NCBI GenBank assembly: GCA_964448295.1
Contig: CAYUVV010000004.1
Coordinates: forward strand, 945-64,944
Length of the DNA stretch: 64,000 bases
Reading direction: 5' to 3'
Source: an uncultured Candidatus Saccharibacteria bacterium
GTDB taxonomy: Bacteria; Patescibacteriota; Minisyncoccia; Phycocordibacterales; JACOZG01
In this document: one piece after another, positions 1 to 64,000 of the stretch
How positions within the stretch are numbered: position 1 is the stretch's first letter
Layout: the number at the start of each line of letters is the position of its first letter
Made by a program: the position numbers and the translations under genes
Notes under the pieces: generated by a model
What the model saw: the letters and a program-made list of their open reading frames with translations, nothing else
Told to the model about the DNA's origin: nothing
The model's database searches: none

Positions 1-790
<790 letters not shown>

Positions 791-840
791 GGGAAATTTG
801 CTTACCATTTTTTTGTTTGCATTTGCGGTTGAAATTTTAA

Positions 841-967
841 TGCTGGTGATTCGTCGGTGGGGGTACACTTGTTCTCATTCCGAACACAAACGTTAAGCCC
901 ACTTGAGGCGATGGTAGTCGCGAGGCCTGCCTAACGGCGGGCTGGCGAGAGTAGCTAGTCGCCAGCA
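841..967 (+). rRNA. rrf: 5S ribosomal RNA
   Basis: 5S-like motifs CCGAACAC, GTTAAGC and GAGAGTAG are present. The terminal helix pairs TGCTGGTG (841-848) with GCCAGCA (961-967). It lies about 50 nt downstream of the 23S end. At about 127 nt it is slightly long, with an extra GC-rich segment at 925-950. Confidence 0.75.
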
Positions 968-981
968 TTAAGGTTTCAACG

Positions 982-990
982 TGTTATAAT
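982..990 (+). promoter_or_regulatory. Extended -10 element (TGtTATAAT), 10 nt upstream of the ATG at 1000; possible leaderless or short-leader start
   Basis: The sequence gTGtTATAAT is read directly at 982-990. No convincing -35 is present. The function is inferred. Confidence 0.3.
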
Positions 991-999
991 TCTGGCCGT

Positions 1000-1767
1000 A
1001 TGTCGTGGAGTGGCCGACGGCGAGGGTTTTTTTTGCTTGTCTTTTTTTTGATTATAACCGGCGCGCTTGCCGCCGGTGTGGCGTATTTTTGGCCGTCGCC
1101 GACCTGCGAGGATCGTCGGCAAAATCAGGATGAGCTGGGGGTGGATTGTGGCGGCTCATGCGCGGCTGTTTGCCCGTTTGAGCCGAAGCCGTTGGTTGCC
1201 GGTTGGGCGCGCGTTTTCCATCTGCAAGATGAGTGGTATGACGTCGCCGGCTTGCTTGTTAATCCTAACGCCAACTTCGGCGTCGCTCGGGTGCCGTTTC
1301 GTTTTCGGTTAGTAGACGCGAATAATTTACTTGTGAGCTTGGAAGAGGGTGAGGCGTTTTTGAATCCCGGCGAAAGTTTTGTGGTGTTTGCGCCGCGCGT
1401 GTCGGTTGGCCGTCGTACGCCGGTGCGGGCGGCGCTTGAATTGACCGGTTTACCGGTTTGGTATCGGGCGGGGGGCGGGGTGCGGTCGCGGCCGGTGGTT
1501 GTGCGTCAAAGAGATTTTAGCGCCGATCCGCTTCCGCTCGTACGCGCTACGCTCGAAAACACAACCAATGAAGAACTGTTTGGGGTGCAAGCTACGGCGG
1601 TGTTGTCAGACGGCGCCGGCAACGCCTTTGCCGCCAGCGCCACCGTTCTCGAGCGTTTACCCGCTGGGACCACGCGGGAAGTTTCTTTTACCTGGCCGGA
1701 GATTTTACCCATTAGGCCGGCGGTGATTGATGTTTTTGCTCATGCCGCGCCGTCCACATTCCGATGA
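1000..1767 (+). CDS. Hypothetical membrane-anchored protein (N-terminal TM helix, Cys-rich CEDxxxNQDELGVDCGGSC motif)
   Basis: A 255-aa ORF, GC-rich, with a hydrophobic N-terminus. I recognise no family for it. It sits immediately upstream of, and overlaps by 4 bp, the SEDS gene. Confidence 0.5.
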   Translation: MSWSGRRRGFFLLVFFLIITGALAAGVAYFWPSPTCEDRRQNQDELGVDCGGSCAAVCPFEPKPLVAGWARVFHLQDEWYDVAGLLVNPNANFGVARVPFRFRLVDANNLLVSLEEGEAFLNPGESFVVFAPRVSVGRRTPVRAALELTGLPVWYRAGGGVRSRPVVVRQRDFSADPLPLVRATLENTTNEELFGVQATAVLSDGAGNAFAASATVLERLPAGTTREVSFTWPEILPIRPAVIDVFAHAAPSTFR

Positions 1768-2900
1768 ATCAAGGGTTCTGGCGCCGCTGGTTTGGCGCTT
1801 GGGATTGGTGGCTTATGGCGGCGGTGGCGCCACTCGTCGCCGCCGGTTTGGTAACAATGCGTTCGTTCGCCGGCGAGGATTATTTTTTTTCCCGTCAAAT
1901 AATTTGGTTGGGATTGGCAGTGGTGGTCTGGCTCGGTCTTAGTTTTATAGATTTTCGTTTCCTGCGGCGCAGTAGCGTGGTTTTTGGTTTATTTGCGACG
2001 TGCGTGATCCTGCTCGTGATCTTGCTTGTTGTGGCCGAGTCGGTGCGCGGCGCGCGGAGCTGGTTTACCTTGGGCGACGTTTTTTTTCAGCCAGGCGATC
2101 TGACGAAACTGGCGCTTATTCTCCTGCTCGCAAAATATTTTTCCCGTCGGCATGTGGAGATTGCTAATTGGCGTCACATTATTATCTCCGGTATTTATGC
2201 TCTAGTGCCGTTTGGACTTATATTGGCGGAGCGCGATTTCGGTTCGGCGGCCATTATTTTTTTAATCTGGCTGGGAATGACGGCGGCCTCGGGCATTTCT
2301 TATCGTCATCTGGTCATTGTGCTCGCGCTAGCTTTTTTGGCTGGACTCGCGCTGTGGTTTGTCGTTTTTACCGAGGTGCAGAAGGCGCGGATTATTACTT
2401 TTGTTCAGCCGATGGCCGACGTGCAGGGCGCTGGATACAACGCGCGCCAAGCGGTGATCGCTGTGGGTTCGGGTGGTCTCTGGGGCAAGGGCTTGGGCGA
2501 AGGAACGCAGTCGCGTTTAAAATTTTTGCCAGAATACCAAACCGATTTTATCTTTGCCGCTTTTGCTGAAGAGTGGGGCTTCGTCGGCGTGTTGTTTTTC
2601 TTTTCCCTGTTTTTAATTGTTGTTTGGCGGGTGCTCGCTACCGCAATGCTTGGGGCGACCAATTTTGAAATGTTATTTGGTCTTGGTCTGGCCCTGATGT
2701 TGATGAGCCATTTTGTCATCAATGTCGGGATGAACGTTGGCCTTTTGCCGATTACCGGCTTGACTTTGCCTTTCGTTTCTTATGGTGGTTCGCATCTGCT
2801 CGCCGAATTTACCGGTCTTGGTATTCTCGCCGGTATGCGGCGTTACTCGCGCACAGCGCATCGGAGCGAACTCGACAAAGAATTTTTAGGTGGAATTTGA
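1764..2900 (+). CDS. SEDS-family peptidoglycan glycosyltransferase (FtsW/RodA)
   Basis: A 378-aa polytopic protein with the conserved SEDS motifs GSGGLWGKGLGEGTQ...LPEYQTDFIFAAFAEEWGFVG. Confidence 0.85.
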   Translation: MNQGFWRRWFGAWDWWLMAAVAPLVAAGLVTMRSFAGEDYFFSRQIIWLGLAVVVWLGLSFIDFRFLRRSSVVFGLFATCVILLVILLVVAESVRGARSWFTLGDVFFQPGDLTKLALILLLAKYFSRRHVEIANWRHIIISGIYALVPFGLILAERDFGSAAIIFLIWLGMTAASGISYRHLVIVLALAFLAGLALWFVVFTEVQKARIITFVQPMADVQGAGYNARQAVIAVGSGGLWGKGLGEGTQSRLKFLPEYQTDFIFAAFAEEWGFVGVLFFFSLFLIVVWRVLATAMLGATNFEMLFGLGLALMLMSHFVINVGMNVGLLPITGLTLPFVSYGGSHLLAEFTGLGILAGMRRYSRTAHRSELDKEFLGGI

Positions 2901-2997
2901 ACCCCGTTTTTATTTGTAACAAAACTAACGACCGTCAATTTAGTAACAAAATGATAAAGTGAAAAAGTGGGTCAGGCAAAGAGTTCTTAGGCGGGGT

Positions 2998-3687
2998 TTA
3001 GGGACCGCAACTGGGGGTTGTTTCATTAGCGTCACACGACATACAATTGCTGATGATGCCTCCTGGGGTGGGGAATGGAGGAAAAAAACCACAATTTCTT
3101 GTCCAATATTTTGAATTTTCTGAAGAAGATATTGAAATGCTTTTGTCATCAGGATCGGTCGGTAAAAATCCCCCATCCTGCATGTTTACAGGAACGTTGT
3201 CCCAATTTTCCACCACTTGTGCCATGGTAATTTTATATTCTGTTCTATTTCTGTTGACCCGATAAAAAAATCCCTGGTCTTTTCCGTTTAGCCCCAAAAA
3301 TCTATTAGCGCACCCTCCGTCAGAGTTGTGGTTGGGCAAGGAAGGGTCACAAGGACGTGGTTTTATGAATAAGCCAACGGAGTTTTCAAGAGCGCTTGCG
3401 TCGTAACGGCAATCGACACCGCATTGCCAACACTCTTCCCCGCGGCTATCGTCAGACGAAAGAGACCCGCAAGTCTGAATCTGATCGGGATATTTCCCCC
3501 CATTTTCGAGGGCGTACATTTCGAGCGCGAGGGCTACTTGTTTCAAATTTTGCACCCGGATCGAGTCACGGGCCTTAACGCGGGCTTGGGCGAGACTGAC
3601 GAGGACGACGCTCGCCAAAATGCCAATAATGGCGATCACGACCAAAAGTTCAATCAAGGTGAAGCCTCGCTGGCGCCGAACATCCAT
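2998..3687 (-). CDS. Type IV pilin / pseudopilin-like protein (prepilin N-terminal cleavage/methylation domain)
   Basis: The N-terminus [23 protein letters not shown] is a classic class III signal. The C-terminal domain is Cys-rich, and its 3' half is of lower GC than the flanking sequence. Confidence 0.8.
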
Positions 3688-3698
3688 ACTATTTTATT

Positions 3699-4943
3699 CT
3701 ACCGCGCGCGGTGATAAACGGCCATCGTCGCCGCAACCATCTGGTCCAAAGTGTGCTCGGTTCTGATTTTTGTTTGCAAATTTAGGCCGAGGCGCCGTCG
3801 CTCGCTTTCGCTCGCGCCAAGATCGCGCACCGCCGCCGCCAGAGCGGCGGCATCGGCGGGTGGCGTCAAGCGGCCGTTTTCTCCGTCAGTTATCAGTTCA
3901 GGAATAGCGCCAACGCGGGTGGCGATGACGGGCAAGCCAGCGGCGCCAGCTTCCAAGAGCACGTAAGGCAGACCTTCCTTGACTGACGACAGAAGGAACA
4001 GGTCAAAGGCCTGGAGCCAACGGGCCGCCTCGGGGAGAAAGCCGACGGGAAAGACGATACCGCGTAGGCCGTATTGGTCGATCAGTCGTTCGAGCCTCGT
4101 CCGTTCTTCGCCCTCGCCCACAATAACGTAAGCCAGACGCTCGCGGTTGGGGAGAGAAGCGAAGGCGCGGAGAGCGTGCTCGTAACCTTTGTTGCGATGC
4201 AGTTCACCGATTGAGCCAATGACCAGTTTTTGTTCGAAGAAATCCTTGGGGCAATTGAGGCGCGTTAATAATTGACTGCGGGCGACTTGCCGGCCGAGGC
4301 CAGCTGGCGGTTGTAGTCCGTGGCGGATCAAAACCACTTTATTTTTGACGAACGGCCAATACCGCGTACCCGCAACCTCTGTTTTTCCAAGCACGATAAC
4401 GTTAGTAGCGAGGGCGGAGGTAAGCCAGCTTGCCAGTTTGATAAATCCGTTTTGCCACCATGGTCGTGGCTCACGGAAAGGCCAACCGTGGACGGTAAAA
4501 ACAATTTTCGGCACCTTGGCAAAACGAGCCGTGAGCGCTCCCAACACGGCGGCCTTGGAGCTGTTTAGATGGAGAATGGCTGGTCTTAATTCTTGGCACA
4601 GGCGGTAGATTTGCCAAAATCCTCGCCACTCACTCCGCAAGCCGATATCGCGCGCCAAATCGGGAATGACGATTGTTTTTATTCCCGCGGTTTGTAATTT
4701 TTCGGGCAACGCTTGGCCCTGCGCGCCGGTGGCCACAATTACTTGAAAAGTGTTTTGAATATCTTCTGCCGTAGCGAGATCGTGGACGTAACGTTGAGCG
4801 CCGCCCCAATTACCCTTGGTGATCAAAAATAGCAACCTTGGTTTATCCATATGCAATTTGACCATAGCACAAAAGGTAATTTTGTGGTATGACGCTTGGT
4901 AGTTTTTATGTCGCGTGCGTTGTTTGATAAACTCTATCGCCAA
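3699..4943 (-). CDS. Glycosyltransferase family 4 (GT-B fold); the true start is probably internal, near MVKLHMDKPRLLFL
   Basis: The C-terminal GT4 signature is VKEGLPYVLLEAGAAGLPVIATRVGAIPELITDGENG. The 5' end of the ORF overlaps the divergent helicase start. Confidence 0.75.
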   Translation of the reverse strand: MAIEFIKQRTRHKNYQASYHKITFCAMVKLHMDKPRLLFLITKGNWGGAQRYVHDLATAEDIQNTFQVIVATGAQGQALPEKLQTAGIKTIVIPDLARDIGLRSEWRGFWQIYRLCQELRPAILHLNSSKAAVLGALTARFAKVPKIVFTVHGWPFREPRPWWQNGFIKLASWLTSALATNVIVLGKTEVAGTRYWPFVKNKVVLIRHGLQPPAGLGRQVARSQLLTRLNCPKDFFEQKLVIGSIGELHRNKGYEHALRAFASLPNRERLAYVIVGEGEERTRLERLIDQYGLRGIVFPVGFLPEAARWLQAFDLFLLSSVKEGLPYVLLEAGAAGLPVIATRVGAIPELITDGENGRLTPPADAAALAAAVRDLGASESERRRLGLNLQTKIRTEHTLDQMVAATMAVYHRAR

Positions 4944-7868
4944 CTCAATCCGGAGCAGAAGCGGGCGGTGGATGAGATTGACGGGCCGGTGTTTGTGGTC
5001 GCCGGGCCGGGCACAGGCAAAACCCAGATTCTCACTTTGCGTTTGGCCAACATTTTGTTAAAAACTGATACTCCGCCCGACGCCCTGCTCGCCCTCACCT
5101 TTACGCGTTCTGGTGTGTTTTCAATGCGTGAGCGGTTGCGGCAGATTATTGGGCCCGAGGCCTACCGCGTTGGGGTGCACACTTTCCACGGTTTTTGCCG
5201 GCAAGTGATCGGCGATTATCCCGACGCTTTTTCGCGTCTTGTTGGCGCTTCCCCGGCGACGATTCTTGATCAAATCAAAATTTTGCGTACCGTCTTGGCC
5301 ACCGGGCATTTTCGTTTTCTCCGTCCGACGGGTAACCCTGATCATTATCTGCGAGCGATTCTCGTTGAAATTGAACGTCTAAAACGCGAGACGGTAGGTC
5401 CGCTAGAACTTCGCCGTTTGCTGGGGGCCGAGGAGCGGGCTTGGCGGCAAACGCCAGACTTATACCACCGGACTGGTCGTTACGCCGGACGTATTAAGAA
5501 AATCCATCTTACTCGCCAACGTGCACTCGCGAAAAACAGCGAGCTGGCTCGCGTGTATCGCGCCTACGAGGCGGCCTTGCGCGCGGAGCGTTTGTATGAC
5601 TTTGGTGATATGGTGATGGAGGTCATAAAAGCTCTACGTCACAACAAAACCCTTCTTGCCGAACTGCAAGAGAGTTTTCACTATTTTTTGGCTGACGAGC
5701 ATCAGGATGCCAATCAGGCACAAAATGAGCTGTTGGAATTATTAAGTGCTTTCCATGCCTCACCCAATTTGTTTATTGTCGGTGATGAAAAACAAGCCAT
5801 CTACCAATTTCAGGGAGCCTCGCTTGATAACTTCGAGCGTTTTAAGAAAAAATTTCCCGCCGCTCGTTTGATTGCTTTGCGGCGCAATTACCGCTCTTCC
5901 CAACCCTTGCTTGATGCCGCTTGGTCGCTTATGAAGCGGAGCACGCAGTTATCAGTAACTAATCATCCGCGTCTGTTAGGTGCGCCCGCCTCTCAACCCG
6001 GAGTGGAAGTTTATGCTTGGTCGCGGCCAGAACTCGAACCGTGGTTTGTAGCGACCACCGTGGCGGAAAAGTTGCGGGTGGGTAAGGTTAAGGCCACAGA
6101 GATTGCGATTATTTACCGTAATAACCGTGATCGTTGGCCCCTTATGGGGGCGCTTAACCGTGTCGGCGTGCGTTACTCGGTTTTAGCGGCGGATGACGTT
6201 TTAACCGAGGAATCTCTTTGGCCACTACTGACGCTTTTTCGGGCGGTGGCTAATCCGGCCGATGACGCCGTTCTGGCCCCCGCTTTGTTTTTGAGATTTC
6301 TCCGCCTGCCGGCCGCGGCTGTGCATCAAGCGATATTGCTCGCCCGCGCGAAGCGGGAGACCATTTTTTCTGCTTTAGTTCATTCTCGTTTGTTGCCCAT
6401 CAGGCGTTGGGCTGAGCAATTGACGGTTTGGCATCGTCTCGCGCGCCAAGCCCCGGTTGATAAAACTTTTGAAGCACTGCTGCGGGAATCGGGTTGGTTG
6501 GCCGAGGTTTTAACTCGTTCGACGGCCGCCCGTGATTTGGAAAAATTGCGATCGTTGTTTCGTCAAGCCAAGAATTTAACGGCTACTAAGCCAACTTTCA
6601 ATTTGCTGGACTTTGTCTCTTATTTGGATTTGCTAACCGCCCAAGGCGTACCAATGCCAAATCAGCCGCTCGCTTTTGGTGATGGCGTTCGTTTGCTCAC
6701 CGCGCATCGCGCCAAAGGTCTTGAGTTTGATTGGGTATTTATTGTCGGGGCGAATGATGCCCACTGGGGCGGCGAGCGGGCGCGCCGCGATTTTCATCTC
6801 CCGCTCCGCGGTCAAGAAGTGGCCGAGAGCAAGGTGGAGGACGAGCGGCGTCTCTTTTACGTCGCGCTTACGCGGGCGCGGCGGGGGGTAGTCGTGAGTT
6901 ACGCGCGGCAAAACGAGCGTGGTGACGACCTGCTTCCGAGTCGGTTTTTGTCGGAAATTGATTCGCGGTTGGCAACCAATATGCCAGTCGCGGAATGGGA
7001 AGATCGTTACGCTCGTTTGAGCGAACGAGGCGCGGATTGGTTGCAACCACCTCGCCCGCGACAGGCTTTAGTCCATCGCGGGCGGCCGTCTCTGCTTGCC
7101 GATCGCGCTTACGTGCGCGAACTTTTCCGCTTGCGCGGTCTTTCGGCCACCGGACTTAATAATTATCTCCAGTGTCCGTGGCGTTTCTTTTTCCAAAATT
7201 TGTTGCGTTTGCCCGGCGTTCGCTCCCCAAATCTTTTGTACGGCGAGGCTGTTCACCGCGCCCTTTATCGTTTTTTCGAACGTCAACGTCGGGGGGAAAA
7301 AACCAATCGTCGTTTCCTTCTCTCGAGTTTTACCGAACACCTCCGCTCTCTGCATCTTGATTTAGACGAAGAGAGACGTTGGCGCGAACGGGGAGAACGA
7401 GCGCTCCGTGGTTATTATGAGAACTATCGCCGCGTCTGGTTACCACCGCGCCACAACGAGTTTGAAGTTAGGGGGGCGGAACTTGCGCCCGCTTTACGAC
7501 TGGTTGGCAAGATAGATAAAATTGAAGAATTACCCAACGGCGCTTGGCGCGTTGTTGATTATAAAACCGGCGCGCCCAAGCTCCGTGACGAAGCGTATCG
7601 GCGTCAATTACTTTTTTATTGTTTATTACTTCAGCGTCGCCAGCGTTCAAATAACAAGGTGTCGTCGGCCCTGCTTGATTTTATAGAACCTCTACCGAGC
7701 GGCCGCTACGCCCAAGCCATTATTGAGCCTCGTCCCGAGGAGATTGAGAACCTGGCCGACACGATTCGGCGCGCGGCCAAGGAGATTTTATCTCTCGCGT
7801 TTTTGGGTCGACGATGCTCCGAACCGAAATGCCAATTTTGCCGTTTGCGCCAAGCGATGGGTGACTGA
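4896..7868 (+). CDS. UvrD/PcrA-family SF1 helicase fused to a C-terminal PD-(D/E)XK (RecB/Cas4-like) nuclease domain with a terminal Cys cluster
   Basis: Walker A GPGTGKTQ is present, with UvrD-type helicase motifs throughout. The C-terminus carries VVDYKTG...YRRQLLFYCLL and CSEPKCQFC. The likely start is the Met at 4911. Confidence 0.8.
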   Translation: MVVFMSRALFDKLYRQLNPEQKRAVDEIDGPVFVVAGPGTGKTQILTLRLANILLKTDTPPDALLALTFTRSGVFSMRERLRQIIGPEAYRVGVHTFHGFCRQVIGDYPDAFSRLVGASPATILDQIKILRTVLATGHFRFLRPTGNPDHYLRAILVEIERLKRETVGPLELRRLLGAEERAWRQTPDLYHRTGRYAGRIKKIHLTRQRALAKNSELARVYRAYEAALRAERLYDFGDMVMEVIKALRHNKTLLAELQESFHYFLADEHQDANQAQNELLELLSAFHASPNLFIVGDEKQAIYQFQGASLDNFERFKKKFPAARLIALRRNYRSSQPLLDAAWSLMKRSTQLSVTNHPRLLGAPASQPGVEVYAWSRPELEPWFVATTVAEKLRVGKVKATEIAIIYRNNRDRWPLMGALNRVGVRYSVLAADDVLTEESLWPLLTLFRAVANPADDAVLAPALFLRFLRLPAAAVHQAILLARAKRETIFSALVHSRLLPIRRWAEQLTVWHRLARQAPVDKTFEALLRESGWLAEVLTRSTAARDLEKLRSLFRQAKNLTATKPTFNLLDFVSYLDLLTAQGVPMPNQPLAFGDGVRLLTAHRAKGLEFDWVFIVGANDAHWGGERARRDFHLPLRGQEVAESKVEDERRLFYVALTRARRGVVVSYARQNERGDDLLPSRFLSEIDSRLATNMPVAEWEDRYARLSERGADWLQPPRPRQALVHRGRPSLLADRAYVRELFRLRGLSATGLNNYLQCPWRFFFQNLLRLPGVRSPNLLYGEAVHRALYRFFERQRRGEKTNRRFLLSSFTEHLRSLHLDLDEERRWRERGERALRGYYENYRRVWLPPRHNEFEVRGAELAPALRLVGKIDKIEELPNGAWRVVDYKTGAPKLRDEAYRRQLLFYCLLLQRRQRSNNKVSSALLDFIEPLPSGRYAQAIIEPRPEEIENLADTIRRAAKEILSLAFLGRRCSEPKCQFCRLRQAMGD

Positions 7869-7909
7869 TGTTCTGCTCTTTTTTTATCCACAGCTTGACA
7901 ATCTGAAAC

Positions 7910-7937
7910 TTGACACAATTTTTGGGATATATATAAT
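7910..7937 (+). promoter_or_regulatory. Consensus sigma70-type promoter: TTGACA (7910-7915), 16-nt spacer, TATAAT (7932-7937), about 130 nt upstream of rpoB
   Basis: Both hexamers match consensus exactly in the sequence. A second TTGACA lies at 7895-7900. Confidence 0.6.
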
Positions 7938-8066
7938 GCTCTCGCAAACTAGTTGATTGTGTTGCGGTTGGTCTGGTTGCGTTATTAGCCGCCCTAACCC
8001 GTTGGTTTCTATTTTTAATCTGATTGCCTAGCAATTATTTATTGGTTCCCGGTTGCTTTCGTTTGA

Positions 8067-11000
8067 TTGTCGGCCGGGCGCTTTATTTTTATGACCAAAA
8101 CCAGACCCAAAAAATATTTCTCCAAATATCGTCCACCCCTGCTCGAGCTGCCGCCTTTGATTGCCGTCCAGCAAGATTCCTACGATTGGTTAATAAAAAA
8201 GGGGTTGCCAGAACTCTTTGCCGAGTTTTCTCCAATCAAAGATTATTCAGAAAAAAAATTCGAGCTTTATTTTGATAAATTAACCTTGGAGGCGCCTAAG
8301 TTCGACGAACGCCACGCTATCGCGAACCAGCTCTCTTACGACGCGCCTTTGAAAGTGACGGTCAAACTCAAAAACAAAGTTCTCGGCCAAGAACGCGAAC
8401 AGGAAGTTTTTTTGGCCGATTTTCCGGTGATGACGAATCACGGCACTTTTATCGTCAACGGCAACGAGCGGGTGGTGGTGCCGCAATTGGCGCGCAGTTA
8501 CGGCGTTTTTTTTACCGAGACAGATATCCGCGCCAAGCGTTATTTTGGGGCGAAGATTATCCCGTCCGGCGGGGCTTGGATTGAACTCCAAACGGAGCCC
8601 GATGATGTAATTTATGTGCGGATTGACCGCCGGCGCAAGTTTCCGGTCTCTACTCTGTTGCGAGTTTTTGCCGATATTGGCGGTCAATCTCTCGGCCGCG
8701 AGGGGGTGCTCGCTTTGTTTCGCGATGTTCCTTCCGCTGTGCCGTACATGGAGACAACCGTTGCCCGCGACAGCGCTGAAACGGTGGATGATTGTTATCT
8801 TGATGTTTATCGGCGTCTGCGCGACAGTGATCTGGCGACGACAGCTTCGGCTCGCGAGTTCGTGACCAGCTTATTTGGACGGGAGAAATATGATTTGTCG
8901 GTCGTTGGTCGGCTCCGCCTTGATAATCGTTTTGCCAAAAGCCCGAATCGGGTTGAGGGCAACGAAGAGATCGGTCGCGAGAGCCGCGTCCTCACCCTAG
9001 AAGATCTTCAGATGATCATCGCCCAAATCATCAAATTGAATAATGATCCGCACGCTGTTGGGGATGATATTGACCACTTGGGCCTGAGACGGGTACGTTG
9101 CGTGGGCGAAATGCTTCAGCAGAAATTACGCATTGGCTTGATACAGATGCGGCGTAATATCCAAGATCGGATGTCGACAGTTGATTCTTCTACTACTCTG
9201 CCTATCACGTTGTTGAGCCCGCGCCCACTGCAGGCGCGGCTGAAGGAATTTTTCAACACCAATCAGTTGTCTCAGTTTATGAGTCAGAAAAACGTCTTGT
9301 CCGAGGTGGAACACCTGCGACGTTTGTCTGCTCTGGGGCCGGGCGGTTTAACGCGTAAGCGCTCCGGTCTCGAGGTGCGCGACGTGCACACTTCCCACTA
9401 TGGCCGGGTTTGCCCGATCCATACCCCCGAAGGTCCGAATATCGGTTTGATCTTGCAGTTATCTAACTATGCTCGGGTCAATCGTTTCGGCTCTTTGGAA
9501 ACTCCTTACCGTCGCGTTCGGGACGGCGCGATTACCGAGGAGCTCGTGTTTTTAGGCGGGCTTGAGGAGGAGAATTATGCCATCGCTCACGCGAGTGTTC
9601 CGTACGACGATCAAGGTCGTTTTCTTGAAAAACGAGTCGAGGTTCGTCTTGATGGTCGGCCAACACTAGTGCCAAGGGAACGCGTTGATTTTATTGACGT
9701 TGCCCCCTATCAGGCCTTTTCTCTAGCCACCGCCCTTATTCCTTTTCTCGAGCACGATGATGCTAACCGCGCGCTAATGGGATCGAATATGCAGAAACAG
9801 GCGATTCCTTGTCTGCGGCCGGAAGCGCCGCTCGTGGCGACGGGAATGGAAGCACTCGCTGTGCGTGATTCCGGGCGCATCATTACGGCGCGCCGAGCGG
9901 GGGTGGTTGATTATGTGTCTGGCCAACTGATTAAAGTGAAAACCGACAGTGGGGAAATTGATGAATATCGTTTGGTTATCTTTTCCAAAACTAATGACAA
10001 CACGGTGTTCCACCAGCGACCAGTAGTAGCAGTGGGAGAACGGGTTAAGCGGGGCGCCCTGCTCGCCGACACTTCGTCAAGCGCTGGGGGTGAGCTCGCG
10101 GTGGGGCAAAACGTGCGGGTGGCTTTTATGTCTTGGCGCGGCGCTAACTATGAGGACGCGATTATCATCTCGGAGCGTTTAGTGCGCGAGCAAATCTTCA
10201 GCAGTATCCACATTGAGGAGTTTAAAATTAATGTTCGCGAAACTAAATTAGGGCCGGAAGTTACCACGCACGACATTCCTAATGTGGGCGAAGCTAAGTT
10301 GCGCAACTTAGACGAGGAGGGGATCGTCCGAGTCGGAGCCGAGGTCGAGCCGAACGATATTCTGGTTGGCAAAATAACTCCGAAAGGGGAGACTGAATTG
10401 ACGGCCGAAGAACGCCTCCTCCGCTCGATTTTTGGCGAGAAGGCGCGTGACGTGAAAGACACATCTAAACGACTACCACATGGTAAAAAAGGCAAGGTAG
10501 TTGGGGTGCGGGTTTTTTCTCGAGAGCGAGGCGACCGTTTGGAGTCTGGTATCACCAAACGGATTCATATTGAGGTGGCGGAGATCAGAAACATCTCCGT
10601 GGGCGACAAGCTTTGCGGTCGCCACGGCAACAAAGGGGTAATCGCTCGGATTTTGCCCATCGAGGATATGCCGTATCAGGAAGATGGGACGCCGGTGGAT
10701 GTGATTTTGACTCCCCTTGGTGTGCCCAGCCGGATGAATCTTGGTCAGGTGTTTGAAATGCATCTTGGTTTGGCGGCCGAGCGCCTGGGCTACCAAGCGA
10801 TCACGCCGTCATTTACCGGCGCGACGGACGAAGAAATTAAACAGGAACTGGTGACCGCTGGTGTATCGGCGAACGGCAAAGTCCGTTTGTATGACGGTCT
10901 AACAGGCATGGCGTTTGATCAGCCGGTGGCCGTGGGCGTGATGTACATCCTTAAACTTGATCACATGGTGGAAGACAAGTTGCATATGCGCTCGATCGGT

Positions 11001-11276
11001 CCTTACTCCCTTATTACCCAGCAACCACTTGGCGGTAAGGCGAGCCGTGGTGGCCAACGTTTCGGCGAAATGGAGGTTTGGGCGCTGGAGGGCTATGGCG
11101 CCTCTTATACTTTGCAGGAAATGTTGACGATTAAGTCCGACGATATTGCCGGTCGGTCGCAGGCCTTTGATTCCATTATTAAGGGCGAATCAATTCGGCC
11201 ACCCAATTTGCCTGCCTCGTTCCATGTGATGTTGAATGAACTACGCGGACTGGCTCTTGATGTGGACTTAAAATAA
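8067..11276 (+). CDS. rpoB: DNA-directed RNA polymerase subunit beta
   Basis: The product is 1069 aa and carries conserved RpoB blocks such as [13 protein letters not shown] and [10 protein letters not shown]. The start may be the internal Met at about 8091. Confidence 0.95.
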
Positions 11277-11290
11277 TCCAACGAAAATTT

Positions 11291-14200
11291 TTGATCATGA
11301 TTAAAAACGAACCACCGAAATCGCGCACCAGCTTTTCGCCAGATTTCCAATCGATCACTTTGCGTCTCGCGTCGCCAGAGCGGATTAGAGAGTGGTCTTA
11401 TGGCGAAGTAACGAAAGCGGAGACGATCAATTACCGTACCGGACGGAGTGAGCGCGGCGGGCTTTTTGACGAAAGAATTTTTGGCCCGGAAAAAGATTAC
11501 GAGTGTTATTGCGGTAAATATCGCCGAATCCGTTACAAGGATATCGTCTGTGAGCGTTGTGGGGTCGAGGTTACGCGTTCCATTGTGCGCCGAGAGCGGA
11601 TGGGGCATATCGAGCTTGCGAGCCCGGTGGCGCATATTTGGTTTTTGCGCGGAGTGCCTTCGCGGCTGGGATTGTTCCTCAATCTTTCGGTTAACGATCT
11701 CGAGAAGGTGATTTATTTTGCCGGCTACATCGTAACCCGCGTGAATGACGAAGAGCGCGGTCGGATGGAAATCGAGTTGTCGCGAGAATATAAGACGAAA
11801 GTCAAAAATTTGCGCGACGAGCGAGCGCAGGCCAAACTGAAAGAAACTTATTTAGCCGCTCGGCGGGTGCTCCAGAGTCTCGCTGTTGGCCAAGTGCTCG
11901 ATGAGATGAGCTATCATCGTCTATCTCTAAAATACGGTCCGGTTTTTGAAACCGGAATCGGGGCGGAGGCGGTTTATCGCTTGTGTGCCGAAACCGATCT
12001 GGAAAAGTTAGAAGCGGAAATTACCACGGCTTTGACGAAAGCAGCCGCCGGCGAACGGACGAAAATGCAAAAACGTCTTAATTTGGTTAAATCTTTACGC
12101 CGCGCAGGATTGCGACCGGAGTGGATGTTTTTATCGGCTTTGCCGGTAATTCCGCCCGATTTGCGGCCGATGGTGGCGCTCGAGGGTGGCCGCCATGCCA
12201 CAAGCGATGTGAACGATCTTTATCGCCGGGTGATCAATCGCAACAACCGCCTGCGAAAGTTAATCGAATTAAATGCCCCCGATGTCATCCTCAGGAACGA
12301 GAAACGAATTTTGCAGGAAGCCGTCGACGCGTTGATTGATAATTCTATGCGCCGCGGTAGCAATACCGGCCCGGCCGCTAATCGACGCGAGCTCAAGTCT
12401 CTGTCTGATAGTTTGAAAGGCAAACAAGGACGTTTCCGGCAAAACCTGCTTGGCAAGCGGGTGGATTATTCGGGCCGCAGTGTGATCGTCGTTGGCCCGG
12501 ATCTCAAGTTGTCAGAATGTGGTTTGCCGAAGATGATGGCGCTAGAACTTTTCCGACCATTTATTATCGCGCGATTGTTGGCTGACGAACTGGCTTTCAA
12601 CGTGCGCGGAGCCGGGCGTTTGATTGACGATCAGGTGCCGGAGGTTTGGGAAATTTTGGAAGAAGTGACGCGCGATAAATATGTGCTGTTAAATCGTGCA
12701 CCGACTCTGCATCGTTTGGGCATTCAGGCTTTTCGCCCGGTGTTGATCGAGGGTAGCGCGATTCAGGTTCATCCACTGGTTTGCTCGGCGTTTAATGCCG
12801 ACTTTGACGGCGATCAGATGGCGGTGCATGTGCCGTTGTCGGCCGCGGCCCAGCGCGAGGCGCGCGAACTGATTGCCGCCGATCACAATATTTTGAAGCC
12901 GGGTGATGGCAATCCGGTGGTTTCGCTTAAAATGGATATCGTGCTCGGTTGCCACTGGGTGACCACCTTGCGTGATGACGCTCTTGGTGCCGGTGAGGTT
13001 TTTGCCTCCATCGACGACGCTCTGCTCGCCCATGATTTTGGCGCAGTGGATGTGCGGGCGCCGTTGCGAGTACGCGTGGATCGGAATAATCCCAAATATG
13101 CCAATTTATCAGCCGATTTGGCGACGGTTTCCGTTGGCCGCCTGCTTTTCAATCAAAGTCTGCCATCAGATTATCCTTTTATCGATCAGGCGGTGGCAAT
13201 CAAAGATCTCAACGGCATACTCAACGATTTGATTGCTCGTCACGGCGCGACGGAAATCAGTTTTCTGCTTGATCGAATCAAAGACTTCGGTTTTTACTGG
13301 GCAACGCGATCGGGTATTACTTGGGGGGTGGATGATGTCATTGTCCCGACACAAAAGACGGATATTATTGAAGCCGCCAAACGTCAAATTGCCGACCTAG
13401 ACGAGAAATATGACGACGGCTTTCTGTCACGAGAAGAGCGTTATCGTTTGCGTCTCAAGGTGTGGTCGGCGGCCAAAAACGAGATCGAGCGAGTTTTGCC
13501 CGAGACCCTAGATCCTCACGGTTCGGTGACTTATATGTTGAAGTCGGGCGCTCGCGGCTCGCTTGGCCAGATAACGCAGATGGCCGGGATGAAAGGATTG
13601 ATCGTCAACCCAGCGGGGCGGCCGATTGATTTTGCCATCGTGCCGTCTTACAAAGAGGGCTTGTCGCCGCTCGAGTATTTTACTACCACTCACGGTTCGC
13701 GGAAAACTCTAACCGATACGGCGTTGAATACCGCCAAGGCGGGTTATTTAACCCAACGCTTGGTGAGCGTGGCGCAGGAGGTCGTTATTTCGGCCGACGA
13801 TTGCGGAGAAAAGAAGGGGCGCGAATTGACTCGGCGTCACTTGCTTGACTTTGATCGGAATTTTGCCAACTTGCTTCGCGGTCGAGTCTTGGCGCGCGAG
13901 GTTAAAAATGCCGCTGGTCAAAGTTTGTTCCGTCGCGGGCATCTTTTGACTCGCGAGGAGGCGCAGATGATCGAAGAAGCGGGGGTAGAAGCCGTAGCAG
14001 TGCGCTCACCCCTCTCTTGTCTTCAGTCGCGCGGCGTCTGTCGTCAATGTTATGGGAGCGATCACGGCCGCGGCGGCTTAGTGGCGCTGGGTGAAGCGGT
14101 GGGTATCGTGGCGGCGCAAGCGATTGGTGAGCCGGGGACCCAATTGACAATGCGAACAAAACATACCGGCGGCGTGGACGTTGGCGGTGATATCGTGGGT

Positions 14201-14962
14201 GGCTTGCCGCGGGTCGAAGAACTGTTTGACCGTCGTCAACCGCGGAACCAAGCAACGTTGGCCGAGGTGGCCGGCGTTGTGGGCCAGATTAGCACTGATG
14301 GCAAGACCCAGACGGTAACGATACTCAGCGAGACCACGGCCGCGGATGGCACGAGAGAGTTTAAATATACGATCCATCAACCGCGGGTGCTGACGGTTAA
14401 GACGGGCGAGAAGGTGGCAAAAGGTCAGATGCTTACCGATGGCCCGGTTAACTTGCCCGATCTTTTCCGTTTAGCGGGAAGAGAGGCCACGGAGAATTAC
14501 ATTATCAACGAGGTCAGTAGGATTTATGCCTTGGTCGGTACCGCGATTTCCCGCCGCCATTTGGAACTAATCGTCCGGCAAATGTTTTCACGGCGGCGGA
14601 TCAAAGATGCCGGCGATGCCCGTTTTGAAGTAGGCGAGCTTGTGGAAATGATTGACTTAGAGGAGGAGAATGAAGAGGTTGTCGCTCGCGGTGGCCGGCC
14701 GGCGTCGGGCGAAGTGGCGCTTTTGGGGATCTCCGAAGTGTCGCTTAATTCTGGCAGTTTTCTTGCCGCAGTTTCTTTCCAGCAAGCAACAAAGGTGCTT
14801 ATCCGGACGGCCGTCCGTGGTGATGTTGATCGTCTGCGCGGACTTAAGGAGAACGTTATTATTGGTCGTCTTATTCCCGCTGGTACTGGTTTGCGGGCGG
14901 ACTACGCCGCTTTGGCGCGTCCCGCTGAACCCGAAATTCCGGAAAACCACCCGTCGTCATAA
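11291..14962 (+). CDS. rpoC: DNA-directed RNA polymerase subunit beta'
   Basis: The product is 1223 aa. It carries the zinc-binding CYCGKYRRIRYKDIVCERCGVEV and the catalytic NADFDGDQMAVHVPLS. Confidence 0.95.
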   Translation: MIMIKNEPPKSRTSFSPDFQSITLRLASPERIREWSYGEVTKAETINYRTGRSERGGLFDERIFGPEKDYECYCGKYRRIRYKDIVCERCGVEVTRSIVRRERMGHIELASPVAHIWFLRGVPSRLGLFLNLSVNDLEKVIYFAGYIVTRVNDEERGRMEIELSREYKTKVKNLRDERAQAKLKETYLAARRVLQSLAVGQVLDEMSYHRLSLKYGPVFETGIGAEAVYRLCAETDLEKLEAEITTALTKAAAGERTKMQKRLNLVKSLRRAGLRPEWMFLSALPVIPPDLRPMVALEGGRHATSDVNDLYRRVINRNNRLRKLIELNAPDVILRNEKRILQEAVDALIDNSMRRGSNTGPAANRRELKSLSDSLKGKQGRFRQNLLGKRVDYSGRSVIVVGPDLKLSECGLPKMMALELFRPFIIARLLADELAFNVRGAGRLIDDQVPEVWEILEEVTRDKYVLLNRAPTLHRLGIQAFRPVLIEGSAIQVHPLVCSAFNADFDGDQMAVHVPLSAAAQREARELIAADHNILKPGDGNPVVSLKMDIVLGCHWVTTLRDDALGAGEVFASIDDALLAHDFGAVDVRAPLRVRVDRNNPKYANLSADLATVSVGRLLFNQSLPSDYPFIDQAVAIKDLNGILNDLIARHGATEISFLLDRIKDFGFYWATRSGITWGVDDVIVPTQKTDIIEAAKRQIADLDEKYDDGFLSREERYRLRLKVWSAAKNEIERVLPETLDPHGSVTYMLKSGARGSLGQITQMAGMKGLIVNPAGRPIDFAIVPSYKEGLSPLEYFTTTHGSRKTLTDTALNTAKAGYLTQRLVSVAQEVVISADDCGEKKGRELTRRHLLDFDRNFANLLRGRVLAREVKNAAGQSLFRRGHLLTREEAQMIEEAGVEAVAVRSPLSCLQSRGVCRQCYGSDHGRGGLVALGEAVGIVAAQAIGEPGTQLTMRTKHTGGVDVGGDIVGGLPRVEELFDRRQPRNQATLAEVAGVVGQISTDGKTQTVTILSETTAADGTREFKYTIHQPRVLTVKTGEKVAKGQMLTDGPVNLPDLFRLAGREATENYIINEVSRIYALVGTAISRRHLELIVRQMFSRRRIKDAGDARFEVGELVEMIDLEEENEEVVARGGRPASGEVALLGISEVSLNSGSFLAAVSFQQATKVLIRTAVRGDVDRLRGLKENVIIGRLIPAGTGLRADYAALARPAEPEIPENHPSS

Positions 14963-14967
14963 AGACG

Positions 14968-16713
14968 ATGTCGGGGACCGTCGAGCAGATTAAAAGCCGA
15001 CTCGGAATTGCCGAGGTTGTGGGATCGTATCTCAAACTGGAGCGCGCTGGTCGCCACTTGAAAGCGCGTTGCCCTTTCCATAACGAAAAAACCCCCTCTT
15101 TTTTCGTGTCGCCAGAGCGGGAGACCTATCACTGTTTTGGTTGTAACCGTGGCGGCGACATCTTTAGTTTTGTGGAAGAGATTGAGGGGCTAGATTTTCT
15201 GGGTGCGTTGAAAATTCTTGCCGGACGAGCCGGCGTAACCCTCCGGGCTGAAGCTCGATCTTCTTCGGCAGAAGAGCGTTTACGGGAGGTGATTGAAGCC
15301 GCGACTGAATTTTTTACTGCTAACTTACGTTCAGCCGTGGGCGCTCCAGCTCGCCGTTATCTCTTGGAGCGTGGTGTGTCGGCGGCGGCGGTTGAGCGTT
15401 GGCGTCTTGGTTTTGCCCCCGCCGATTGGCGCGCTTTATTTGACCACCTGGTCGGTTGCGGTTTGGCGCCGACGCTTTTGGTTAATTCTGGTTTGGTAGT
15501 GGCTAAGACTGGAGGAGGTTATTTTGATCGCTTTCGTGGTCGGATAATGTTTCCCTTGTTTGATTCCGCTGGTCGGCCGGTAGCTTTTTCCGGGCGCTAT
15601 CTTGTGCCGACCACCGGTGAGAAGGCTCCGGGCGCGAAGTATTTGAATTCTCCGGAAACCCCGATTTATCATAAATCACGCCTGCTTTACGGTTATGATC
15701 GCGCCAAGGTGGGAATTCGGGAGCGAGGCTTTGCTTTGCTCGTCGAGGGGCAGTTTGATCTTGTCTTGGCCCATGAGGCTGGGTGGACCAATACAGTCGC
15801 CGTCTCGGGCACGGCTTTAAGCGCTGATCACTTGCGTCTGATCCGCCGGCTGACGGATCAACTGACCATGATTTACGATCCGGATGAGGCCGGGGTACGC
15901 GCGGCGCGGCGCTCGCTCGGTCTCGCCTTGGCCGAGGGGTTTACGGTACGACTTTCCCTGTTGCCCGCCGGTTCCGATCCGGCCGCCCTGATCCAGCGCG
16001 CGCCGGCGGCGTTTGCGCAAGCGGTTGAAACCGCTAGCCCAATGCTCGATTTTTTGTTTGAGGTTTTGCGTCGCGAAGCGGGGGATGCTCCGACCAGGGC
16101 TCGACGAGCCCGGGAGGAGATTTATCCTTTGCTGGCCGCCTTGCCGCATCGCGCCGACGAGGATTTTTTTCTCCAGCGTTTGGCCGAAGAATTGAATTTA
16201 ACGCCCGAGGCGGTGCGTAATGATTTTCAAACTTGGCGGGCCCGGGTAGCGCCGGTGAAAAATTCCCCAACCTCTGCCGTTCTACCGGTCACCAAGTCAG
16301 TGCGAGACTCGCGTCTTACCCTGATTGAAGAACGCTTGTTTGGTATTTGGTTTTGGCAACAGGCGCTCTCGCAACCAGAGCTTGATTTGGATTCCGCCAA
16401 GCACGATTTCGTGACGGTGTTTGAAGAAGCCCACTGGCAGAGACGGCTGGCTCACTGGCGTGAGCGTTCGGAGCAGCTGGCTTTGGCCGCGGAACTGGCG
16501 TTTGCCGGCGTGGCGGATCTCGCGCTCGAATGGCGCGACTTGTTGCGCCACTGGCAGATGGAAAACAAGCGGGACGATCTGCGTCAAGCCCTGCTCGCGT
16601 TAAAAAAAGCCGAAACTGTTCAAGACGAATCCGCCATCGACAATTATTTAAAAAAATGCCAAGATATCACACGCCAATTAAGCCAACTTGAAAACAATGG
16701 CCAAAAAAACTAA
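14968..16713 (+). CDS. dnaG: DNA primase
   Basis: The N-terminal CHC2 zinc finger [30 protein letters not shown] is present, followed by a TOPRIM region (LVEGQFDLV...IYDPDEAG). Only 5 nt separate it from the rpoC stop. Confidence 0.9.
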
Positions 16714-17854
16714 ACCTAAACCGCAAGCAAAAACCAAACCCAAAGCTCGACTTAAAGAAAAAGCGTTGGCGAAAAAAAAGAGAGAGGATAAAATCAATTA
16801 CCTTATTACCAAAGGCCGGCAACGCGGCTTTATCACCTATACCGAAATTTTGAAGGAATTCCCCCAGATTGAGAATGATTTGAATCATTTGACTCTGTTG
16901 TATGATCAGCTAGAAGCCGCGCGGATTGACGTGCTGGAGGAAGGAGGGTTGTTGGAAGACGTTAATTTGGAAGAGGTGGGTGGCACGGCTTTGGAGGGCG
17001 GCAAGTTATCGAGCCGCTACGGGAGCAATCTCGACTCGGTGCAAATTTATCTTCGGGAGATTGGACGGCATCGTCTGATCACCGCCGCGGAAGAGAACGA
17101 ACTGGCGCGGCGGATTGTGGCCGGCGACGAAGAAGCTAAAAAGGCGTTAGCTAACGCCAACCTGCGGTTGGTGGTGTCGATCGCTAAGCGTTACATCGGC
17201 CGGAGCGCCAATATGACTCTGCTTGATCTTATCCAAGAGGGGAATCTGGGCTTGTTTAAAGCGGTGGAAAAGTTTGACTGGACGCGAGGATACAAATTTT
17301 CCACCTATGCCACTTGGTGGATTCGACAGGCCGTTACTCGCGCGCTCGCGGATCAGTCGCGGACGATCCGGATCCCGGTTCATATGGTGGAAACAATTTC
17401 TAAATATAAGCAGGTCGTGCGGCGATTAACACAAGATCTGGGACGCGAGCCATTGCCGTCTGAGATTGCGACCGAGATGGGGGTGGAGGTGGACAAAATC
17501 CACACGATTGAAAAAATTGATCAAACCACGACCTCGCTCGATAAGCCGACGAACAACGACGAAGATAAATCCACATTGGCGGAGTTGGTACCCGACCACA
17601 AGATCGCTTCCCCGGGCGAGGATTCCTCGCGTCGAATCTTGCGCGATCAAATTCAAGAGATTCTTTCCGACCTCACCCCCAAAGAGAGAAGTATTTTAGA
17701 AATGCGCCACGGTTTAACTGATGGCGTTATGCGCACCTTAGAAGAGGTGGGGCGAGAGTTCGGGGTTACGCGAGAGCGCATCCGACAGATTGAGGCCAAA
17801 GCCCACGAGAAAATTCGTAATCATCCGAAAGTGCAGAAACTGCTCGGTTACTAG
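16688..17854 (+). CDS. rpoD: RNA polymerase sigma factor, sigma70 family (primary sigma)
   Basis: Region 2 reads [58 protein letters not shown]. Region 4 reads [23 protein letters not shown]. It overlaps the end of dnaG by 26 nt, and the start may be the Met at 16697. Confidence 0.9.
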
Positions 17855-18612
17855 TTGCCCGCGCGCAATTTGGCAATTTCCGCTTGGAAAAGAGTGGTGA
17901 GTTCAGCACCGACGGCTTTCGCCAAATCGCTCCCTTCAGCTGGGATTCCGGTTTTGAAGAGCGGGTAGTACTTGTCGCCATCGGCAAGGATTACGAACGG
18001 TGTGCCGTCAGCGCCGATAGTTAAAGCATTTTTTAGGTGCGACTCGACTACCGCCGCTGGGGCCTCGCTTTCGCGGCAAGCCTCGAAAGCGGCTAAATCA
18101 AGTTTCAGTTCCCCAGCAATTTTCGCCAATTCGCCTAAGTCCAAGCCGTTGTTTGAGGGAGTGATCGTAAAGACCCGATCAATGTAAGCAAAGAAAGCTT
18201 CATCTCCACCCTGAACGCGTGCGCATTCCGCAGCGATGGCTTCGGCCCGGGCTTTGGAGTGGAGCGAATCGAGCGGGAAGTGGCGGAAGATCCAAGCGAG
18301 TTCCCCGCCGGCTTTATACTTTTCCATTACTTGCGCCGCCGCGCGGTGGAAGGCCTTGCAGAACGGGCATTCAAGGTCAGAATATTCAATGATTTTAATA
18401 GGTGCATTCATCGAACCGATAAGGCGGTCATCAGCGCTGAGCGTCTCTACGTCTTTCGCGACGAGGCCCATCATGGCGGTTTGGCTGTCTGTCGATACGG
18501 AACTCGGGCTGCGGAAAAAAATTGCGCCGGCAATGACTAATCCGGCAAGAACAATAGCGGCCGGAACACCCAAAGACATTTTATTATTATCCATATGTTG
18601 GCAGTCTAGCAC
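17851..18612 (-). CDS. DsbA-like thiol-disulfide oxidoreductase (thioredoxin fold, CPFC active site), membrane-anchored
   Basis: The N-terminal TM helix is followed by [16 protein letters not shown]. Confidence 0.7.
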
Positions 18613-18627
18613 GGAGAAAAGAGGCGG

Positions 18628-19206
18628 TCAACTGCGGATTACCCTCGGTTTTTCGCCAGTTAGATCAATTAAGGTCGAGGGGCGCCGCAGCGACTTGGCG
18701 CCGCGGCGCGGGGCGTAGAAAGCTAACTGGTTGCCGAAATAAGCGCGCGCCTCGAGCAGTGTGGCGGCTGGGCGTTGACCTTCCGGATTAGCGCTGGGAG
18801 CGATAAGCGGGCCGCTGGCGACCAGTAATCGGCGAAAGTAATTATCTGCCGGTAGGCGCAAGGCGAGTGTTTTTCCGCCGCGATGGAGATGCGGCCAGCG
18901 CTTTCGCCCTCGAGCGGTGAGCGGCAGGATAAGGGAAAACGGCCCGGGCCAGTAGTGGTGTAGTGAGCGTCGGCGAGCCGGCGTTAAGTCGAGATCAAAT
19001 TGGTGCAGATCGCACCATCGGCCGATGAGAATAATTGACGGTTTGCGCGTCGGGCGACCCCGCAGGCGATATAAGCGTTCAACGGCTGAGCGGTCGAGGG
19101 CCGATGCTACCAACCCGAGAATAGTGTCGGTCGCTAAAACTCCAACTGCCCCATGACGGATGAGCGTGGCCGCAATCGGGCGGCTAACGAGCGGCGTGCT
19201 GGCCAT
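18628..19206 (-). CDS. tsaC: L-threonylcarbamoyladenylate synthase (YrdC/TsaC domain)
   Basis: YrdC-type motifs are present: GAVGVLATDTILGLVASALDRSAVERLYRLRGRPTRKPSIILI. Confidence 0.75.
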   Translation of the reverse strand: MASTPLVSRPIAATLIRHGAVGVLATDTILGLVASALDRSAVERLYRLRGRPTRKPSIILIGRWCDLHQFDLDLTPARRRSLHHYWPGPFSLILPLTARGRKRWPHLHRGGKTLALRLPADNYFRRLLVASGPLIAPSANPEGQRPAATLLEARAYFGNQLAFYAPRRGAKSLRRPSTLIDLTGEKPRVIRS

Positions 19207-19208
19207 CT

Positions 19209-19427
19209 TTAATGGAGACTGAAAGTTTTAGCCGGTGAGCGGTGGCCGGAGACGAGTCTCACTTGATGGGGCGCGAGGTTTAAGTGTGTGGTGAGCAATT
19301 TGTGCACGGCCTGATTGGCCAGTCCGCCCTTGGGCGGCGCTTTAACCGAAACCTCGTAATGGCCGGCGGCCGTTTTCACCACACTGTCTCGTCTCGCGCC
19401 CGGAGTTACTTTAACCTTGATATACAT
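19209..19427 (-). CDS. DUF167 (YggU/UPF0235) family protein
   Basis: The 72-aa product starts IKVKVTPGARRDSV...YEVSVKAPPKGGLANQA, typical of DUF167. Confidence 0.6.
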   Translation of the reverse strand: MYIKVKVTPGARRDSVVKTAAGHYEVSVKAPPKGGLANQAVHKLLTTHLNLAPHQVRLVSGHRSPAKTFSLH

Positions 19428-19466
19428 ACAAATACGATGATAACATAGCCAGTGAAGAAAGTTTAT

Positions 19467-19541
19467 TCCCCGGTGGCGCAGTGGTAGCGCAGTCGCCTGT
19501 TAAGCGATTGGTCGTAGGTTCGAATCCTACCCGGGGAGCCA
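19467..19541 (+). tRNA. tRNA-Asn (anticodon GTT), CCA encoded
   Basis: I folded it manually. The acceptor pairs TCCCCGG with CCGGGGA. The D arm is GCGC/AGTGGTA/GCGC. The anticodon stem-loop is GTCGC-CTGTTAA-GCGAT, and the T arm is GTAGG-TTCGAAT-CCTAC. The discriminator is G, followed by CCA. Confidence 0.85.
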
Positions 19542-19922
19542 ATGATGGAAATAAATTGGCCGTTGTTTATAGATGTGATACTAAAAATTGGATCACTCGG
19601 AGGTTTGGCAAGTATTATTTGGAATATTTTTCTATATAAACAAAGCAAAAAATACAATAAGTGGGAAGCAGAAATGTTACTGAAACAACAACAGATTGAG
19701 TGGGAAAAAATGCAGAGACAGCACAGATCGGAATACGAGGATATAGAAGTATTACATGGTAAATTCAGCGGAGAGATGAGAAACTTAAATAATAAACACG
19801 CATGGGAAGAGCGAGCTTTTTTCAACAAAAGTGAGTACTTATCGAATCTTGCTGGTCATAAACCCACTATCTTTTTGAAAACCTCTTTTCTAAAAAGTAT
19901 ATGGCGAAGGATTTTTAGATGA
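19542..19922 (+). CDS. Hypothetical protein (N-terminal TM helix, charged coiled-coil tail) in a strongly AT-rich segment
   Basis: The ORF is 126 aa and starts immediately after the tRNA-Asn. Local GC is far below the window average, and the ORF may not be expressed. Confidence 0.3.
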   Translation: MMEINWPLFIDVILKIGSLGGLASIIWNIFLYKQSKKYNKWEAEMLLKQQQIEWEKMQRQHRSEYEDIEVLHGKFSGEMRNLNNKHAWEERAFFNKSEYLSNLAGHKPTIFLKTSFLKSIWRRIFR

Positions 19923-20195
19923 ATCTGCTATACTTTAATCGGAGTAGTGAGAGTTGGTGTTTGTTGGCTTTGCCAGCAACGGGGGTCGTGAATTAAGTCC
20001 GTCATCCGCCATTGTGCGGTGGATTGTCCGCAAGGACGAAGGTAGCGGTGAAAAGCGACCACTGGTTTACGGACACATCAAGAGTCCAGCCGAGCATACC
20101 CTGTCTGCGCAACAGGATTGGAGCATAATTGAGGGCTGGAAAGCGAAATCTCTCGCTTGCTACTCCCACAAAGAACTTCCTACGCGGGGAGTTTT

Positions 20196-20248
20196 TTGTC
20201 CTCAAAAAACGAAACCCCCGCCGCGTAGTGTTTAACCACGCGCGGGGG
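20196..20248 (-). terminator. Rho-independent terminator for the minus-strand membrane-protein gene
   Basis: The GC-rich hairpin pairs CCCCCGCCGCG with CGCGCGGGGG (20215-20248). On the minus strand it is followed by UUUCGUUUUUUG. Confidence 0.6.
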
Positions 20249-20254
20249 CTATAT

Positions 20255-20860
20255 TCATACCCATTCTGCTATCGGCGTTCGCTGTTTGAGGCGATGCGAT
20301 ACAAGAATGGCGGCGACCGAGGAACTGCCGAGCATCATATAGATGGGCAAGATGTAATTGGCGAAGGTGTGCTCTTCAATCGCGAGGATACCCAATCCAT
20401 ATCCAATTCCGAACAACGTCCACGCAAACGGCCGGTCGCCATCTGGTGTGCTCCAGACGAACGCGATGGTGGGAATGGCGGCGCAGAGGTCGGCGGCAAT
20501 CGCAATGTAGAGGGCATATTGGGCGAGATATTTTGAGTCTCGCACAAACCACCACAAAACGATGGCAAGGATACCAACCACGAGACACGCGACTTCCAGC
20601 CCGTTTGGTTTCTTTTTCTCTCCTCTCCAGAAAGCCAGAATGGTAATCAGGAGTGGATTAGTAAAACCAAATACGGCTGGCCAAACATTAGTCGTTGCCC
20701 CAGAACTGCGATAGGTCAACAGGAGAGCTAGGCCAAGAACAGCCCAGATACTCCAGCTAACCAGATTGGGGTGGATTTTGTTCTGATAGGTGCGTATGGC
20801 ATACGGCACTACGCTTGCCGTTACCAGCAAGCCGGAAATCAGGCCAATTTCCTCTTTCAC
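20255..20860 (-). CDS. Hypothetical polytopic membrane protein
   Basis: The 201-aa product has about six predicted TM segments. I recognise no family for it. Confidence 0.5.
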   Translation of the reverse strand: MKEEIGLISGLLVTASVVPYAIRTYQNKIHPNLVSWSIWAVLGLALLLTYRSSGATTNVWPAVFGFTNPLLITILAFWRGEKKKPNGLEVACLVVGILAIVLWWFVRDSKYLAQYALYIAIAADLCAAIPTIAFVWSTPDGDRPFAWTLFGIGYGLGILAIEEHTFANYILPIYMMLGSSSVAAILVSHRLKQRTPIAEWV

Positions 20861-21027
20861 GAGTATTCTCCTTCCGTAAAATGTGTTCGTTTATCCTCTC
20901 AAAGACCAACACTAATATGGTATCACACGGTTAGAAAAAGTCAAGCTGACGCGTGTTCCCTCAAATCCGGTATGTAAATATACCCATTCTGCCGTGCTAT
21001 AATCGTTCTAACATCGTTCACGATGCG

Positions 21028-21081
21028 GAGCCAGTAAATTAGACCACCCCCGCCATTGTCAAGGTCTCGCCTTGCTTTTGC
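21028..21081 (+). repeat. 54-bp direct repeat, copy 1 (gagccagtaaattagaccacccccgccattgtcaaggtctcgccttgcttttgc)
   Basis: It is identical at 53 of 54 positions to 23420-23473. Its reverse strand contains TTGACA-N15-TAATTT. Confidence 0.8.
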
Positions 21082-21281
21082 GGACAACCAGCAAAAACTT
21101 TACGAACGCCCCGAGTGCCATCTGAAGTACAAAGATGAGCAATGGGCGAAAAAATGCGAAGCGTGGTGCAAAGAGCATCATAGCTGTAATTTGGAAATCG
21201 CCGCGCATGCTGAAAAACCCGAAAAAGCGTCGAAAACATCTTGATCGGCAAAAAACTTTTTTATAAAATAAACTTGAAAAT

Positions 21282-22571
21282 ATGAACGAGAAATTCAAAA
21301 CCTTTCTACGGCACGACAAAAACACCATTTTGGTAAGCGTCTGCTCGAGCGTCTTGACGGTCGTGATATTGGCCGTGATTGGCGGCGCGATTTTGGCCTC
21401 AAACGGCGGCTCTTTTTCAAACGCCATCGTCTCATTTTTGAATAAAAGCGCCGCGCCGCTCCTCCCAGGAAACGAAACGGTCAAGACGGACGTGCCGGCC
21501 GAAGAGTCGCGGATTATCGATGTGGTTGAAAAAGCCAGCCCGGCGGTTGTTTCCATCGTCATTACCAAAGACGTGCCCGTCATCGAGCAGTACTATCAGG
21601 AATTTGATCCGTTCAGCGATGATTTTTTCAATAACTTCTTCGGCCCCAACGGCTTTCGGTTCCGCGTGCCCCAACAAAAGCAGAACGGCACGGAGAAGCG
21701 TGAGGTCGGCGGCGGCTCGGGGTTCTTTATCTCATCTGACGGCTATATCGTCACCAATAAGCATGTGGTGGACGATGACAAAGCCGAGTACACGGTGCTG
21801 ACCAATGACGGTAAAAAATACGACGCCGAAATATTGGCCAAAGACTCCGCGCTTGATGTGGCGATTTTGAAGGTAAAGGGCAGCGGCTTTCCGTATCTTT
21901 CGTTCGGCAATTCCGACAAGCTAAAGCCCGGCCAGACCGTGATTGCCATTGGCAATGCTTTGGCCGAGTTTCGCAATTCGGTATCGGTCGGCGTGGTCTC
22001 CGGCCTCTCCCGTTCCATTACCGCCGGAGATATGTTTGGCAGATCGGAGCAACTGGAGGGAGTTATCCAAACGGACGCAGCCATTAACCCGGGTAACTCG
22101 GGCGGCCCTCTTTTGGACATTAAGGGCAGTGTCATTGGCGTAAATGTTGCGGTGGAGCGCGGGGCGGAAAATATCGGCTTTGCGTTAACAAGCAATACAG
22201 TGAAGAGTATCGCCGAGTCGGTCAAGCAGCATGGCGAGATCGTGCGGCCGTATCTTGGCGTTCGCTATGTGCAGATAACGGAAACCTTGAAAAAGAAAAA
22301 TAACCTATCGGTTGATTACGGAGTCCTGGTGTTGCGCGGAGAAACTGCCGAGGATTTGGCGGTTATTCCCGGCTCTCCGGCAGACAAAGCCGGTATTGTG
22401 GAAAACGACATCATTCTTGAGGTTGACGGCATAAAACTCGATGATGGAAAGTCCCTTGCCAGCATCATCCGTCAGAAGCAGGTCGGAGATGTCGTCAAAT
22501 TGAAGATTTTGCACAAAGGGAGCGAAAAAACGGTTGAAGTGAAGCTGGAAAAAGCTCCGAAGAGTTTGTAG
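21282..22571 (+). CDS. htrA: HtrA/DegP-family trypsin-like serine protease with C-terminal PDZ domain
   Basis: The catalytic blocks GSGFFISSDGYIVTNKHVV and GNSGGPLLD are present, with a PDZ-like C-terminus. Confidence 0.85.
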   Translation: MNEKFKTFLRHDKNTILVSVCSSVLTVVILAVIGGAILASNGGSFSNAIVSFLNKSAAPLLPGNETVKTDVPAEESRIIDVVEKASPAVVSIVITKDVPVIEQYYQEFDPFSDDFFNNFFGPNGFRFRVPQQKQNGTEKREVGGGSGFFISSDGYIVTNKHVVDDDKAEYTVLTNDGKKYDAEILAKDSALDVAILKVKGSGFPYLSFGNSDKLKPGQTVIAIGNALAEFRNSVSVGVVSGLSRSITAGDMFGRSEQLEGVIQTDAAINPGNSGGPLLDIKGSVIGVNVAVERGAENIGFALTSNTVKSIAESVKQHGEIVRPYLGVRYVQITETLKKKNNLSVDYGVLVLRGETAEDLAVIPGSPADKAGIVENDIILEVDGIKLDDGKSLASIIRQKQVGDVVKLKILHKGSEKTVEVKLEKAPKSL

Positions 22572-22583
22572 CTTGAGAAAAAT

Positions 22584-22620
22584 AAAAATCCCCCGTTAGG
22601 GGATAGCGAGGGATTTTTAT
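22584..22620. terminator. Bidirectional hairpin terminator between the convergent htrA and hsp20 genes
   Basis: The sequence AAAAATCCCCCGTTAGGGGATAGCGAGGGATTTTTATTTT is a stem flanked by A-runs and T-runs on both sides. Confidence 0.6.
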
Positions 22621-23042
22621 TTTTCCTTGACCTGGATTTTGACTTTGGATGAGGGTTTGGCTTCGGCCTTGGGCATCACGATCTTGAGAACGCCTTTTTC
22701 GTAAGTCGCCTCCACCGCGTCTTCTTTGACCGCGGAGGGCAGGCGTACCAACCGCTCAAACGAACCCCTGCGGATTTCGCGCCGCCAGTAATCTTTCTCT
22801 TTCTCTTCCTTCTTCTCGTCCATCGCTCCTTTTACTTTGAGCACGCCGTCCTCAACCGACACATCCACTTTTTCCGGATCAAAGCCCGGAATTTCCACTT
22901 CGGCGATCACTTCTTTGTTGGTTTCCTTCACATCCATCGCCGGCTGCTTCAGGCTCATGCGCGGAAATACCGGCATAAGCCAGTCGTCATCCTCAAAGAA
23001 TTTTTCCAAGTCAGAGAATGGTCTCCATGGAACAATTGGCAT
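22617..23042 (-). CDS. Hsp20/alpha-crystallin family small heat-shock protein
   Basis: The alpha-crystallin domain reads AMDVKETNKEVIAEVEIPGFDPEKVDVSVEDGVLKVKG...RREIRRGSFERLVRLP. Confidence 0.85.
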   Translation of the reverse strand: MPIVPWRPFSDLEKFFEDDDWLMPVFPRMSLKQPAMDVKETNKEVIAEVEIPGFDPEKVDVSVEDGVLKVKGAMDEKKEEKEKDYWRREIRRGSFERLVRLPSAVKEDAVEATYEKGVLKIVMPKAEAKPSSKVKIQVKEK

Positions 23043-23419
23043 AGTTCACCTCCTTTGCTTGTTAGTGTTTGGTTAATTATCGACCTTTTGGTTGTATTAT
23101 AAAAACTTGCAGATATTTTGACAACAGAAAATCGTAGAAAACGCGCTGTCAAATTCCGTGTAGCGCCATTTCGCCATTCGCGCAAAACTGGGCAACGCGG
23201 TGGGGATGGTGCGAAGAGATGCAAGGTGCCGACTGCCGGCACAAAGCTCCACACACGGGCAAACCCGCCGTCACACGGGGTTATGGCGGGCAGGCAAGTG
23301 GCAGAAACGGGCTAAACCATTTCGCGCTCGGCCAAAAATGTTTTCATTTGGTTTAGCGTCACGCTCGGATACTTGTATACTTTCGTGTAGTCCATTGTTC
23401 TGAAGTTTCGAAGAATAGC

Positions 23420-23473
23420 GAGCCAGTAAATTAGACTACCCCCGCCATTGTCAAGGTCTCGCCTTGCTTTTGC
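23420..23473 (+). repeat. 54-bp direct repeat, copy 2
   Basis: It matches 21028-21081 with one C/T difference. Confidence 0.8.
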
Positions 23474-23521
23474 CGAAGCGTTGTTTGGGGGTATATTAAA
23501 TGGGCTTAGGTATTCACTAAT

Positions 23522-23983
23522 ATGGAACGCTATAAACACACGCAAATTGGTTACTTGATGATAGTTATCACGCTGGTCGTGCTTGTGTTTTTTGCCTGGC
23601 TTCAAATTACGGCCAGAGCCGAGCCGCCGTCAGTTGATTCCGGCACAAATTTTGCAATAACCGCCATAATGGCATTAATTCTGTTTGTCCTTGCCTCGTT
23701 TGGAACGCTTACGGTCGCCATTGATGATCAGTTTTTGAAACTCTATTTTGGCTGGGGTATTTTCCGCAAAAAGTTTCCTCTCGCCGAGATCGTGTCCGTC
23801 AGGAAAGTAAGAAACCATTGGTATTACGGCTGGGGTATCCGATTGTGGTTCTGGCCAAAGATGTGGATTTTCAATGTCTCTGGCTTTGACGCGGTTGAAC
23901 TTACTATGAAAAGCGGAAAAATTTATCGCATCGGCACGGATGAGCCAGGCGCTCTTGAAGACGCCCTGGCCCTGAAAGGCTGA
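23522..23983 (+). CDS. Hypothetical membrane protein (two N-terminal TM helices plus a small soluble domain, possibly a bacterial PH-like fold)
   Basis: The ORF is 153 aa. The PH-like call is tentative. Confidence 0.4.
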   Translation: MERYKHTQIGYLMIVITLVVLVFFAWLQITARAEPPSVDSGTNFAITAIMALILFVLASFGTLTVAIDDQFLKLYFGWGIFRKKFPLAEIVSVRKVRNHWYYGWGIRLWFWPKMWIFNVSGFDAVELTMKSGKIYRIGTDEPGALEDALALKG

Positions 23984-24120
23984 ACAAAAAAGCTCAAGAA
24001 CACGGTAAGCACCGCGTTCTTGAGCCACGTTCACTGGCCGCAACAACAATGTGCCACGGCCGGAATCATCCAGCGTCTCATAGGCTACCCTCCTTTCTGA
24101 TTTTAATTGTAACACGCCTG

Positions 24121-25221
24121 TCAAGGGTGCGAATGGCGGGTTTTGGTTTTATGGCCCCGAAGGTAGATCACGGCAAGCAAGGTGACGATAGGAACAGTTA
24201 GAATGAGTCCAATGCTGCCGATGATCGAACGGACGATCTCGGTAGCAAAGAGTTCCGAGTTTAGCGTTGCGCCCGGGCTGGCGGATGACTGGTAAAAATA
24301 GAGAAGGATGGGCAGAGAAGCGCCGGTATAGGCGAGCACCAGCGTGTTTACCAGCGCGCCAACGTGTTCGCGTCCCACACGCAAAGCTCGCCGATAGGCT
24401 TCGCGTCGCGTCATTTCTTTATTGCTGTCGAAAAGTTCTGCCACTACGGCCGCTTGGGTTACCGCGATGTCGTCAAGGATGCCCAGCACGCCGATGATGA
24501 TCGCGCCAAGAAGAAGTCCGGTAAAATCAAGCGTGCCGCCAGTGTTCAAATTGAGGTAGACGGATTCGTCGGAAGCAAGACCAGAAAGCCGACTTCCGCG
24601 CACCGCGAGCAGAGCGAGTAATCCTGATAGTAAAACCGCGATCATTGTTCCTGTGTAGGCTACCGCCGATTCACGATTGAACCCGTGGGTGAAGAAAATG
24701 GCGGCAAACAGGATGCCCGAAGCAACCGCCAAGCTCGTCAGGAGTGGATCCCAGTCTTGGAGGAGGCCGGGGATCAAGACGTAAAAAATAACGAGAAAAC
24801 TGCCGCCGAGCGCCAAGAGCGAACGCGCTCCTTGCCATCCTCCGAAAACGATGACCGCGAGTATGAACATAACAGCGAGCCAGACTAGGGCATCGAGGCG
24901 GTCGATGTTGTTAACGGTGTAAATTTCCGAGCCGTCCATGTATACATTGAGGTTTAAATAAAAACGGTCGTTGGTTTTAAGCTCGAGATAATCGTTTTCC
25001 ATCGTAACGATCCGGCCAGCTTGGGGACCGGTGAGAATTTCCGCTCGAATTGTCTGGACAAGGTGTTCGGCGTCTGTTCCCGGTATTTCCCGATTTTCTT
25101 GGTCTAGAATTTCTACAACGCGCCCACGGTAGAGACCCTGATGTTCGTTAAAAAGCTCTTGGGCCGAAACTGTATTAGGTTCCAGGCCAAGGGCGACAAA
25201 AATGATTAACGCAACAAGCAC
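24121..25221 (-). CDS. YibE/F-family membrane protein
   Basis: The product is 366 aa. A signal/TM segment is followed by a soluble N-domain and a C-terminal multi-TM region, with YibE/F-like conserved stretches (GILDDIAVTQAAVV..., LAYTGASLP...). Confidence 0.65.
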   Translation of the reverse strand: MLVALIIFVALGLEPNTVSAQELFNEHQGLYRGRVVEILDQENREIPGTDAEHLVQTIRAEILTGPQAGRIVTMENDYLELKTNDRFYLNLNVYMDGSEIYTVNNIDRLDALVWLAVMFILAVIVFGGWQGARSLLALGGSFLVIFYVLIPGLLQDWDPLLTSLAVASGILFAAIFFTHGFNRESAVAYTGTMIAVLLSGLLALLAVRGSRLSGLASDESVYLNLNTGGTLDFTGLLLGAIIIGVLGILDDIAVTQAAVVAELFDSNKEMTRREAYRRALRVGREHVGALVNTLVLAYTGASLPILLYFYQSSASPGATLNSELFATEIVRSIIGSIGLILTVPIVTLLAVIYLRGHKTKTRHSHP

Positions 25222-25291
25222 GATTTTATTTTAGCAAAAACCCATTTTGAGCGCCCTTGAGGCGAGGGCAGATCTGTGCTAGAGTCAACAG

Positions 25292-26041
25292 GTGATTTTA
25301 TATCTCTATTCTGTTGGTAGTGTTTTGGCGGTGAGTCTGGTCTCATTTGTCGGTGCGTTTACTCTTTCGCTTAAAGCTGAGGTCTGGCGTCGTTACCTTT
25401 TTGTGTTGGTGAGCTTGGCGGTGGGGGCGTTGGTGGGTGACGCCTTTATTCACTTGATCCCCGAGGCGTTGGAAGGGTCGAGTAACCCGGCGCTGGTTTC
25501 TCTCGCGATTATCAGCGGCGTGCTCATTTTTTTTGCGCTAGAAAAGTTTTTGCATTGGCATCATCACGAGGTGGGTGGCGAGCGTTGTCCGGCGATTCAT
25601 CCCGTTGGCCGGATGGTCATTTTTTCCGACGGAGTACACAATTTTGTGGATGGTCTAATTATCGGCGCCAGTTATCTGGTAAGTTTGGAAGTCGGCTTGG
25701 CCACAACCATTGCGGTTATTCTCCATGAGATTCCCCAAGAAATAGGTGATTTTGGTGTTTTGCTCCACGCTGGCTATTCAGCTGGACGGGCGTTGTGGTT
25801 CAATTTTCTCTCTGCGTTAATGGCCCTAGTAGGGACGGCGCTGGCTCTGCTCGTTGGGCAAGTGGCCGAGTTTCTTGTTACATGGCTCATCCCGCTAGCG
25901 GCTGGCGGTTTTATTTACATCGCGATGACCGACCTGATTCCGGAAATGCATAAGACTAAATCTGGCTGGCATTCATTACTCCAATTCGTCGCGATGATTG
26001 TTGGTTTGGCTGCAATGTTCGCCCTACTTTTTTTGGAATAG
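25292..26041 (+). CDS. ZIP-family divalent metal (zinc) transporter
   Basis: ZIP signature motifs HNFVDGLIIG and HEIPQEIGDFGVL are present, and the protein is polytopic. Confidence 0.8.
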   Translation: MILYLYSVGSVLAVSLVSFVGAFTLSLKAEVWRRYLFVLVSLAVGALVGDAFIHLIPEALEGSSNPALVSLAIISGVLIFFALEKFLHWHHHEVGGERCPAIHPVGRMVIFSDGVHNFVDGLIIGASYLVSLEVGLATTIAVILHEIPQEIGDFGVLLHAGYSAGRALWFNFLSALMALVGTALALLVGQVAEFLVTWLIPLAAGGFIYIAMTDLIPEMHKTKSGWHSLLQFVAMIVGLAAMFALLFLE

Positions 26042-26067
26042 GAGGGCGGCGTTTCTTGCGTTTCCTA

Positions 26068-26271
26068 TTATGCCGTCAGTAGTTTGAAAACCAAAAAGGC
26101 GGGCCAAGCGAGAGCTTTGAGAAAAGCAATTACTCCCTGCCCAAAGGTTTCGGCTAGGCCGAGATAATAAACAGCCGCGCCAATGGCTCCAAGAAACCAA
26201 ACGAGATTCCCGCCGTCGCATTTACCGGACGATCGGCACCACCCGCTTTGGCATTTTTTCTCTGTTTCCAT
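26068..26271 (-). CDS. Small hypothetical membrane protein (67 aa, Cys-rich N-terminus plus one or two TM segments)
   Basis: An ORF only. Coding status is uncertain. Confidence 0.3.
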   Translation of the reverse strand: METEKKCQSGWCRSSGKCDGGNLVWFLGAIGAAVYYLGLAETFGQGVIAFLKALAWPAFLVFKLLTA

Positions 26272-26331
26272 ATGATGGCATTATAGCATTGTGTATAACG
26301 CAACAAGAGTCATTGTGTTATAATCGCGGTT

Positions 26332-27333
26332 ATGAAAACTTTCAAAACCTTTTTGGCGGTGACCACTCTCGGTGGCGGGATGTTAATTTTTCCCGACATG
26401 ATTAGGGCCGAAACCGTTACTTGCCAATTTACTAGAGATTTGGAGGTGGGGGCGACAGGTGAGGATGTGCTGTGCCTGCAAAAGTTTTTGAATCAGTCCG
26501 GATTTACTGTCGCACCCTATGGTCCGGGTTCACCCGGGTCGGAGACTGATCGCTTTGGCGAGATGACGAAAAGCGCTTTGGCGCGCTGGCAAGCTGCCAA
26601 GGGTGTCACGCCAGCGAGTGGTGTTTTGGGGAGTAAAACACGAGTGGCTTATAGCGCCGAGACGTCGTCATTGACTCCTGTTTCTAATGTCGCTACTGCC
26701 CCCGCTTCTTCTGCTGTGGCCCCAGTGGCCAGCTCGCCCGCTTCGCCAACGATCCAGCAAATTGTGGACAAGGTTAACGAATATATTGCGACGATTAAAC
26801 GTTTGGAAACCGAGAAAGCAGAATTGGAAAATCGTTACCGAGAAGAGGAGACTGTACGTCGACTTTTAGAAGAGGCCCGCGACCTACTCGATGATGCTGA
26901 AGACCGAATTGATGATGCCGATGATGATGGTGAAGATGTTGCTCGCGAGAAAGAAGATTGGGAAGACGGAAAAGAAGAACTAGTTGACGGACTTTACGCT
27001 TTCATCAAGCGGGATTACAGCCGCGCCCGCAATCACGCCGAGGAAGCGGTGGAGTTGGCGAAAGATATTGTAAAAGATTTGGGTGGGGATGAAGAAGAAG
27101 CTGATGAAGCGATTGATGATGCCGACGATGCAATCGGCGACGCGCGTGACAAGATCCGCGAGGCCGACCGCGACGGAGACGACGTAGATGAAGCCGAGGA
27201 TTTGCTCGATGACGCGGAAGACAAGCTTGACGACGCCGATGACGCTTACGCTGACGAAGATTACGATGAGGCCATTGAGTTGGCAAAAGAGGCACGCGAT
27301 CTCGCGCGCCAAGCTGTTCGCGCGATCAACTAA
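26332..27333 (+). CDS. Secreted protein with an N-terminal peptidoglycan-binding-like domain and a long acidic D/E-rich repetitive coiled-coil tail
   Basis: It has a signal peptide. The PG_binding_1-like stretch reads LEVGATGEDVLCLQKFLNQSGF...MTKSALARWQAAKGV. The C-terminus repeats LLDDAEDxxDDADD units. Confidence 0.6.
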   Translation: MKTFKTFLAVTTLGGGMLIFPDMIRAETVTCQFTRDLEVGATGEDVLCLQKFLNQSGFTVAPYGPGSPGSETDRFGEMTKSALARWQAAKGVTPASGVLGSKTRVAYSAETSSLTPVSNVATAPASSAVAPVASSPASPTIQQIVDKVNEYIATIKRLETEKAELENRYREEETVRRLLEEARDLLDDAEDRIDDADDDGEDVAREKEDWEDGKEELVDGLYAFIKRDYSRARNHAEEAVELAKDIVKDLGGDEEEADEAIDDADDAIGDARDKIREADRDGDDVDEAEDLLDDAEDKLDDADDAYADEDYDEAIELAKEARDLARQAVRAIN

Positions 27334-27995
27334 TTATCTCTCTGCGGCGGGCGCCAGAAGAGGCGTTCAAGGAAGCGATTACCGTGGTCAGCACTGATCC
27401 ATTCTCCGTAGCGCCGGCCACGCCGCTCACAGGCGGCTAAGATTTTTTGATTGTCCTTGGCGCGCACATCGCCGCTGTAATAAGCGCCGATGACTTGCGC
27501 GCCAAAATAGAGGAAGACGCCGCGGAGCCAGAATGGCGGGAAAGCGAAAAACAAAATTCTTTGTGCCCAGGTGGGCGTGCCACCCGAGACGAGAAAGTAG
27601 GTTTTAAGGTGCCTCAGTTGCCCGACCGGCTGGCCGAGTCGGTTGCGCGCTTTCATATCAAGCGCAATAAATCGCATTCGATCAATAAAATTTTTAAGTT
27701 GGGCTGGGACGGAAAAGTTGTAGGTCGGTGTGGCAATCACGAGGCCCGTGGCTTGGTCGCGGAGTTCGTCGGTGAGGGCGCGGAAAGAAGCCTCTTCGGG
27801 GAGCGGGCCTTGGCTGTTGGCAAAATTGTAGTGCGCCATCGGGACGTCTTCGAGATAAATTTTTTTGACTTCCAAGTTTGGCACCTGGCGCAGGCCGACA
27901 AGAAAATGATCAAGCATCGTATCGGAATTGTAGCCCCGCGAGGGCGAGCAGGAGAGGGCTATGACTAACATCACGGCCAGTATAGCACCACCCAC
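27330..27995 (-). CDS. NAD(P)H-dependent FMN reductase-like flavodoxin-fold oxidoreductase
   Basis: The motif VIATPTYNFSVPAQLKNFIDR is typical of the NADPH-dependent FMN reductase family. Confidence 0.6.
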   Translation of the reverse strand: MGGAILAVMLVIALSCSPSRGYNSDTMLDHFLVGLRQVPNLEVKKIYLEDVPMAHYNFANSQGPLPEEASFRALTDELRDQATGLVIATPTYNFSVPAQLKNFIDRMRFIALDMKARNRLGQPVGQLRHLKTYFLVSGGTPTWAQRILFFAFPPFWLRGVFLYFGAQVIGAYYSGDVRAKDNQKILAACERRGRRYGEWISADHGNRFLERLFWRPPQRDN

Positions 27996-28016
27996 CGCTT
28001 ATTAGTAGAATGATAA

Positions 28017-30480
<2,464 letters not shown>

Positions 30481-30727
30481 CTTCTGCTTACTCTAACACG
30501 GTTTAGCTTTTCAGCAGATTGGCTGGTTTATAATTTACGAACTTGCCATAATTTTTATGAAGAAGCTCTTGAAGCTCGAGAATTACCATCAATATTGATG
30601 ATGATTTACGAGCCAAGCAACCACACAAACAACCTTATGAAAACTGCACCCATTCCCGCGAACGAAAGGGATCAGCTTGGCGCCGTACTCGGGCTAAAAA
30701 TCCTCGACATCGCCGCTTTTCTCGCTC

Positions 30728-32377
30728 TTGCCGCTCGAGCCGAGGAGGAAATCAACAAACCGCGCGGTTCGATGGAAAGTTAACCAGTTCTTTACCCAAC
30801 GGTTTTTTGGTGTTAAACTCCGGTTTCAGATGATTGGAAAAATTTGGCGTTTGGCGTGGGAGCGGGGCAAGATGATCTTGATTTTAATCGTCTTGTTGGC
30901 ACTTGGTGGCTGGTGGTTGGCGAGCGGTGAGAAAGCGGTTGAGCAAGTGGTGGCCGTCCGCCGTGGCGACCTGCTACAAACCGTTTCTTTATCGGGTCGG
31001 GTAACGCCGTCGTCCGCGGTGGATTTGGCTTTTGAGACGACCGGCCGGGTAAAGCGGCTTCCGGTAGAGGTTGGTCAAACTGTCTCCGCCGACGAGGTTT
31101 TAGTGGAGTTGGAAAACAGCGATGCCGAACGGGCAGTCAAGACCGCGCGTTTAGCGCTCGCGGATGCCGAACTCGCACTCGAACGTTTGTTGAGCCCCAT
31201 TGCCCGTGGCGTGGAAGAGGAAAAACTGGCTAAAGCCTACGAAGATGGGTTGGCAGACGCCAATGAGATTTATAACGATTTGTACACCATTCTCGATGGC
31301 TTGAAAGACGTCTTGTTTGAAGATGATTTTAAGACCGGGGAGGACAACATCGAGTATTACGCCAAAGTTGTGGATATGTACAACCCCTCTCTTGCCGCCC
31401 TGCCTAAAACTCTGGCCCGTGATTATCGGGCGTTGGAGGAAAAATATCAGCCTGCCTTTGAAGCTTATCGAACGGTGGCCCGCGGCGGCGATGCCGCCGC
31501 GCAAGAGCGCGCGATTTTCGCCGCCGCCGAGTTGACGCGCAATGCTCTAAATATCATTAAATCCAGTCTGAATCTTCTGCAGTTTTTCCGTGACCGGTCT
31601 CTAGCCGATAGTTGGACTTCGACCCGAGAAGATTTGGTCTCGAGTCATTTGGTAACCCTGACTGGTTATTTCGACACAATCAACGAACATTGGCTGACTT
31701 TAACGGACTCGACCAACACTATCCGGAGCCAGCAGAGCACGGTGACGGTGGACGATCTCGATGTACGCGCGCAAAAGTTGGAGATCGCGCGGCAAGAGAC
31801 ACTGCTCGCCGAGGCGGAAAAGACGCTCGCCGACACTTATTTGCGCGCGCCGTTTGCCGGTGTGGTGACGGCTGTGGCGGTGGAAGCTGGTGAAGTGGCG
31901 GCGGCTAACTCCCCGGTGGTTTCCCTCATTTCTTCTGGCGCGTTAGAGGTGGAGTCTTTTGCGCCGGAAATCAATATCGCCGCGCTGGCCTTAGGTGATC
32001 GGGCGGAGATTACTCTCGATGCCTATGGGGAACGGGTAGTTTTTCCGGCCGCGGTATCCGCTCTTGATCCGGCCGAGACGGTGCGTGACGGTGTTTCGAC
32101 TTACAAAGTTACCCTCCGTTTTTTAGTGGCAGACGAACGCATCCGTTCCGGTATGACGGCCAATATTGTAGTAAAAACCGATGAACGCGCCGACGTGCTT
32201 TTAGTGCCTGCCGGCGCCGTTGTTTATCGCGCCGGTTACGCTTTTGTGCGGACACCAGCCGGCGCAGAGGTTGAAGAGCGGCCGATTACGATTGGCGCCG
32301 AATCGTCTTTTGGCGAAGTAGAAATTTTATCTGGCTTAGAGGCGGGCGAGTTGGTGCTCGTTCCAAATGGCACTTAA
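30728..32377 (+). CDS. HlyD/MacA-family periplasmic adaptor (membrane fusion protein); the start is probably the internal Met near 30860
   Basis: An N-terminal TM anchor (MILILIVLLALGGWWL) is followed by long coiled coils, lipoyl/beta-barrel C-terminal motifs, and a C-terminal GELVLVPN-like tail. Confidence 0.7.
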   Translation: MPLEPRRKSTNRAVRWKVNQFFTQRFFGVKLRFQMIGKIWRLAWERGKMILILIVLLALGGWWLASGEKAVEQVVAVRRGDLLQTVSLSGRVTPSSAVDLAFETTGRVKRLPVEVGQTVSADEVLVELENSDAERAVKTARLALADAELALERLLSPIARGVEEEKLAKAYEDGLADANEIYNDLYTILDGLKDVLFEDDFKTGEDNIEYYAKVVDMYNPSLAALPKTLARDYRALEEKYQPAFEAYRTVARGGDAAAQERAIFAAAELTRNALNIIKSSLNLLQFFRDRSLADSWTSTREDLVSSHLVTLTGYFDTINEHWLTLTDSTNTIRSQQSTVTVDDLDVRAQKLEIARQETLLAEAEKTLADTYLRAPFAGVVTAVAVEAGEVAAANSPVVSLISSGALEVESFAPEINIAALALGDRAEITLDAYGERVVFPAAVSALDPAETVRDGVSTYKVTLRFLVADERIRSGMTANIVVKTDERADVLLVPAGAVVYRAGYAFVRTPAGAEVEERPITIGAESSFGEVEILSGLEAGELVLVPNGT

Positions 32378-32382
32378 CTAAC

Positions 32383-33636
32383 GTGTTTCGAGGTCTTAAT
32401 TGGCAGGTGGGGGCCTTCCTCGCGTGGCGGCAGTTGAAACGGGCGAGTTGGTGGACGACAGCCCTGATCATTTTCGTTATGACCCTGACATTTTTAAATT
32501 TGGTGGTCGTGTCTGGTATTTTGGTTGGTTTAATCCAGGGGGCAGAAGAGGCGGTTCGCCGCCAATACACAAGCGATGTGATTATTTCCACTTTGGATGA
32601 TAAAAATTACATCGAGAATAGTCAAAACTTGATCACGCTGGTGCGAGATTTGCCCGGGGTGGCGAGTCTTACCGCCCGTTACCGCGAAGGAGGGACGCTG
32701 GAGGCCAATTACAAAACGCGACGAGAAAAAGATAAACCAAATATTGCCGCCGCTCAGATCATCGGCATTGATCCTGCCGCCGAACAGGCCGTAACCGGTT
32801 TGGCCGACAGTCTGGTGGAGGGCGAGTATCTAGCGCCCGGGGATTACGACAAGGTGGTCATCGGTCATTATATGCTCAAACAGTATTTGCCGATCGAAAC
32901 CCCCGGCTTAGCTACGCTTGAAGACGTTAAGTTGGGAACCAAGATTCGATTAGAAGTTGGCGGTGTGCGCCGCGAGATAGAAGTGAAGGGTATTGTTAAG
33001 ACAAAGGTGGATGAAGTTAGCCGGAGCGTTTACATGGTTGATTCCCAATTCCGCAGTTTGATCGGTCGTAATGACGGCAACGTGGACGAGGTTTCGATCA
33101 AGCTGGCGGCCGGTGCTGATCCGCTTGCCGTAAAAGCGGCGTTAGTGGCCCGCGGTGTGGATCGCTATGCCAAGGTGCAGACTTTCGTTGACGCACAACC
33201 AAAATTTATTCAAGATATCAAAAAGACTTTCGCTATTTTAGGCAACGTTATCAGCTCCATCGGGTTAGTGGTGGCTTCGATTACGATTTTTATCGTCATT
33301 TTTATAAACGCGATTACGCGGCGCAAATTTATCGGCATTCTGAAGGGAATCGGAATCACGGCCGAGGCGATTGAGTTGTCTTACATTTTTCAATCGTTTT
33401 TTTACGCTCTGTTTGGTTCTTTCGTCGGTCTCGCATTACTCTACATGGCGCTTGTGCCGACGATTGACCGTCATCCGATCGACTTTCCGTTCAGCGATGG
33501 TATCTTGGTGGCGCCGCTCTCGGGCACGTTATGGCGCGCGGGCCTTCTTGTGCTGGCCACAATTATTGCCGGTTATGTGCCGGCGCGGATGATCGTCCGC
33601 AAAAACACCCTCGATTCGATTTTGGGACGTAAGTAA
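32383..33636 (+). CDS. ABC transporter permease, FtsX/MacB-like (4 TM helices with a large extracytoplasmic loop)
   Basis: It has the MacB_PCD-like topology and a C-terminal FtsX-type TM bundle. It is adjacent to the adaptor and ATPase genes. Confidence 0.7.
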   Translation: MFRGLNWQVGAFLAWRQLKRASWWTTALIIFVMTLTFLNLVVVSGILVGLIQGAEEAVRRQYTSDVIISTLDDKNYIENSQNLITLVRDLPGVASLTARYREGGTLEANYKTRREKDKPNIAAAQIIGIDPAAEQAVTGLADSLVEGEYLAPGDYDKVVIGHYMLKQYLPIETPGLATLEDVKLGTKIRLEVGGVRREIEVKGIVKTKVDEVSRSVYMVDSQFRSLIGRNDGNVDEVSIKLAAGADPLAVKAALVARGVDRYAKVQTFVDAQPKFIQDIKKTFAILGNVISSIGLVVASITIFIVIFINAITRRKFIGILKGIGITAEAIELSYIFQSFFYALFGSFVGLALLYMALVPTIDRHPIDFPFSDGILVAPLSGTLWRAGLLVLATIIAGYVPARMIVRKNTLDSILGRK

Positions 33637-33638
33637 TT

Positions 33639-34316
33639 ATGATTGAGACTAAAAAACTGGAACGCTCATTTCAGGACGGCGATCGCGAGATCAAGGTTTT
33701 AAAAGGGATAGATTTTCGGGTAATGGATGGCGAATTTGTGGCGATTATGGGCCGTTCCGGCGCGGGCAAAAGTACCTTGATGTATCAGATGAGCTTGCTC
33801 GATGAACCAACGGGGGGCGAGATTTTAATTGACGGTACGCCGTCTGCACGGTTTGACAACGAAACCAAAACTAATTTTCGTCTCACTAATTTTGGTTACG
33901 TTTTCCAAGATTACGCCCTGATCCCCGAATTAACAGCGCTCGAAAATGTGATGTTGCCCCTGTTGATGAAAAAGATGCCGCGAGCGCAGGCGGCGCGGGC
34001 CGCTAGGCAGGCGCTCGAAAAAGTTGGTTTGGCTGAGCATAGCCGCCAAACGCCGAGTCAGCTCTCCGGTGGCGAACAGCAGCGCGTTAGTGTTTCTCGG
34101 GCCGTGGCCCATCAACCCAAGATTTTGTTTGCCGACGAGCCGACGGCCAATTTAGATAACCAATCATCCAAGCTGGTGATGGAGATTTTTCGCGAACTGC
34201 ACCGTTCGGGCCAGACGATCATTATGGTGACGCACGAGGAGATATATGCCCGCGAGGCCGAGCGGATTGTGACGATTGACGACGGCCGGATTGTTGGTGA
34301 TCGGGCGGTGGTCTAA
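33639..34316 (+). CDS. ABC transporter ATP-binding protein (MacB/LolD-like)
   Basis: Walker A GRSGAGKSTL, signature LSGGEQQRVSVSRA and Walker B ILFADEPT are all present. Confidence 0.9.
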   Translation: MIETKKLERSFQDGDREIKVLKGIDFRVMDGEFVAIMGRSGAGKSTLMYQMSLLDEPTGGEILIDGTPSARFDNETKTNFRLTNFGYVFQDYALIPELTALENVMLPLLMKKMPRAQAARAARQALEKVGLAEHSRQTPSQLSGGEQQRVSVSRAVAHQPKILFADEPTANLDNQSSKLVMEIFRELHRSGQTIIMVTHEEIYAREAERIVTIDDGRIVGDRAVV

Positions 34317-37063
34317 ATCGGCTTGGCTGTATGTCTCGGAAAGCGATAGAGCCATTTGGCCATTTCCACAATCGCCAGAGTAAAGAAAAGCCAAAGGAGA
34401 AGCCAGAGGAGCCATGCTGGAGAAAGCGCCGTCGTGCCGAATATTTTTTGGAATGGTGGCCAGTAGATCGTCAGCGCGATGAGGCCTAAGCTACCAAGAA
34501 CGCTCCAATTTAAAAAACGATTGGCTAAAGGATTGTAGCGAAAAATTGCTTGCCGCAGGCTCCTAAAGGAGAAGGCCACCAACAGGATGTAAGAGGCGAA
34601 ACAGGCAAACAGGAAAGTTCTGGCCGTATCTGTTTCTACTCCTTGGGTGATAAGACCGTGGTATAACGCGAGTAGTAAGGAGGAGATCAAGACACCGACG
34701 CTAATGGAAAGCCAGCGGACCTCGGCGTTTAGCACTGTCTTGGTGTCGCTGACGGTAAAATTTTTTTGCTCCGGGGAACGGTCAAAAGCAAACGAAAGCG
34801 CGGGCAACGATCCGGTAAAGAAGTTGACCCAGATAATTTGCAGAGCGGTAAGAGGCAGAGGTAGGCCAAGGATGAGGCTTCCGCCGATAAGAAAAACCTC
34901 GTCTAAGCTGTTGGACATCAAGTAAACAAAGGTTTTACGGATATTGGCGAGGATGCGCCGTCCTTCTTCTATTGCTTTGACGATTGTTTCAAAATTATCG
35001 TTAAGCAGAACTAAGTCGGCGACCTCTTTGGCTACATCGCTGCCTGAGCCAACGGCGATGCCGATATCCATCGCTTGGAGTGAGGGGGCATCGTTGACCC
35101 CGTCGCCCGTCATCCCTACCACTTCGCCCCGCGCCTGGTAGAGGCGGCCGACACGCAATTTGTCTTCCGGGGTAACGCGGGCGAAAATTTTTATGTTTTC
35201 TAAGTTTTCCAGTAACTCCTCATCCGTCAAGCGGCGCATTTCTTCACCGGTGAGGATTTGTCCGGGATTAAGTTGCCAACCTAGTCCGGCGGCTACCGCT
35301 TCCGCCGTGCCGGGCAAATCGCCGGTGGCGATAATCACCCGCAGGCCGGAGTCCTCGATTTGTTTAATCGCGGCGGGAACACTCGGTCGGAGAGGATCAT
35401 AAAAAGCGAGCAAGCCCAAGAATTCAACATCAGTTACATCATCTGGAGCCAGTTTGTTCACGACAGACTCTTTTTTTATCGGTTTGAGTGCGAGGCCGAG
35501 CAAGCGCTTGCCTTGATTGCTCATCTTTTCCACCGCTTCCTGCAAACGTAGATAGTCGTCTTTCGGTAGTTTCGATTTTTTAAGAATAGTGTCTGGCGCA
35601 CCAAGACAGAGGAGGGTGTGGGAATGGCGATTAAGTGGCGGTGGCAGGTGAGTACTACCGTGCACGAGTACCGCCGAGAAACGATGGTTGGAGCTAAATG
35701 GCAATAATAAATGGAATTCGGCCTTTTTCAGCATAGTTAGCGGTGCCAGGCCGTGCGCAAGGAGGCTTTTAATGATGTTGGTCTCTAGTGGTCGACCGAC
35801 GAGTCGCCAATTTTCCCGCGGGTCTTCTGGGTTAGCCACCAGCACGTTTGTATTGAAAGCGGCCAGGGTCAACAAATCCTTCTCTTCGCGGGAAAGTTTT
35901 CGGGCGGGTGTTCCGGCCGTTGGTAGCGGTTTGTTTAGGATATCGGCGACGGGCAAGACGTTAACTAGTTGCATATTAGCTTCGGTGAGCGTGCCGGTTT
36001 TGTCGGTGATGATGACCGAGGTGGAGCCCAAGGTTTCGGCCGCTCCTAAATGACGCATAATGCCTTGCCGCTTGGCTAATTGTTCCACGCCTACCGAGAG
36101 TACCACGGTGAGAGCGATAGGTAGAGCTTCCGGAATGGCGCCGACGGCGACCGCGGCAGATACCACGAACATCTCGGCAATATTTTCGCCTCGGTGGATC
36201 CCGAGAACAAAAATACCGGTTACAACCGCTGCCATTATGGCTGTGATGAGCCAGGCCAACCTGCCAACTCCGCGTTGGAGTGGGGTGGAGTCGTTGGTGG
36301 CCCGGGCGACGAGCGCGGCAATTCTGCCCAATTCGCTTTCCCGACCTGTGGCAGTAACAACGGCGGTTGCATAGCCGCTGGTAACCAAGGTGCCTCCAAA
36401 GACCATGTTAGTGCGGTCGGGGAGGGGGGCGGCCTCAGACAACGGGTCTATCGTTTTGGTGATTGGCAAGGATTCTCCGGTGAGTATCGATTCGTCTACG
36501 GCACAATCGTTTATGCTAAGTAAGCGGGCGTCGGCCGGAACGCGGTTGCCGTAGGCCAAACGGAGCACATCGCCCGGTACGAGACTTTCGGCCTCCACCT
36601 CCTGCTCTATTCCGCCGCGAATGACGCGTGCCCGTTCGCGAATGTAGGAGCGAAGTTTGGCCAAGGCGTTGCCAGCCCGCGCTTCTTGGTAGGAACCGAG
36701 AGCGGTATTGACGGCGATTGCCAACCCAATGACGGTCGCGTCTAACCATTCCCCGAGGAACAATGTTAACCCGCCGGCGGCGAGCAGAATAAAAATGAGC
36801 GGGCTGGCAAATTGATGCGCGATTATTTTTGGTAGATCAAAATGATGCTTGGTTTCTAGCCGATTGGGGCCGAAAGTTTTTAAGCGTCTGATTTGTTCGG
36901 TAAGCGTGAGGCCGCCCCGTTCAGTTTTTAGGGCCGTTAGTGCTCGCGCCACGTCGTAGGACCAAATTGGTTTTTTGTTATCGCCCTTCTTCATTTTGTT
37001 GTTAATTTCGGCCAACTTTCTACCAACAAGAGACCGCTTTTGGGTTCTGGCCAATGCGACCAT
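34313..37063 (-). CDS. Cation-transporting P-type ATPase (type II, Ca2+/Mg2+-ATPase-like)
   Basis: Phosphorylation motif ITDKTGTLT, hinge GDGVNDAPSL and the TGES-type actuator LTGESLP are present across 10 TM helices. Confidence 0.9.
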   Translation of the reverse strand: MVALARTQKRSLVGRKLAEINNKMKKGDNKKPIWSYDVARALTALKTERGGLTLTEQIRRLKTFGPNRLETKHHFDLPKIIAHQFASPLIFILLAAGGLTLFLGEWLDATVIGLAIAVNTALGSYQEARAGNALAKLRSYIRERARVIRGGIEQEVEAESLVPGDVLRLAYGNRVPADARLLSINDCAVDESILTGESLPITKTIDPLSEAAPLPDRTNMVFGGTLVTSGYATAVVTATGRESELGRIAALVARATNDSTPLQRGVGRLAWLITAIMAAVVTGIFVLGIHRGENIAEMFVVSAAVAVGAIPEALPIALTVVLSVGVEQLAKRQGIMRHLGAAETLGSTSVIITDKTGTLTEANMQLVNVLPVADILNKPLPTAGTPARKLSREEKDLLTLAAFNTNVLVANPEDPRENWRLVGRPLETNIIKSLLAHGLAPLTMLKKAEFHLLLPFSSNHRFSAVLVHGSTHLPPPLNRHSHTLLCLGAPDTILKKSKLPKDDYLRLQEAVEKMSNQGKRLLGLALKPIKKESVVNKLAPDDVTDVEFLGLLAFYDPLRPSVPAAIKQIEDSGLRVIIATGDLPGTAEAVAAGLGWQLNPGQILTGEEMRRLTDEELLENLENIKIFARVTPEDKLRVGRLYQARGEVVGMTGDGVNDAPSLQAMDIGIAVGSGSDVAKEVADLVLLNDNFETIVKAIEEGRRILANIRKTFVYLMSNSLDEVFLIGGSLILGLPLPLTALQIIWVNFFTGSLPALSFAFDRSPEQKNFTVSDTKTVLNAEVRWLSISVGVLISSLLLALYHGLITQGVETDTARTFLFACFASYILLVAFSFRSLRQAIFRYNPLANRFLNWSVLGSLGLIALTIYWPPFQKIFGTTALSPAWLLWLLLWLFFTLAIVEMAKWLYRFPRHTAKPI

Positions 37064-39093
37064 ATTTCCTCAGTGATGAAGGGCATAAACGGATGGAGAA
37101 GAATCAAACAGCGTTCGAGGATTTGCAGTAGCAAACGCGGGCGCGGGGTTTTTTTACTGGATTCGACAATCTCGCTCGCAAAACGATCCCAGATGTAATG
37201 GTATAAGCGTTCGGCTGCCAGATGAAATCGGTAGGATTCAAAATCTTCCGTGATTTGCCGTGTTAAGTTATTGAGTTCGACGAGAAGTTCTTGATCGTTT
37301 TCCTCTCCCACCCCCTTTTTTTCTTCTGCTTGGCTGAAAACAAAGCGGGCGATATTCCAAATTTTGTTGGCGAAATTCTTATATCCCCGCAATTTATCTT
37401 CCGAAAAGGCAAGATCGCTACCCGGGGGGGTGCCGACCACTAAAGCCATTCGTAGGGCGTCGGTGCCATAACGCTCGATTAGGTCAAGGGGGGAGATAAC
37501 ATTGCCTTTGCTCTTGCTCATTTTTTGTCGTTTCGGATCCAGCACTAAGCCGTGAAGATAAACATCGCGGAAAGGAACGCGTTCAGTGAGATAGAGTCCA
37601 AAAATAACCATTCGCGGCACCCAGCGGAAAATGAGATCATGACCGGTGGCCATTACGGCTGTGGGGTAATAGTGGGCAAAGTCTGGGCCGTCGGGCCAGT
37701 CGGTGGTGAGGAGCGGCCATTGCCCGGATGAGAACCATGTATCAAAAGTGTCGGAGTCGGGGCGAACGGGGCCGCCGCACTTTGGGCAAACATTAATTTG
37801 ATTGTCGAGGTCGGGAATGCCTGTGGCGCAACGTTCACAAATTTTGGCGGGGATGGGTATGCCCCAGACGATTTGTCGCGAGATGTTCCAATCCAAGGTG
37901 TTGGTCATCCAATAATTAAAAATTTTGGCGTAATTTTCGGGGAAAAAACGCAGTTGTCCGTTAGCCACGGCTTGCCGCGCACGGGCGGCTAAGGGCGCCA
38001 TTTTTACGAACCACTGGTCGCGCACTTGCGGTTCGATGACCGTGCCGCATTTATAACAGCGCCGGACGATATTCCGGTAATTTTCGTCTATGCGTACAAG
38101 CAGTCCTTTTTGCCTTAACTTCTCAACAATTTTTGGCCGGGCTTCGGTGATTTTTTGGCCGGCAAATTCACCGGCCAAGGGCAGGAGCCGCCCGCGCCAG
38201 TCAATAATCTGCTCGCGCTCCAGCTGGTGTCGGACCGCAATCTCAAAATCAATCCCCGAGTGTCCTGGTGTAATCGTCATCGCGCCGGTGCCAAAGTTCA
38301 TATCCACTGCCGCGTCTTTGATTACCGTCGCCGTAATTGGGCCGTTTAACCACTCGACGGTGAGAGTTTGGCCATGTTGGTAATTAGCGTAGCGTTGGTC
38401 GTTGGGGTGGACGACCACGTATTTGTCGCCAAACTTGGTTTCTGGTCGGACGGTGCCGATCTCAAACGGCCCATAACGGAAATAGTAAAACGGCGTTTGT
38501 TCCTCGACGCTTTCCGTTTCCACATCGGAAAGTGACGTTTGATGTTTGGGACACCAGTTGATAATCCTCGCGCCGCGGTAGACTAGTCCGTCGTCAAACA
38601 TTTTTTTGAATACCTTTTGGACCTTGGCAACGATCTCGGGGTCAAGTGTAAATTTGGCTCGCGACCAGTCGCAGGAGGCGCCCAGTCGACGGATTTGTCC
38701 CTCCATCGCTTTTTTGTTTTCGAGCGTAAACTGGTATATTTCGTCATAGAGTTGCCGTGGTGTGAGTTGAAAACGGGAGCGGCCCTCTTTTTCCAGTTTT
38801 TTTTCATAAACAATTTGCGTTTCAAAACCAGCATGGTCGGCCCCAGGGAGCCAGAGGGCCCGACGGCCGCGCATTCGCTGGTAGCGAACGACAAGATCTT
38901 CAATCGTCAAAAAGAAGGCGTGTCCCAGATGAAGGTTGCCATTAGCGTTTGGTGGGGGCATCACGATGGTGAAGGTTGTGCCTCGATCGTTAGGTAGTTT
39001 GTCGGGATTAAAGAACCCCGACTGTTCCCAGCGTTCATAAATGCGACGCTCCGTTGTCGCCGGATCGTATGGTTTATTGAACCGACTATCCAT
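36991..39093 (-). CDS. valS: Class I aminoacyl-tRNA synthetase, most consistent with valine--tRNA ligase (short form)
   Basis: HIGH motif PPPNANGNLHLGH and KMSKS motif QKMSKSKGN are present, with editing-domain-like internal sequence. At 700 aa it is shorter than typical ValRS, so the call is moderately confident. Confidence 0.65.
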   Translation of the reverse strand: MDSRFNKPYDPATTERRIYERWEQSGFFNPDKLPNDRGTTFTIVMPPPNANGNLHLGHAFFLTIEDLVVRYQRMRGRRALWLPGADHAGFETQIVYEKKLEKEGRSRFQLTPRQLYDEIYQFTLENKKAMEGQIRRLGASCDWSRAKFTLDPEIVAKVQKVFKKMFDDGLVYRGARIINWCPKHQTSLSDVETESVEEQTPFYYFRYGPFEIGTVRPETKFGDKYVVVHPNDQRYANYQHGQTLTVEWLNGPITATVIKDAAVDMNFGTGAMTITPGHSGIDFEIAVRHQLEREQIIDWRGRLLPLAGEFAGQKITEARPKIVEKLRQKGLLVRIDENYRNIVRRCYKCGTVIEPQVRDQWFVKMAPLAARARQAVANGQLRFFPENYAKIFNYWMTNTLDWNISRQIVWGIPIPAKICERCATGIPDLDNQINVCPKCGGPVRPDSDTFDTWFSSGQWPLLTTDWPDGPDFAHYYPTAVMATGHDLIFRWVPRMVIFGLYLTERVPFRDVYLHGLVLDPKRQKMSKSKGNVISPLDLIERYGTDALRMALVVGTPPGSDLAFSEDKLRGYKNFANKIWNIARFVFSQAEEKKGVGEENDQELLVELNNLTRQITEDFESYRFHLAAERLYHYIWDRFASEIVESSKKTPRPRLLLQILERCLILLHPFMPFITEEIWSHWPEPKSGLLLVESWPKLTTK

Positions 39094-39362
39094 AATTTAC
39101 TCCATTTTGCTATAGTCCGACCCAATTAACAACTTTTAGCTCTTGCCAGACGATAAGCGGGTGCTACAATTGGGACGAGGTCGTTGGCAGTATTAATCTA
39201 GGTCAATTCAATTGATCCGGGACTCCAAAATTACGACGCGCCGTGGCGCGGCGTTGCGGGGACCCACCTAGCTTTTTGCTAGGTTAATCAACCAGCGACC
39301 TCGCCTAAGACCCCGCGTCTCTCGTTTTTCTGGCGCGGGTTTTTGGTTTTTTATTTAGCTTT

Positions 39363-40385
39363 ATGAACGAAAGACAAATTTTCAATTCAGTCGCAAGTGC
39401 GGCTCCCGCAATCAGGCGGGTTGTTGATGGGTCGCGGCGGATTTTACTCCATCTCCACCCGAGTCCGGATTCCGATAGCGTTGGGAGCGCGCTTGCTTGT
39501 TATCACTTGTTTCGCTCTTGGGGCAAGGTTGCGACGGTGATCGGCGGCGATTCGCCCTTACCGCAAACTCTGCTCGCGGTGCCGGGTGCCGAGCGGGTGA
39601 TGCCGGTGGCTTGGTCGGGGATTAATCCCGCGGATTACGATCTCTTTTTAATTTTAGATAGCGCTACTGCTCGGATGATTACGCGGAGTAATCACCCGCT
39701 TACTTTTCCGCCCGGTTTGCGCACAATCGCAATTGATCATCATCGGAGTCACCAGCCGTATGCCGAGTTAACCCTGCTTGTGCCCGACGCGCCGGCCACG
39801 GCCGCCGTGTTATACGAACTTTTTCAAATATGGAAAATTGATTGGCGGCCGGAAATTGCGGCTGGTTTGCTCGCTGGTCTTTATAGCGATACTGGCGGCT
39901 TTCGTTATCCGCTTACCACTGGCGCAACGCTTGAAGCGGCGGCCGCTCTCGGGCGTTTTTATCCAGAATTTCCGTCTCTTTGGTCTGCCCTGCAGGCACT
40001 ATCTCCAGCCGAAATTAATTTCGAGCGTCTGGCTTTGAATCATTTAGAAACTTGGTGCGCTGGTCGAGTGGCGGCGATTTTCCTTGATCACGGCGCTATC
40101 GCCGCCGCGCAAATACCGGAGGCGGCGATTGGGGCCGGCGGTTTGGCGGCTCATCTGGCTAATGTGACCGATTGGCCGGTAACGGTGGTGGCGGTGGAAG
40201 ATTTGCCCCGGCAGATACGCATAAGTATCCGCGGCCGAGGCGAGGGTTACGATGTGGCGCAAGCCATGGCGTTGTTTGGGGGCGGCGGCCATCGGGCCGC
40301 CGCCGGCGCTTTCGTGACGGATCGTGCTCTGGCCGAAGTCAAGCAGATTTTGCAAGCGACGATTACTAGACTCTGGTTTAGCTAA
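39363..40385 (+). CDS. DHH-family phosphoesterase (NrnA-like bifunctional oligoribonuclease/pAp phosphatase)
   Basis: The DHH motif region LHLHPSPDSDSVGSALA and the DHHA1 GGGH motif (FGGGGHRAAAG) are present. Confidence 0.75.
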   Translation: MNERQIFNSVASAAPAIRRVVDGSRRILLHLHPSPDSDSVGSALACYHLFRSWGKVATVIGGDSPLPQTLLAVPGAERVMPVAWSGINPADYDLFLILDSATARMITRSNHPLTFPPGLRTIAIDHHRSHQPYAELTLLVPDAPATAAVLYELFQIWKIDWRPEIAAGLLAGLYSDTGGFRYPLTTGATLEAAAALGRFYPEFPSLWSALQALSPAEINFERLALNHLETWCAGRVAAIFLDHGAIAAAQIPEAAIGAGGLAAHLANVTDWPVTVVAVEDLPRQIRISIRGRGEGYDVAQAMALFGGGGHRAAAGAFVTDRALAEVKQILQATITRLWFS

Positions 40386-40416
40386 CAGTAACGGGGTGAG
40401 TTATACTTAGCTCATT

Positions 40417-41793
40417 GTGTTTGAGAGAAAGAAGGAGGACGCTCTCGGCGTGACGATTGCTTTTCACGGCGGCGCGGCCGGTTCAGTAACAGGCGCCAAT
40501 TTCTTATGGTCAAACGGTGGGCAAAAAATCTTAATTGACTGCGGCTTGTTCCAAGGGAGCCAAGTAGCGGAAGAGCGCAACCGTGCGCCTTGGCCGTATG
40601 ATCCCAAAGTTATTGATGCTCTGCTAGTTACTCATGCCCACCTTGATCATATCGGGCGAATCCCTCGTTTGGTGCGCGATGGTTTCCGCGGCCCAATTTA
40701 TTCCACCGTGCCGACGAAAGCTCTAGCCAGCTTGAGCTTAACCGACAGTCTTGGTGTGTTGGAAAAAGAGGCGCGCCGCACCGGCGCGCCTCTTGTGTAT
40801 GAAGGGGCCGACGTGGAGCGGGCTCTTGGTCAATGGCAAACGGTCGAATATCGAACGCCGCTAAAGTTGGGCGAAACCACGGTTACTTTCTACGACGCCG
40901 GTCATATTTTGGGTTCGGCGATGATTGCGCTCGATTACCACGAGCACCGATTTCTGTTTACCGGCGATTTAGGCAACTCGCCCTCGCTTCTGCTTCGCGA
41001 GACGGAGACGGTGCCCGACGTTGACTACTTACTGATGGAGAGCGTTTATGGCGATCGTCCGCACGAAGGGCGCGTCGAAAGAGCGCAGATTCTTGAGGAC
41101 GCGATTGAGGAGACGATGAAGCGCAATGGCACGCTCTTGATTCCCGCTTTTTCCATCGAGCGGACGCAGGAGATCTTGATCGAGATCGAAAAAATGATGG
41201 AACAGGGCCGGATTCCAGCCGTGCCCGTCTTTCTCGATTCGCCGCTCGCGATTCAGGTGACGGCTTTGTACAAGGAATATGAAAATTTTTTGAACGAAGC
41301 GACGCGGCGAGAGAATCGTGTGCGCGACGGCATTTTCCATTTTCCCAATCTCAAGCAAACTTTCACCACCGAGGAGTCCAAAGCAATTGGAAGAGAAAGG
41401 AAGATCATTATCGCCGGGTCGGGGATGTCGAACGGGGGGCGGATCGTACACCACGAAAAACATTATTTGCCGGACCCGGCGAGCGCCTTGCTTTTAGTTG
41501 GCTACCAATCGGTCGGGAGTTTGGGACGCCAATTGCAGGACGGCGCGCGGACGGTTAGAATTATTGGCGAGACAGTGCCCGTTCGCGCGCGCATTCTTAC
41601 TTTGTCTGGTTATTCGGCGCACAAAGATTTGCCCGGGTTGATGGATTTTGCCGAGCGGCATCGCGGGCGATTAAAGCGAGTGATGGTGGCGATGGGAGAA
41701 ACAAAGTCGGCGCTGTTTCTCGTTCAACGCTTGCGCGATTATTTGGCGCTGGAGGCCGCGGCGCCAACCGAAGGTGAGATTTTGCAATTTTGA
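40417..41793 (+). CDS. MBL-fold beta-CASP ribonuclease (RNase J / CPSF-like family)
   Basis: HxHxDH is present as THAHLDHIG. The beta-CASP region and a C-terminal RNA-metabolising MBL domain follow. Confidence 0.7.
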   Translation: MFERKKEDALGVTIAFHGGAAGSVTGANFLWSNGGQKILIDCGLFQGSQVAEERNRAPWPYDPKVIDALLVTHAHLDHIGRIPRLVRDGFRGPIYSTVPTKALASLSLTDSLGVLEKEARRTGAPLVYEGADVERALGQWQTVEYRTPLKLGETTVTFYDAGHILGSAMIALDYHEHRFLFTGDLGNSPSLLLRETETVPDVDYLLMESVYGDRPHEGRVERAQILEDAIEETMKRNGTLLIPAFSIERTQEILIEIEKMMEQGRIPAVPVFLDSPLAIQVTALYKEYENFLNEATRRENRVRDGIFHFPNLKQTFTTEESKAIGRERKIIIAGSGMSNGGRIVHHEKHYLPDPASALLLVGYQSVGSLGRQLQDGARTVRIIGETVPVRARILTLSGYSAHKDLPGLMDFAERHRGRLKRVMVAMGETKSALFLVQRLRDYLALEAAAPTEGEILQF

Positions 41794-42404
41794 AAACTGA
41801 CGATTACAACAAAATAAAAATATGTGTTTCCGGCGCGGCCGAGACGGGTCATTGTGGTCCGCGGGCGCTCGAATTGGCGGAGGCGTTAGGACGCGAGATT
41901 GTCGGCCACGGGGCGGTCTTGATTACCGGCGCGACCACCGGTTTTCCTCTTTGGGCAGCCAAGGGGGCCAAAGAAGCCGGCGGCATCTCGATTGGTCTCT
42001 CGCCGGCGGCGAGCGAGGCCGAGCACCGCGAGGTGTATAACTTGCCGGTCGAATATCTCGATTTGATTATCTACACCGGCTTCGGCTATTCCGGCCGCAA
42101 TCTGCTTCTGACCCGCTCGTCGGACGCCGTGATTGTTGGTTGCGGTCGGGTGGGGACGGTGAACGAGTTTACCGTCGCTTTTGAAGACGGCAAACCGGTA
42201 GGTGTTTTGGAAGGAGAATGGTCGACGGACGAGCTCCTGCGGGAGATGATGGAGAAAGGCTGCCGCTCAAATGAGAAGGTCATTTTTGATCCCGATCCGG
42301 CCAAGCTGGTTGGGCGAGTGCTCGCTCTGGTAGAAAAAGAAAAAGCCCAGGAACACCGCTTTTACTGCAATCCCCCCGACCCCAAATTTAAGCGGGTGCT
42401 TTAG
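41790..42404 (+). CDS. LOG/TIGR00725-family Rossmann-fold (SLOG-type) nucleotide-binding protein; TTG start overlapping the upstream stop
   Basis: The pattern ICVSGAAETG...ITGATTGFPLWAAKGAKEAGG...IVGCGRVGTVNEF is typical of the LOG/DprA-like TIGR00725 group. Confidence 0.65.
   Translation: MKTDDYNKIKICVSGAAETGHCGPRALELAEALGREIVGHGAVLITGATTGFPLWAAKGAKEAGGISIGLSPAASEAEHREVYNLPVEYLDLIIYTGFGYSGRNLLLTRSSDAVIVGCGRVGTVNEFTVAFEDGKPVGVLEGEWSTDELLREMMEKGCRSNEKVIFDPDPAKLVGRVLALVEKEKAQEHRFYCNPPDPKFKRVL
42195..42403 (+). repeat. Direct repeat A (209 bp), equal to the 3' end of the LOG-like CDS up to the TA of its stop codon
   Basis: It is base-for-base identical to 43422-43630 at an offset of 1,227 bp, by my manual alignment. 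Confidence 0.9.
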
Positions 42405-42408
42405 CCAC

Positions 42409-42437
42409 TTGCTTTTTTCCAGCTGATATGTTATACT
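42409..42437 (+). promoter_or_regulatory. Sigma70-like promoter TTGCTT (42409-42414), 17-nt spacer, TATACT (42432-42437) for the cassette ORF
   Basis: Both hexamers are read directly and lie about 70 nt upstream of the ATG at 42511. A purine-rich AAAGAAAGGA sits 6 nt before the start. Confidence 0.5.
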
Positions 42438-42510
42438 GTCGCTGGAGCCAGATTTCTCTGGCAACTGGTTCGGCAGATTCCGGAAGCACATTGTAAAGAA
42501 AGGACAAACG

Positions 42511-43245
42511 ATGAACACTATCATCGACGCAGATGCGGCCAAATTGGCTAGTTTGCAAATCGACCTGCTGCAAAAAGTGCGGCAGGGTCATGTCACCCTG
42601 GGCCACCTCGAGTGGTTCACAGGACTCAGCAGGGATGCACGCGAAGCTCTGATGGTCGGCGAAAAGCCTGCCTCACAGCCCGCACCGTCCCCGGAATCCA
42701 CGGAGAAGTTCGCACTGCTCGTTGACCTCGGCATCATCACGGTGCCCGACGACTACGACCACGCGAGCCGGCTGAAGACGTTTGGTAAGCAGAACCGCAA
42801 AAAGCTCTATTACTACAACGACGACATCACCGACACGAACTTCCCGAACCCAACTCGGGTCCTGAAGCCCGGCGACAAATTACGGGTTCAGGCCTTTCAG
42901 CAAATCGTCGACGGCACGACCACATCGGAAGAACGTATGGCCCTCCTGGCCACGCAGAAAGCGGTTCATGTCGGCGCACAGGGCGCAAGCCTCGTGTTCG
43001 ACCAGAAGCGCGACCAACTGCCGAAAGGCAAATGGTATGCGTCCTTCGATGAGAAGGATCGTCTCTGGACCGATGCCCTCGGCCGCCACAGGGTGCCGTA
43101 CTTGAACGCCCTCTCGGACGGTGACTTCGGGTTCAGCCTCGGCGACTTCGAGCTCCTCTGGCCTGCCGCCCACGCGTTCCTCTGCTTACGCGACGTCGAG
43201 CAGTCCTTGGGTGCTCAGGCACCCAGATCGTCCTTTGGGTCTTAG
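42511..43245 (+). CDS. Unknown-function cargo protein. It has an N-terminal helical region, a Pro/Ser-rich linker and a C-terminal domain of about 170 aa with no recognisable family
   Basis: The complete ORF encodes 244 aa, with the RBS-like AAAGAAAGGA 6 nt upstream. Codon preference differs from the host (gac, atc, ttc, ctg and ctc are favoured). Confidence 0.6.
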   Translation: MNTIIDADAAKLASLQIDLLQKVRQGHVTLGHLEWFTGLSRDAREALMVGEKPASQPAPSPESTEKFALLVDLGIITVPDDYDHASRLKTFGKQNRKKLYYYNDDITDTNFPNPTRVLKPGDKLRVQAFQQIVDGTTTSEERMALLATQKAVHVGAQGASLVFDQKRDQLPKGKWYASFDEKDRLWTDALGRHRVPYLNALSDGDFGFSLGDFELLWPAAHAFLCLRDVEQSLGAQAPRSSFGS

Positions 43246-43253
43246 ACCCCTTG

Positions 43254-43286
43254 AGCCCTTGCTTCACCGCGAGGGCTCATTTTTTG
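43254..43286 (+). terminator. Rho-independent terminator of the cassette ORF
   Basis: The stem pairs GAGCCCT with AGGGCTC around an 11-nt loop, followed by ATTTTTTG. Confidence 0.65.
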
Positions 43287-43421
43287 TATAATAAGCATCA
43301 GAACTTAGATAGCGCGCGCGGCTACGGTTTCGTGCCATCAGTTCTCGTGTAAGGATTAACGAGTGGTCCACCGGGTATGCCTTGTGGACGGGTGTTGCCT
43401 TGCGCGAAAAAATCAAATAAG

Positions 43422-43631
43422 CCGGTAGGTGTTTTGGAAGGAGAATGGTCGACGGACGAGCTCCTGCGGGAGATGATGGAGAAAGGCTGCCGCTCAAATG
43501 AGAAGGTCATTTTTGATCCCGATCCGGCCAAGCTGGTTGGGCGAGTGCTCGCTCTGGTAGAAAAAGAAAAAGCCCAGGAACACCGCTTTTACTGCAATCC
43601 CCCCGACCCCAAATTTAAGCGGGTGCTTTAA
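43422..43631 (+). pseudogene. Direct repeat B: a duplicated 3' fragment (last 69 codons plus stop) of the LOG-like gene, not an independent gene
   Basis: It is 100% identical to 42195-42403. The ORF at 43377-43631 in the track merely extends this fragment upstream into cassette sequence. Confidence 0.85.
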
Positions 43632-43634
43632 GAT

Positions 43635-43979
43635 TTACTTCACCGCCGTGATGATTTGGTCGAAGATGGCCGGGTGGTGTTCGGCGAGCGTGGCGAGGAT
43701 TTTGCGGTCAAGTTCGATGTTTTGCTTTTTCAGCGCGCCCATAAAACGGTTGTAAGATAATCCGTGTGGCCGGACGGCGGCGTTGATTTTGATTTGCCAG
43801 AGTCGGCGGAAATCATTTTTTTTATCACGCCGGTGGGCAAAAGCGTGAACGCCGGCGTGGAGCACGGCCTCGCGCGCCGCGCGCTCTTTTTTGCTCCGGG
43901 CGAAGCGATAACCCTTCGCCAATCTTAACGTCGTGCGGCGTTTTTTTAGACTATGAACCCCCTTTTTAACTCGTGGCAT
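43635..43979 (-). CDS. rplT: 50S ribosomal protein L20
   Basis: The 114-aa product carries the L20 signature RVKKGVHSLKKRRTTLRLAKGYRFARSKKER. Confidence 0.9.
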   Translation of the reverse strand: MPRVKKGVHSLKKRRTTLRLAKGYRFARSKKERAAREAVLHAGVHAFAHRRDKKNDFRRLWQIKINAAVRPHGLSYNRFMGALKKQNIELDRKILATLAEHHPAIFDQIITAVK

Positions 43980-43988
43980 ATTTTTGTT

Positions 43989-44165
43989 TTATATAAAACG
44001 ATTTAAGGTTTTGCGCACCGCCACAAACTCGTTTGGCCGTTTGTGGTCGAGCTGGTGCCGGCGACTTTTCCGCGCCTTAAAGTGGTTTTTCCCCGGTTGG
44101 CGCGCCAACACTTTGCCCGTCTTGGTGACGCGGAGTCGGCGGCTGAACATTTTTTTGATTCGCAT
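43989..44165 (-). CDS. rpmI: 50S ribosomal protein L35
   Basis: I translated the minus strand manually to MRIKKMFSRRLRVTKTGKVLARQPGKNHFKARKSRRHQLDHKRP..., which matches the L35 pattern. It is absent from the ORF track because it is shorter than 60 aa. Confidence 0.7.
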   Translation of the reverse strand: MRIKKMFSRRLRVTKTGKVLARQPGKNHFKARKSRRHQLDHKRPNEFVAVRKTLNRFI

Positions 44166-44691
44166 AATCTTTGGGTTTTCCTGATTGGCGTTCGATGATA
44201 ATCGTCAAACCTTTGTGGCTTTTCGCCGCCGGGGCAGCGATTTTGAAATCGGCGCTCACAAACTTGAGCAAGCGATCTAGGCGTTCGCGCAAGAATTTTT
44301 CGTCAAAATACTTGGCCCGGCCGCGCAAAAATAAGTCAATTTTGACGCGGTGTCCGGCGCGCAGAAACTCGCTCACTTTATCGGCCTTGATCAGAAGATC
44401 GTGATCGCCGGTGCCGATTTTGACCTGGATGCTTTTGGTTTCTGTGGGTTGGGCGCGCACTCGGGCCTGACGCGATTTTTTCTGTGTTTGGTATTGGTAT
44501 TGGCCGTAGTCCATAATCTTGCCCACCGGCGGATTGGCGTTGGGGGAAATGAGGATGAGATCAAGACCGGCTGCTTTGGCTTCGGCCAGAGCAGCCGCCA
44601 AACTGATTACCCCCAGATTTTCACCGCGCGCGCCGACGACCCGCAACTCTGGCGCCCTAATCTGCTCGTTAATGCTGATTTTCTCTTTCAA
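44077..44691 (-). CDS. infC: Translation initiation factor IF-3, with a low-complexity C-terminal extension of about 30 aa
   Basis: The IF3 N and C domains are present (LRVVGARGENLGVISL...; KIDLFLRGRAKYFDEK...SADFKIAAPAAKSHKGLTIIIER). The reading frame continues 88 nt into rpmI. Confidence 0.85.
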   Translation of the reverse strand: MKEKISINEQIRAPELRVVGARGENLGVISLAAALAEAKAAGLDLILISPNANPPVGKIMDYGQYQYQTQKKSRQARVRAQPTETKSIQVKIGTGDHDLLIKADKVSEFLRAGHRVKIDLFLRGRAKYFDEKFLRERLDRLLKFVSADFKIAAPAAKSHKGLTIIIERQSGKPKDYANQKNVQPPTPRHQDGQSVGAPTGEKPL

Positions 44692-44736
44692 ATGGGTTCT
44701 AAACGATTATGAACTTGGTACGATAATAAACGAGTT

Positions 44737-45324
44737 CTAGTTTTTAGTCAACTGTTTAACTTTGGCCACGGCCTGGGGTAGGCGAGCGAAGCTTTTTTCG
44801 AGGGCATTCAGGGTGCTGGTGGAACGGAGAGCGGCGGCGGGATGGAAAAGGGGATAAATGAAATAATCGCCGGCACGGAAGAGCTTGCCTTCGTCGCGGG
44901 TGATTTTGCCCTCGGGCAGGAAGTAATTGAGAGAGAATCGCCCAAGGGTGGCCACGAGTGTTGGCTTAATAATCGCGATCTGGCGGGCGAGATAGGGGCG
45001 ATAGGCCTCAATTTCTTCGGGGCTTGGGTCGCGATTGTCGGGCGGACGGCGTTTAACGATGTTTGTAATATACACATCTTCGCGGCGCCAACCGCGCTCG
45101 GCGATAAGACGGTTCAAAAGTTGTCCGGCCCGACCCACAAAGGGTCGGCGTTGTTCGTTTTCATGATAGCCGGGCGCTTCGCCGATAAACAAAATTTCGG
45201 CGTCAGGATTCCCTTCGCCGAAGACGAGATTAGATTTTGGTAAAGGGAGTAGGGCATCGGCGAGCATCTCTTGTTCTAGCCGCTTTAGTTTATCAATCTT
45301 GGATTCCGCCGTTGTCGCATTCAT
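44737..45324 (-). CDS. Uracil-DNA glycosylase, family 4
   Basis: The motif block ILFIGEAPGYHENEQRRPFVGRAGQLLNRLI and the C-terminal HPAA-type motif (LFHPAAAL) are present. Confidence 0.8.
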   Translation of the reverse strand: MNATTAESKIDKLKRLEQEMLADALLPLPKSNLVFGEGNPDAEILFIGEAPGYHENEQRRPFVGRAGQLLNRLIAERGWRREDVYITNIVKRRPPDNRDPSPEEIEAYRPYLARQIAIIKPTLVATLGRFSLNYFLPEGKITRDEGKLFRAGDYFIYPLFHPAAALRSTSTLNALEKSFARLPQAVAKVKQLTKN

Positions 45325-45435
45325 CCTAAAATTATAACGCTGGCCGGAGGGAAAAGAAGCCTTTTTAGAAATCCTCTCCTGGGATAATCCCTAGGTCGGT
45401 TTTGTCAATTCTCGAATATCAGTTTTTGTAGATAA

Positions 45436-45483
45436 GTTTTTTCAAAAACGCCCCCGCTTCGCGATTGACCGCGCGGGGGCGTT
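45436..45483 (-). terminator. Rho-independent terminator for the 45490-45831 gene
   Basis: An 11-bp perfect stem pairs AACGCCCCCGC with GCGGGGGCGTT, followed on the minus strand by UUUUUGAAAAAA. Confidence 0.6.
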
Positions 45484-45489
45484 CGGCCC

Positions 45490-45831
45490 TCAATTTCTGG
45501 CCGTCAACTTATCTCTTACCCAGTCGTCTAGTTTTGGTCCGTAACAGGTCTCGATGGCCGCGGGTAAGCCAATCTCATTGGCGAGATCGGTGATATCCAC
45601 TACTGGTATCCCTTTCGCTTGGCGAATCACCACGTCTGCCATGCACCAATCGGTGATAACTAAATTGTCGTCCGATATCCCACAATGGAGTGTCAACCCC
45701 AAGCCAATACTGGGTTCGGAGAAGGTTTTAATAAAATCCGGTTTGAAAACCTTGCTCCAGATCGGATCGCCGAAAACAAGTCCAACACAAAAACAATTGA
45801 TTTGCGGGGGCATTGTTCCTAACTCGATCAT
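45490..45831 (-). CDS. Hypothetical small protein; the start is taken at the internal Met (MIELGT...), as the upstream part of the ORF is AT-rich
   Basis: It is an ORF of about 113 aa. I recognise no family for it. Confidence 0.35.
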   Translation of the reverse strand: MIELGTMPPQINCFCVGLVFGDPIWSKVFKPDFIKTFSEPSIGLGLTLHCGISDDNLVITDWCMADVVIRQAKGIPVVDITDLANEIGLPAAIETCYGPKLDDWVRDKLTARN

Positions 45832-45995
45832 CGTTTCTCTCCTTTTTGGGGTCCTTGAAATCTGCCTAGCATAGTAAACCTTTTGTTTAATTTTGTCAAA
45901 CTTTTTTGGTTTTAGATGATTGGGGATAAATATCGTTTTTTTGTGCCCAATATACTGTAAAATTTGGCTTGAGTTTATCAATTTATTAAGTATTT

Positions 45996-47120
45996 ATGAA
46001 ATTAAATAAAATTTTTGCGGTTTTTTTATCCGTCGCTTTGGTTCTCATCGGCGCGACGACGACCTATGGCCAAATTACGGGGTATGAGGTGGTTACCAAA
46101 AATTTCTCCGGCCCGGGTGGTTCGTCGGCGCAAGCCTCTTGCCCGGCTGGTAAAGTGGTGGTTGGCGGGGGTTGCGAACTGTATGCGACCACTGGTGGCG
46201 CGACCCTGAAGGATTCTTATCCATTTACCTCACCGACCTCGGTTGGCAATGGTTGGGCCTGCCGCTGGAGCAATCCGTCTAACGCCGCCGGCCGAACGGC
46301 CTACGCCATCTGCGCGGATGGAAGTAACATAGGCTCTGTTGGCCCATGTTTTGTGCCTTTGTGCCCCAACGGCAATACCATAGCGACGAATTGTTCTAAT
46401 TCTCCAAATAGTGACGATGGTATGCTGTGCGGCGGAAATCCCCCAACCTTGTGTCCCAACAGTCATACGGTTGCTACTAACTGTACTTTACCGCCAGGCA
46501 GTGATGATGACAGCGACGGTGCCGCCATTCCCACCATCATTTCTTCCAACCCGCCGAATGGGGCAATTATCGCCCAGAATACATCCGACGTCGTTAACGA
46601 GTTCGGTGTAACTTTTTCTCGCCCTCTTGATTCTTTGTCTGCCAAACAATTTACTGTCTCCAGCTCTGGTGCTAATAATTCAGTCTCCCTTGTGAGATGG
46701 GCTGTTGGCTCCAACTATGCGCTGTCTCTGTCGAACCCCTTGTCTCCGGGTGAAAGGATCACGATCAGTTTCGCGCCGTCTGGTCCGTTTGCCTGCCTCG
46801 GTTATCTCCCCGGCGATGTCAATCAATCCGGGACGACGAATGTGCAAGATCTGACGGCACTGAACAATTGTATTAACAGTCAAAACTGCCAGTTGTGGCA
46901 GGCCGATATTAACCGCGACGGGGCCGTTAACTCAAATGATATAACCACTCTGCTCGGATTGATGAACGGCAGTATTGGCGGCACCAAATGGCTGAACAAA
47001 ACCTTGCCTGCTTGCCCGGCTGGTTCGGTGGGTGTGGTTCCCATGCAAACGCAGACGGCCTCCGTCTTTCCGGCGCTCAACGGTTTTCTTAACGGTCTCC
47101 GCGGCGCATTGGGTCGGTAA
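45996..47120 (+). CDS. Secreted Cys-rich protein with two C-terminal dockerin-like (EF-hand-type) repeats
   Basis: It has a signal peptide and repeated CPNGNTIATNCSN / CPNSHTVATNCTL modules. The dockerin-type repeats read GDVNQSGTTNVQDLTALNNCI and ADINRDGAVNSNDITTLLGLM. Confidence 0.6.
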   Translation: MKLNKIFAVFLSVALVLIGATTTYGQITGYEVVTKNFSGPGGSSAQASCPAGKVVVGGGCELYATTGGATLKDSYPFTSPTSVGNGWACRWSNPSNAAGRTAYAICADGSNIGSVGPCFVPLCPNGNTIATNCSNSPNSDDGMLCGGNPPTLCPNSHTVATNCTLPPGSDDDSDGAAIPTIISSNPPNGAIIAQNTSDVVNEFGVTFSRPLDSLSAKQFTVSSSGANNSVSLVRWAVGSNYALSLSNPLSPGERITISFAPSGPFACLGYLPGDVNQSGTTNVQDLTALNNCINSQNCQLWQADINRDGAVNSNDITTLLGLMNGSIGGTKWLNKTLPACPAGSVGVVPMQTQTASVFPALNGFLNGLRGALGR

Positions 47121-47139
47121 TTTTTCAGCAGTCTCACCA

Positions 47140-47175
47140 CCAACAAACACCCGCCTAAAAGCGGGTGTTTGTTGG
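47140..47175 (+). terminator. Hairpin terminator (15-bp perfect stem) downstream of the dockerin-repeat gene
   Basis: The stem pairs CCAACAAACACCCGC with GCGGGTGTTTGTTGG around the loop CTAAAA. The downstream U tract is weak. Confidence 0.45.
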
Positions 47176-47336
47176 TTAAATCAAGTGTTTGTTTCGAGGT
47201 GCGTGGCCGGAGCTTGATTAAAGTTTAGTTGGTAAATTTTGTTGATAGCGGCTGATTAACCCTTCTTTCTTTTTCCATCGCCATTTTTTGATTTGGATTT
47301 CCCGTTGGTGGGCTCCAAAAAACCGCAGATGAATTT

Positions 47337-47731
47337 TGGTGGAGATGCCGGGAATCGAACCCGGGTGCAAACGATCGAACCGCGACGGCCTACAGGTTTA
47401 GTCGGTTTGTAATACCCAGTCAGGAATTAAACCGACAAAAACCCAACTGGTGTCAACTTCTATTTTTAAGTAGCCGGCCGAAGTTATAAGCCAACCACCG
47501 TGCTCGCGTAAATATTACACCGCTTGATTCCATGGCGAGCGCCGGAGTCAAGCCGCGCCGACTTAAGCTAAAGCGAAAGTCGGAACAGAGAACGGATACG
47601 GAGACCGCACCGCGCCTGTCTCATTTGCCGATTTGGCATTTGATTTGGTTGCCAAAATTTATTAACGGAGCGTCTGGCCGCTCCGACCTGCCGGTCGCGC
47701 CTCAAGACGTTTGTCGAGGCCGATCATCCCC
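47337..47731 (-). ncRNA. ssrA: tmRNA (transfer-messenger RNA)
   Basis: The minus-strand 5' end GGGGAUGAUCGGCCUCGAC pairs with the 3' tRNA-like end GGGUUCGAUUCCCGGCAUCUCCACCA. The internal tag reading frame ends ...PYPFSVPTFALA-UAA (stop at 47563-47565). It lies immediately downstream of smpB. Confidence 0.85.
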
Positions 47732-47741
47732 TAATTAAAAC

Positions 47742-48191
47742 CTATTTTCCGCGTTTCAAAGTTCTCTCAATTTCACGCTCGGTGTCGCGTCGCTTGATCG
47801 TTTCTCGTTTATCGCTTCGTTTTTTACCGCGGGCGACGGCGAGCGCCAATTTGAACCGCGCTCCCTTATTGTACACCCTAAGAGGGATGATTGTCAACCG
47901 TTCGCGTTCGCTTTTTTGCGCCAGCTCTTCAATTTCTTTTTTGTGGAGGAGCAAGCGTCGCTGGCGGGTGGGGCTATAACTTTCCGGCGTGTTGTTTGGT
48001 TGATAGGGAGGGATCGTGGCGCCGACGAGCCAGGCCTCGCCTCCGCGGATTATGACGTAAGCCCCCTCGAGTGAGCCGTGGCCGGCGCGCAGTGATTTAA
48101 TTTCGTAGCCAAGGAGCTCCAAACCCGCCTGCCACTCTTCCAATGCTTCGTAGTTAAACAGGGCTTTGCGGTTTTCCAAAACCTTAGACAT
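47742..48191 (-). CDS. smpB: SsrA-binding protein
   Basis: The 149-aa product carries SmpB motifs such as NRKALFNYEALEEWQAGLELLGYEIKSLR and LLLHKKEI. Confidence 0.9.
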   Translation of the reverse strand: MSKVLENRKALFNYEALEEWQAGLELLGYEIKSLRAGHGSLEGAYVIIRGGEAWLVGATIPPYQPNNTPESYSPTRQRRLLLHKKEIEELAQKSERERLTIIPLRVYNKGARFKLALAVARGKKRSDKRETIKRRDTEREIERTLKRGK

Positions 48192-48222
48192 CTAGCTATT
48201 TTAACATATTTTGGTATGATTA

Positions 48223-50124
48223 ATGCCGTTTGATATGACCTCGCGCGCGAAACCGGGAGCAGTCTGGGGCAAGTTCGGCGGCCAGTTATTGACGGCCGTT
48301 TTGGTTCTGCTTGTGCTCGCCAACCTCTATTCCTTGTTTGCCGGTGAGAAATCGGAGATTAAAGAAATCGCCGTTTCAGAACTAGCTACGGCGGTGGAGC
48401 GGGGTGAGGTGGAAAGCATCAACGTTAAGGGGTTACGTTTTAACGCCATTCTAACGGACGGGAGCGAGCGGCGCGGCCAAAAAGAGTCGGAGACTCCACT
48501 TTCTGCCACGCTCGTGCAATATGGCGTTACGCCGGAGCGTTTGCGATCCGTTCGGCTCACGGTGGAGGGGGAAAGCGGTTTCCAGTTCTGGCTCTTTAAT
48601 CTTTTGCCGTTTGTTTTGCCGATTATTTTTATTCTGGTCCTCTTTTGGTTTATTTCCCGCCAGGTACGCGGGGCGAGTATACAGGCCTTTTCTTTCGGCC
48701 AATCGCGGGCGCGAGTGATTGATCCGGCTGATACCAATCAACGCGTTACTTTCAAAGACGTAGCCGGCGTGCGCGAGGCCAAGGAGGAGTTGCTCGAGAT
48801 TGTTGATTTTCTCCGGAATCCCAAAAAATTTTTAGACATCGGGGCGCGGATTCCCAAGGGGGTGCTTATGATGGGCGCGCCGGGTACCGGCAAAACACTT
48901 TTGGCGCGGGCGGTGGCGGGGGAGGCGCGCGTGCCTTTTTTCTATCTTTCCGGCTCGGAGTTCGTCGAGATGTTTGTGGGGGTTGGCGCTTCACGCGTGC
49001 GTGATCTTTTCAAAATGGCCAAGAAGGCGGCGCCAGCGATTGTGTTTATCGATGAGATTGACGCCATTGGTCGGCATCGCGGTTCTGGGATGGGTGGCGG
49101 CAACGACGAGCGCGAGCAGACCTTGAACCAAATTTTGGTCGAGCTCGATGGCTTTGAGCCGACGGAAAAATTGATTGTGATAGCCGCCACCAATCGACCC
49201 GACGTGCTCGATCCGGCTTTGCTGCGCCCCGGTCGCTTCGATCGTCGGGTGGTGCTTGATAAGCCCGATCTCCGCGATCGGGAAGACATCCTCAAGATTT
49301 ACGCCGCCAAAAAGCCGTTGGCCGAGGACGTTAATCTTCGTGCTCTCGCCGAACGGACGCCAGGATTTTCCGGCGCGGATCTGGCCAATGTGATGAACGA
49401 GGCGGCTATTTTGGCCGCCCGCGAGAATCGTAAACGTGTGGCGCAATTTGACCTCATCCGTTCAGTGGAGAAGGTGATGCTTGGGCCGGAGCGCCGGAGT
49501 CATATTCTCTCCGAACGAGAAAAGAAGATTACGGCTTACCACGAGATCGGCCACGCGCTCGTCGCCTCGGTTTTGCCTCATGCCGACCCGGTGCGCAAGG
49601 TTTCCATCATCTCGCGCGGTCATGCCGCTGGCTACACCCTTAAATTGCCGTTTGAGGATAGAAAGTTGCAATCGCGCAAAGAATTTTTGGACGATCTCGC
49701 CGTATCGCTCGGCGGCTATGCCACCGAGCTTTTGGTTTTTGACGATTTAACGACGGGGGCTTCTAACGATCTGGCGGTGGCAACCAATTTGGCGCGGGAT
49801 ATGGTGGCGCGTTATGGAATGAGCGAGAAATTGGGCCCCGTTTCCTACGAGCCGGAGCCTGGCCGTCTCGCTTTGAGCGGCGGTGTTTTGCCCGAGCGCT
49901 ACAGCTCGGAAGCCAGCGCCGCCTTGGTGGATGCCGAAGTGGCGCGGTTGATGGCCGAGGGCTTGGCCCGTGCGCAAAAAGTATTAAACGAACGCCGAAT
50001 GGCGCTCGAGCATCTAGCGGAAGAACTAATCCGGGTGGAGACGATCGAGCAGGAAGAATTTGAAAAACTACTCACCTTGCACGGCGTAAAAATCAAAACC
50101 CGCGAACCAAAACCGGATGCGTAG
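48223..50124 (+). CDS. ftsH: ATP-dependent zinc metalloprotease FtsH
   Basis: Two N-terminal TM segments are followed by an AAA domain ([17 protein letters not shown]; SRH region), the zinc-binding motif HEIGHAL and an M41 peptidase C-domain. Confidence 0.9.
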
Positions 50125-50186
50125 CTCAATGGTAGAGCTCCCGTCTTATACACGGGTGGTTCCAGGTTCGAGTCCTGGCGCATCCA
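50115..50186 (+). tRNA. tRNA with anticodon TAT (decodes AUA, Ile); no encoded CCA
   Basis: I folded it manually. The acceptor pairs GGATGCG with CGCATCC. The D arm is GCTC/AATGGTA/GAGC. The anticodon stem CCCGT/ACGGG encloses the loop CTTATAC. The T arm is CCAGG-TTCGAGT-CCTGG and the discriminator is A. It overlaps the last 10 nt of ftsH. Confidence 0.7.
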
Positions 50187-50204
50187 TTTTATGTCATACT
50201 GTCA

Positions 50205-51896
50205 GTGAGTATGGACGTCAAGGAACTGTTTAAAAATACTGATCGGGTCTATTTTGCCGCGACGGATTTTCGTGGCAAGCAGACGCCGTTTGGGATCAAG
50301 CTCGACGACCGCCTACGCCACGTGTATGTGATCGGGAAAACTGGCATGGGTAAGTCGACGATGCTTGAAAATATGGCGATTCAAGACATTTTGGCTGGCC
50401 GAGGGGTCGCCTATATTGACCCCCACGGCGCGACGGCGGAAAAGCTCTTGTCTTATGTGCCGCCGCAGAGAATAGAGGACGTGATTTATTTTGCCCCCTT
50501 TGATCTCGACCACCCGATTTCGCTTAACGTGATGGAAGACGTGGGACGGGATCAGCGGCATCTAGTGGCCTCCGGCCTAATGAGCGCTTTTAAAAAAATC
50601 TGGGTTGACGCTTGGTCGGCCCGGATGGAATACATTTTGCATAACACCTTGCTTGCTTTGCTCGAATATCCGAGCTCCACTCTGCTTGGCATTAACCGAA
50701 TGCTTGCCGATAAAGAGTATCGCAAGAAAGTGGTTGAGAACGTGACGGATCCCGGCGTGCGTTCGTTTTGGGTCGACGAGTTTGCCAAATATACTGAACG
50801 GTTTGCCGCCGAGGCCACGCCCGCGATCCAAAACAAAGTTGGGCAGTTTACCTCGAACCCGCTAATTCGTAATATTATTGGCCAGCCCAAGTCCTCGTTC
50901 GACTTCCGCCAAGTGATGGACGAGAAAAAGATTTTGATCGTCAACCTGTCGAAGGGTCGGATGGGGGAAGGGAATGCCAATCTTATCGGCAGTTTATTCA
51001 TCACCAAAATTTATCTGACGGCGATGTCGCGGGCCAACGTTGCGCCGAGTAAACTGCGCGATCTGCCACCCTTTTACTTTTTTGTGGACGAATTCCAGTC
51101 TTTTGCCAACGAATCGTTTGCGAACATTCTGTCGGAAGCGCGAAAGTACAAATTGTCGCTCACGATTGCCCATCAATATATCGAGCAAATGTCGGAGGAG
51201 GTGCGAGCGGCGGTGTTTGGCAACGTGGGAACCATCGTCAACTTTCGGGTTGGCCCGTTTGATGCCGAGATTTTAGAGAAAATTTTCTTTCCCACTTTCA
51301 CCAAAGAAGACTTGGTCAATCTTGGTTTCGCGCAAATTTATCTCACTTTGATGATCGATGGCGTGGGCTCGCCGCCGTTCTCGGCCGTGACTCTCCCCCC
51401 CTTACCGGCGCCGGCCGTGTCGCAAGAAGAGTCAATTATCGCTCATTCACGCGAGCGTTTCGCTTCCCCTCGCCTAAAGGTAGAGCAGGCGATTGCTGAA
51501 TGGCACAAGCCGGTTGGTCAATTGGAGGCGCCGCGTCGAACATCATCTCCATTACCTTCTCCGGTTTTACCCAGTCCCGGGGCGGCTCGTCCGCCGGAAA
51601 GGGATAGACGTCCTCCATCCCGCGATCATGCTCCAGTTTCTAGGTCTAAACTTACAATGTCCTTGGGAGAGCTGAAGCCAAAATTGCCGGCCAAGGAACG
51701 GGAGATTAGCCAAACGGCCAAGGCCGACTTGCGCTCGGCTCTCGGCCGCTTAATGGCGGAACGGCAAAAAGTTTCGCCGCCGCCAGCCGCTAAACCGTTA
51801 ACTAAACCATCAGCAACAGCGCCAACGACCAACGAACTGTCGCCAGAGGCACTCGAAAAGATGCTTGAGGTTAAGTTAGAAAAAGATAGTAAATGA
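50205..51896 (+). CDS. Type IV secretion coupling protein-like ATPase (TraD/VirD4/TrwB-type AAA DNA-binding domain) without a TM anchor; Pro-rich C-terminal tail
   Basis: Walker A is VIGKTGMGKST and the Walker B-like motif is FYFFVDEFQ. Overall it resembles T4CP/TraD-family P-loop ATPases. Confidence 0.55.
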   Translation: MSMDVKELFKNTDRVYFAATDFRGKQTPFGIKLDDRLRHVYVIGKTGMGKSTMLENMAIQDILAGRGVAYIDPHGATAEKLLSYVPPQRIEDVIYFAPFDLDHPISLNVMEDVGRDQRHLVASGLMSAFKKIWVDAWSARMEYILHNTLLALLEYPSSTLLGINRMLADKEYRKKVVENVTDPGVRSFWVDEFAKYTERFAAEATPAIQNKVGQFTSNPLIRNIIGQPKSSFDFRQVMDEKKILIVNLSKGRMGEGNANLIGSLFITKIYLTAMSRANVAPSKLRDLPPFYFFVDEFQSFANESFANILSEARKYKLSLTIAHQYIEQMSEEVRAAVFGNVGTIVNFRVGPFDAEILEKIFFPTFTKEDLVNLGFAQIYLTLMIDGVGSPPFSAVTLPPLPAPAVSQEESIIAHSRERFASPRLKVEQAIAEWHKPVGQLEAPRRTSSPLPSPVLPSPGAARPPERDRRPPSRDHAPVSRSKLTMSLGELKPKLPAKEREISQTAKADLRSALGRLMAERQKVSPPPAAKPLTKPSATAPTTNELSPEALEKMLEVKLEKDSK

Positions 51897-52960
51897 AGCC
51901 GCGCGTGCTTATTTTTTCATCGGCGCCGCTCTCGGCGATTGGGGGAGCGGAGATCGCCACGCGGGAGCTAGTCCGTCGTTTGGCGGGCGATTTTGAATTC
52001 GACGTAATCAGCGCGGACGTGACCAACCCGCGCTCGAAGTATTTTTATCCTTGGTGGGCTAGTTGGGAAGCGTTTCGTCGCCACCAGATTAAAAATTATG
52101 ATCTGGTCTGGGCGATTATGGCCAACCAAGCAGGGATGGCGGCGGCGCGGTTTAAGCAAAAATTTCCCACTGTGCCGTTTTTGCTTACTCTGCAAGAGGG
52201 CGATGAATTAGATAGTTGGTTTTACCGTTTGCGTTTGCTCGGCCCGCGTTGGTTTCGGGTTTTTAATCGGGCCGACAAGATTCATGCCATCTCTAATTAT
52301 TTGGCCGATTGGGCCAAACGGATGGGCGCGCGCTGCCCGGTAATAGTGGTGCCAAACGGGATTGATGTTGAAAAATTTAAGTCGTTAGCGAAAGAACCTT
52401 GGTCGCCTCATGTCGAGCCGCGCCTGATCACTACCTCGCGCCTAGTCCGCAAAAACGGGGTTGATGTCTTAATTAAGGCGCTGGCGTTTTTGCCAAAATC
52501 GGTGTGTTTGGAAATTGCGGGTGATGGCCCCGAGCGCCAAGCATTGGAGAGTTTGGCGGCAAATTTGGGTTTAACCGCGCGGGTATTTTTTCTTGGCGTT
52601 TTATCGCCCGAACTGGTGCCCGCTCGGCTGGCCGCGGCTCACGTATTTGTGCGACCCGCGCGGTCGGAAGGATTGGGTAACTCGTTTTTGGAGGCCATGG
52701 CCGCCGGTTTGCCAGTAATCGGCACGCCGATGGGCGGTATTCCCGATTTTTTGCGCGACGGCGAGACCGGCTGGCTGGTGCCGCCCAACAACCCGTTCGC
52801 GCTGGCAGAAAAAATCAAATTTGTGCTTGATTCGGGTAATCAAGAAACAGTCAAACGTGTAACCCAAGTCGGGTTTGATCTTGCGCAACATCGCTATCGG
52901 TGGTCTTTGATCGCGAACGAGATCTCGGCCATGTTTCGGTCGTTATGCGCATCCTCATAG
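51893..52960 (+). CDS. Glycosyltransferase family 4
   Basis: The GT4 C-domain reads RLITTSRLVRKNGVD...EGLGNSFLEAMAAGLPVIGTPMGGIPDFLRDGETG. Confidence 0.8.
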   Translation: MKPRVLIFSSAPLSAIGGAEIATRELVRRLAGDFEFDVISADVTNPRSKYFYPWWASWEAFRRHQIKNYDLVWAIMANQAGMAAARFKQKFPTVPFLLTLQEGDELDSWFYRLRLLGPRWFRVFNRADKIHAISNYLADWAKRMGARCPVIVVPNGIDVEKFKSLAKEPWSPHVEPRLITTSRLVRKNGVDVLIKALAFLPKSVCLEIAGDGPERQALESLAANLGLTARVFFLGVLSPELVPARLAAAHVFVRPARSEGLGNSFLEAMAAGLPVIGTPMGGIPDFLRDGETGWLVPPNNPFALAEKIKFVLDSGNQETVKRVTQVGFDLAQHRYRWSLIANEISAMFRSLCASS

Positions 52961-53937
52961 CCACCGGTATTTACCCACCCCAAATTGGCGGGCCGGCTCA
53001 ATATGCTTTTAATTTATCTAGAGAGTTTTCGTTGTTGGGCCATAAAGTCCGGGTGGCGAAATTTAGTGATGTTAGAAAATGGCCGAGCGGTTTCCGTCAT
53101 TTTTTATTTTTTTTAAAACTTTTGCCCGAAATCCGGCGTTCCGATTGGTGTTTAGCTCTGGATACTTTTAGCGCCGCCTTGCCGGCGGTTCTGGCCGCTA
53201 AACTTTTTGGTAAGAAAATCACGATTCGGGTCGGTGGTGATTTTTTGTGGGAAAATTATGTAGAGCGGACCGGAGATTTAGTTTTACTACGGAAGTTCTA
53301 CCAAACTACTGGCGATCGCTGGACACAGCGCGAGCGGTTGATTTTTTGGTTAACCGGTTGGTTGCTTCGTCAAGCTTGGCGGGTGGTGTTTAGTACCGAC
53401 TGGCAACGGCAAATCTGGCGAGAGCCGTATCAGCTTAATTTTTCCCACACCGTTATCATTGAGAATTATTATGGTCAAAAAGAAACGGTTTGTTTGCCCA
53501 CAAAAAAAAATTTTATTGGTAGCGTGCGTCGATTGCGTTGGAAAAACTTAGAGACCTTACGGCGCGCTTTCACTAAGGCCCGTAATCATGATTCGGACTT
53601 AACGCTAGATTTATCCAATCTTGAATATAAAAATTTTTTGGAAAAAATCAAAAATTGTTACTCTGTAATTCTTGTTTCTCTTGGCGACATTAGCCCCAAC
53701 CTAATTCTTGATGCCTTGCGGTTTAATAAGCCGTTTATTTTGACGCGCGAGACCGGGTTGTATGAAAAGTTGAAGGATGTAGGGTTGTTTGTTGACCCGG
53801 AAGACGAAAACGATATAACAGAAAAAATTTTGTGGTTAAGTCGGGATAAAAATTATCAGAAAGTGCAAGAAAAAATTGTCCAATTTGGCTTTTCACACTC
53901 TTGGCGAGAAATTGCCGAAGAATTTTTGTCTTTATAA
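52900..53937 (+). CDS. Glycosyltransferase (GT4-like, GT-B fold)
   Basis: The N-terminus RILIATGIYPPQIGGPAQYAFNLSREF is typical of the GT4 N-domain. The C-domain is divergent. Confidence 0.6.
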   Translation: MVFDRERDLGHVSVVMRILIATGIYPPQIGGPAQYAFNLSREFSLLGHKVRVAKFSDVRKWPSGFRHFLFFLKLLPEIRRSDWCLALDTFSAALPAVLAAKLFGKKITIRVGGDFLWENYVERTGDLVLLRKFYQTTGDRWTQRERLIFWLTGWLLRQAWRVVFSTDWQRQIWREPYQLNFSHTVIIENYYGQKETVCLPTKKNFIGSVRRLRWKNLETLRRAFTKARNHDSDLTLDLSNLEYKNFLEKIKNCYSVILVSLGDISPNLILDALRFNKPFILTRETGLYEKLKDVGLFVDPEDENDITEKILWLSRDKNYQKVQEKIVQFGFSHSWREIAEEFLSL

Positions 53938-53953
53938 AGCTTCTTAGTGTTGT

Positions 53954-55060
53954 ATGAAAAAAGTGCTTTTTTTTGGGCCAACATTTTACAATCTGTCTTT
54001 CGTTGATCCGGCGTTGAGAACCAAATTTTCTGGATTAAATAAAATCTGCGAGATTCACGTAATGGCTCGTGGTTTGGGTTGGAGGGCGCAAAAATATGGA
54101 GTTTTATTCTGGCTGACACCAAAAAAATATGGTTTTGCGTTTTGGCTAGCTGCCAGTTTTTTTCGGAGCTGGTTGATAATCGTTAGGAAAAAAATTGATG
54201 TTATCGTGGCCCAATCGCCCGCGTTTGATGGAATGATTGGGGTTTTTTTAAAAATTCTAACAGGCTGCCGTTTAGTAGTGGAAGTGCATGGCGACTGGAT
54301 CGAAAGTCCATTTTTATACCACAAAATCCTTTTTCCAAAATTTTTTAGATTACTGCTAATTTTAAGTGGCAAATTTTCTTTGCGACAGGCGGACAAAATT
54401 CGAACCATCTCACAGTTTACCGAAGATCTTGCCAACAAATATGGTGGTCGAGATAAGCCGAAATGTTGTTTCCCCACTTTTACCGATATCAGTAAATTTT
54501 TAGAGGGTGGTGTTTGTAATAATCTCGTCGGACTCAATATTTTATATGTAGGAGTTTTGTACCGCTTAAAGGGGGTACATTTTTTAATCCGGGCATTGAG
54601 CAGAGTGCGTCTTCGACACCCAGAAGTAAGTTTAAATATAATCGGTGACGGTCCGTATCGTTCGGAGTTAGAAAATTTAGTCAAAGAACTTAATTTGGGC
54701 GGTGTAAAATTTTTCGGGCAACTCCCATCAGACGAAGTTGTAAAACGAATGAGGGACTGCAGTGTTCTAGTTTTGCCTTCTTTGTCTGAAGGTCTTGGGC
54801 GAGTGTTAATAGAAGCGGCGGCGGTGGGCAAGCCAGTAGTTGGTAGTCGGGTTGGCGGCATTCCGGAGGTAATAGAAGATGGGCAAACTGGTTTTTTGTT
54901 TCCTCCGGGCGATGTGTCGGCCTTGGCCTGTAAATTGGAGTGGGTTTTTGATCATCCCAAGCAGGCTAAATTGATGGGAGAAAGGGGCAGGAAGTTAGTT
55001 GAAGAGCGCTTTTCCACTCAAGCGTATTTTCGATCTTTTAAGAACTTAATCGAATTTTAA
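53954..55060 (+). CDS. Glycosyltransferase family 4
   Basis: The C-domain reads EGLGRVLIEAAAVGKPVVGSRVGGIPEVIEDGQTGFLFPPGD. Confidence 0.8.
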   Translation: MKKVLFFGPTFYNLSFVDPALRTKFSGLNKICEIHVMARGLGWRAQKYGVLFWLTPKKYGFAFWLAASFFRSWLIIVRKKIDVIVAQSPAFDGMIGVFLKILTGCRLVVEVHGDWIESPFLYHKILFPKFFRLLLILSGKFSLRQADKIRTISQFTEDLANKYGGRDKPKCCFPTFTDISKFLEGGVCNNLVGLNILYVGVLYRLKGVHFLIRALSRVRLRHPEVSLNIIGDGPYRSELENLVKELNLGGVKFFGQLPSDEVVKRMRDCSVLVLPSLSEGLGRVLIEAAAVGKPVVGSRVGGIPEVIEDGQTGFLFPPGDVSALACKLEWVFDHPKQAKLMGERGRKLVEERFSTQAYFRSFKNLIEF

Positions 55061-55065
55061 TTTTT

Positions 55066-56004
55066 ATGAATCTTTTGATTTTAACCCAGGCTGTTGATAA
55101 GAAAAACCCTATTCTTGGTTTTTTTCATCGCTGGATAGAGGAGTTTTCCAAAAATTGCGAACATGTAATTGTGATTTGCTTGGAAAGCGGCGAGTTTGGC
55201 TTGCCAGCTAATGTGCGAGTTTTGTCTTTGGGTAAAGAAACCGGTTGTTCCCGACTTAAATATCTCTGGCGGTTTTATAAATATATACGGCAGGAGCGTC
55301 AAAACTATGACGTGGTGTTTGTGCACATGAACCAAGAATATGTACTTTTAGGCTGGAAATTTTGGAGACTCTGGGGAAAAAAAATTTGGCTTTGGCGCAA
55401 TCACGCCTATGGCAATTTTTGGACGAGATTAGCGGTGCGGTTATCAGATCGTGTGTTTTGCACTTCGCCCCAGTCTTTTACCGCTCAATTTAAAAAAACC
55501 GAATTGATGCCGGTTGGTATTGATACTGATTTTTTCTGCCCAGATTTAGCCGTTACCAAGAAGCCCCATTCGGTGCTTTTTTTGGGACGGATATCGCCTG
55601 TAAAACGAGCATTGGAGTTTGTTGAATGGTTTACTGGTTTAAGTAACGACTTTACTGCGACTATCGCTGGCGTTGTCATGACTAAAGATCGGGAATACGA
55701 ACGGGTTTTGAAACTCAAAATTAAAAAACTTAGGATTGAAAATCGAATAAAATTTTTTGGGGTACTTAGCCAACAAGAAGCGCGAACTCTGTATTGCTCG
55801 CATGAGCTTTACGTCAATTTAACCCCCGCCGGTAGCATGGATAAGACAATTCTGGAGGCGGCGGCTTGCCAGACTAGGGTTAAAGTTGAGAATTCACACC
55901 TTAAACATTTAGAATTGTTGGGCGGTGAAGATCTTAGGAGGTATGTGGTCGAAAATCACAGTTTAAAGAAGCTGGTCAAACGATTATGCTGTATCGTGGC
56001 ATAG
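55066..56004 (+). CDS. Glycosyltransferase-like protein (GT-B, divergent)
   Basis: The GT1/GT4-like N-domain is MNLLILTQAVDKKNPILGFFHRWIEEF. It is embedded in the glycosyltransferase cluster. Confidence 0.5.
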   Translation: MNLLILTQAVDKKNPILGFFHRWIEEFSKNCEHVIVICLESGEFGLPANVRVLSLGKETGCSRLKYLWRFYKYIRQERQNYDVVFVHMNQEYVLLGWKFWRLWGKKIWLWRNHAYGNFWTRLAVRLSDRVFCTSPQSFTAQFKKTELMPVGIDTDFFCPDLAVTKKPHSVLFLGRISPVKRALEFVEWFTGLSNDFTATIAGVVMTKDREYERVLKLKIKKLRIENRIKFFGVLSQQEARTLYCSHELYVNLTPAGSMDKTILEAAACQTRVKVENSHLKHLELLGGEDLRRYVVENHSLKKLVKRLCCIVA

Positions 56005-56795
56005 TATTTGTTTTTAAAGAGCTTGTTTGGTTTACGTGTCGGCTGTTGGCTCCATCTCTGGCCAATAAAGCGTGCATCCTTATGTATCACTCTGTGTCTG
56101 ACAGAAATAACGCATTTTTTACAGTTACTCTCGAAAATTTTGAGAGACAGCTAGCATGCCTGAAAAAGAGTTCAAAAAGGGTAGTGTTTCTTAGCGATTT
56201 AATCAAAATGATTATTGAGGGGGAATCGATTGGGGATTGTGTTGTGCTGACTTTCGATGATGGTTATCGCGACAATTATGAGATTGTTTTCCCCATGCTC
56301 AAAAAATATAATTTTAAGGCTTCTTTTTTTATACCAACCGGATATGTTGGGCTGACAATGAAAAACTCTGAGGGAATAGTTTTACCAGTTATGAACGCAA
56401 AAGAATTGATTAAGGTCGGCTCATCGGAATTTGTCGAATGCTTGCCGCATACCCATCGTCATATTGATTTGTCAAAAAAAACAATCGATGAGTCCATGAG
56501 GGACATAAATAATTCCTGGCTACTTATAAATAATTTGCGTATCAGATCTTCAAAAATCTTGGCTTACCCAAAAGGAAAATTTTCTAAAATTATTGCAGAG
56601 AGGTTGGCTCTTGCTGGGTGGATGGGGGCGGTTACCGTTTGCTCTGGACTGGTTTCTAGCAAATCACGTCTGTTCTATTTGCCACGAAATTCAGTCGACA
56701 AAAGTACCAGCCTAAACAAATTCAAATTTTATTTGTCTGGGGGGGTGGTTTTGTGGTTAAAATGTAAGTCATGGATATGGTTTGGCAGATATTAA
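55986..56795 (+). CDS. Polysaccharide deacetylase (NodB homology domain)
   Basis: The motif VVLTFDDGYRDNYEIVFPMLKKYNFKASFF is present, followed by a His-containing motif (LPHTHRHIDL). Confidence 0.75.
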   Translation: MLYRGIVFVFKELVWFTCRLLAPSLANKACILMYHSVSDRNNAFFTVTLENFERQLACLKKSSKRVVFLSDLIKMIIEGESIGDCVVLTFDDGYRDNYEIVFPMLKKYNFKASFFIPTGYVGLTMKNSEGIVLPVMNAKELIKVGSSEFVECLPHTHRHIDLSKKTIDESMRDINNSWLLINNLRIRSSKILAYPKGKFSKIIAERLALAGWMGAVTVCSGLVSSKSRLFYLPRNSVDKSTSLNKFKFYLSGGVVLWLKCKSWIWFGRY

Positions 56796-57403
56796 AAGGT
56801 AAAACGATTTATCGCGTTTTGTTTAACCGGCTCGTAGCCAAACATTGTTTTGGTTTATCCGGGGATGTGCTTGACTTGGCTGGTGGCACCAACCCTAGTT
56901 ACCGTGAATATCTCCCATTAAAAGTGAATTTAATCGTAACTGATTTAGTGGCTGCGTCTGGGGCTGGGCGTATTGATTTAAACAAGCCGTTGCAAATTGA
57001 TTCTGGCCGATATCGTTCCGTTCTATGTTTCAATGCCCTTTATATAGTGGAAAATATGGAAGGGGTTCTTCTGGAGATGAGACGGATTTTAGCGCCAGGC
57101 GGTAAGCTTTTTATTTCTATGCCTTTTATTTCTAATGAAATGCCTGAACCCCATGATTACCGACGTCTTACTAAGGAGGGGCTAGTAATCCTTTTTCGCC
57201 GAGCAGGCTTTACAAAATTTGAAATTATGCGTTTCGGGGAAAGATTTTCTTCGGCGGCATATTTACTCCACCCTTTCTTTTTGTGTAATCCGATTAGGCT
57301 TCTGGTTTATTGCGCTTCTCTTCTACTTGATCGCATGATTCCAAAAAAGATAAAAGAACTCTATCCTACTCCCTTAGGCTATTTTTGTGTGTTATCCTGC
57401 TGA
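56771..57403 (+). CDS. Class I SAM-dependent methyltransferase
   Basis: The motif I block LDLAGGTNPSYREY and a Methyltransf_11-like core are present. Confidence 0.6.
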   Translation: MDMVWQILKGKTIYRVLFNRLVAKHCFGLSGDVLDLAGGTNPSYREYLPLKVNLIVTDLVAASGAGRIDLNKPLQIDSGRYRSVLCFNALYIVENMEGVLLEMRRILAPGGKLFISMPFISNEMPEPHDYRRLTKEGLVILFRRAGFTKFEIMRFGERFSSAAYLLHPFFLCNPIRLLVYCASLLLDRMIPKKIKELYPTPLGYFCVLSC

Positions 57404-58062
57404 CTGCCATGTTGGGTAAAAGAGGTATTGAGCAGGTTTATGATTATCACCATACTCATGCTAGGAGGAAAAAGCACGTTATTTTTTCTGAAGCGCGCGG
57501 GGCTTTGCTGAGAGAACACGTTGGTTTGGGTAAGCGGGTTTTGGATATAGGTTGTCGAGATGGCGCACTGACAGCGTTATACTGTGAAGGTAACAACATT
57601 CTCGGTGTCGATATCGATAGCCGCGCCCTAGAAATCGCAGAACAAGACTTGTCCATTAATACCCTTCATCTTGATTTAAATGAATCTGATTGGAATTTGG
57701 ATCAAGGTGTTTTTGATCGGGTTGTGGCTGGTGAGATACTCGAGCATTTATATTATCCGGATAAAGTAATTGGTCGAGTCGCTAGTGTGCTGAAACCTGA
57801 TGGTAAATTTGTCGGCTCGGTGCCCAACGCTTTTAATATAAAAAATCGATTTCGGTTATTGTTGGGACAAAAGCAAAATACTCCCCTGTCTGACCCCACT
57901 CATATTAACCATTTTACAAGAGAAGAGTTAAGGAAGGCACTTCTCGTCCACTTTAAAAAGGTAGAAATTATTCCCATTGGTCGTTGGTCTAAGTTTGATT
58001 TTTTTTGGCCAGGAATGTTTTCTTTCAGTTTGTTTTTTGTTGCTCAAGAGAAACGATCATGA
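57385..58062 (+). CDS. Class I SAM-dependent methyltransferase
   Basis: Motif I is VLDIGCRDGALT and the acidic motif is ILGVDID. Motif IV-like VAGEILEHL follows. Confidence 0.7.
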   Translation: MCVILLTAMLGKRGIEQVYDYHHTHARRKKHVIFSEARGALLREHVGLGKRVLDIGCRDGALTALYCEGNNILGVDIDSRALEIAEQDLSINTLHLDLNESDWNLDQGVFDRVVAGEILEHLYYPDKVIGRVASVLKPDGKFVGSVPNAFNIKNRFRLLLGQKQNTPLSDPTHINHFTREELRKALLVHFKKVEIIPIGRWSKFDFFWPGMFSFSLFFVAQEKRS

Positions 58063-59135
58063 AGGTGGGTATTTTTATGCATCCTTACGGAGAGTCGAAG
58101 CCAAGTGGTTTGGGGGTGTTTGGATCAAATTTGGTGAGCCGCATAATCAAGGAGGATGCGGATACCGAGTATGTGCTTTTGGTTAGAGAAGCTCCCAGGG
58201 TCAAGCCTGTTTTTGCTCTTGGTTGTCGGGAGATCGTTTTAAATAAAAGCTTTGCTCGACTTAGTTCCAGGGAAATTCGGTCATACGGGCTTGACCGCTG
58301 CCTGTTTTTAACGCCGGTCTTGCCGCTTTTGGCAAAACTTCCTCCGACGATCGTGGTCGTTCATGATTTGGCGTATCGAACTGTTCCATCGGAATCGTGG
58401 ATTGATTTTTTGTATAAACTAGTTTTTCACTGGATCTATTTTTTCTCTACACACAAGGCGTCTGTTGTTGTCGCTGTATCCGATGCCACCAAGCAGGATG
58501 CGGTTAAGGCTTGGCGATTAAAAGCAGATAAAATAAAAGTTATATACAACGGTCCAAGCGGTATACACAAACTCCCTCCAAAACTTGTTCAAGTTAAGCG
58601 ACCATACTTTCTGTTTGTCGGCGTGTTTAAGCCTCGGAAAAATGTGCTAAAAATTGTTGAAGAATTTGGGCGTTTTAAAAAAAAAATAAGATCGGACTTT
58701 AATTTGGTTCTGGTCGGAGCGGCAAATGGCCGGTATGCCAAGAGAGTCCGTTCTCTTATAAAGGAAGCCGGTCTTACCGACTCAGTCTTTTTATTGGGTT
58801 ATAGAAGCGAGGAAGAGCTTTCTTATTTATATCGTAACGGCTATGCTTTTTTGTATCCCAGTATGGGCGAGGGTTTTGGGGTAACAGTTTTGGATGCTCT
58901 GTCGTGTGGTCTTCCTTGTGTTGTCTCACGAATCCCAGTTTTTCAGGAATTGTATAAGGGGGTTGCGTTGGTGGTAGATGAAAATTCTTTTGCAGCGAAC
59001 ATGGAACGTTTAGCTACTGATACCAATTTGCGCAATAAACTGGCAGCGACTTCGCAAAAATTTTCTTTTAATTTTTCTTGGAGTAAATCAGCGCGTCAGA
59101 TGATCGAGCTGATTCATCGGGACTATGGACATTAA
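58005..59135 (+). CDS. Glycosyltransferase family 4 (the start is probably MKVGIFMHPY, near 58059)
   Basis: The C-domain reads PSMGEGFGVTVLDALSCGLPCVVSRIPVFQE. Confidence 0.75.
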   Translation: MARNVFFQFVFCCSRETIMKVGIFMHPYGESKPSGLGVFGSNLVSRIIKEDADTEYVLLVREAPRVKPVFALGCREIVLNKSFARLSSREIRSYGLDRCLFLTPVLPLLAKLPPTIVVVHDLAYRTVPSESWIDFLYKLVFHWIYFFSTHKASVVVAVSDATKQDAVKAWRLKADKIKVIYNGPSGIHKLPPKLVQVKRPYFLFVGVFKPRKNVLKIVEEFGRFKKKIRSDFNLVLVGAANGRYAKRVRSLIKEAGLTDSVFLLGYRSEEELSYLYRNGYAFLYPSMGEGFGVTVLDALSCGLPCVVSRIPVFQELYKGVALVVDENSFAANMERLATDTNLRNKLAATSQKFSFNFSWSKSARQMIELIHRDYGH

Positions 59136-60285
59136 AAACAAAAGGATTTGTTTTTTCCTCTCGTCGTTTCGTGCTGGCGGTGGCGAGAAAGTTATGGTGG
59201 AGTTGGCTAATGCTTTCGCCGGGCGAGGTTATGATACCGACTTGGTGGTAATCAAGCCAATAGGCGAGTATCGTCGGTGTGTTTCTAAGGCGGTGAATGT
59301 GGTGTCGGTCGATGGCGGAAGAATAATTTTAAGTTTGCCGCGCATGATTGCGTACATGCGTCGTCGACGCCCCAACGTGATTATTGGTTTAGATGAGTTT
59401 ACTCACCTTATCGCTCTTATTAGCAAGTTTGTGGCAAGAACCAAAACGAAAATTTTTCTACGCGTAGGAAATATTTATTCGATATTATATGAAAGACATC
59501 GACAAGAGGGTCGAATGGTTATCCCAGCAATTTCAAAATTGATCTACAAATATGCCGATCACGTTATTGCTAATTCTCGCGGGGTAGCCGACGACCTAGT
59601 GAAAACGGTCAGTCTTACTAAACCACCGATTGTAATCGGCAACCCTAAACCTCTTAAGGTTATTGAGCAAAAATCTGGTCAATTTGTTGATCATCCTTGG
59701 TTTATAAATAAAACCAAGCCAATTATTGTTGGTGTGGGGCGACTAAGGGCGCAAAAAGATTATCCGACCCTGATTCGTGCATTTGCCCGCCTAGTAAAAG
59801 AGTTACCAGCGGTGTTGGTAATAATTGGTTGCGGCCGTGAAGAAAAAATTATCAAGAAAACAATTATTGAATGCGGCGTTGAAAACAGCGTTTGGCTTGC
59901 AGGATATCACGATAACCCATATGCCCTTGTTGCCCGGTCTGATGTTTTTGTTCAACCTTCATTGTGGGAAGGACTACCCAACGCCCTTTTGGAAGCAATG
60001 GCGGTGGGGGTGGCTGTGGTTTCTTCTGATTGCGAAGCTGGACCAAGAGAAATATTGGCCCCCGATACTGATATTCACAAACATCTTTTGCCTAATATAG
60101 ACTCTTATTATAAAGCTGAGTACGGGGTGTTATTTCCTGTAGGTGATGAACGGGCGCTGTTTGGGGCACTCAAGGAGCTTGTTGTTAACCAGCAATTAAG
60201 GGCGGAATATTCCAAGAAGGGGCGACTGAGGGTTTCTGGTTTTGATACAGAGATTATTGTCGATAAGTACGAGGCGTTATTCTAG
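59125..60285 (+). CDS. Glycosyltransferase family 4
   Basis: The C-domain reads PSLWEGLPNALLEAMAVGVAVVSSDCEAGPREIL. Confidence 0.8.
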   Translation: MDIKNKRICFFLSSFRAGGGEKVMVELANAFAGRGYDTDLVVIKPIGEYRRCVSKAVNVVSVDGGRIILSLPRMIAYMRRRRPNVIIGLDEFTHLIALISKFVARTKTKIFLRVGNIYSILYERHRQEGRMVIPAISKLIYKYADHVIANSRGVADDLVKTVSLTKPPIVIGNPKPLKVIEQKSGQFVDHPWFINKTKPIIVGVGRLRAQKDYPTLIRAFARLVKELPAVLVIIGCGREEKIIKKTIIECGVENSVWLAGYHDNPYALVARSDVFVQPSLWEGLPNALLEAMAVGVAVVSSDCEAGPREILAPDTDIHKHLLPNIDSYYKAEYGVLFPVGDERALFGALKELVVNQQLRAEYSKKGRLRVSGFDTEIIVDKYEALF

Positions 60286-60291
60286 CTTATT

Positions 60292-61395
60292 ATGAAGTTG
60301 TTGTATGCCACCTCAATAATTTACCCCTCATTATATGCCAACCGGAAACAAGTTCTGTCAATGGCGCGAGAATGGACAAGGAAATTAGGGATCAATTTTA
60401 TTTTAGGCTGCTCTAATATTGATGTTAGTTTGGGGGACATCAATTATCTAAATTTTAGAGGTAGTAGGCGTAGCCCGATTTTGGCTTGGAGGTACGTTTT
60501 TTTTGCTCGAACGAATGGCATAACTCATGTGTATTCTCGAGAGGAGAAACTTTTGGGTTGTATGATGCTTATTGATAGGTTTTTACCAGGCCGAAAATTA
60601 TTGTTTGCTTACGAGGCGCACTCGATTCCGCTCCGCCACTCTTGTTTATATTTATTTATGATTCGGTTTGTTTCTCTGATAGTAGTGGTTACAGAAAGAA
60701 TGAGAGCTGAATTTATCAAAATGGGGATTAGCCCGCAAAAAATTCGAACGGAGCATGACGCGGTGGATTTGAATTTGTTTAGTTTTAAAACGTCGAAGCG
60801 AGAGGTGCGGGAAGAGCTAGCTCTGTGCCCGAATGATTGGGTCGTAGGCTATTTTGGTCGATTCCAGACAATGGGAATGGAAAAAGGAGTTCCGGAAACT
60901 TTGTTAGCGGTAAAAAGACTTACGTCTGCTGGCAAGCGCGTTTTTTTTATTGGTGTGGGTCTCAGAGACAGAGAGTTGCCACATTATCAAAAGATTGCGA
61001 AAGAATTGGGCGTATTTGACCACGTTAGATTGATTGGTTATTTGCCCCAAGAGGAAGTTCCCCGATATCAGTGTGCCTGCAACGCTTTGTTGCTTTTGTT
61101 TCCCAGAACTGCCCATTTTGAAAAATACATGTCTCCATTAAAGATGTTTGAATACATGGCCTCAGGAATTCCTATCATTGCAACAAGATTACCTTCTATA
61201 GAAGAGGTCCTGGATAACAAATCGGCATATTTTGTTGATTCTCTTGGCCCAGAATGTGTTGCCGAAGCAATAATTCGAGTTTGTCAAAATCCGGCCGAAT
61301 CTTTTTTAAAAGCGCGCAAAGCTAGGGAAAGGGTTACGTATTATACTTGGAGTAAGAGAGTTGAGCGAATTACCCATTACCTTAACAATCTATGA
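60292..61395 (+). CDS. Glycosyltransferase family 4
   Basis: A GT-B C-domain is present with an E-x7-E-like segment (LKMFEYMASGIPIIATRLPSIEEVL). Confidence 0.65.
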   Translation: MKLLYATSIIYPSLYANRKQVLSMAREWTRKLGINFILGCSNIDVSLGDINYLNFRGSRRSPILAWRYVFFARTNGITHVYSREEKLLGCMMLIDRFLPGRKLLFAYEAHSIPLRHSCLYLFMIRFVSLIVVVTERMRAEFIKMGISPQKIRTEHDAVDLNLFSFKTSKREVREELALCPNDWVVGYFGRFQTMGMEKGVPETLLAVKRLTSAGKRVFFIGVGLRDRELPHYQKIAKELGVFDHVRLIGYLPQEEVPRYQCACNALLLLFPRTAHFEKYMSPLKMFEYMASGIPIIATRLPSIEEVLDNKSAYFVDSLGPECVAEAIIRVCQNPAESFLKARKARERVTYYTWSKRVERITHYLNNL

Positions 61396-62678
61396 ATTTG
61401 CGCACTCTCTTTGCCCGTCCAGTGCTGGGTCTGTGTTCTTTAATTTCAGTCTTGTTGTTGGGTAGACATCGGAGGCGGGTTGATGATCCAAAAAAGGTAG
61501 TGATCTACCAGTTGGCGAAACTTGGCGACATGGTTTGCACCACGCCAGTATTTAGAGCGATCAAGAATAATTATCCGGAATCAAAAGTAATCGTTGTTGG
61601 TAATAGTCAAAATGAATTATTGCTTGCGGGCAACAAGGATGTTGATTTCTACATTAAATTTGTAGGTATTTGGTCCACAATACGAATCATCCGTAAATAT
61701 CGAGCTGATTTTGGAATTATCACGTCTCCTAATATTGTCGGGCTCTCGGTTTTAGTTCTTGGGGGTGTTCGCGCTATAGCCGGTTTTAGTATTGTAAGCG
61801 GTAGCGTTTACGAAGACATTTGGTACAAATCAATGAGGCCGTTTTTCCATGTTTTCCCATACCATTTTGGAGAATATGTGCCCGGGGCGTATTTGTCGTT
61901 GCTGAGGCCGCTGGGCATAAACTCAACCAATACCAAAAAATATCTAACTTATTCCGAGGAGGCCGATCAGCGTATAAACAAAATTTTCTTTGATATGGGC
62001 ATTTTGAACGGGATTCAGAAGGTGGCAATTCTTCCTGGTGTAGGAAATAAGATTAAGCGTTGGCCGGTAGAGCGGTTTGCTGAACTAGCCTTGAAAATTG
62101 TGAGGCATTGCAACGCGCAGGTTTTGATTTTTGGTGGCAAACGCGATGCTGATGAGGTGTTGGCTTTGCGTTCGTGCCTCCAGCACAGAAAAAATATTTT
62201 TTACATAGACACAGAAATGACCATTGATGAACTCAAGTGCCTTATTGCACATCTGGATTTGTTGATCTCTGTTGATTCAGGACCTATTTATATCGCTGAA
62301 TCTTTTGGGGTGGCTACTGTTGACATAGTTGGTCCCGTTGATGAAAGGGAGCAACCGCCAATTGGCCGGTATCATCGGGTAATTGTTCCGTCTCGTAAGC
62401 AAGCCGAAGTTCATATTATGGATACTAGAACATTCGATATAAATGAGGTTACTCGTCAAATTAACTCTATTTCCGTTCGGGCTGTTTATAAGGAGGTCGT
62501 TGCCCTACTGCGCATTTTGCCGCGATTTAAAGAGAACAAACAACAGAACAGAATCAAAAATTTGACTTACAATAATAGCTATCACACCCCCCATGATACC
62601 AATGCTGGGAATCATGCTTACCAAAAGAATAATTTTAACAACCGGCGAGATAATCAGAAAAATACTACTTTGTTTTAG
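61392..62678 (+). CDS. Glycosyltransferase family 9 (heptosyltransferase-like), with a low-complexity Asn/Gln-rich C-terminal tail
   Basis: The N-terminus VVIYQLAKLGDMVCTTPVFRAIKNNYPESKVIVVG is typical of GT9 ADP-heptose transferases. Confidence 0.65.
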   Translation: MNLRTLFARPVLGLCSLISVLLLGRHRRRVDDPKKVVIYQLAKLGDMVCTTPVFRAIKNNYPESKVIVVGNSQNELLLAGNKDVDFYIKFVGIWSTIRIIRKYRADFGIITSPNIVGLSVLVLGGVRAIAGFSIVSGSVYEDIWYKSMRPFFHVFPYHFGEYVPGAYLSLLRPLGINSTNTKKYLTYSEEADQRINKIFFDMGILNGIQKVAILPGVGNKIKRWPVERFAELALKIVRHCNAQVLIFGGKRDADEVLALRSCLQHRKNIFYIDTEMTIDELKCLIAHLDLLISVDSGPIYIAESFGVATVDIVGPVDEREQPPIGRYHRVIVPSRKQAEVHIMDTRTFDINEVTRQINSISVRAVYKEVVALLRILPRFKENKQQNRIKNLTYNNSYHTPHDTNAGNHAYQKNNFNNRRDNQKNTTLF

Positions 62679-63770
62679 TTGGGTGTGGGCATTCATTGCG
62701 GTCAATAATAATTGAGCCGGTTGCAGTATTATTATAATACTCAAGAGCTGGCTGAAGAGGACGGCGTCAGTATACTGTGAAAAAAACATATGAAAAATGT
62801 GAGGTGCTGTCAACACATATAAACCCGCTACGGATATTGAAGCCAGTGTGACCAAAAAAATTTTTTTTGGTAAGGAGTTTTGTATTTCTACAAAATCTGC
62901 TTGTGCAAATTTTGGAAAGGCAATACGATTTATTATTTTTAACAAACCACTAAGGCGTAGTGGTATGGTTTGGGCAAACACATAGTTAGCCACAAACGTT
63001 GGTCCGCTCAAATGCCACAACAAAATCTTATCCAAATTATTAACCGCTGCTGAAAATAGTTGGATTATGCTTATGTTTGTCCCAAAGTCTAGAGATTTTT
63101 GTTGTAATCGACTGTTTGTTACATACCGAGATGACACTATTTTCAATAACGTTATCCTGATTAATGCCCAGAAAAAAAAATAACTAACCGCCAATATTAC
63201 TAAGTTGTTTGTTGTGTAGACTAAAAAAATGGAAATACCCGCCGTTAAAAAATGCGCAAAAAAGCTGTACTTTGCTTGCTGTTTAAATCTTTTGCCACCT
63301 TGTAAAATCGCATCGTATATTGTTGAACTCTCGTAAAAGGGCAGAATAAGGGAGATGCATAAAAAAGCGATTCCCAGAGAAGCATTTCCTGCGTCTATAT
63401 AATAGAGTGCCGTGATGAACAAGGCGACCGATCCAAGTAACGTAGATAAAAATTTACGTTTTAGGGTTATCCAAACATTTCCTAAATTGTTTCTTGCGAC
63501 GGCTTGTGTGAGAGCGGTGTTTAGGCCAGAGAGAGAGAATATGCCGAAAGTTGCCGACATGGAAAGAATATATTGATAGCCTCCATAAACATCCTTTGGC
63601 AGGAAATTTGCAAACGCAACGGCGGTTGTAAAAGCAAGGATGGCCATAAGCGCGTCGTTTGCAAGTAAATATGAGCTATTTAGGGTTAGATACACCATAT
63701 CCGTTTTGGTGTATTTTTCCGACCAACGAAGGAGGCGATAAAGGCGGGCGCGCCAAGCGTTTATCATCAT
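62505..63770 (-). CDS. Polysaccharide/oligosaccharide flippase (Wzx-like, MOP superfamily)
   Basis: The product is 421 aa with about 12 TM helices. It has Wzx-like composition and is AT-rich. Confidence 0.65.
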   Translation of the reverse strand: MMINAWRARLYRLLRWSEKYTKTDMVYLTLNSSYLLANDALMAILAFTTAVAFANFLPKDVYGGYQYILSMSATFGIFSLSGLNTALTQAVARNNLGNVWITLKRKFLSTLLGSVALFITALYYIDAGNASLGIAFLCISLILPFYESSTIYDAILQGGKRFKQQAKYSFFAHFLTAGISIFLVYTTNNLVILAVSYFFFWALIRITLLKIVSSRYVTNSRLQQKSLDFGTNISIIQLFSAAVNNLDKILLWHLSGPTFVANYVFAQTIPLRLSGLLKIINRIAFPKFAQADFVEIQNSLPKKIFLVTLASISVAGLYVLTAPHIFHMFFSQYTDAVLFSQLLSIIIILQPAQLLLTAMNAHTQLKQSSIFLIISPVVKIILLVSMIPSIGIMGGVIAIIVSQIFDSVLLFVLFKSRQNAQ

Positions 63771-63805
63771 TGTAACAGTACTCTTTTCGTGCTATCGTCG
63801 CAACA

Positions 63806-64000
63806 ATGCCTGTGGCTTCGTCGAACTTTTTGGTTTGGATTGCTCGGTGTTTTGTCTTTCTTGTCGCCCTCGTTCCTCTCATCGTCGCTAACAGCCTGTT
63901 TTTTCCTTACATTACTGGTCGGGGATTTTTCTTTCGGATCGTGGTTTCGCTCGCGTTGGGTTTATGGTTCGTTTTGGCTGTTTGGGATAAAAATTATCGT
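63806..64000 (+). CDS. Partial (5' end only) polytopic membrane protein, possibly a membrane glycosyltransferase or ligase of the PMT/YfhO/O-antigen-ligase type
   Basis: The ATG is at 63806. The hydrophobic N-terminus is MPVASSNFLVWIARCFVFLVALVPLIVANSLFFPYITGRGFFFRIVV, and it runs off the window. Confidence 0.4.
   Translation, partial: MPVASSNFLVWIARCFVFLVALVPLIVANSLFFPYITGRGFFFRIVVSLALGLWFVLAVWDKNYR

Follow-up and report, generated by a model that had tools for sequence, protein, structure and literature searches.

A truncated diversity-generating retroelement module, probably inserted by illegitimate recombination between an SLOG-family gene and rplT of a patescibacterium

Diversity-generating retroelements (DGRs) are hypermutation systems and are common in Patescibacteria. 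Campbell-type elements, whose DNA includes the 3' end of the gene that they target, are known among prophages and among genomic islands at tRNA and tmRNA genes. Homology-facilitated illegitimate recombination and microhomology-mediated template switching, which accompany DNA uptake or replication, delete recipient DNA more often than they duplicate it. The targets of the Patescibacteria-restricted DGR clade 2 are domain-less (Roux et al. 2021, PMC8144416), and remote DGR targets, whose variable repeat (VR) lies away from the reverse transcriptase (RT), are mentioned in the same study (PMC8144416).

The loci related to the one analysed here have a VR of 122 nt at the 3' end of a gene, a template repeat (TR) about 470 nt downstream and then bAvd and RT. 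In locus L002, the 3' end of the gene at 5190–5311 recurs at 5667–5788, with the TR starting 477 nt past the VR start, and bAvd (PF22296, E = 7.8e-12) and RT (RVT_1, E = 1.8e-24) follow downstream of the TR. Loci L007, L012, L013 and L014 show the same VR/TR geometry. All VR/TR mismatches in L002 (17/17) and L007 (12/12) fall at TR adenines, as do 15 of 18 in L012, 8 of 9 in L013 and 11 of 13 in L014.

The window, the whole 64-kb stretch of DNA that we analysed, contains a 244-aa gene (the cargo) between a host SLOG gene and rplT (Table 1). The first-pass annotation had left this gene as an anonymous foreign one, and searches of Pfam, PHROGs, NCBIfam and PADLOC with its product gave no match. 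Its product is one of a family that numbers at least 480 proteins in Patescibacteria, and the gene's 3' end aligns with the VR/TR pairs of the five loci above. Compared with the TRs of these five relatives and not with a TR of its own, the window VR differs at 14 of 25 columns with an invariant A versus 3 of 56 columns with another invariant base (p = 1e-6). In the AF2 model of the cargo, which was built on a 52-sequence alignment (single-sequence AlphaFold reached a pLDDT of 34 only), the VR lies inside a C-type lectin fold, and TvpA and Mtd are among the structural matches. With a VR that varies at A sites, a C-type lectin fold and relatives adjoining TR, bAvd and RT, the cargo is identified by sequence and by predicted fold as a DGR variable protein, and the description as an anonymous gene no longer applies. 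The gene is probably expressed. We considered pseudogenisation and rejected it: 5 of 86 conserved positions are altered in the cargo, within the family range of 0–10. Either the window VR is now frozen, or a DGR at another place in the genome diversifies it in trans.

Table 1. Features of the SLOG–rplT interval, with positions in the window
Feature	Position	Strand	Remarks
Host SLOG cluster-4 / LOG-like (TIGR00725-like) gene	41790..42404	+	Intact, TAG stop; PF18306, E = 4e-35
R1 (repeat copy 1)	42195..42403	+	Last 209 nt of the SLOG gene, through TA of its stop
Unit U, 5' half of a Patescibacteria DGR	42404..43421	+	1,018 nt, 56.6% GC; alignment with DGR locus L002 begins at the -35 box and ends at ...AAATCAAATAAG; missing at the empty sites of L024–L027
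Putative target-gene promoter, TTGCTT-N17-TATACT	42409..42437	+	Read from sequence; TTGACA in the same alignment column of relatives
Conserved 5' UTR with Shine-Dalgarno-like AAAGGA	42445..42510	+	Strongly conserved over 10 loci; two short hairpins predicted, no more
DGR variable (target) protein gene, 244 aa	42511..43245	+	480 homologues; AF2 model pLDDT 87.4
Variable repeat (VR), 122 nt	43073..43194	+	Aligns with VR/TR pairs of L002, L007, L012, L013 and L014
Hairpin, 11 pairs, 6-nt loop, then T6	43252..43285	+	3' of the VR; conserved in 8/10 loci
Promoter-like site for the TR transcript, TTCACC-18-TATAAT	43263..43292	+	10/12 match; TATAAT box conserved where the locus has a TR
TR-RNA 5' leader, truncated, first 129 nt or so (the earlier "135-nt tail")	43293..43421	+	Two conserved hairpins; common to L002, L007, L011 and L028–L033
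Chimeric 84-aa ORF	43377..43631	+	Leader plus C-terminal 69 aa of SLOG; annotated as a gene in the NCBI contig
R2 (repeat copy 2)	43422..43630	+	Duplicate of the SLOG 3' end; leader joint AAG/CCGGT; followed by the original TAA-GAT-rplT junction
rplT (L20)	43635..43979	-	First in the convergent infC-rpmI-rplT operon, untouched; PF00453, E = 3.5e-35

The cargo gene keeps the non-coding surroundings that it has in its relatives. The promoter proposed earlier holds as a sequence, with its counterpart in the relatives, but a consensus scan gave it no promoter score. The hairpin and T-run behind the VR could be a terminator, a DGR target-recognition hairpin, or both, and a conserved block at the VR 3' end reads TTCCTCTGCTTACGCGAC in the window versus TTCCTCTGCTTCTGCGAC in most relatives, 2 nt apart in a comparison of letters only. 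The sole Rfam match between 41.5 and 44.5 kb was suhB/mmgR, sub-threshold, on the terminator hairpin. In composition, the variable-protein ORF tops the 48 long ORFs of the window, with a GC3 of 0.75 and a C3 of 0.45 (GC3 of the others, 0.35–0.65). The anomaly claimed for it is therefore real relative to the window ORFs, but high GC and NNC bias are a family trait; the cargo family keeps 55–58% GC in a host of about 40% (38–44%). Composition was rejected on this ground as a means of dating the transfer.

The stretch that had been called the tail of a self-contained unit is, by alignment, the predicted 5' leader, with its structure, of the transcript that carries the TR, and it breaks off before the TR. 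Its hairpins show compensatory base-pair changes among loci, and no Rfam family corresponds to it. Eight other leader-bearing loci continue with TCGGTGCGATG... into the TR, and the window alone switches to CCGGTAGG, which is SLOG sequence. U is thus a fragment of a larger element, contrary to the notion of a self-contained unit. As for the remaining parts, the best tblastn match to the L002 RT in the 64-kb window has an E of 5, a tblastn search of the same 64 kb for Avd gave no match, and blastn and tblastn revealed no TR, no second VR copy and no cargo paralogue in it; an RT and a TR may lie beyond the window.

At the right joint, the leader meets SLOG position 42195 at a shared AAnnCGGT patch, and this looks like a microhomology joint; the microhomology (4 nt + 2 nt) is read off the relatives and may be a coincidence. 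The left joint (R1/U) sits 5 nt upstream of the -35 box.

U is flanked by direct repeats derived from the SLOG gene. Comparison of the two copies confirmed what had been described: R1 and R2 agree base for base over 209 nt at an offset of 1,227 nt, and R2 ends in TAA, 3 nt short of the rplT stop. A repeat finder reported 212 nt by extending past a single mismatch (42194/43421), and no further 20-mers of the repeat occur elsewhere in the 64-kb window. The host SLOG protein has 7,920 homologues and also matches TIGR00725 (E = 4e-24), under the cut-off of that family. An exact look-up of this protein for contigs of the same species gave no record, and the protein exists on the same NCBI contig only. 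Two side observations concern the databases: short-read assemblies break at the 209-bp duplication, and the protein database files the host SLOG protein under the 84-aa chimeric ORF.

The SLOG gene stands in conserved housekeeping synteny (SecY-Adk-MetAP-NDK-betaCASP-SLOG-rplT). In two pairs of related loci, L024/L025 and L026/L027, beta-CASP and SLOG face a convergent rplT-(rpmI)-infC with overlapping stops. This is the empty site that had been predicted, with the SLOG stop abutting the rplT stop, and the absence of U from all four sites bears out the view that, compared with related genomes, it is inserted DNA. The closest SLOG relative (L023, 88%) was also considered as an empty site and found unusable, its junction holding an IS200-like fragment and a rearrangement; the 64-kb window has no IS200-like gene.

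We consider it fairly likely that a truncated DGR module was inserted by illegitimate recombination at the convergent SLOG/rplT junction, and infer the sequence of events and the mode of recombination as follows. The 209-bp duplication would have arisen as a side effect when recombination inserted the module or truncated it. In a two-step route, the module would have integrated with a longer duplication, and a later deletion would have taken the spacer, TR, Avd and RT together with part of the second SLOG copy; no intermediate of this route survives. In a one-step route, one illegitimate recombination anchored in homology, or one template switch, may have been enough. The duplication would leave SLOG intact. 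The position of the left joint is not accounted for by this model.

The first-pass annotation had favoured a circle of U and a captured SLOG 3' end, integrated by a single homologous crossover and re-excisable. We regard this as unlikely, although the topology is just what a single crossover gives, with the repeats exact, the host gene whole and the R2–rplT junction as it was, the relatives show the empty site, and the k = 31 assembly graph described below is compatible with a circle as well as with the integrated form. The variable protein is the only ORF of U with homologues elsewhere, the 84-aa ORF merely repeating the SLOG C-terminus, and the absence of an integrase or transposase stated earlier is upheld, as the variable protein has no recombinase match in Pfam, PHROG, NCBIfam or PADLOC. 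The proposed circle would thus have no integrase, replication or transfer function, and it would consist of a truncated piece of a larger element instead of a defined unit. A scan of viral contigs with the cargo-family profile found no relatives and hence gave no evidence of a phage vector. Moreover, making the circle would itself need the same illegitimate joint between leader and SLOG.

A re-excisable cassette is also at odds with the other copies of the family. RT-less single-gene copies are common in unrelated contexts (L003/L004, L034, L035/L036), and these orphan copies end at differing points past the hairpin. At least 12 other cargo-family loci lack a flanking host duplication, none of the other loci compared has one, and among these (at least 12) we found no U-like unit with the same ends and the same kind of flanking repeat at another site. 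The varied ends, together with the lack of any other host duplication, fit repeated independent truncation or illegitimate insertion and not a defined mobile cassette. Judging from the loci compared, the arrangement in the window is a one-off.

A second alternative is that the arrangement is partly an assembly product, in which a chromosome A-R-B and an R-U loop (a circle, a tandem array or a strain variant) were traversed once to give A-R-U-R-B. The repeat of 209 bp exceeds the usual k-mers and is about as long as a short read, so that continuity hangs on loop-resolution heuristics, and an independent k = 31 assembly indeed breaks exactly at both repeat borders. In that assembly, a Logan contig of 1,078 bp (SRR15237813) comprises the unique part and exactly 30 nt of repeat on either side; ending 30 nt into the repeat is expected when a k = 31 graph branches where the repeat begins and ends. 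The 204-aa SLOG protein and the 84-aa R2 ORF are both present on the NCBI contig (78,329 nt). Both novel junctions, from R end to U and from U end to R start, are therefore found in two independent assemblies, which means that real molecules exist in which U has SLOG sequence physically attached at either end. A 1.2-kb circle without a replication function is unlikely to persist. We think an assembly product quite improbable; the biology would in any case be the same, a truncated DGR module recombined with SLOG.

Third, R2 might be a newborn TR and the SLOG 3' end (R1) its VR, with the RT supplied in trans. R2 lies directly behind the TR-RNA promoter and leader, where relatives have spacer and TR; the window point that matches the TR start of L002 (477 nt past the VR start) falls within R2; and R1, like a VR, forms the 3' end of a gene. 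If true, this would be a snapshot of a DGR gaining a TR/VR pair and would be relevant to how DGRs come by new targets. Against it, R1 and R2 differ at none of 53 adenines, neither RT nor Avd was found in the 64 kb, and R2 is followed by antisense rplT, the post-TR sequence of the relatives being absent. R1 also has neither an IMH-like end nor a post-VR hairpin, and the SLOG fold is not a C-type lectin. Such a nascent capture is very improbable.

Some SLOG-family proteins occur in conflict systems and the cargo gene looks horizontally acquired, but the suggestion of a conflict-system or anti-defence role for the cargo, with a functional tie to its SLOG neighbour, is scarcely credible and we discard it: PADLOC matches neither protein, the SLOG gene with its 7,920 close homologues belongs to housekeeping synteny, and the cargo family adjoins unrelated genes (valS, DEAD helicase, peptidase S8, DUF4015) with no recurrent SLOG–cargo adjacency in about 20 loci.

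With the insertion of a truncated DGR module by illegitimate recombination as the preferred reading, a mystery cassette becomes a recognisable object, a beheaded DGR. It would offer a concrete, datable case of the origin and spread of RT-less DGR target genes in Patescibacteria, in which full cassettes are truncated at illegitimate joints. Two non-coding elements without an Rfam family also emerge from the comparison as conserved in this DGR lineage: the target gene's 5' UTR and the structured leader upstream of the TR.

Like Mtd of Bordetella phage and TvpA of Treponema, the window cargo carries a C-terminal VR in a predicted C-type lectin fold, and it shares with DGR target proteins the A-directed variation of the VR and, in sequence, a hairpin 3' of it. 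Complete DGRs have TR, Avd and RT, whereas the window copy is without them in 64 kb and has its leader fused to a host gene fragment. Like reported CPR DGR targets (PMC8144416), the cargo has no recognisable N-terminal domain. Remote targets resemble the window copy as well as L003, L034 and L035 in being lone variable-protein genes amid housekeeping genes; the window copy differs in keeping a piece of the TR-transcript leader, which shows that it derives from a complete cassette by truncation.

With Campbell-type elements, the window unit has in common that direct repeats of the target 3' end flank it, that the host gene is left intact and that relatives show the empty site. It differs from them in having no integrase, in repeating 209 bp of a protein-coding gene and not a short att core, in that what was inserted is a piece, about 1 kb long, of another element, and in that the pattern does not recur at other sites. 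Our literature search on duplications arising from homology-facilitated illegitimate recombination found nothing relevant. The window locus resembles products of this process and of microhomology template switching in having one joint at short imperfect microhomology (AAnnCGGT), foreign DNA beside a homologous anchor and a local duplication, and it would depart from the more usual outcome of such events in duplicating recipient DNA instead of deleting it. Set beside these systems, the locus is a rearrangement scar of known parts; it does not represent a novel type of mobile or defence element.

The two repeat copies, R1 and R2, are identical over 209 nt by direct sequence comparison, so that the exact repeat claimed in the first-pass annotation is borne out. 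A repeat finder gives 212 nt because it extends across one mismatch, and no 20-mer of the 209-nt repeat occurs elsewhere in the 64-kb window. The 1,018 nt between the copies (unit U) hold a 244-aa ORF (the cargo), an 11-pair hairpin followed by a T-run, and a tail. Both novel junctions are real and are backed by two independent assemblies: a 1,078-bp Logan contig (SRR15237813) comprises the unique part with exactly 30 nt of repeat on each side, the outcome expected when a k=31 graph branches at the repeat borders, and the 78,329-nt NCBI contig contains both the 204-aa protein of the host gene, SLOG, and an 84-aa ORF reading through R2. This chimeric ORF was called as a gene and serves as the cluster representative of the full 204-aa protein in the protein collection; the homology search therefore missed the exact SLOG match, an artefact that the duplication produced in the database.

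Features of the insertion region, of other parts of the window and of comparison loci
Feature	Sequence	Positions	Strand	Description
SLOG	window	41790-42404		host gene
R1	window	42195-42403	+	3' end of 204-aa SLOG cluster-4/TIGR00725-like gene (PF18306, E 4e-35)
5' UTR	window	42445-42510		upstream of target gene
Cargo	window	42511-43245		244-aa target-gene ORF
VR	window	43073-43194		variable repeat
Leader	window	43293-43421		tail of the unit
Leader	L002	5410-5545		
Leader	L007	5780-5905		
Chimeric ORF	window	43377-43631		84 aa, over R2
R2	window	43422-43630	+	ends in TAA, 3 nt from rplT stop (opposite strand)
Low-GC ORF	window	19542-19922	+	GC3 0.35; no Pfam match
Low-GC ORF	window	45490-45981	-	GC3 0.49; no Pfam or PADLOC match; between UDG and Big_5/dockerin surface protein
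Dockerin-type match	window	46509-46913		42% identical to L023 ORF
Low-GC genes	window	53954-62678		nine co-directional genes
TnpA-dockerin region	L023	5640-6632		rearranged or chimeric SLOG junction; GCA_964461325, CAYWTW010000018
Second repeat pair	L005	6006-6117 / 6705-6816		112 nt, 77% identity
Tandem array	L006	5924-6224		21-nt repeats directly 3' of target gene

The predicted empty site is seen in two Vogelbacteria-type assemblies (L024/L025) and in L026/L027, whose SLOG proteins are 70-73% identical to that of the window. Their gene order is beta-CASP nuclease, SLOG and convergent rplT-(rpmI)-infC, with a few bases of overlap between the stops of SLOG and rplT, which marks U as inserted into the ancestral arrangement. 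The closest SLOG relative (L023, 88%) is uninformative as an empty site. There, an IS200-like TnpA N-terminal fragment, which is fused to a dockerin-type ORF in the same frame, follows the SLOG stop, and rplT-rpmI-infC and UDG are absent; either the same junction was independently hit or rearranged, or the L023 contig is chimeric. Repeat, insert and empty site are confirmed as a whole. The reading of a foreign cassette stands in part: insertion at an empty site holds, but the cargo is the target gene of a diversity-generating retroelement (DGR) and not an anonymous foreign gene.

The cargo ORF has no match in Pfam, PHROG, NCBIfam or PADLOC, and at least 480 homologues (60-79% identity) are found in Patescibacteria, in unrelated genomic contexts. 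In one of these loci, L002, the 3' end of the target gene is repeated 477 nt downstream with 86% identity, and all 17 mismatches fall on adenines of the downstream copy; this is followed by bAvd (E 7.8e-12) and a reverse transcriptase (RT; RVT_1, E 1.8e-24). This layout is the defining anatomy of a DGR, with a variable repeat (VR) in the target gene, a template repeat (TR), the accessory protein Avd, an RT and A-to-N mutagenesis (PMC11661182). L007, L012, L013 and L014 contain the same 122-nt VR/TR pair, with spacings of 447-533 nt. No TR, Avd, RT or target paralogue occurs anywhere in the 64-kb window, and the TRs of the five relatives served as reference for the window VR, which differs at 14/25 all-adenine columns versus 3/56 invariant non-adenine columns (Fisher p=1e-6). 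This indicates that the window VR has passed through adenine mutagenesis. Judged by family-conserved positions, 5/86 of which deviate (0-10 in relatives), the cargo gene looks intact.

Conservation across loci starts at the -35 box and spans the strongly conserved 5' UTR, and the hairpin 3' of the target stop codon is common to all loci compared. In TR-bearing loci it is followed by a TATAAT box and then, upstream of the TR, by a ~130-nt leader in which compensatory changes support two hairpins; the 135-nt tail of the first-pass annotation is this leader. When its final 16 nt were used to scan metagenomes, six more loci emerged. All eight (these six, L002 and L007) run on ...AAATCAAATAAG TCGGTGCGATGTG..., with the TR ~115 nt later, whereas the window alone departs after AAG and reads CCGGTAGG..., which is SLOG from the first base of R1 onward. 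Both partners have a patch AAnnCGGT in common (SLOG ...CAAACCGGT, leader ...TAAGTCGGT), and the right-hand joint thus resembles an illegitimate, microhomology-mediated one that would have cut the DGR in two.

An invariant ...GAAAAAATCAAATAAGTCGGTGCGATG motif is found in the leaders of the window, L002, L007 and L028-L033. No Rfam family covers this leader, which may belong to the DGR RNA on which cDNA synthesis depends. The 5' UTR, compared in the window, L002, L005 and L007-L010, appears at least as conserved as the coding sequence. Structure prediction gives it no more than two short hairpins, and Rfam has no match for it; it may act as a regulatory RNA or as an element to which a protein binds.

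Single-gene copies that lack an RT are common, lying between peptidase S8 and SIMPL (L003/L004) or between valS and a DEAD helicase (L034), with further examples in L035/L036; no RVT gene is found within 6-7 kb of any of these. Homology in the orphan copies stops at different points: directly after the hairpin (L008), ~20 nt beyond it (L005 and L006), after the TATAAT box (L009), ~110 nt into the leader (L011) and 129 nt into the leader (window). Such varying ends point to a horizontally spreading DGR that was truncated, or inserted illegitimately, repeatedly and independently, and not to a unit with defined ends. A scan of viral contigs did not find the target family. L005 has a second repeat pair, ~2 kb 3' of its target gene, that may be a further VR/TR pair, and L006 has a tandem array.

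What the parts are, where the module is cut off, that the site is empty in relatives and that RT and TR are missing in cis is shown by the sequences; the route by which the duplication arose is inferred, and we consider the duplication, with moderate confidence, a by-product of illegitimate recombination. In one version, integration of a complete cassette would have duplicated a longer stretch of the SLOG region, and a later microhomology deletion would have taken out spacer, TR, Avd and RT along with the proximal portion of the second SLOG copy. In the other, one homology-anchored event, an illegitimate recombination or a template switch, would have linked the leader to SLOG at a point upstream of the anchor. 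Campbell-type integration of a circle carrying the repeat and U, as first proposed, would yield the same topology, but we regard it as rather unlikely: there is no recombinase, circle formation itself requires the same illegitimate joint, and the pattern does not recur, no neighbouring host gene being duplicated around the module in L002, L003 or twelve genome loci (L005-L016). That an assembler traversed a loop formed by an empty chromosome and a repeat-U circle or strain variant is less probable still, and both novel junctions would be real either way. A newborn pair with R2 as template and R1 as variable repeat is highly improbable: although R2 duplicates a gene's 3' end and lies directly behind the TR-RNA promoter and leader, where relatives have spacer and TR, and so formally matches the expected look, 0/53 adenines differ between the copies, the window encodes neither RT nor Avd, the sequence following TRs in relatives is missing, and SLOG lacks both a C-type lectin fold and an IMH-like end.

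The cargo also has the most extreme third-position composition among the 48 long ORFs of the window (GC3 0.75, C3 0.45; others GC3 0.35-0.65), in agreement with the compositional contrast noted initially. This bias moves together with the gene (the target gene of L002 has 55-58% GC in host DNA of 38-44%), and the contrast thus gives no date for the event. Elsewhere in the window, the nine low-GC genes (GC3 0.36-0.42 versus 0.55-0.65 in the remainder) encode GT4 and GT9 glycosyltransferases, methyltransferases and a polysaccharide deacetylase, and form a glycan-synthesis island that was probably acquired horizontally; two further ORFs lie in locally low-GC DNA. The suggestion of a conflict or anti-defence cargo is not supported: PADLOC matches neither SLOG nor cargo, SLOG has thousands of close homologues and a conserved neighbourhood of housekeeping genes, and among the loci compared the cargo family is not recurrently associated with SLOG.

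The exact 209-bp duplication is an unusual junction scar and a warning for assembly and for the clustering of proteins. The object itself is an orphaned, truncated DGR target module, and it exemplifies how the targets of these retroelements become orphaned and scattered.

Follow-up and report, generated by a model that had tools for sequence, protein, structure and literature searches.

What is the protein encoded by an open reading frame (ORF) of foreign composition that lies between two copies of the end of a host gene, and how did it come to be there? An earlier note on this locus had described a two-part protein of no recognisable family, carried on an inserted, self-contained unit, and had compared it with phage or defence-island cargo. 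To answer the question, we analysed the window (the whole 64-kb stretch of DNA) together with homologous loci from other genomes and metagenomes; the features of the locus are collected in Table 1. Our results indicate that the ORF very probably encodes the variable protein of a Patescibacteria-specific diversity-generating retroelement (DGR), here left in a truncated and orphaned cassette.

Table 1 Features of the cassette and its surroundings, in window coordinates.
Feature	Position	Strand	Basis and remarks
SLOG cluster-4 (LDcluster4 / TIGR00725-like) host gene	41790..42404	+	PF18306, E=4e-35; intact, TAG 42402-42404
Repeat copy 1 (R1), last 212 nt of the SLOG gene	42192..42403	+	Repeat search, blastn
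Cassette promoter, TTGCTT-17-TATACT	42409..42437	+	Native left edge; TTGACA-like and TATAAT-like boxes in the 10-locus alignment
Conserved 5' UTR with two small hairpins and an AAGGA ribosome-binding site (42500-42504)	42440..42510	+	Near-invariant alignment columns
Probable DGR variable (target) protein gene	42511..43245	+	ATG start, 244 aa; sequence as quoted in the earlier note
Predicted domains of the 244-aa protein	aa 1-50, three-helix N-terminal domain; aa 51-64, Pro/Ser linker; aa 65-230, C-type-lectin-fold domain; unstructured 14-aa tail		
Variable region (VR), codons 187-228, last three beta-strands	43069..43194	+	Homologous to the TRs of L002, L003, L012, L017, L018 and L019
Terminator, GC-rich hairpin (11 pairs) and T-run	43252..43286	+	Strong intrinsic, called at 43252-43279; sequence conserved across loci
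TR-RNA promoter, TTCACC-18-TATAAT	43263..43292	+	10/12 positions match; TATAAT kept in intact cassettes
Leader RNA, 5' half (helices 1-5)	43293..43421	+	Homology to L002, L012, L003 and L017
Illegitimate recombination joint, leader (...AATAAG) fused to SLOG (CCGGTAGG...)	43419..43426	.	Cassette alignment
Repeat copy 2 (R2), duplicate of the SLOG 3' end with ancestral TAA (43629-43631)	43419..43630	+	Repeat search, blastn
Convergent neighbour gene, stop 3 nt from the R2 TAA	43635..43979	-	Presumably L20, by eye

A protein family partnered with DGRs

The two-part build proposed for the 244-aa protein was confirmed by the ORF coordinates and by an AlphaFold2 model based on an 82-sequence family alignment (mean pLDDT 86.4, pTM 0.68). 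In the model, N-terminal helices at residues 7-25, 30-38 and 41-48 are followed by a disordered Pro/Ser linker (residues 52-63, pLDDT <50), a compact alpha/beta C-terminal domain (residues ~65-230, pLDDT mostly >90) and an unstructured tail (residues 232-242). According to this prediction, the C-terminal domain adopts a divergent variant of the C-type lectin fold, modelled confidently and with a modest fold match: Foldseek of the model against PDB and BFVD gave no match at E<=0.001, and C-type lectins were among the weak matches. Profile-HMM and structure-based searches had been the earlier note's own suggestion; the structural route thus yielded a lectin-like model without a significant Foldseek match, and the curated profiles named nothing. 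A Pfam profile search of the protein returned DUF3756 as its sole match (E=0.23), PHROGs, PADLOC and NCBIfam profile searches returned no significant match, and none of the curated lectin-fold or DGR-target families (Pfam FGE-sulfatase, DUF1566 and similar) matched above the curated threshold. The family profile found no solved-structure relative among PDB sequences, where it gave a chance match to ribosomal S4 at E=0.15. No hydrophobic segment fitting a signal peptide or membrane anchor was found in the protein (maximum Kyte-Doolittle value over 19 residues, 1.13), and we infer a cytoplasmic location.

The statement that the protein has no recognisable family holds for curated HMM libraries but not beyond them, as it has at least 480 homologues at E<=0.001 and an identifiable role. 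The best 120 of these homologues are 60-79% identical to it over ~94% of its length. All are "hypothetical" proteins in which Pfam recognises no domain; where a source is named, it is a MAG of Patescibacteria/Paceibacterota.

The genomic context of the homologues varies from locus to locus, and their recurring partner is TR-Avd-RT, the template repeat (TR), Avd gene and reverse transcriptase (RT) of a DGR. On the 600-kb contig of L003, a bAvd gene and an RVT_1 gene come after the homologue, whose last 125 nt recur beside Avd at 85% identity, with all mismatches at adenines of the Avd-proximal copy. A tblastn search with the L003 RT and Avd placed both genes immediately behind the homologue in L002, L003, L012, L017, L018 and L019. 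TR/VR pairs of 121-125 nt were present in all six of these loci, and 82 of their 88 mismatches fall at TR adenines, adenine making up only ~25% of TR. Mismatches confined to adenines in this way are the signature of a DGR. The survey was extended to 64 non-redundant loci with enough flanking sequence, drawn from a sample that included 80 further metagenome loci: TR, Avd or RT adjoins the gene in 26 of them, and in almost all of these the mismatches fall solely at adenines. An alignment artefact is an unlikely source of a pattern that recurs at more than 25 independent loci. Cognate TRs are available from the six loci and from ~20 metagenome loci. Relatives of the window protein are thus demonstrable DGR targets.

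At the protein level, variation across the 82 sequences is concentrated in eleven hypervariable columns (187, 192, 197, 199, 201, 207, 209, 212, 215, 218 and 221), which hold 9-15 residue types at 2.7-3.5 bits and are interleaved with nearly invariant columns. At five other columns (190, 203, 205, 219 and 220), D, G, V and A are the main alternatives. The TR of L002 translates to ADGNHRVPNVNANSDGDFNWNLGNFENVWNDDNAFLCFCN, and TR Asn (AAC) codons coincide with the hypervariable columns, TR Asp (GAC) codons with the D/G/V/A columns. This match is what adenine mutagenesis predicts, because NNC codons encode 15 amino acids and no stop, and GNC codons encode D, G, V and A. In the modelled lectin-fold domain, VR covers the three final beta-strands (residues 193-200, 206-212 and 221-228). 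Residues 187-221, approximately the last 35, with their three beta-strands and loops, would form the ligand-binding surface.

In an intact cassette, the gene is succeeded by a promoter, ~250 nt of structured leader RNA, a TR of ~122 nt, an Avd gene that runs the opposite way and an RT. Reverse transcription of the invariant TR RNA misincorporates at random opposite adenines, and the cDNA so made replaces VR. By this scheme, each of ~11 codons of AAC/AAT type can come to encode any of 15 amino acids and each of 5 GAC codons D, G, V or A, so that the variant capacity, calculated from codon logic, would be roughly at least 10^14.

A truncated cassette in the window

Nucleotide homology between the window and intact cassettes extends from ~42446 to 43426 and ends ~113 nt before the start of TR; beyond the terminator it takes in 43290-43421. 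As judged from sequence, the window thus holds only the left part of a cassette, namely promoter, gene, hairpin, leader promoter and half of the leader. The -35 box at 42409 lies 5 nt past the end of R1 and 4 nt past the SLOG stop codon. This promoter was not called by a consensus scan, its -35 box matching 3 of 6 positions; in the 10-locus alignment, no similarity between loci was detected upstream of the -35 box. A conserved promoter with unlike sequence upstream of it across loci indicates that the window cassette retains its native left end. About 60 nt of 5' UTR are common to all loci. The earlier note had assigned the gene its own promoter and terminator, and both assignments stand, given the terminator call and the conservation of promoter and 5' UTR across homologous loci; its picture of an inserted, foreign, self-contained unit likewise agrees with the unrelated genomic contexts that the homologues occupy. 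The gene is intact and is probably expressed.

A conserved GC-rich hairpin, that of the terminator, stands 58 nt beyond VR, and by sequence comparison the 3' end of VR resembles the TR/VR boundary of the family. By analogy, the hairpin may double as a DGR target-recognition hairpin, a second role that we presume for 43252..43286 from published work on the Bordetella phage DGR.

The leader RNA of intact cassettes is ~250 nt long, follows the conserved TATAAT box and ends ~20 nt before TR. RNAalifold predicted 56 pairs in 8 helices, with compensatory double changes in 45 pairs. Among the cells of the leader alignment, 95.6% were paired, a value that 0 of 500 shuffles reached, compared with 83.1% after shuffling and 34-45% with slid partners; covarying pairs numbered 45, compared with 22 for shuffled alignments and 11-16 for slid partners. 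No Rfam family matched the leader, the non-coding tail or the full spacers, the sole match being a sub-threshold one to suhB/mmgR over the terminator. A covariation-supported RNA of ~250 nt that lies just upstream of TR and is absent from Rfam is an observation in its own right, and perhaps a more useful lead than the window gene itself. This RNA may serve as a handle for RT-Avd in this DGR clade, by analogy with the Bordetella DGR, which requires flanking RNA segments for cDNA synthesis (bioRxiv 10.1101/2023.10.23.563531). In the window, the leader is cut in an A-rich linker, and helices 6-8, TR, avd and RT have been removed.

Over 43073-43194, the VR of the window gene differs from its three closest heterologous TRs at 18 of 31 adenine positions and at 13-14 of the 91 others (Fisher p = 5e-6 to 1e-5). 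This excess of differences at TR adenines is a footprint of past adenine mutagenesis. Relaxed blastn found no TR-like match to the ORF in the 64-kb window, and tblastn with the L003 queries, which recovered RTs of other loci down to 43% identity, found no DGR RT or Avd there. Because the 64 kb contain no TR, Avd or RT, any rediversification of the VR of the window copy would need a matching TR, RT and Avd elsewhere in the genome, acting in trans; otherwise the VR would be a frozen variant. The window copy is thus either a remote target of a DGR located elsewhere in the genome or such a frozen variant.

Trans diversification of second and remote copies within the family is demonstrated on four contigs. 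In L052, L069 and L075, two VRs share a single TR, with all mismatches at TR adenines, and on Ga0265297_10006310 a copy ~11 kb away from the TR has 13 of its 14 mismatches at TR adenines. DGRs are known to act on non-adjacent and remote targets, and CPR DGRs usually have a single target (PMC5758913).

According to the rival reading that survives best, the gene was cut from TR, Avd and RT in a genome without a compatible DGR, and is now a frozen relic, be it a static lectin-fold protein or a decaying gene. We place this reading just on the doubtful side of even. It accords with 64 kb devoid of DGR machinery, and cassettes do decay in this family, as shown by the 38 of 64 loci without adjacent machinery and by L010, where the adjacent machinery is reduced to a 20-aa Avd remnant. 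Furthermore, near-invariant family positions are altered in the window copy (for example F226L and C227R in the 82-sequence alignment), and the usual stop codon of the family is lost, resulting in a 14-aa read-through tail that is absent from most family members. The substitutions and the tail could hint at drift after uncoupling from the DGR. However, the window copy retains an intact ORF, promoter, ribosome-binding site and hairpin, the four contigs show that second and remote copies can be diversified in trans, and the window represents 64 kb of a probably much larger genome.

Joint, duplicated host sequence and foreign composition

The insert that holds the gene is ~1.0 kb long and is flanked by the direct repeat R1/R2. 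Over 212 nt the two copies are 99.5% identical, differing at a single position, and a stretch of 209 nt is exact (42195-42403 = 43422-43630). The SLOG gene from which they derive also matches NCBIfam TIGR00725, at E=4e-24 and under the curated cut-off. The convergent gene next to R2 is one that we take, by eye, to encode ribosomal protein L20. Since the TAA of R2 lies 3 nt from the L20 stop, R2-L20 is the ancestral junction. The duplication spares both host genes, SLOG and the convergent L20.

The right joint is an illegitimate one at an AA/CGGT microhomology, as a comparison of three sequences shows: AATAAGTCGGTGCG in intact cassettes, GGCAAACCGGTAGG in the SLOG gene, and AATAAG followed by CCGGTAGG in the window. 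The duplication may have arisen by homology-facilitated illegitimate recombination, in which the SLOG gene would have provided the anchor and the microhomology the joint. Around the cassette, the other loci showed TR/VR pairs and unrelated repeats but no long repeats of host sequence, indicating that the duplication is specific to the window locus. When an insert-free allele was sought through exact matching of the SLOG protein, no record came up. Because the microhomology joint lies inside the leader RNA, the window gene is uncoupled from its retroelement, and as a clean example of such a target gene it should be of modest use for DGR biology.

Three candidate interpretations of the repeat and the insert were rejected. 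SLOG similarity that seemed in tblastn to extend into 43251-43418 was judged to be an alignment extension, since this stretch is 75-80% identical to DGR spacers at the nucleotide level. The 212-nt repeat is not itself a TR/VR pair, as its copies show no adenine pattern between them and few AAC codons. Finally, the insert does not qualify as a transposon or an integrative element: transposase, recombinase and terminal inverted repeats are lacking, a tRNA attachment site was not found nearby, its sole ORF is the lectin-fold protein, and a flanking repeat of 212 nt with one microhomology joint is unlike a short target-site duplication.

An independent Logan assembly of SRR15237813 contains a 1078-nt contig that is identical to 42374-43451, reaches ~30 nt past both joints and ends in the repeat. 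As this contig spans both joints, both exist in reads. With a k-mer graph of this kind, one cannot tell whether the layout is a single chromosome (SLOG-insert-repeat-L20), an insert-free allele accompanied by a 1227-bp circle, or a mixed population. The window could accordingly be a mixed-population assembly, made up of an insert-free SLOG-L20 allele and a 1227-bp circle or an (insert + repeat) tandem array, or of two strains, which we regard as unlikely. The Logan contig does end ~30 nt into the repeat on each side, making the repeat a branching node of the graph, and perfect repeats of 209 nt would permit pop-out by homologous recombination. However, both joints recur in the independently assembled reads, the right joint has a real microhomology-mediated anatomy and is not a k-mer overlap, and a 212-nt repeat would be short enough for paired reads to span. 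The identity of the protein is unaffected either way.

Formal computation bore out the codon-bias anomaly that the earlier note had perceived: GC3 (0.75) and C3 (0.447) of 42511-43245 are both the highest of the 48 window ORFs (z ~2.4-2.5), and its codon fit to the window is the fourth lowest of the 48. The anomaly is therefore real, but the claim that this is the only gene of foreign composition went too far, as a block of nine genes at 53954-62678 (~41% GC; glycosyltransferases, polysaccharide deacetylase, methyltransferases) and two low-GC ORFs (19542-19922 and 45490-45981) are also odd. Within the family, gene GC exceeds that of the flanks in 30 of 31 loci, by a mean of 11.6 points. The family gene stays at ~55% GC (GC3 ~0.7) while the GC of host flanks varies between 33% and 54%, and the two values correlate at 0.19. 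The foreign composition is a property of the cassette, which evidently moves among Patescibacteria.

Foreign composition, an own promoter and terminator, and variable contexts are also what led to the proposal of toxin, immunity or anti-defence cargo of a phage or defence island, functionally tied to the SLOG/LOG-like neighbour. SLOG domains occur in conflict systems, and in L094 a SLOG homologue is found ~1.6 kb from the family gene. This is, however, the sole case in ~100 other loci, so that inspection of the neighbourhoods did not reveal a SLOG/LOG association, and the adjacency in the window arises from the illegitimate joint. Furthermore, neither PADLOC nor PHROG profiles matched the protein, no relatives were found in 2.9 million IMG/VR contigs, 50,697 phage genomes and 72,556 plasmids, and the consistent partner of the family is TR-Avd-RT. 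The proposal is thus already largely refuted, and we consider it very improbable. These results caution that foreign composition together with a missing Pfam match does not imply a toxin or defence function.

That the leader fragment and the copied SLOG 3' end form a nascent TR, from which RT-Avd acting in trans would diversify the SLOG C-terminus, is barely credible: a gene 3' end copied behind the promoter and leader of a DGR RNA does have TR/VR geometry, but leader helices 6-8 are missing, RT and Avd were not found in the 64 kb, the repeat copies show no adenine-to-N differences, AAC or AAT make up only 2 of 70 repeat codons, and no equivalent arrangement was seen in ~100 other loci.

Wider meaning and comparison with known systems

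Reading the ORF as the variable protein of a Patescibacteria DGR turns a cargo protein of unknown nature into an interpretable gene. Finding a DGR target protein is in itself fairly ordinary for Patescibacteria genomes, in which DGRs of this kind are common. Orphans make up over half of the family members sampled, and some remote copies are trans-diversified, which bears on the gain and loss of hypervariable repertoires in small-genome Patescibacteria. On a broader and quite speculative view, which we think improbable as a whole, the family would be a cytoplasmic hypervariable receptor, an antibody-like intracellular sensor of ultra-small episymbiotic bacteria; a DGR would diversify its lectin-fold surface, binding would be relayed to a downstream partner through the conserved N-terminal three-helix module, dispersed promoter-to-terminator copies such as that of the window would constitute a repertoire trans-diversified from a single TR, and the leader RNA would recruit RT-Avd.

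The structurally characterised DGR variable proteins use a C-type lectin fold as their scaffold (PMC5006420, PMC6328139). The window protein has no detectable sequence similarity to Mtd (Bordetella phage BPP-1), TvpA (Treponema denticola, PDB 2y3c), AvpA (archaeal) or TaqVP (Thermus aquaticus), and its fold match to them is modest. Its N-terminal module also differs, consisting of three helices and a Pro/Ser linker rather than the phage-fibre, lipoprotein or FGE-sulfatase-type extension of that set, and it has no export signal.

Remote DGR targets in Treponema and Trichodesmium are paralogues that lie away from the RT and are diversified in trans (Wu et al. 2018, PMC5758913; PMC8867640), and the same occurs within the window family. 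Unlike in those cases, no cognate TR was found for the window copy in its 64 kb, and its status as a remote target is a possibility.

The DGR clade of CPR bacteria was reportedly first surveyed by Paul et al. in 2017. Patescibacteria have their own cellular DGR clade, the targets of which are typically without a recognisable transmembrane or conserved domain (PMC8144416). In contrast to the targets of this clade, the window copy has no TR, Avd or RT of its own, and its truncated cassette is delimited by the duplicated end of a host gene. In other respects the likeness is close: as in "clade 2" (Roux et al. 2021, PMC8144416), the host belongs to the Patescibacteria and the setting is cellular, not viral; the protein is short, carries its VR at the extreme C-terminus and is without a signal peptide, transmembrane segment or recognisable domain; and the relatives of the window gene have the same TR-Avd-RT partners.

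Leader RNA and 5' UTR of the diversity-generating retroelement cassettes

In Patescibacteria diversity-generating retroelement (DGR) cassettes, alignment A6, which combines L002, L003, L012 and 14 other cassette loci, revealed a structured RNA of ~250 nt between the terminator of the target gene and the template repeat (TR). This leader RNA carries a TATAAT box of its own, and its structure comprises 56 pairs in 8 helices, with compensatory changes at 45 of the 56. Paired cells amounted to 95.6%, compared with 83% in shuffles and 34–45% with slid partners. No family in Rfam matched the leader RNA, which is a possible candidate element for recruitment of the reverse transcriptase (RT) and the accessory protein Avd. 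The window retains its 5' half only.

The 5' untranslated region (UTR) of the target gene is almost invariant in the window and at the equivalent region of all loci in alignment A4, though the genes themselves are only ~70–80% identical. Small hairpins lie within it (GCAAGAT..TCTTGC and CCGGCAGATTTCCGG), and the region may be a regulatory RNA element.

Coordinates of the features described
Feature	Location	Strand	Remark
Leader RNA	L002:5422-5666		alignment A6
Leader RNA	L003:6790-7024		alignment A6
Leader RNA	L012:7546-7782		alignment A6
Leader RNA, 5' half only	window 43286-43421		
Target-gene 5' UTR	window 42440-42510		alignment A4
Chimeric ORF	window 43377-43631	+	84 aa; product of joint
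Avd remnant	L010:4252-4311		20 aa
Repeat, first copy	L017:2771-3289		
Repeat, second copy	L017:5672-6528		
ORF	window 45490-45981	-	163 aa
Dockerin-domain protein	window 45996-47120	+	374 aa
tRNA-Ile gene	window 50115-50186	+	anticodon TAT (UAU)
Low-GC gene block	window 53954-62678		five GT4-type glycosyltransferases, one polysaccharide deacetylase, two methyltransferases, one GT9 heptosyltransferase-like protein

Cassette remnants and other features of the window

At the window joint, the DGR leader fragment supplies the first 14 residues of the predicted chimeric ORF, which continues in frame into the 70 C-terminal residues of SLOG; the ORF is located 3' of the leader promoter. L010 is an independent case of cassette decay leaving an orphan target, with Avd reduced downstream of the target gene to a remnant of 75% identity. 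At L017, a segment of ~500 nt is repeated at 80–93% identity, the copies lying 2.9 kb apart and the first immediately 3' of the DGR RT; the pair might bracket another inserted element.

Elsewhere in the window lies a probable surface-glycan island gained by horizontal transfer: a block of nine co-directional genes with a GC content of ~41%, versus ~53% for the remaining window. The protein with the dockerin domain (type I; PF00404, E=2.7e-9) also has a hydrophobic N-terminal segment and Cys-rich repeats, and its gene is adjoined by a divergent ORF of low GC (0.43). The window also encodes a tRNA-Ile with a UAU anticodon; decoding of AUA by such a tRNA is uncommon among bacteria.

Cassette layout and number of targets

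The order of elements is target, leader RNA, TR, avd and RT, all (+) except avd, which is inverted (L003:7170-8537; also L002, L012, L017, L018 and L019), and in these six loci the start codons of avd and RT overlap divergently by ~10–40 nt. Because avd lies on the opposite strand between TR and RT, RNA 3' of the TR is antisense to avd, in contrast to the layout of the Bordetella phage DGR.

Single targets have been generalised for DGRs of Patescibacteria, or CPR (PMC5758913). However, a single TR serves two target-family copies at L052, L069 and L075 and on the contig of L045 and L054 (Ga0265297_10006310), and these two-copy DGRs, among which one target copy is ~11 kb distant, depart from that rule.
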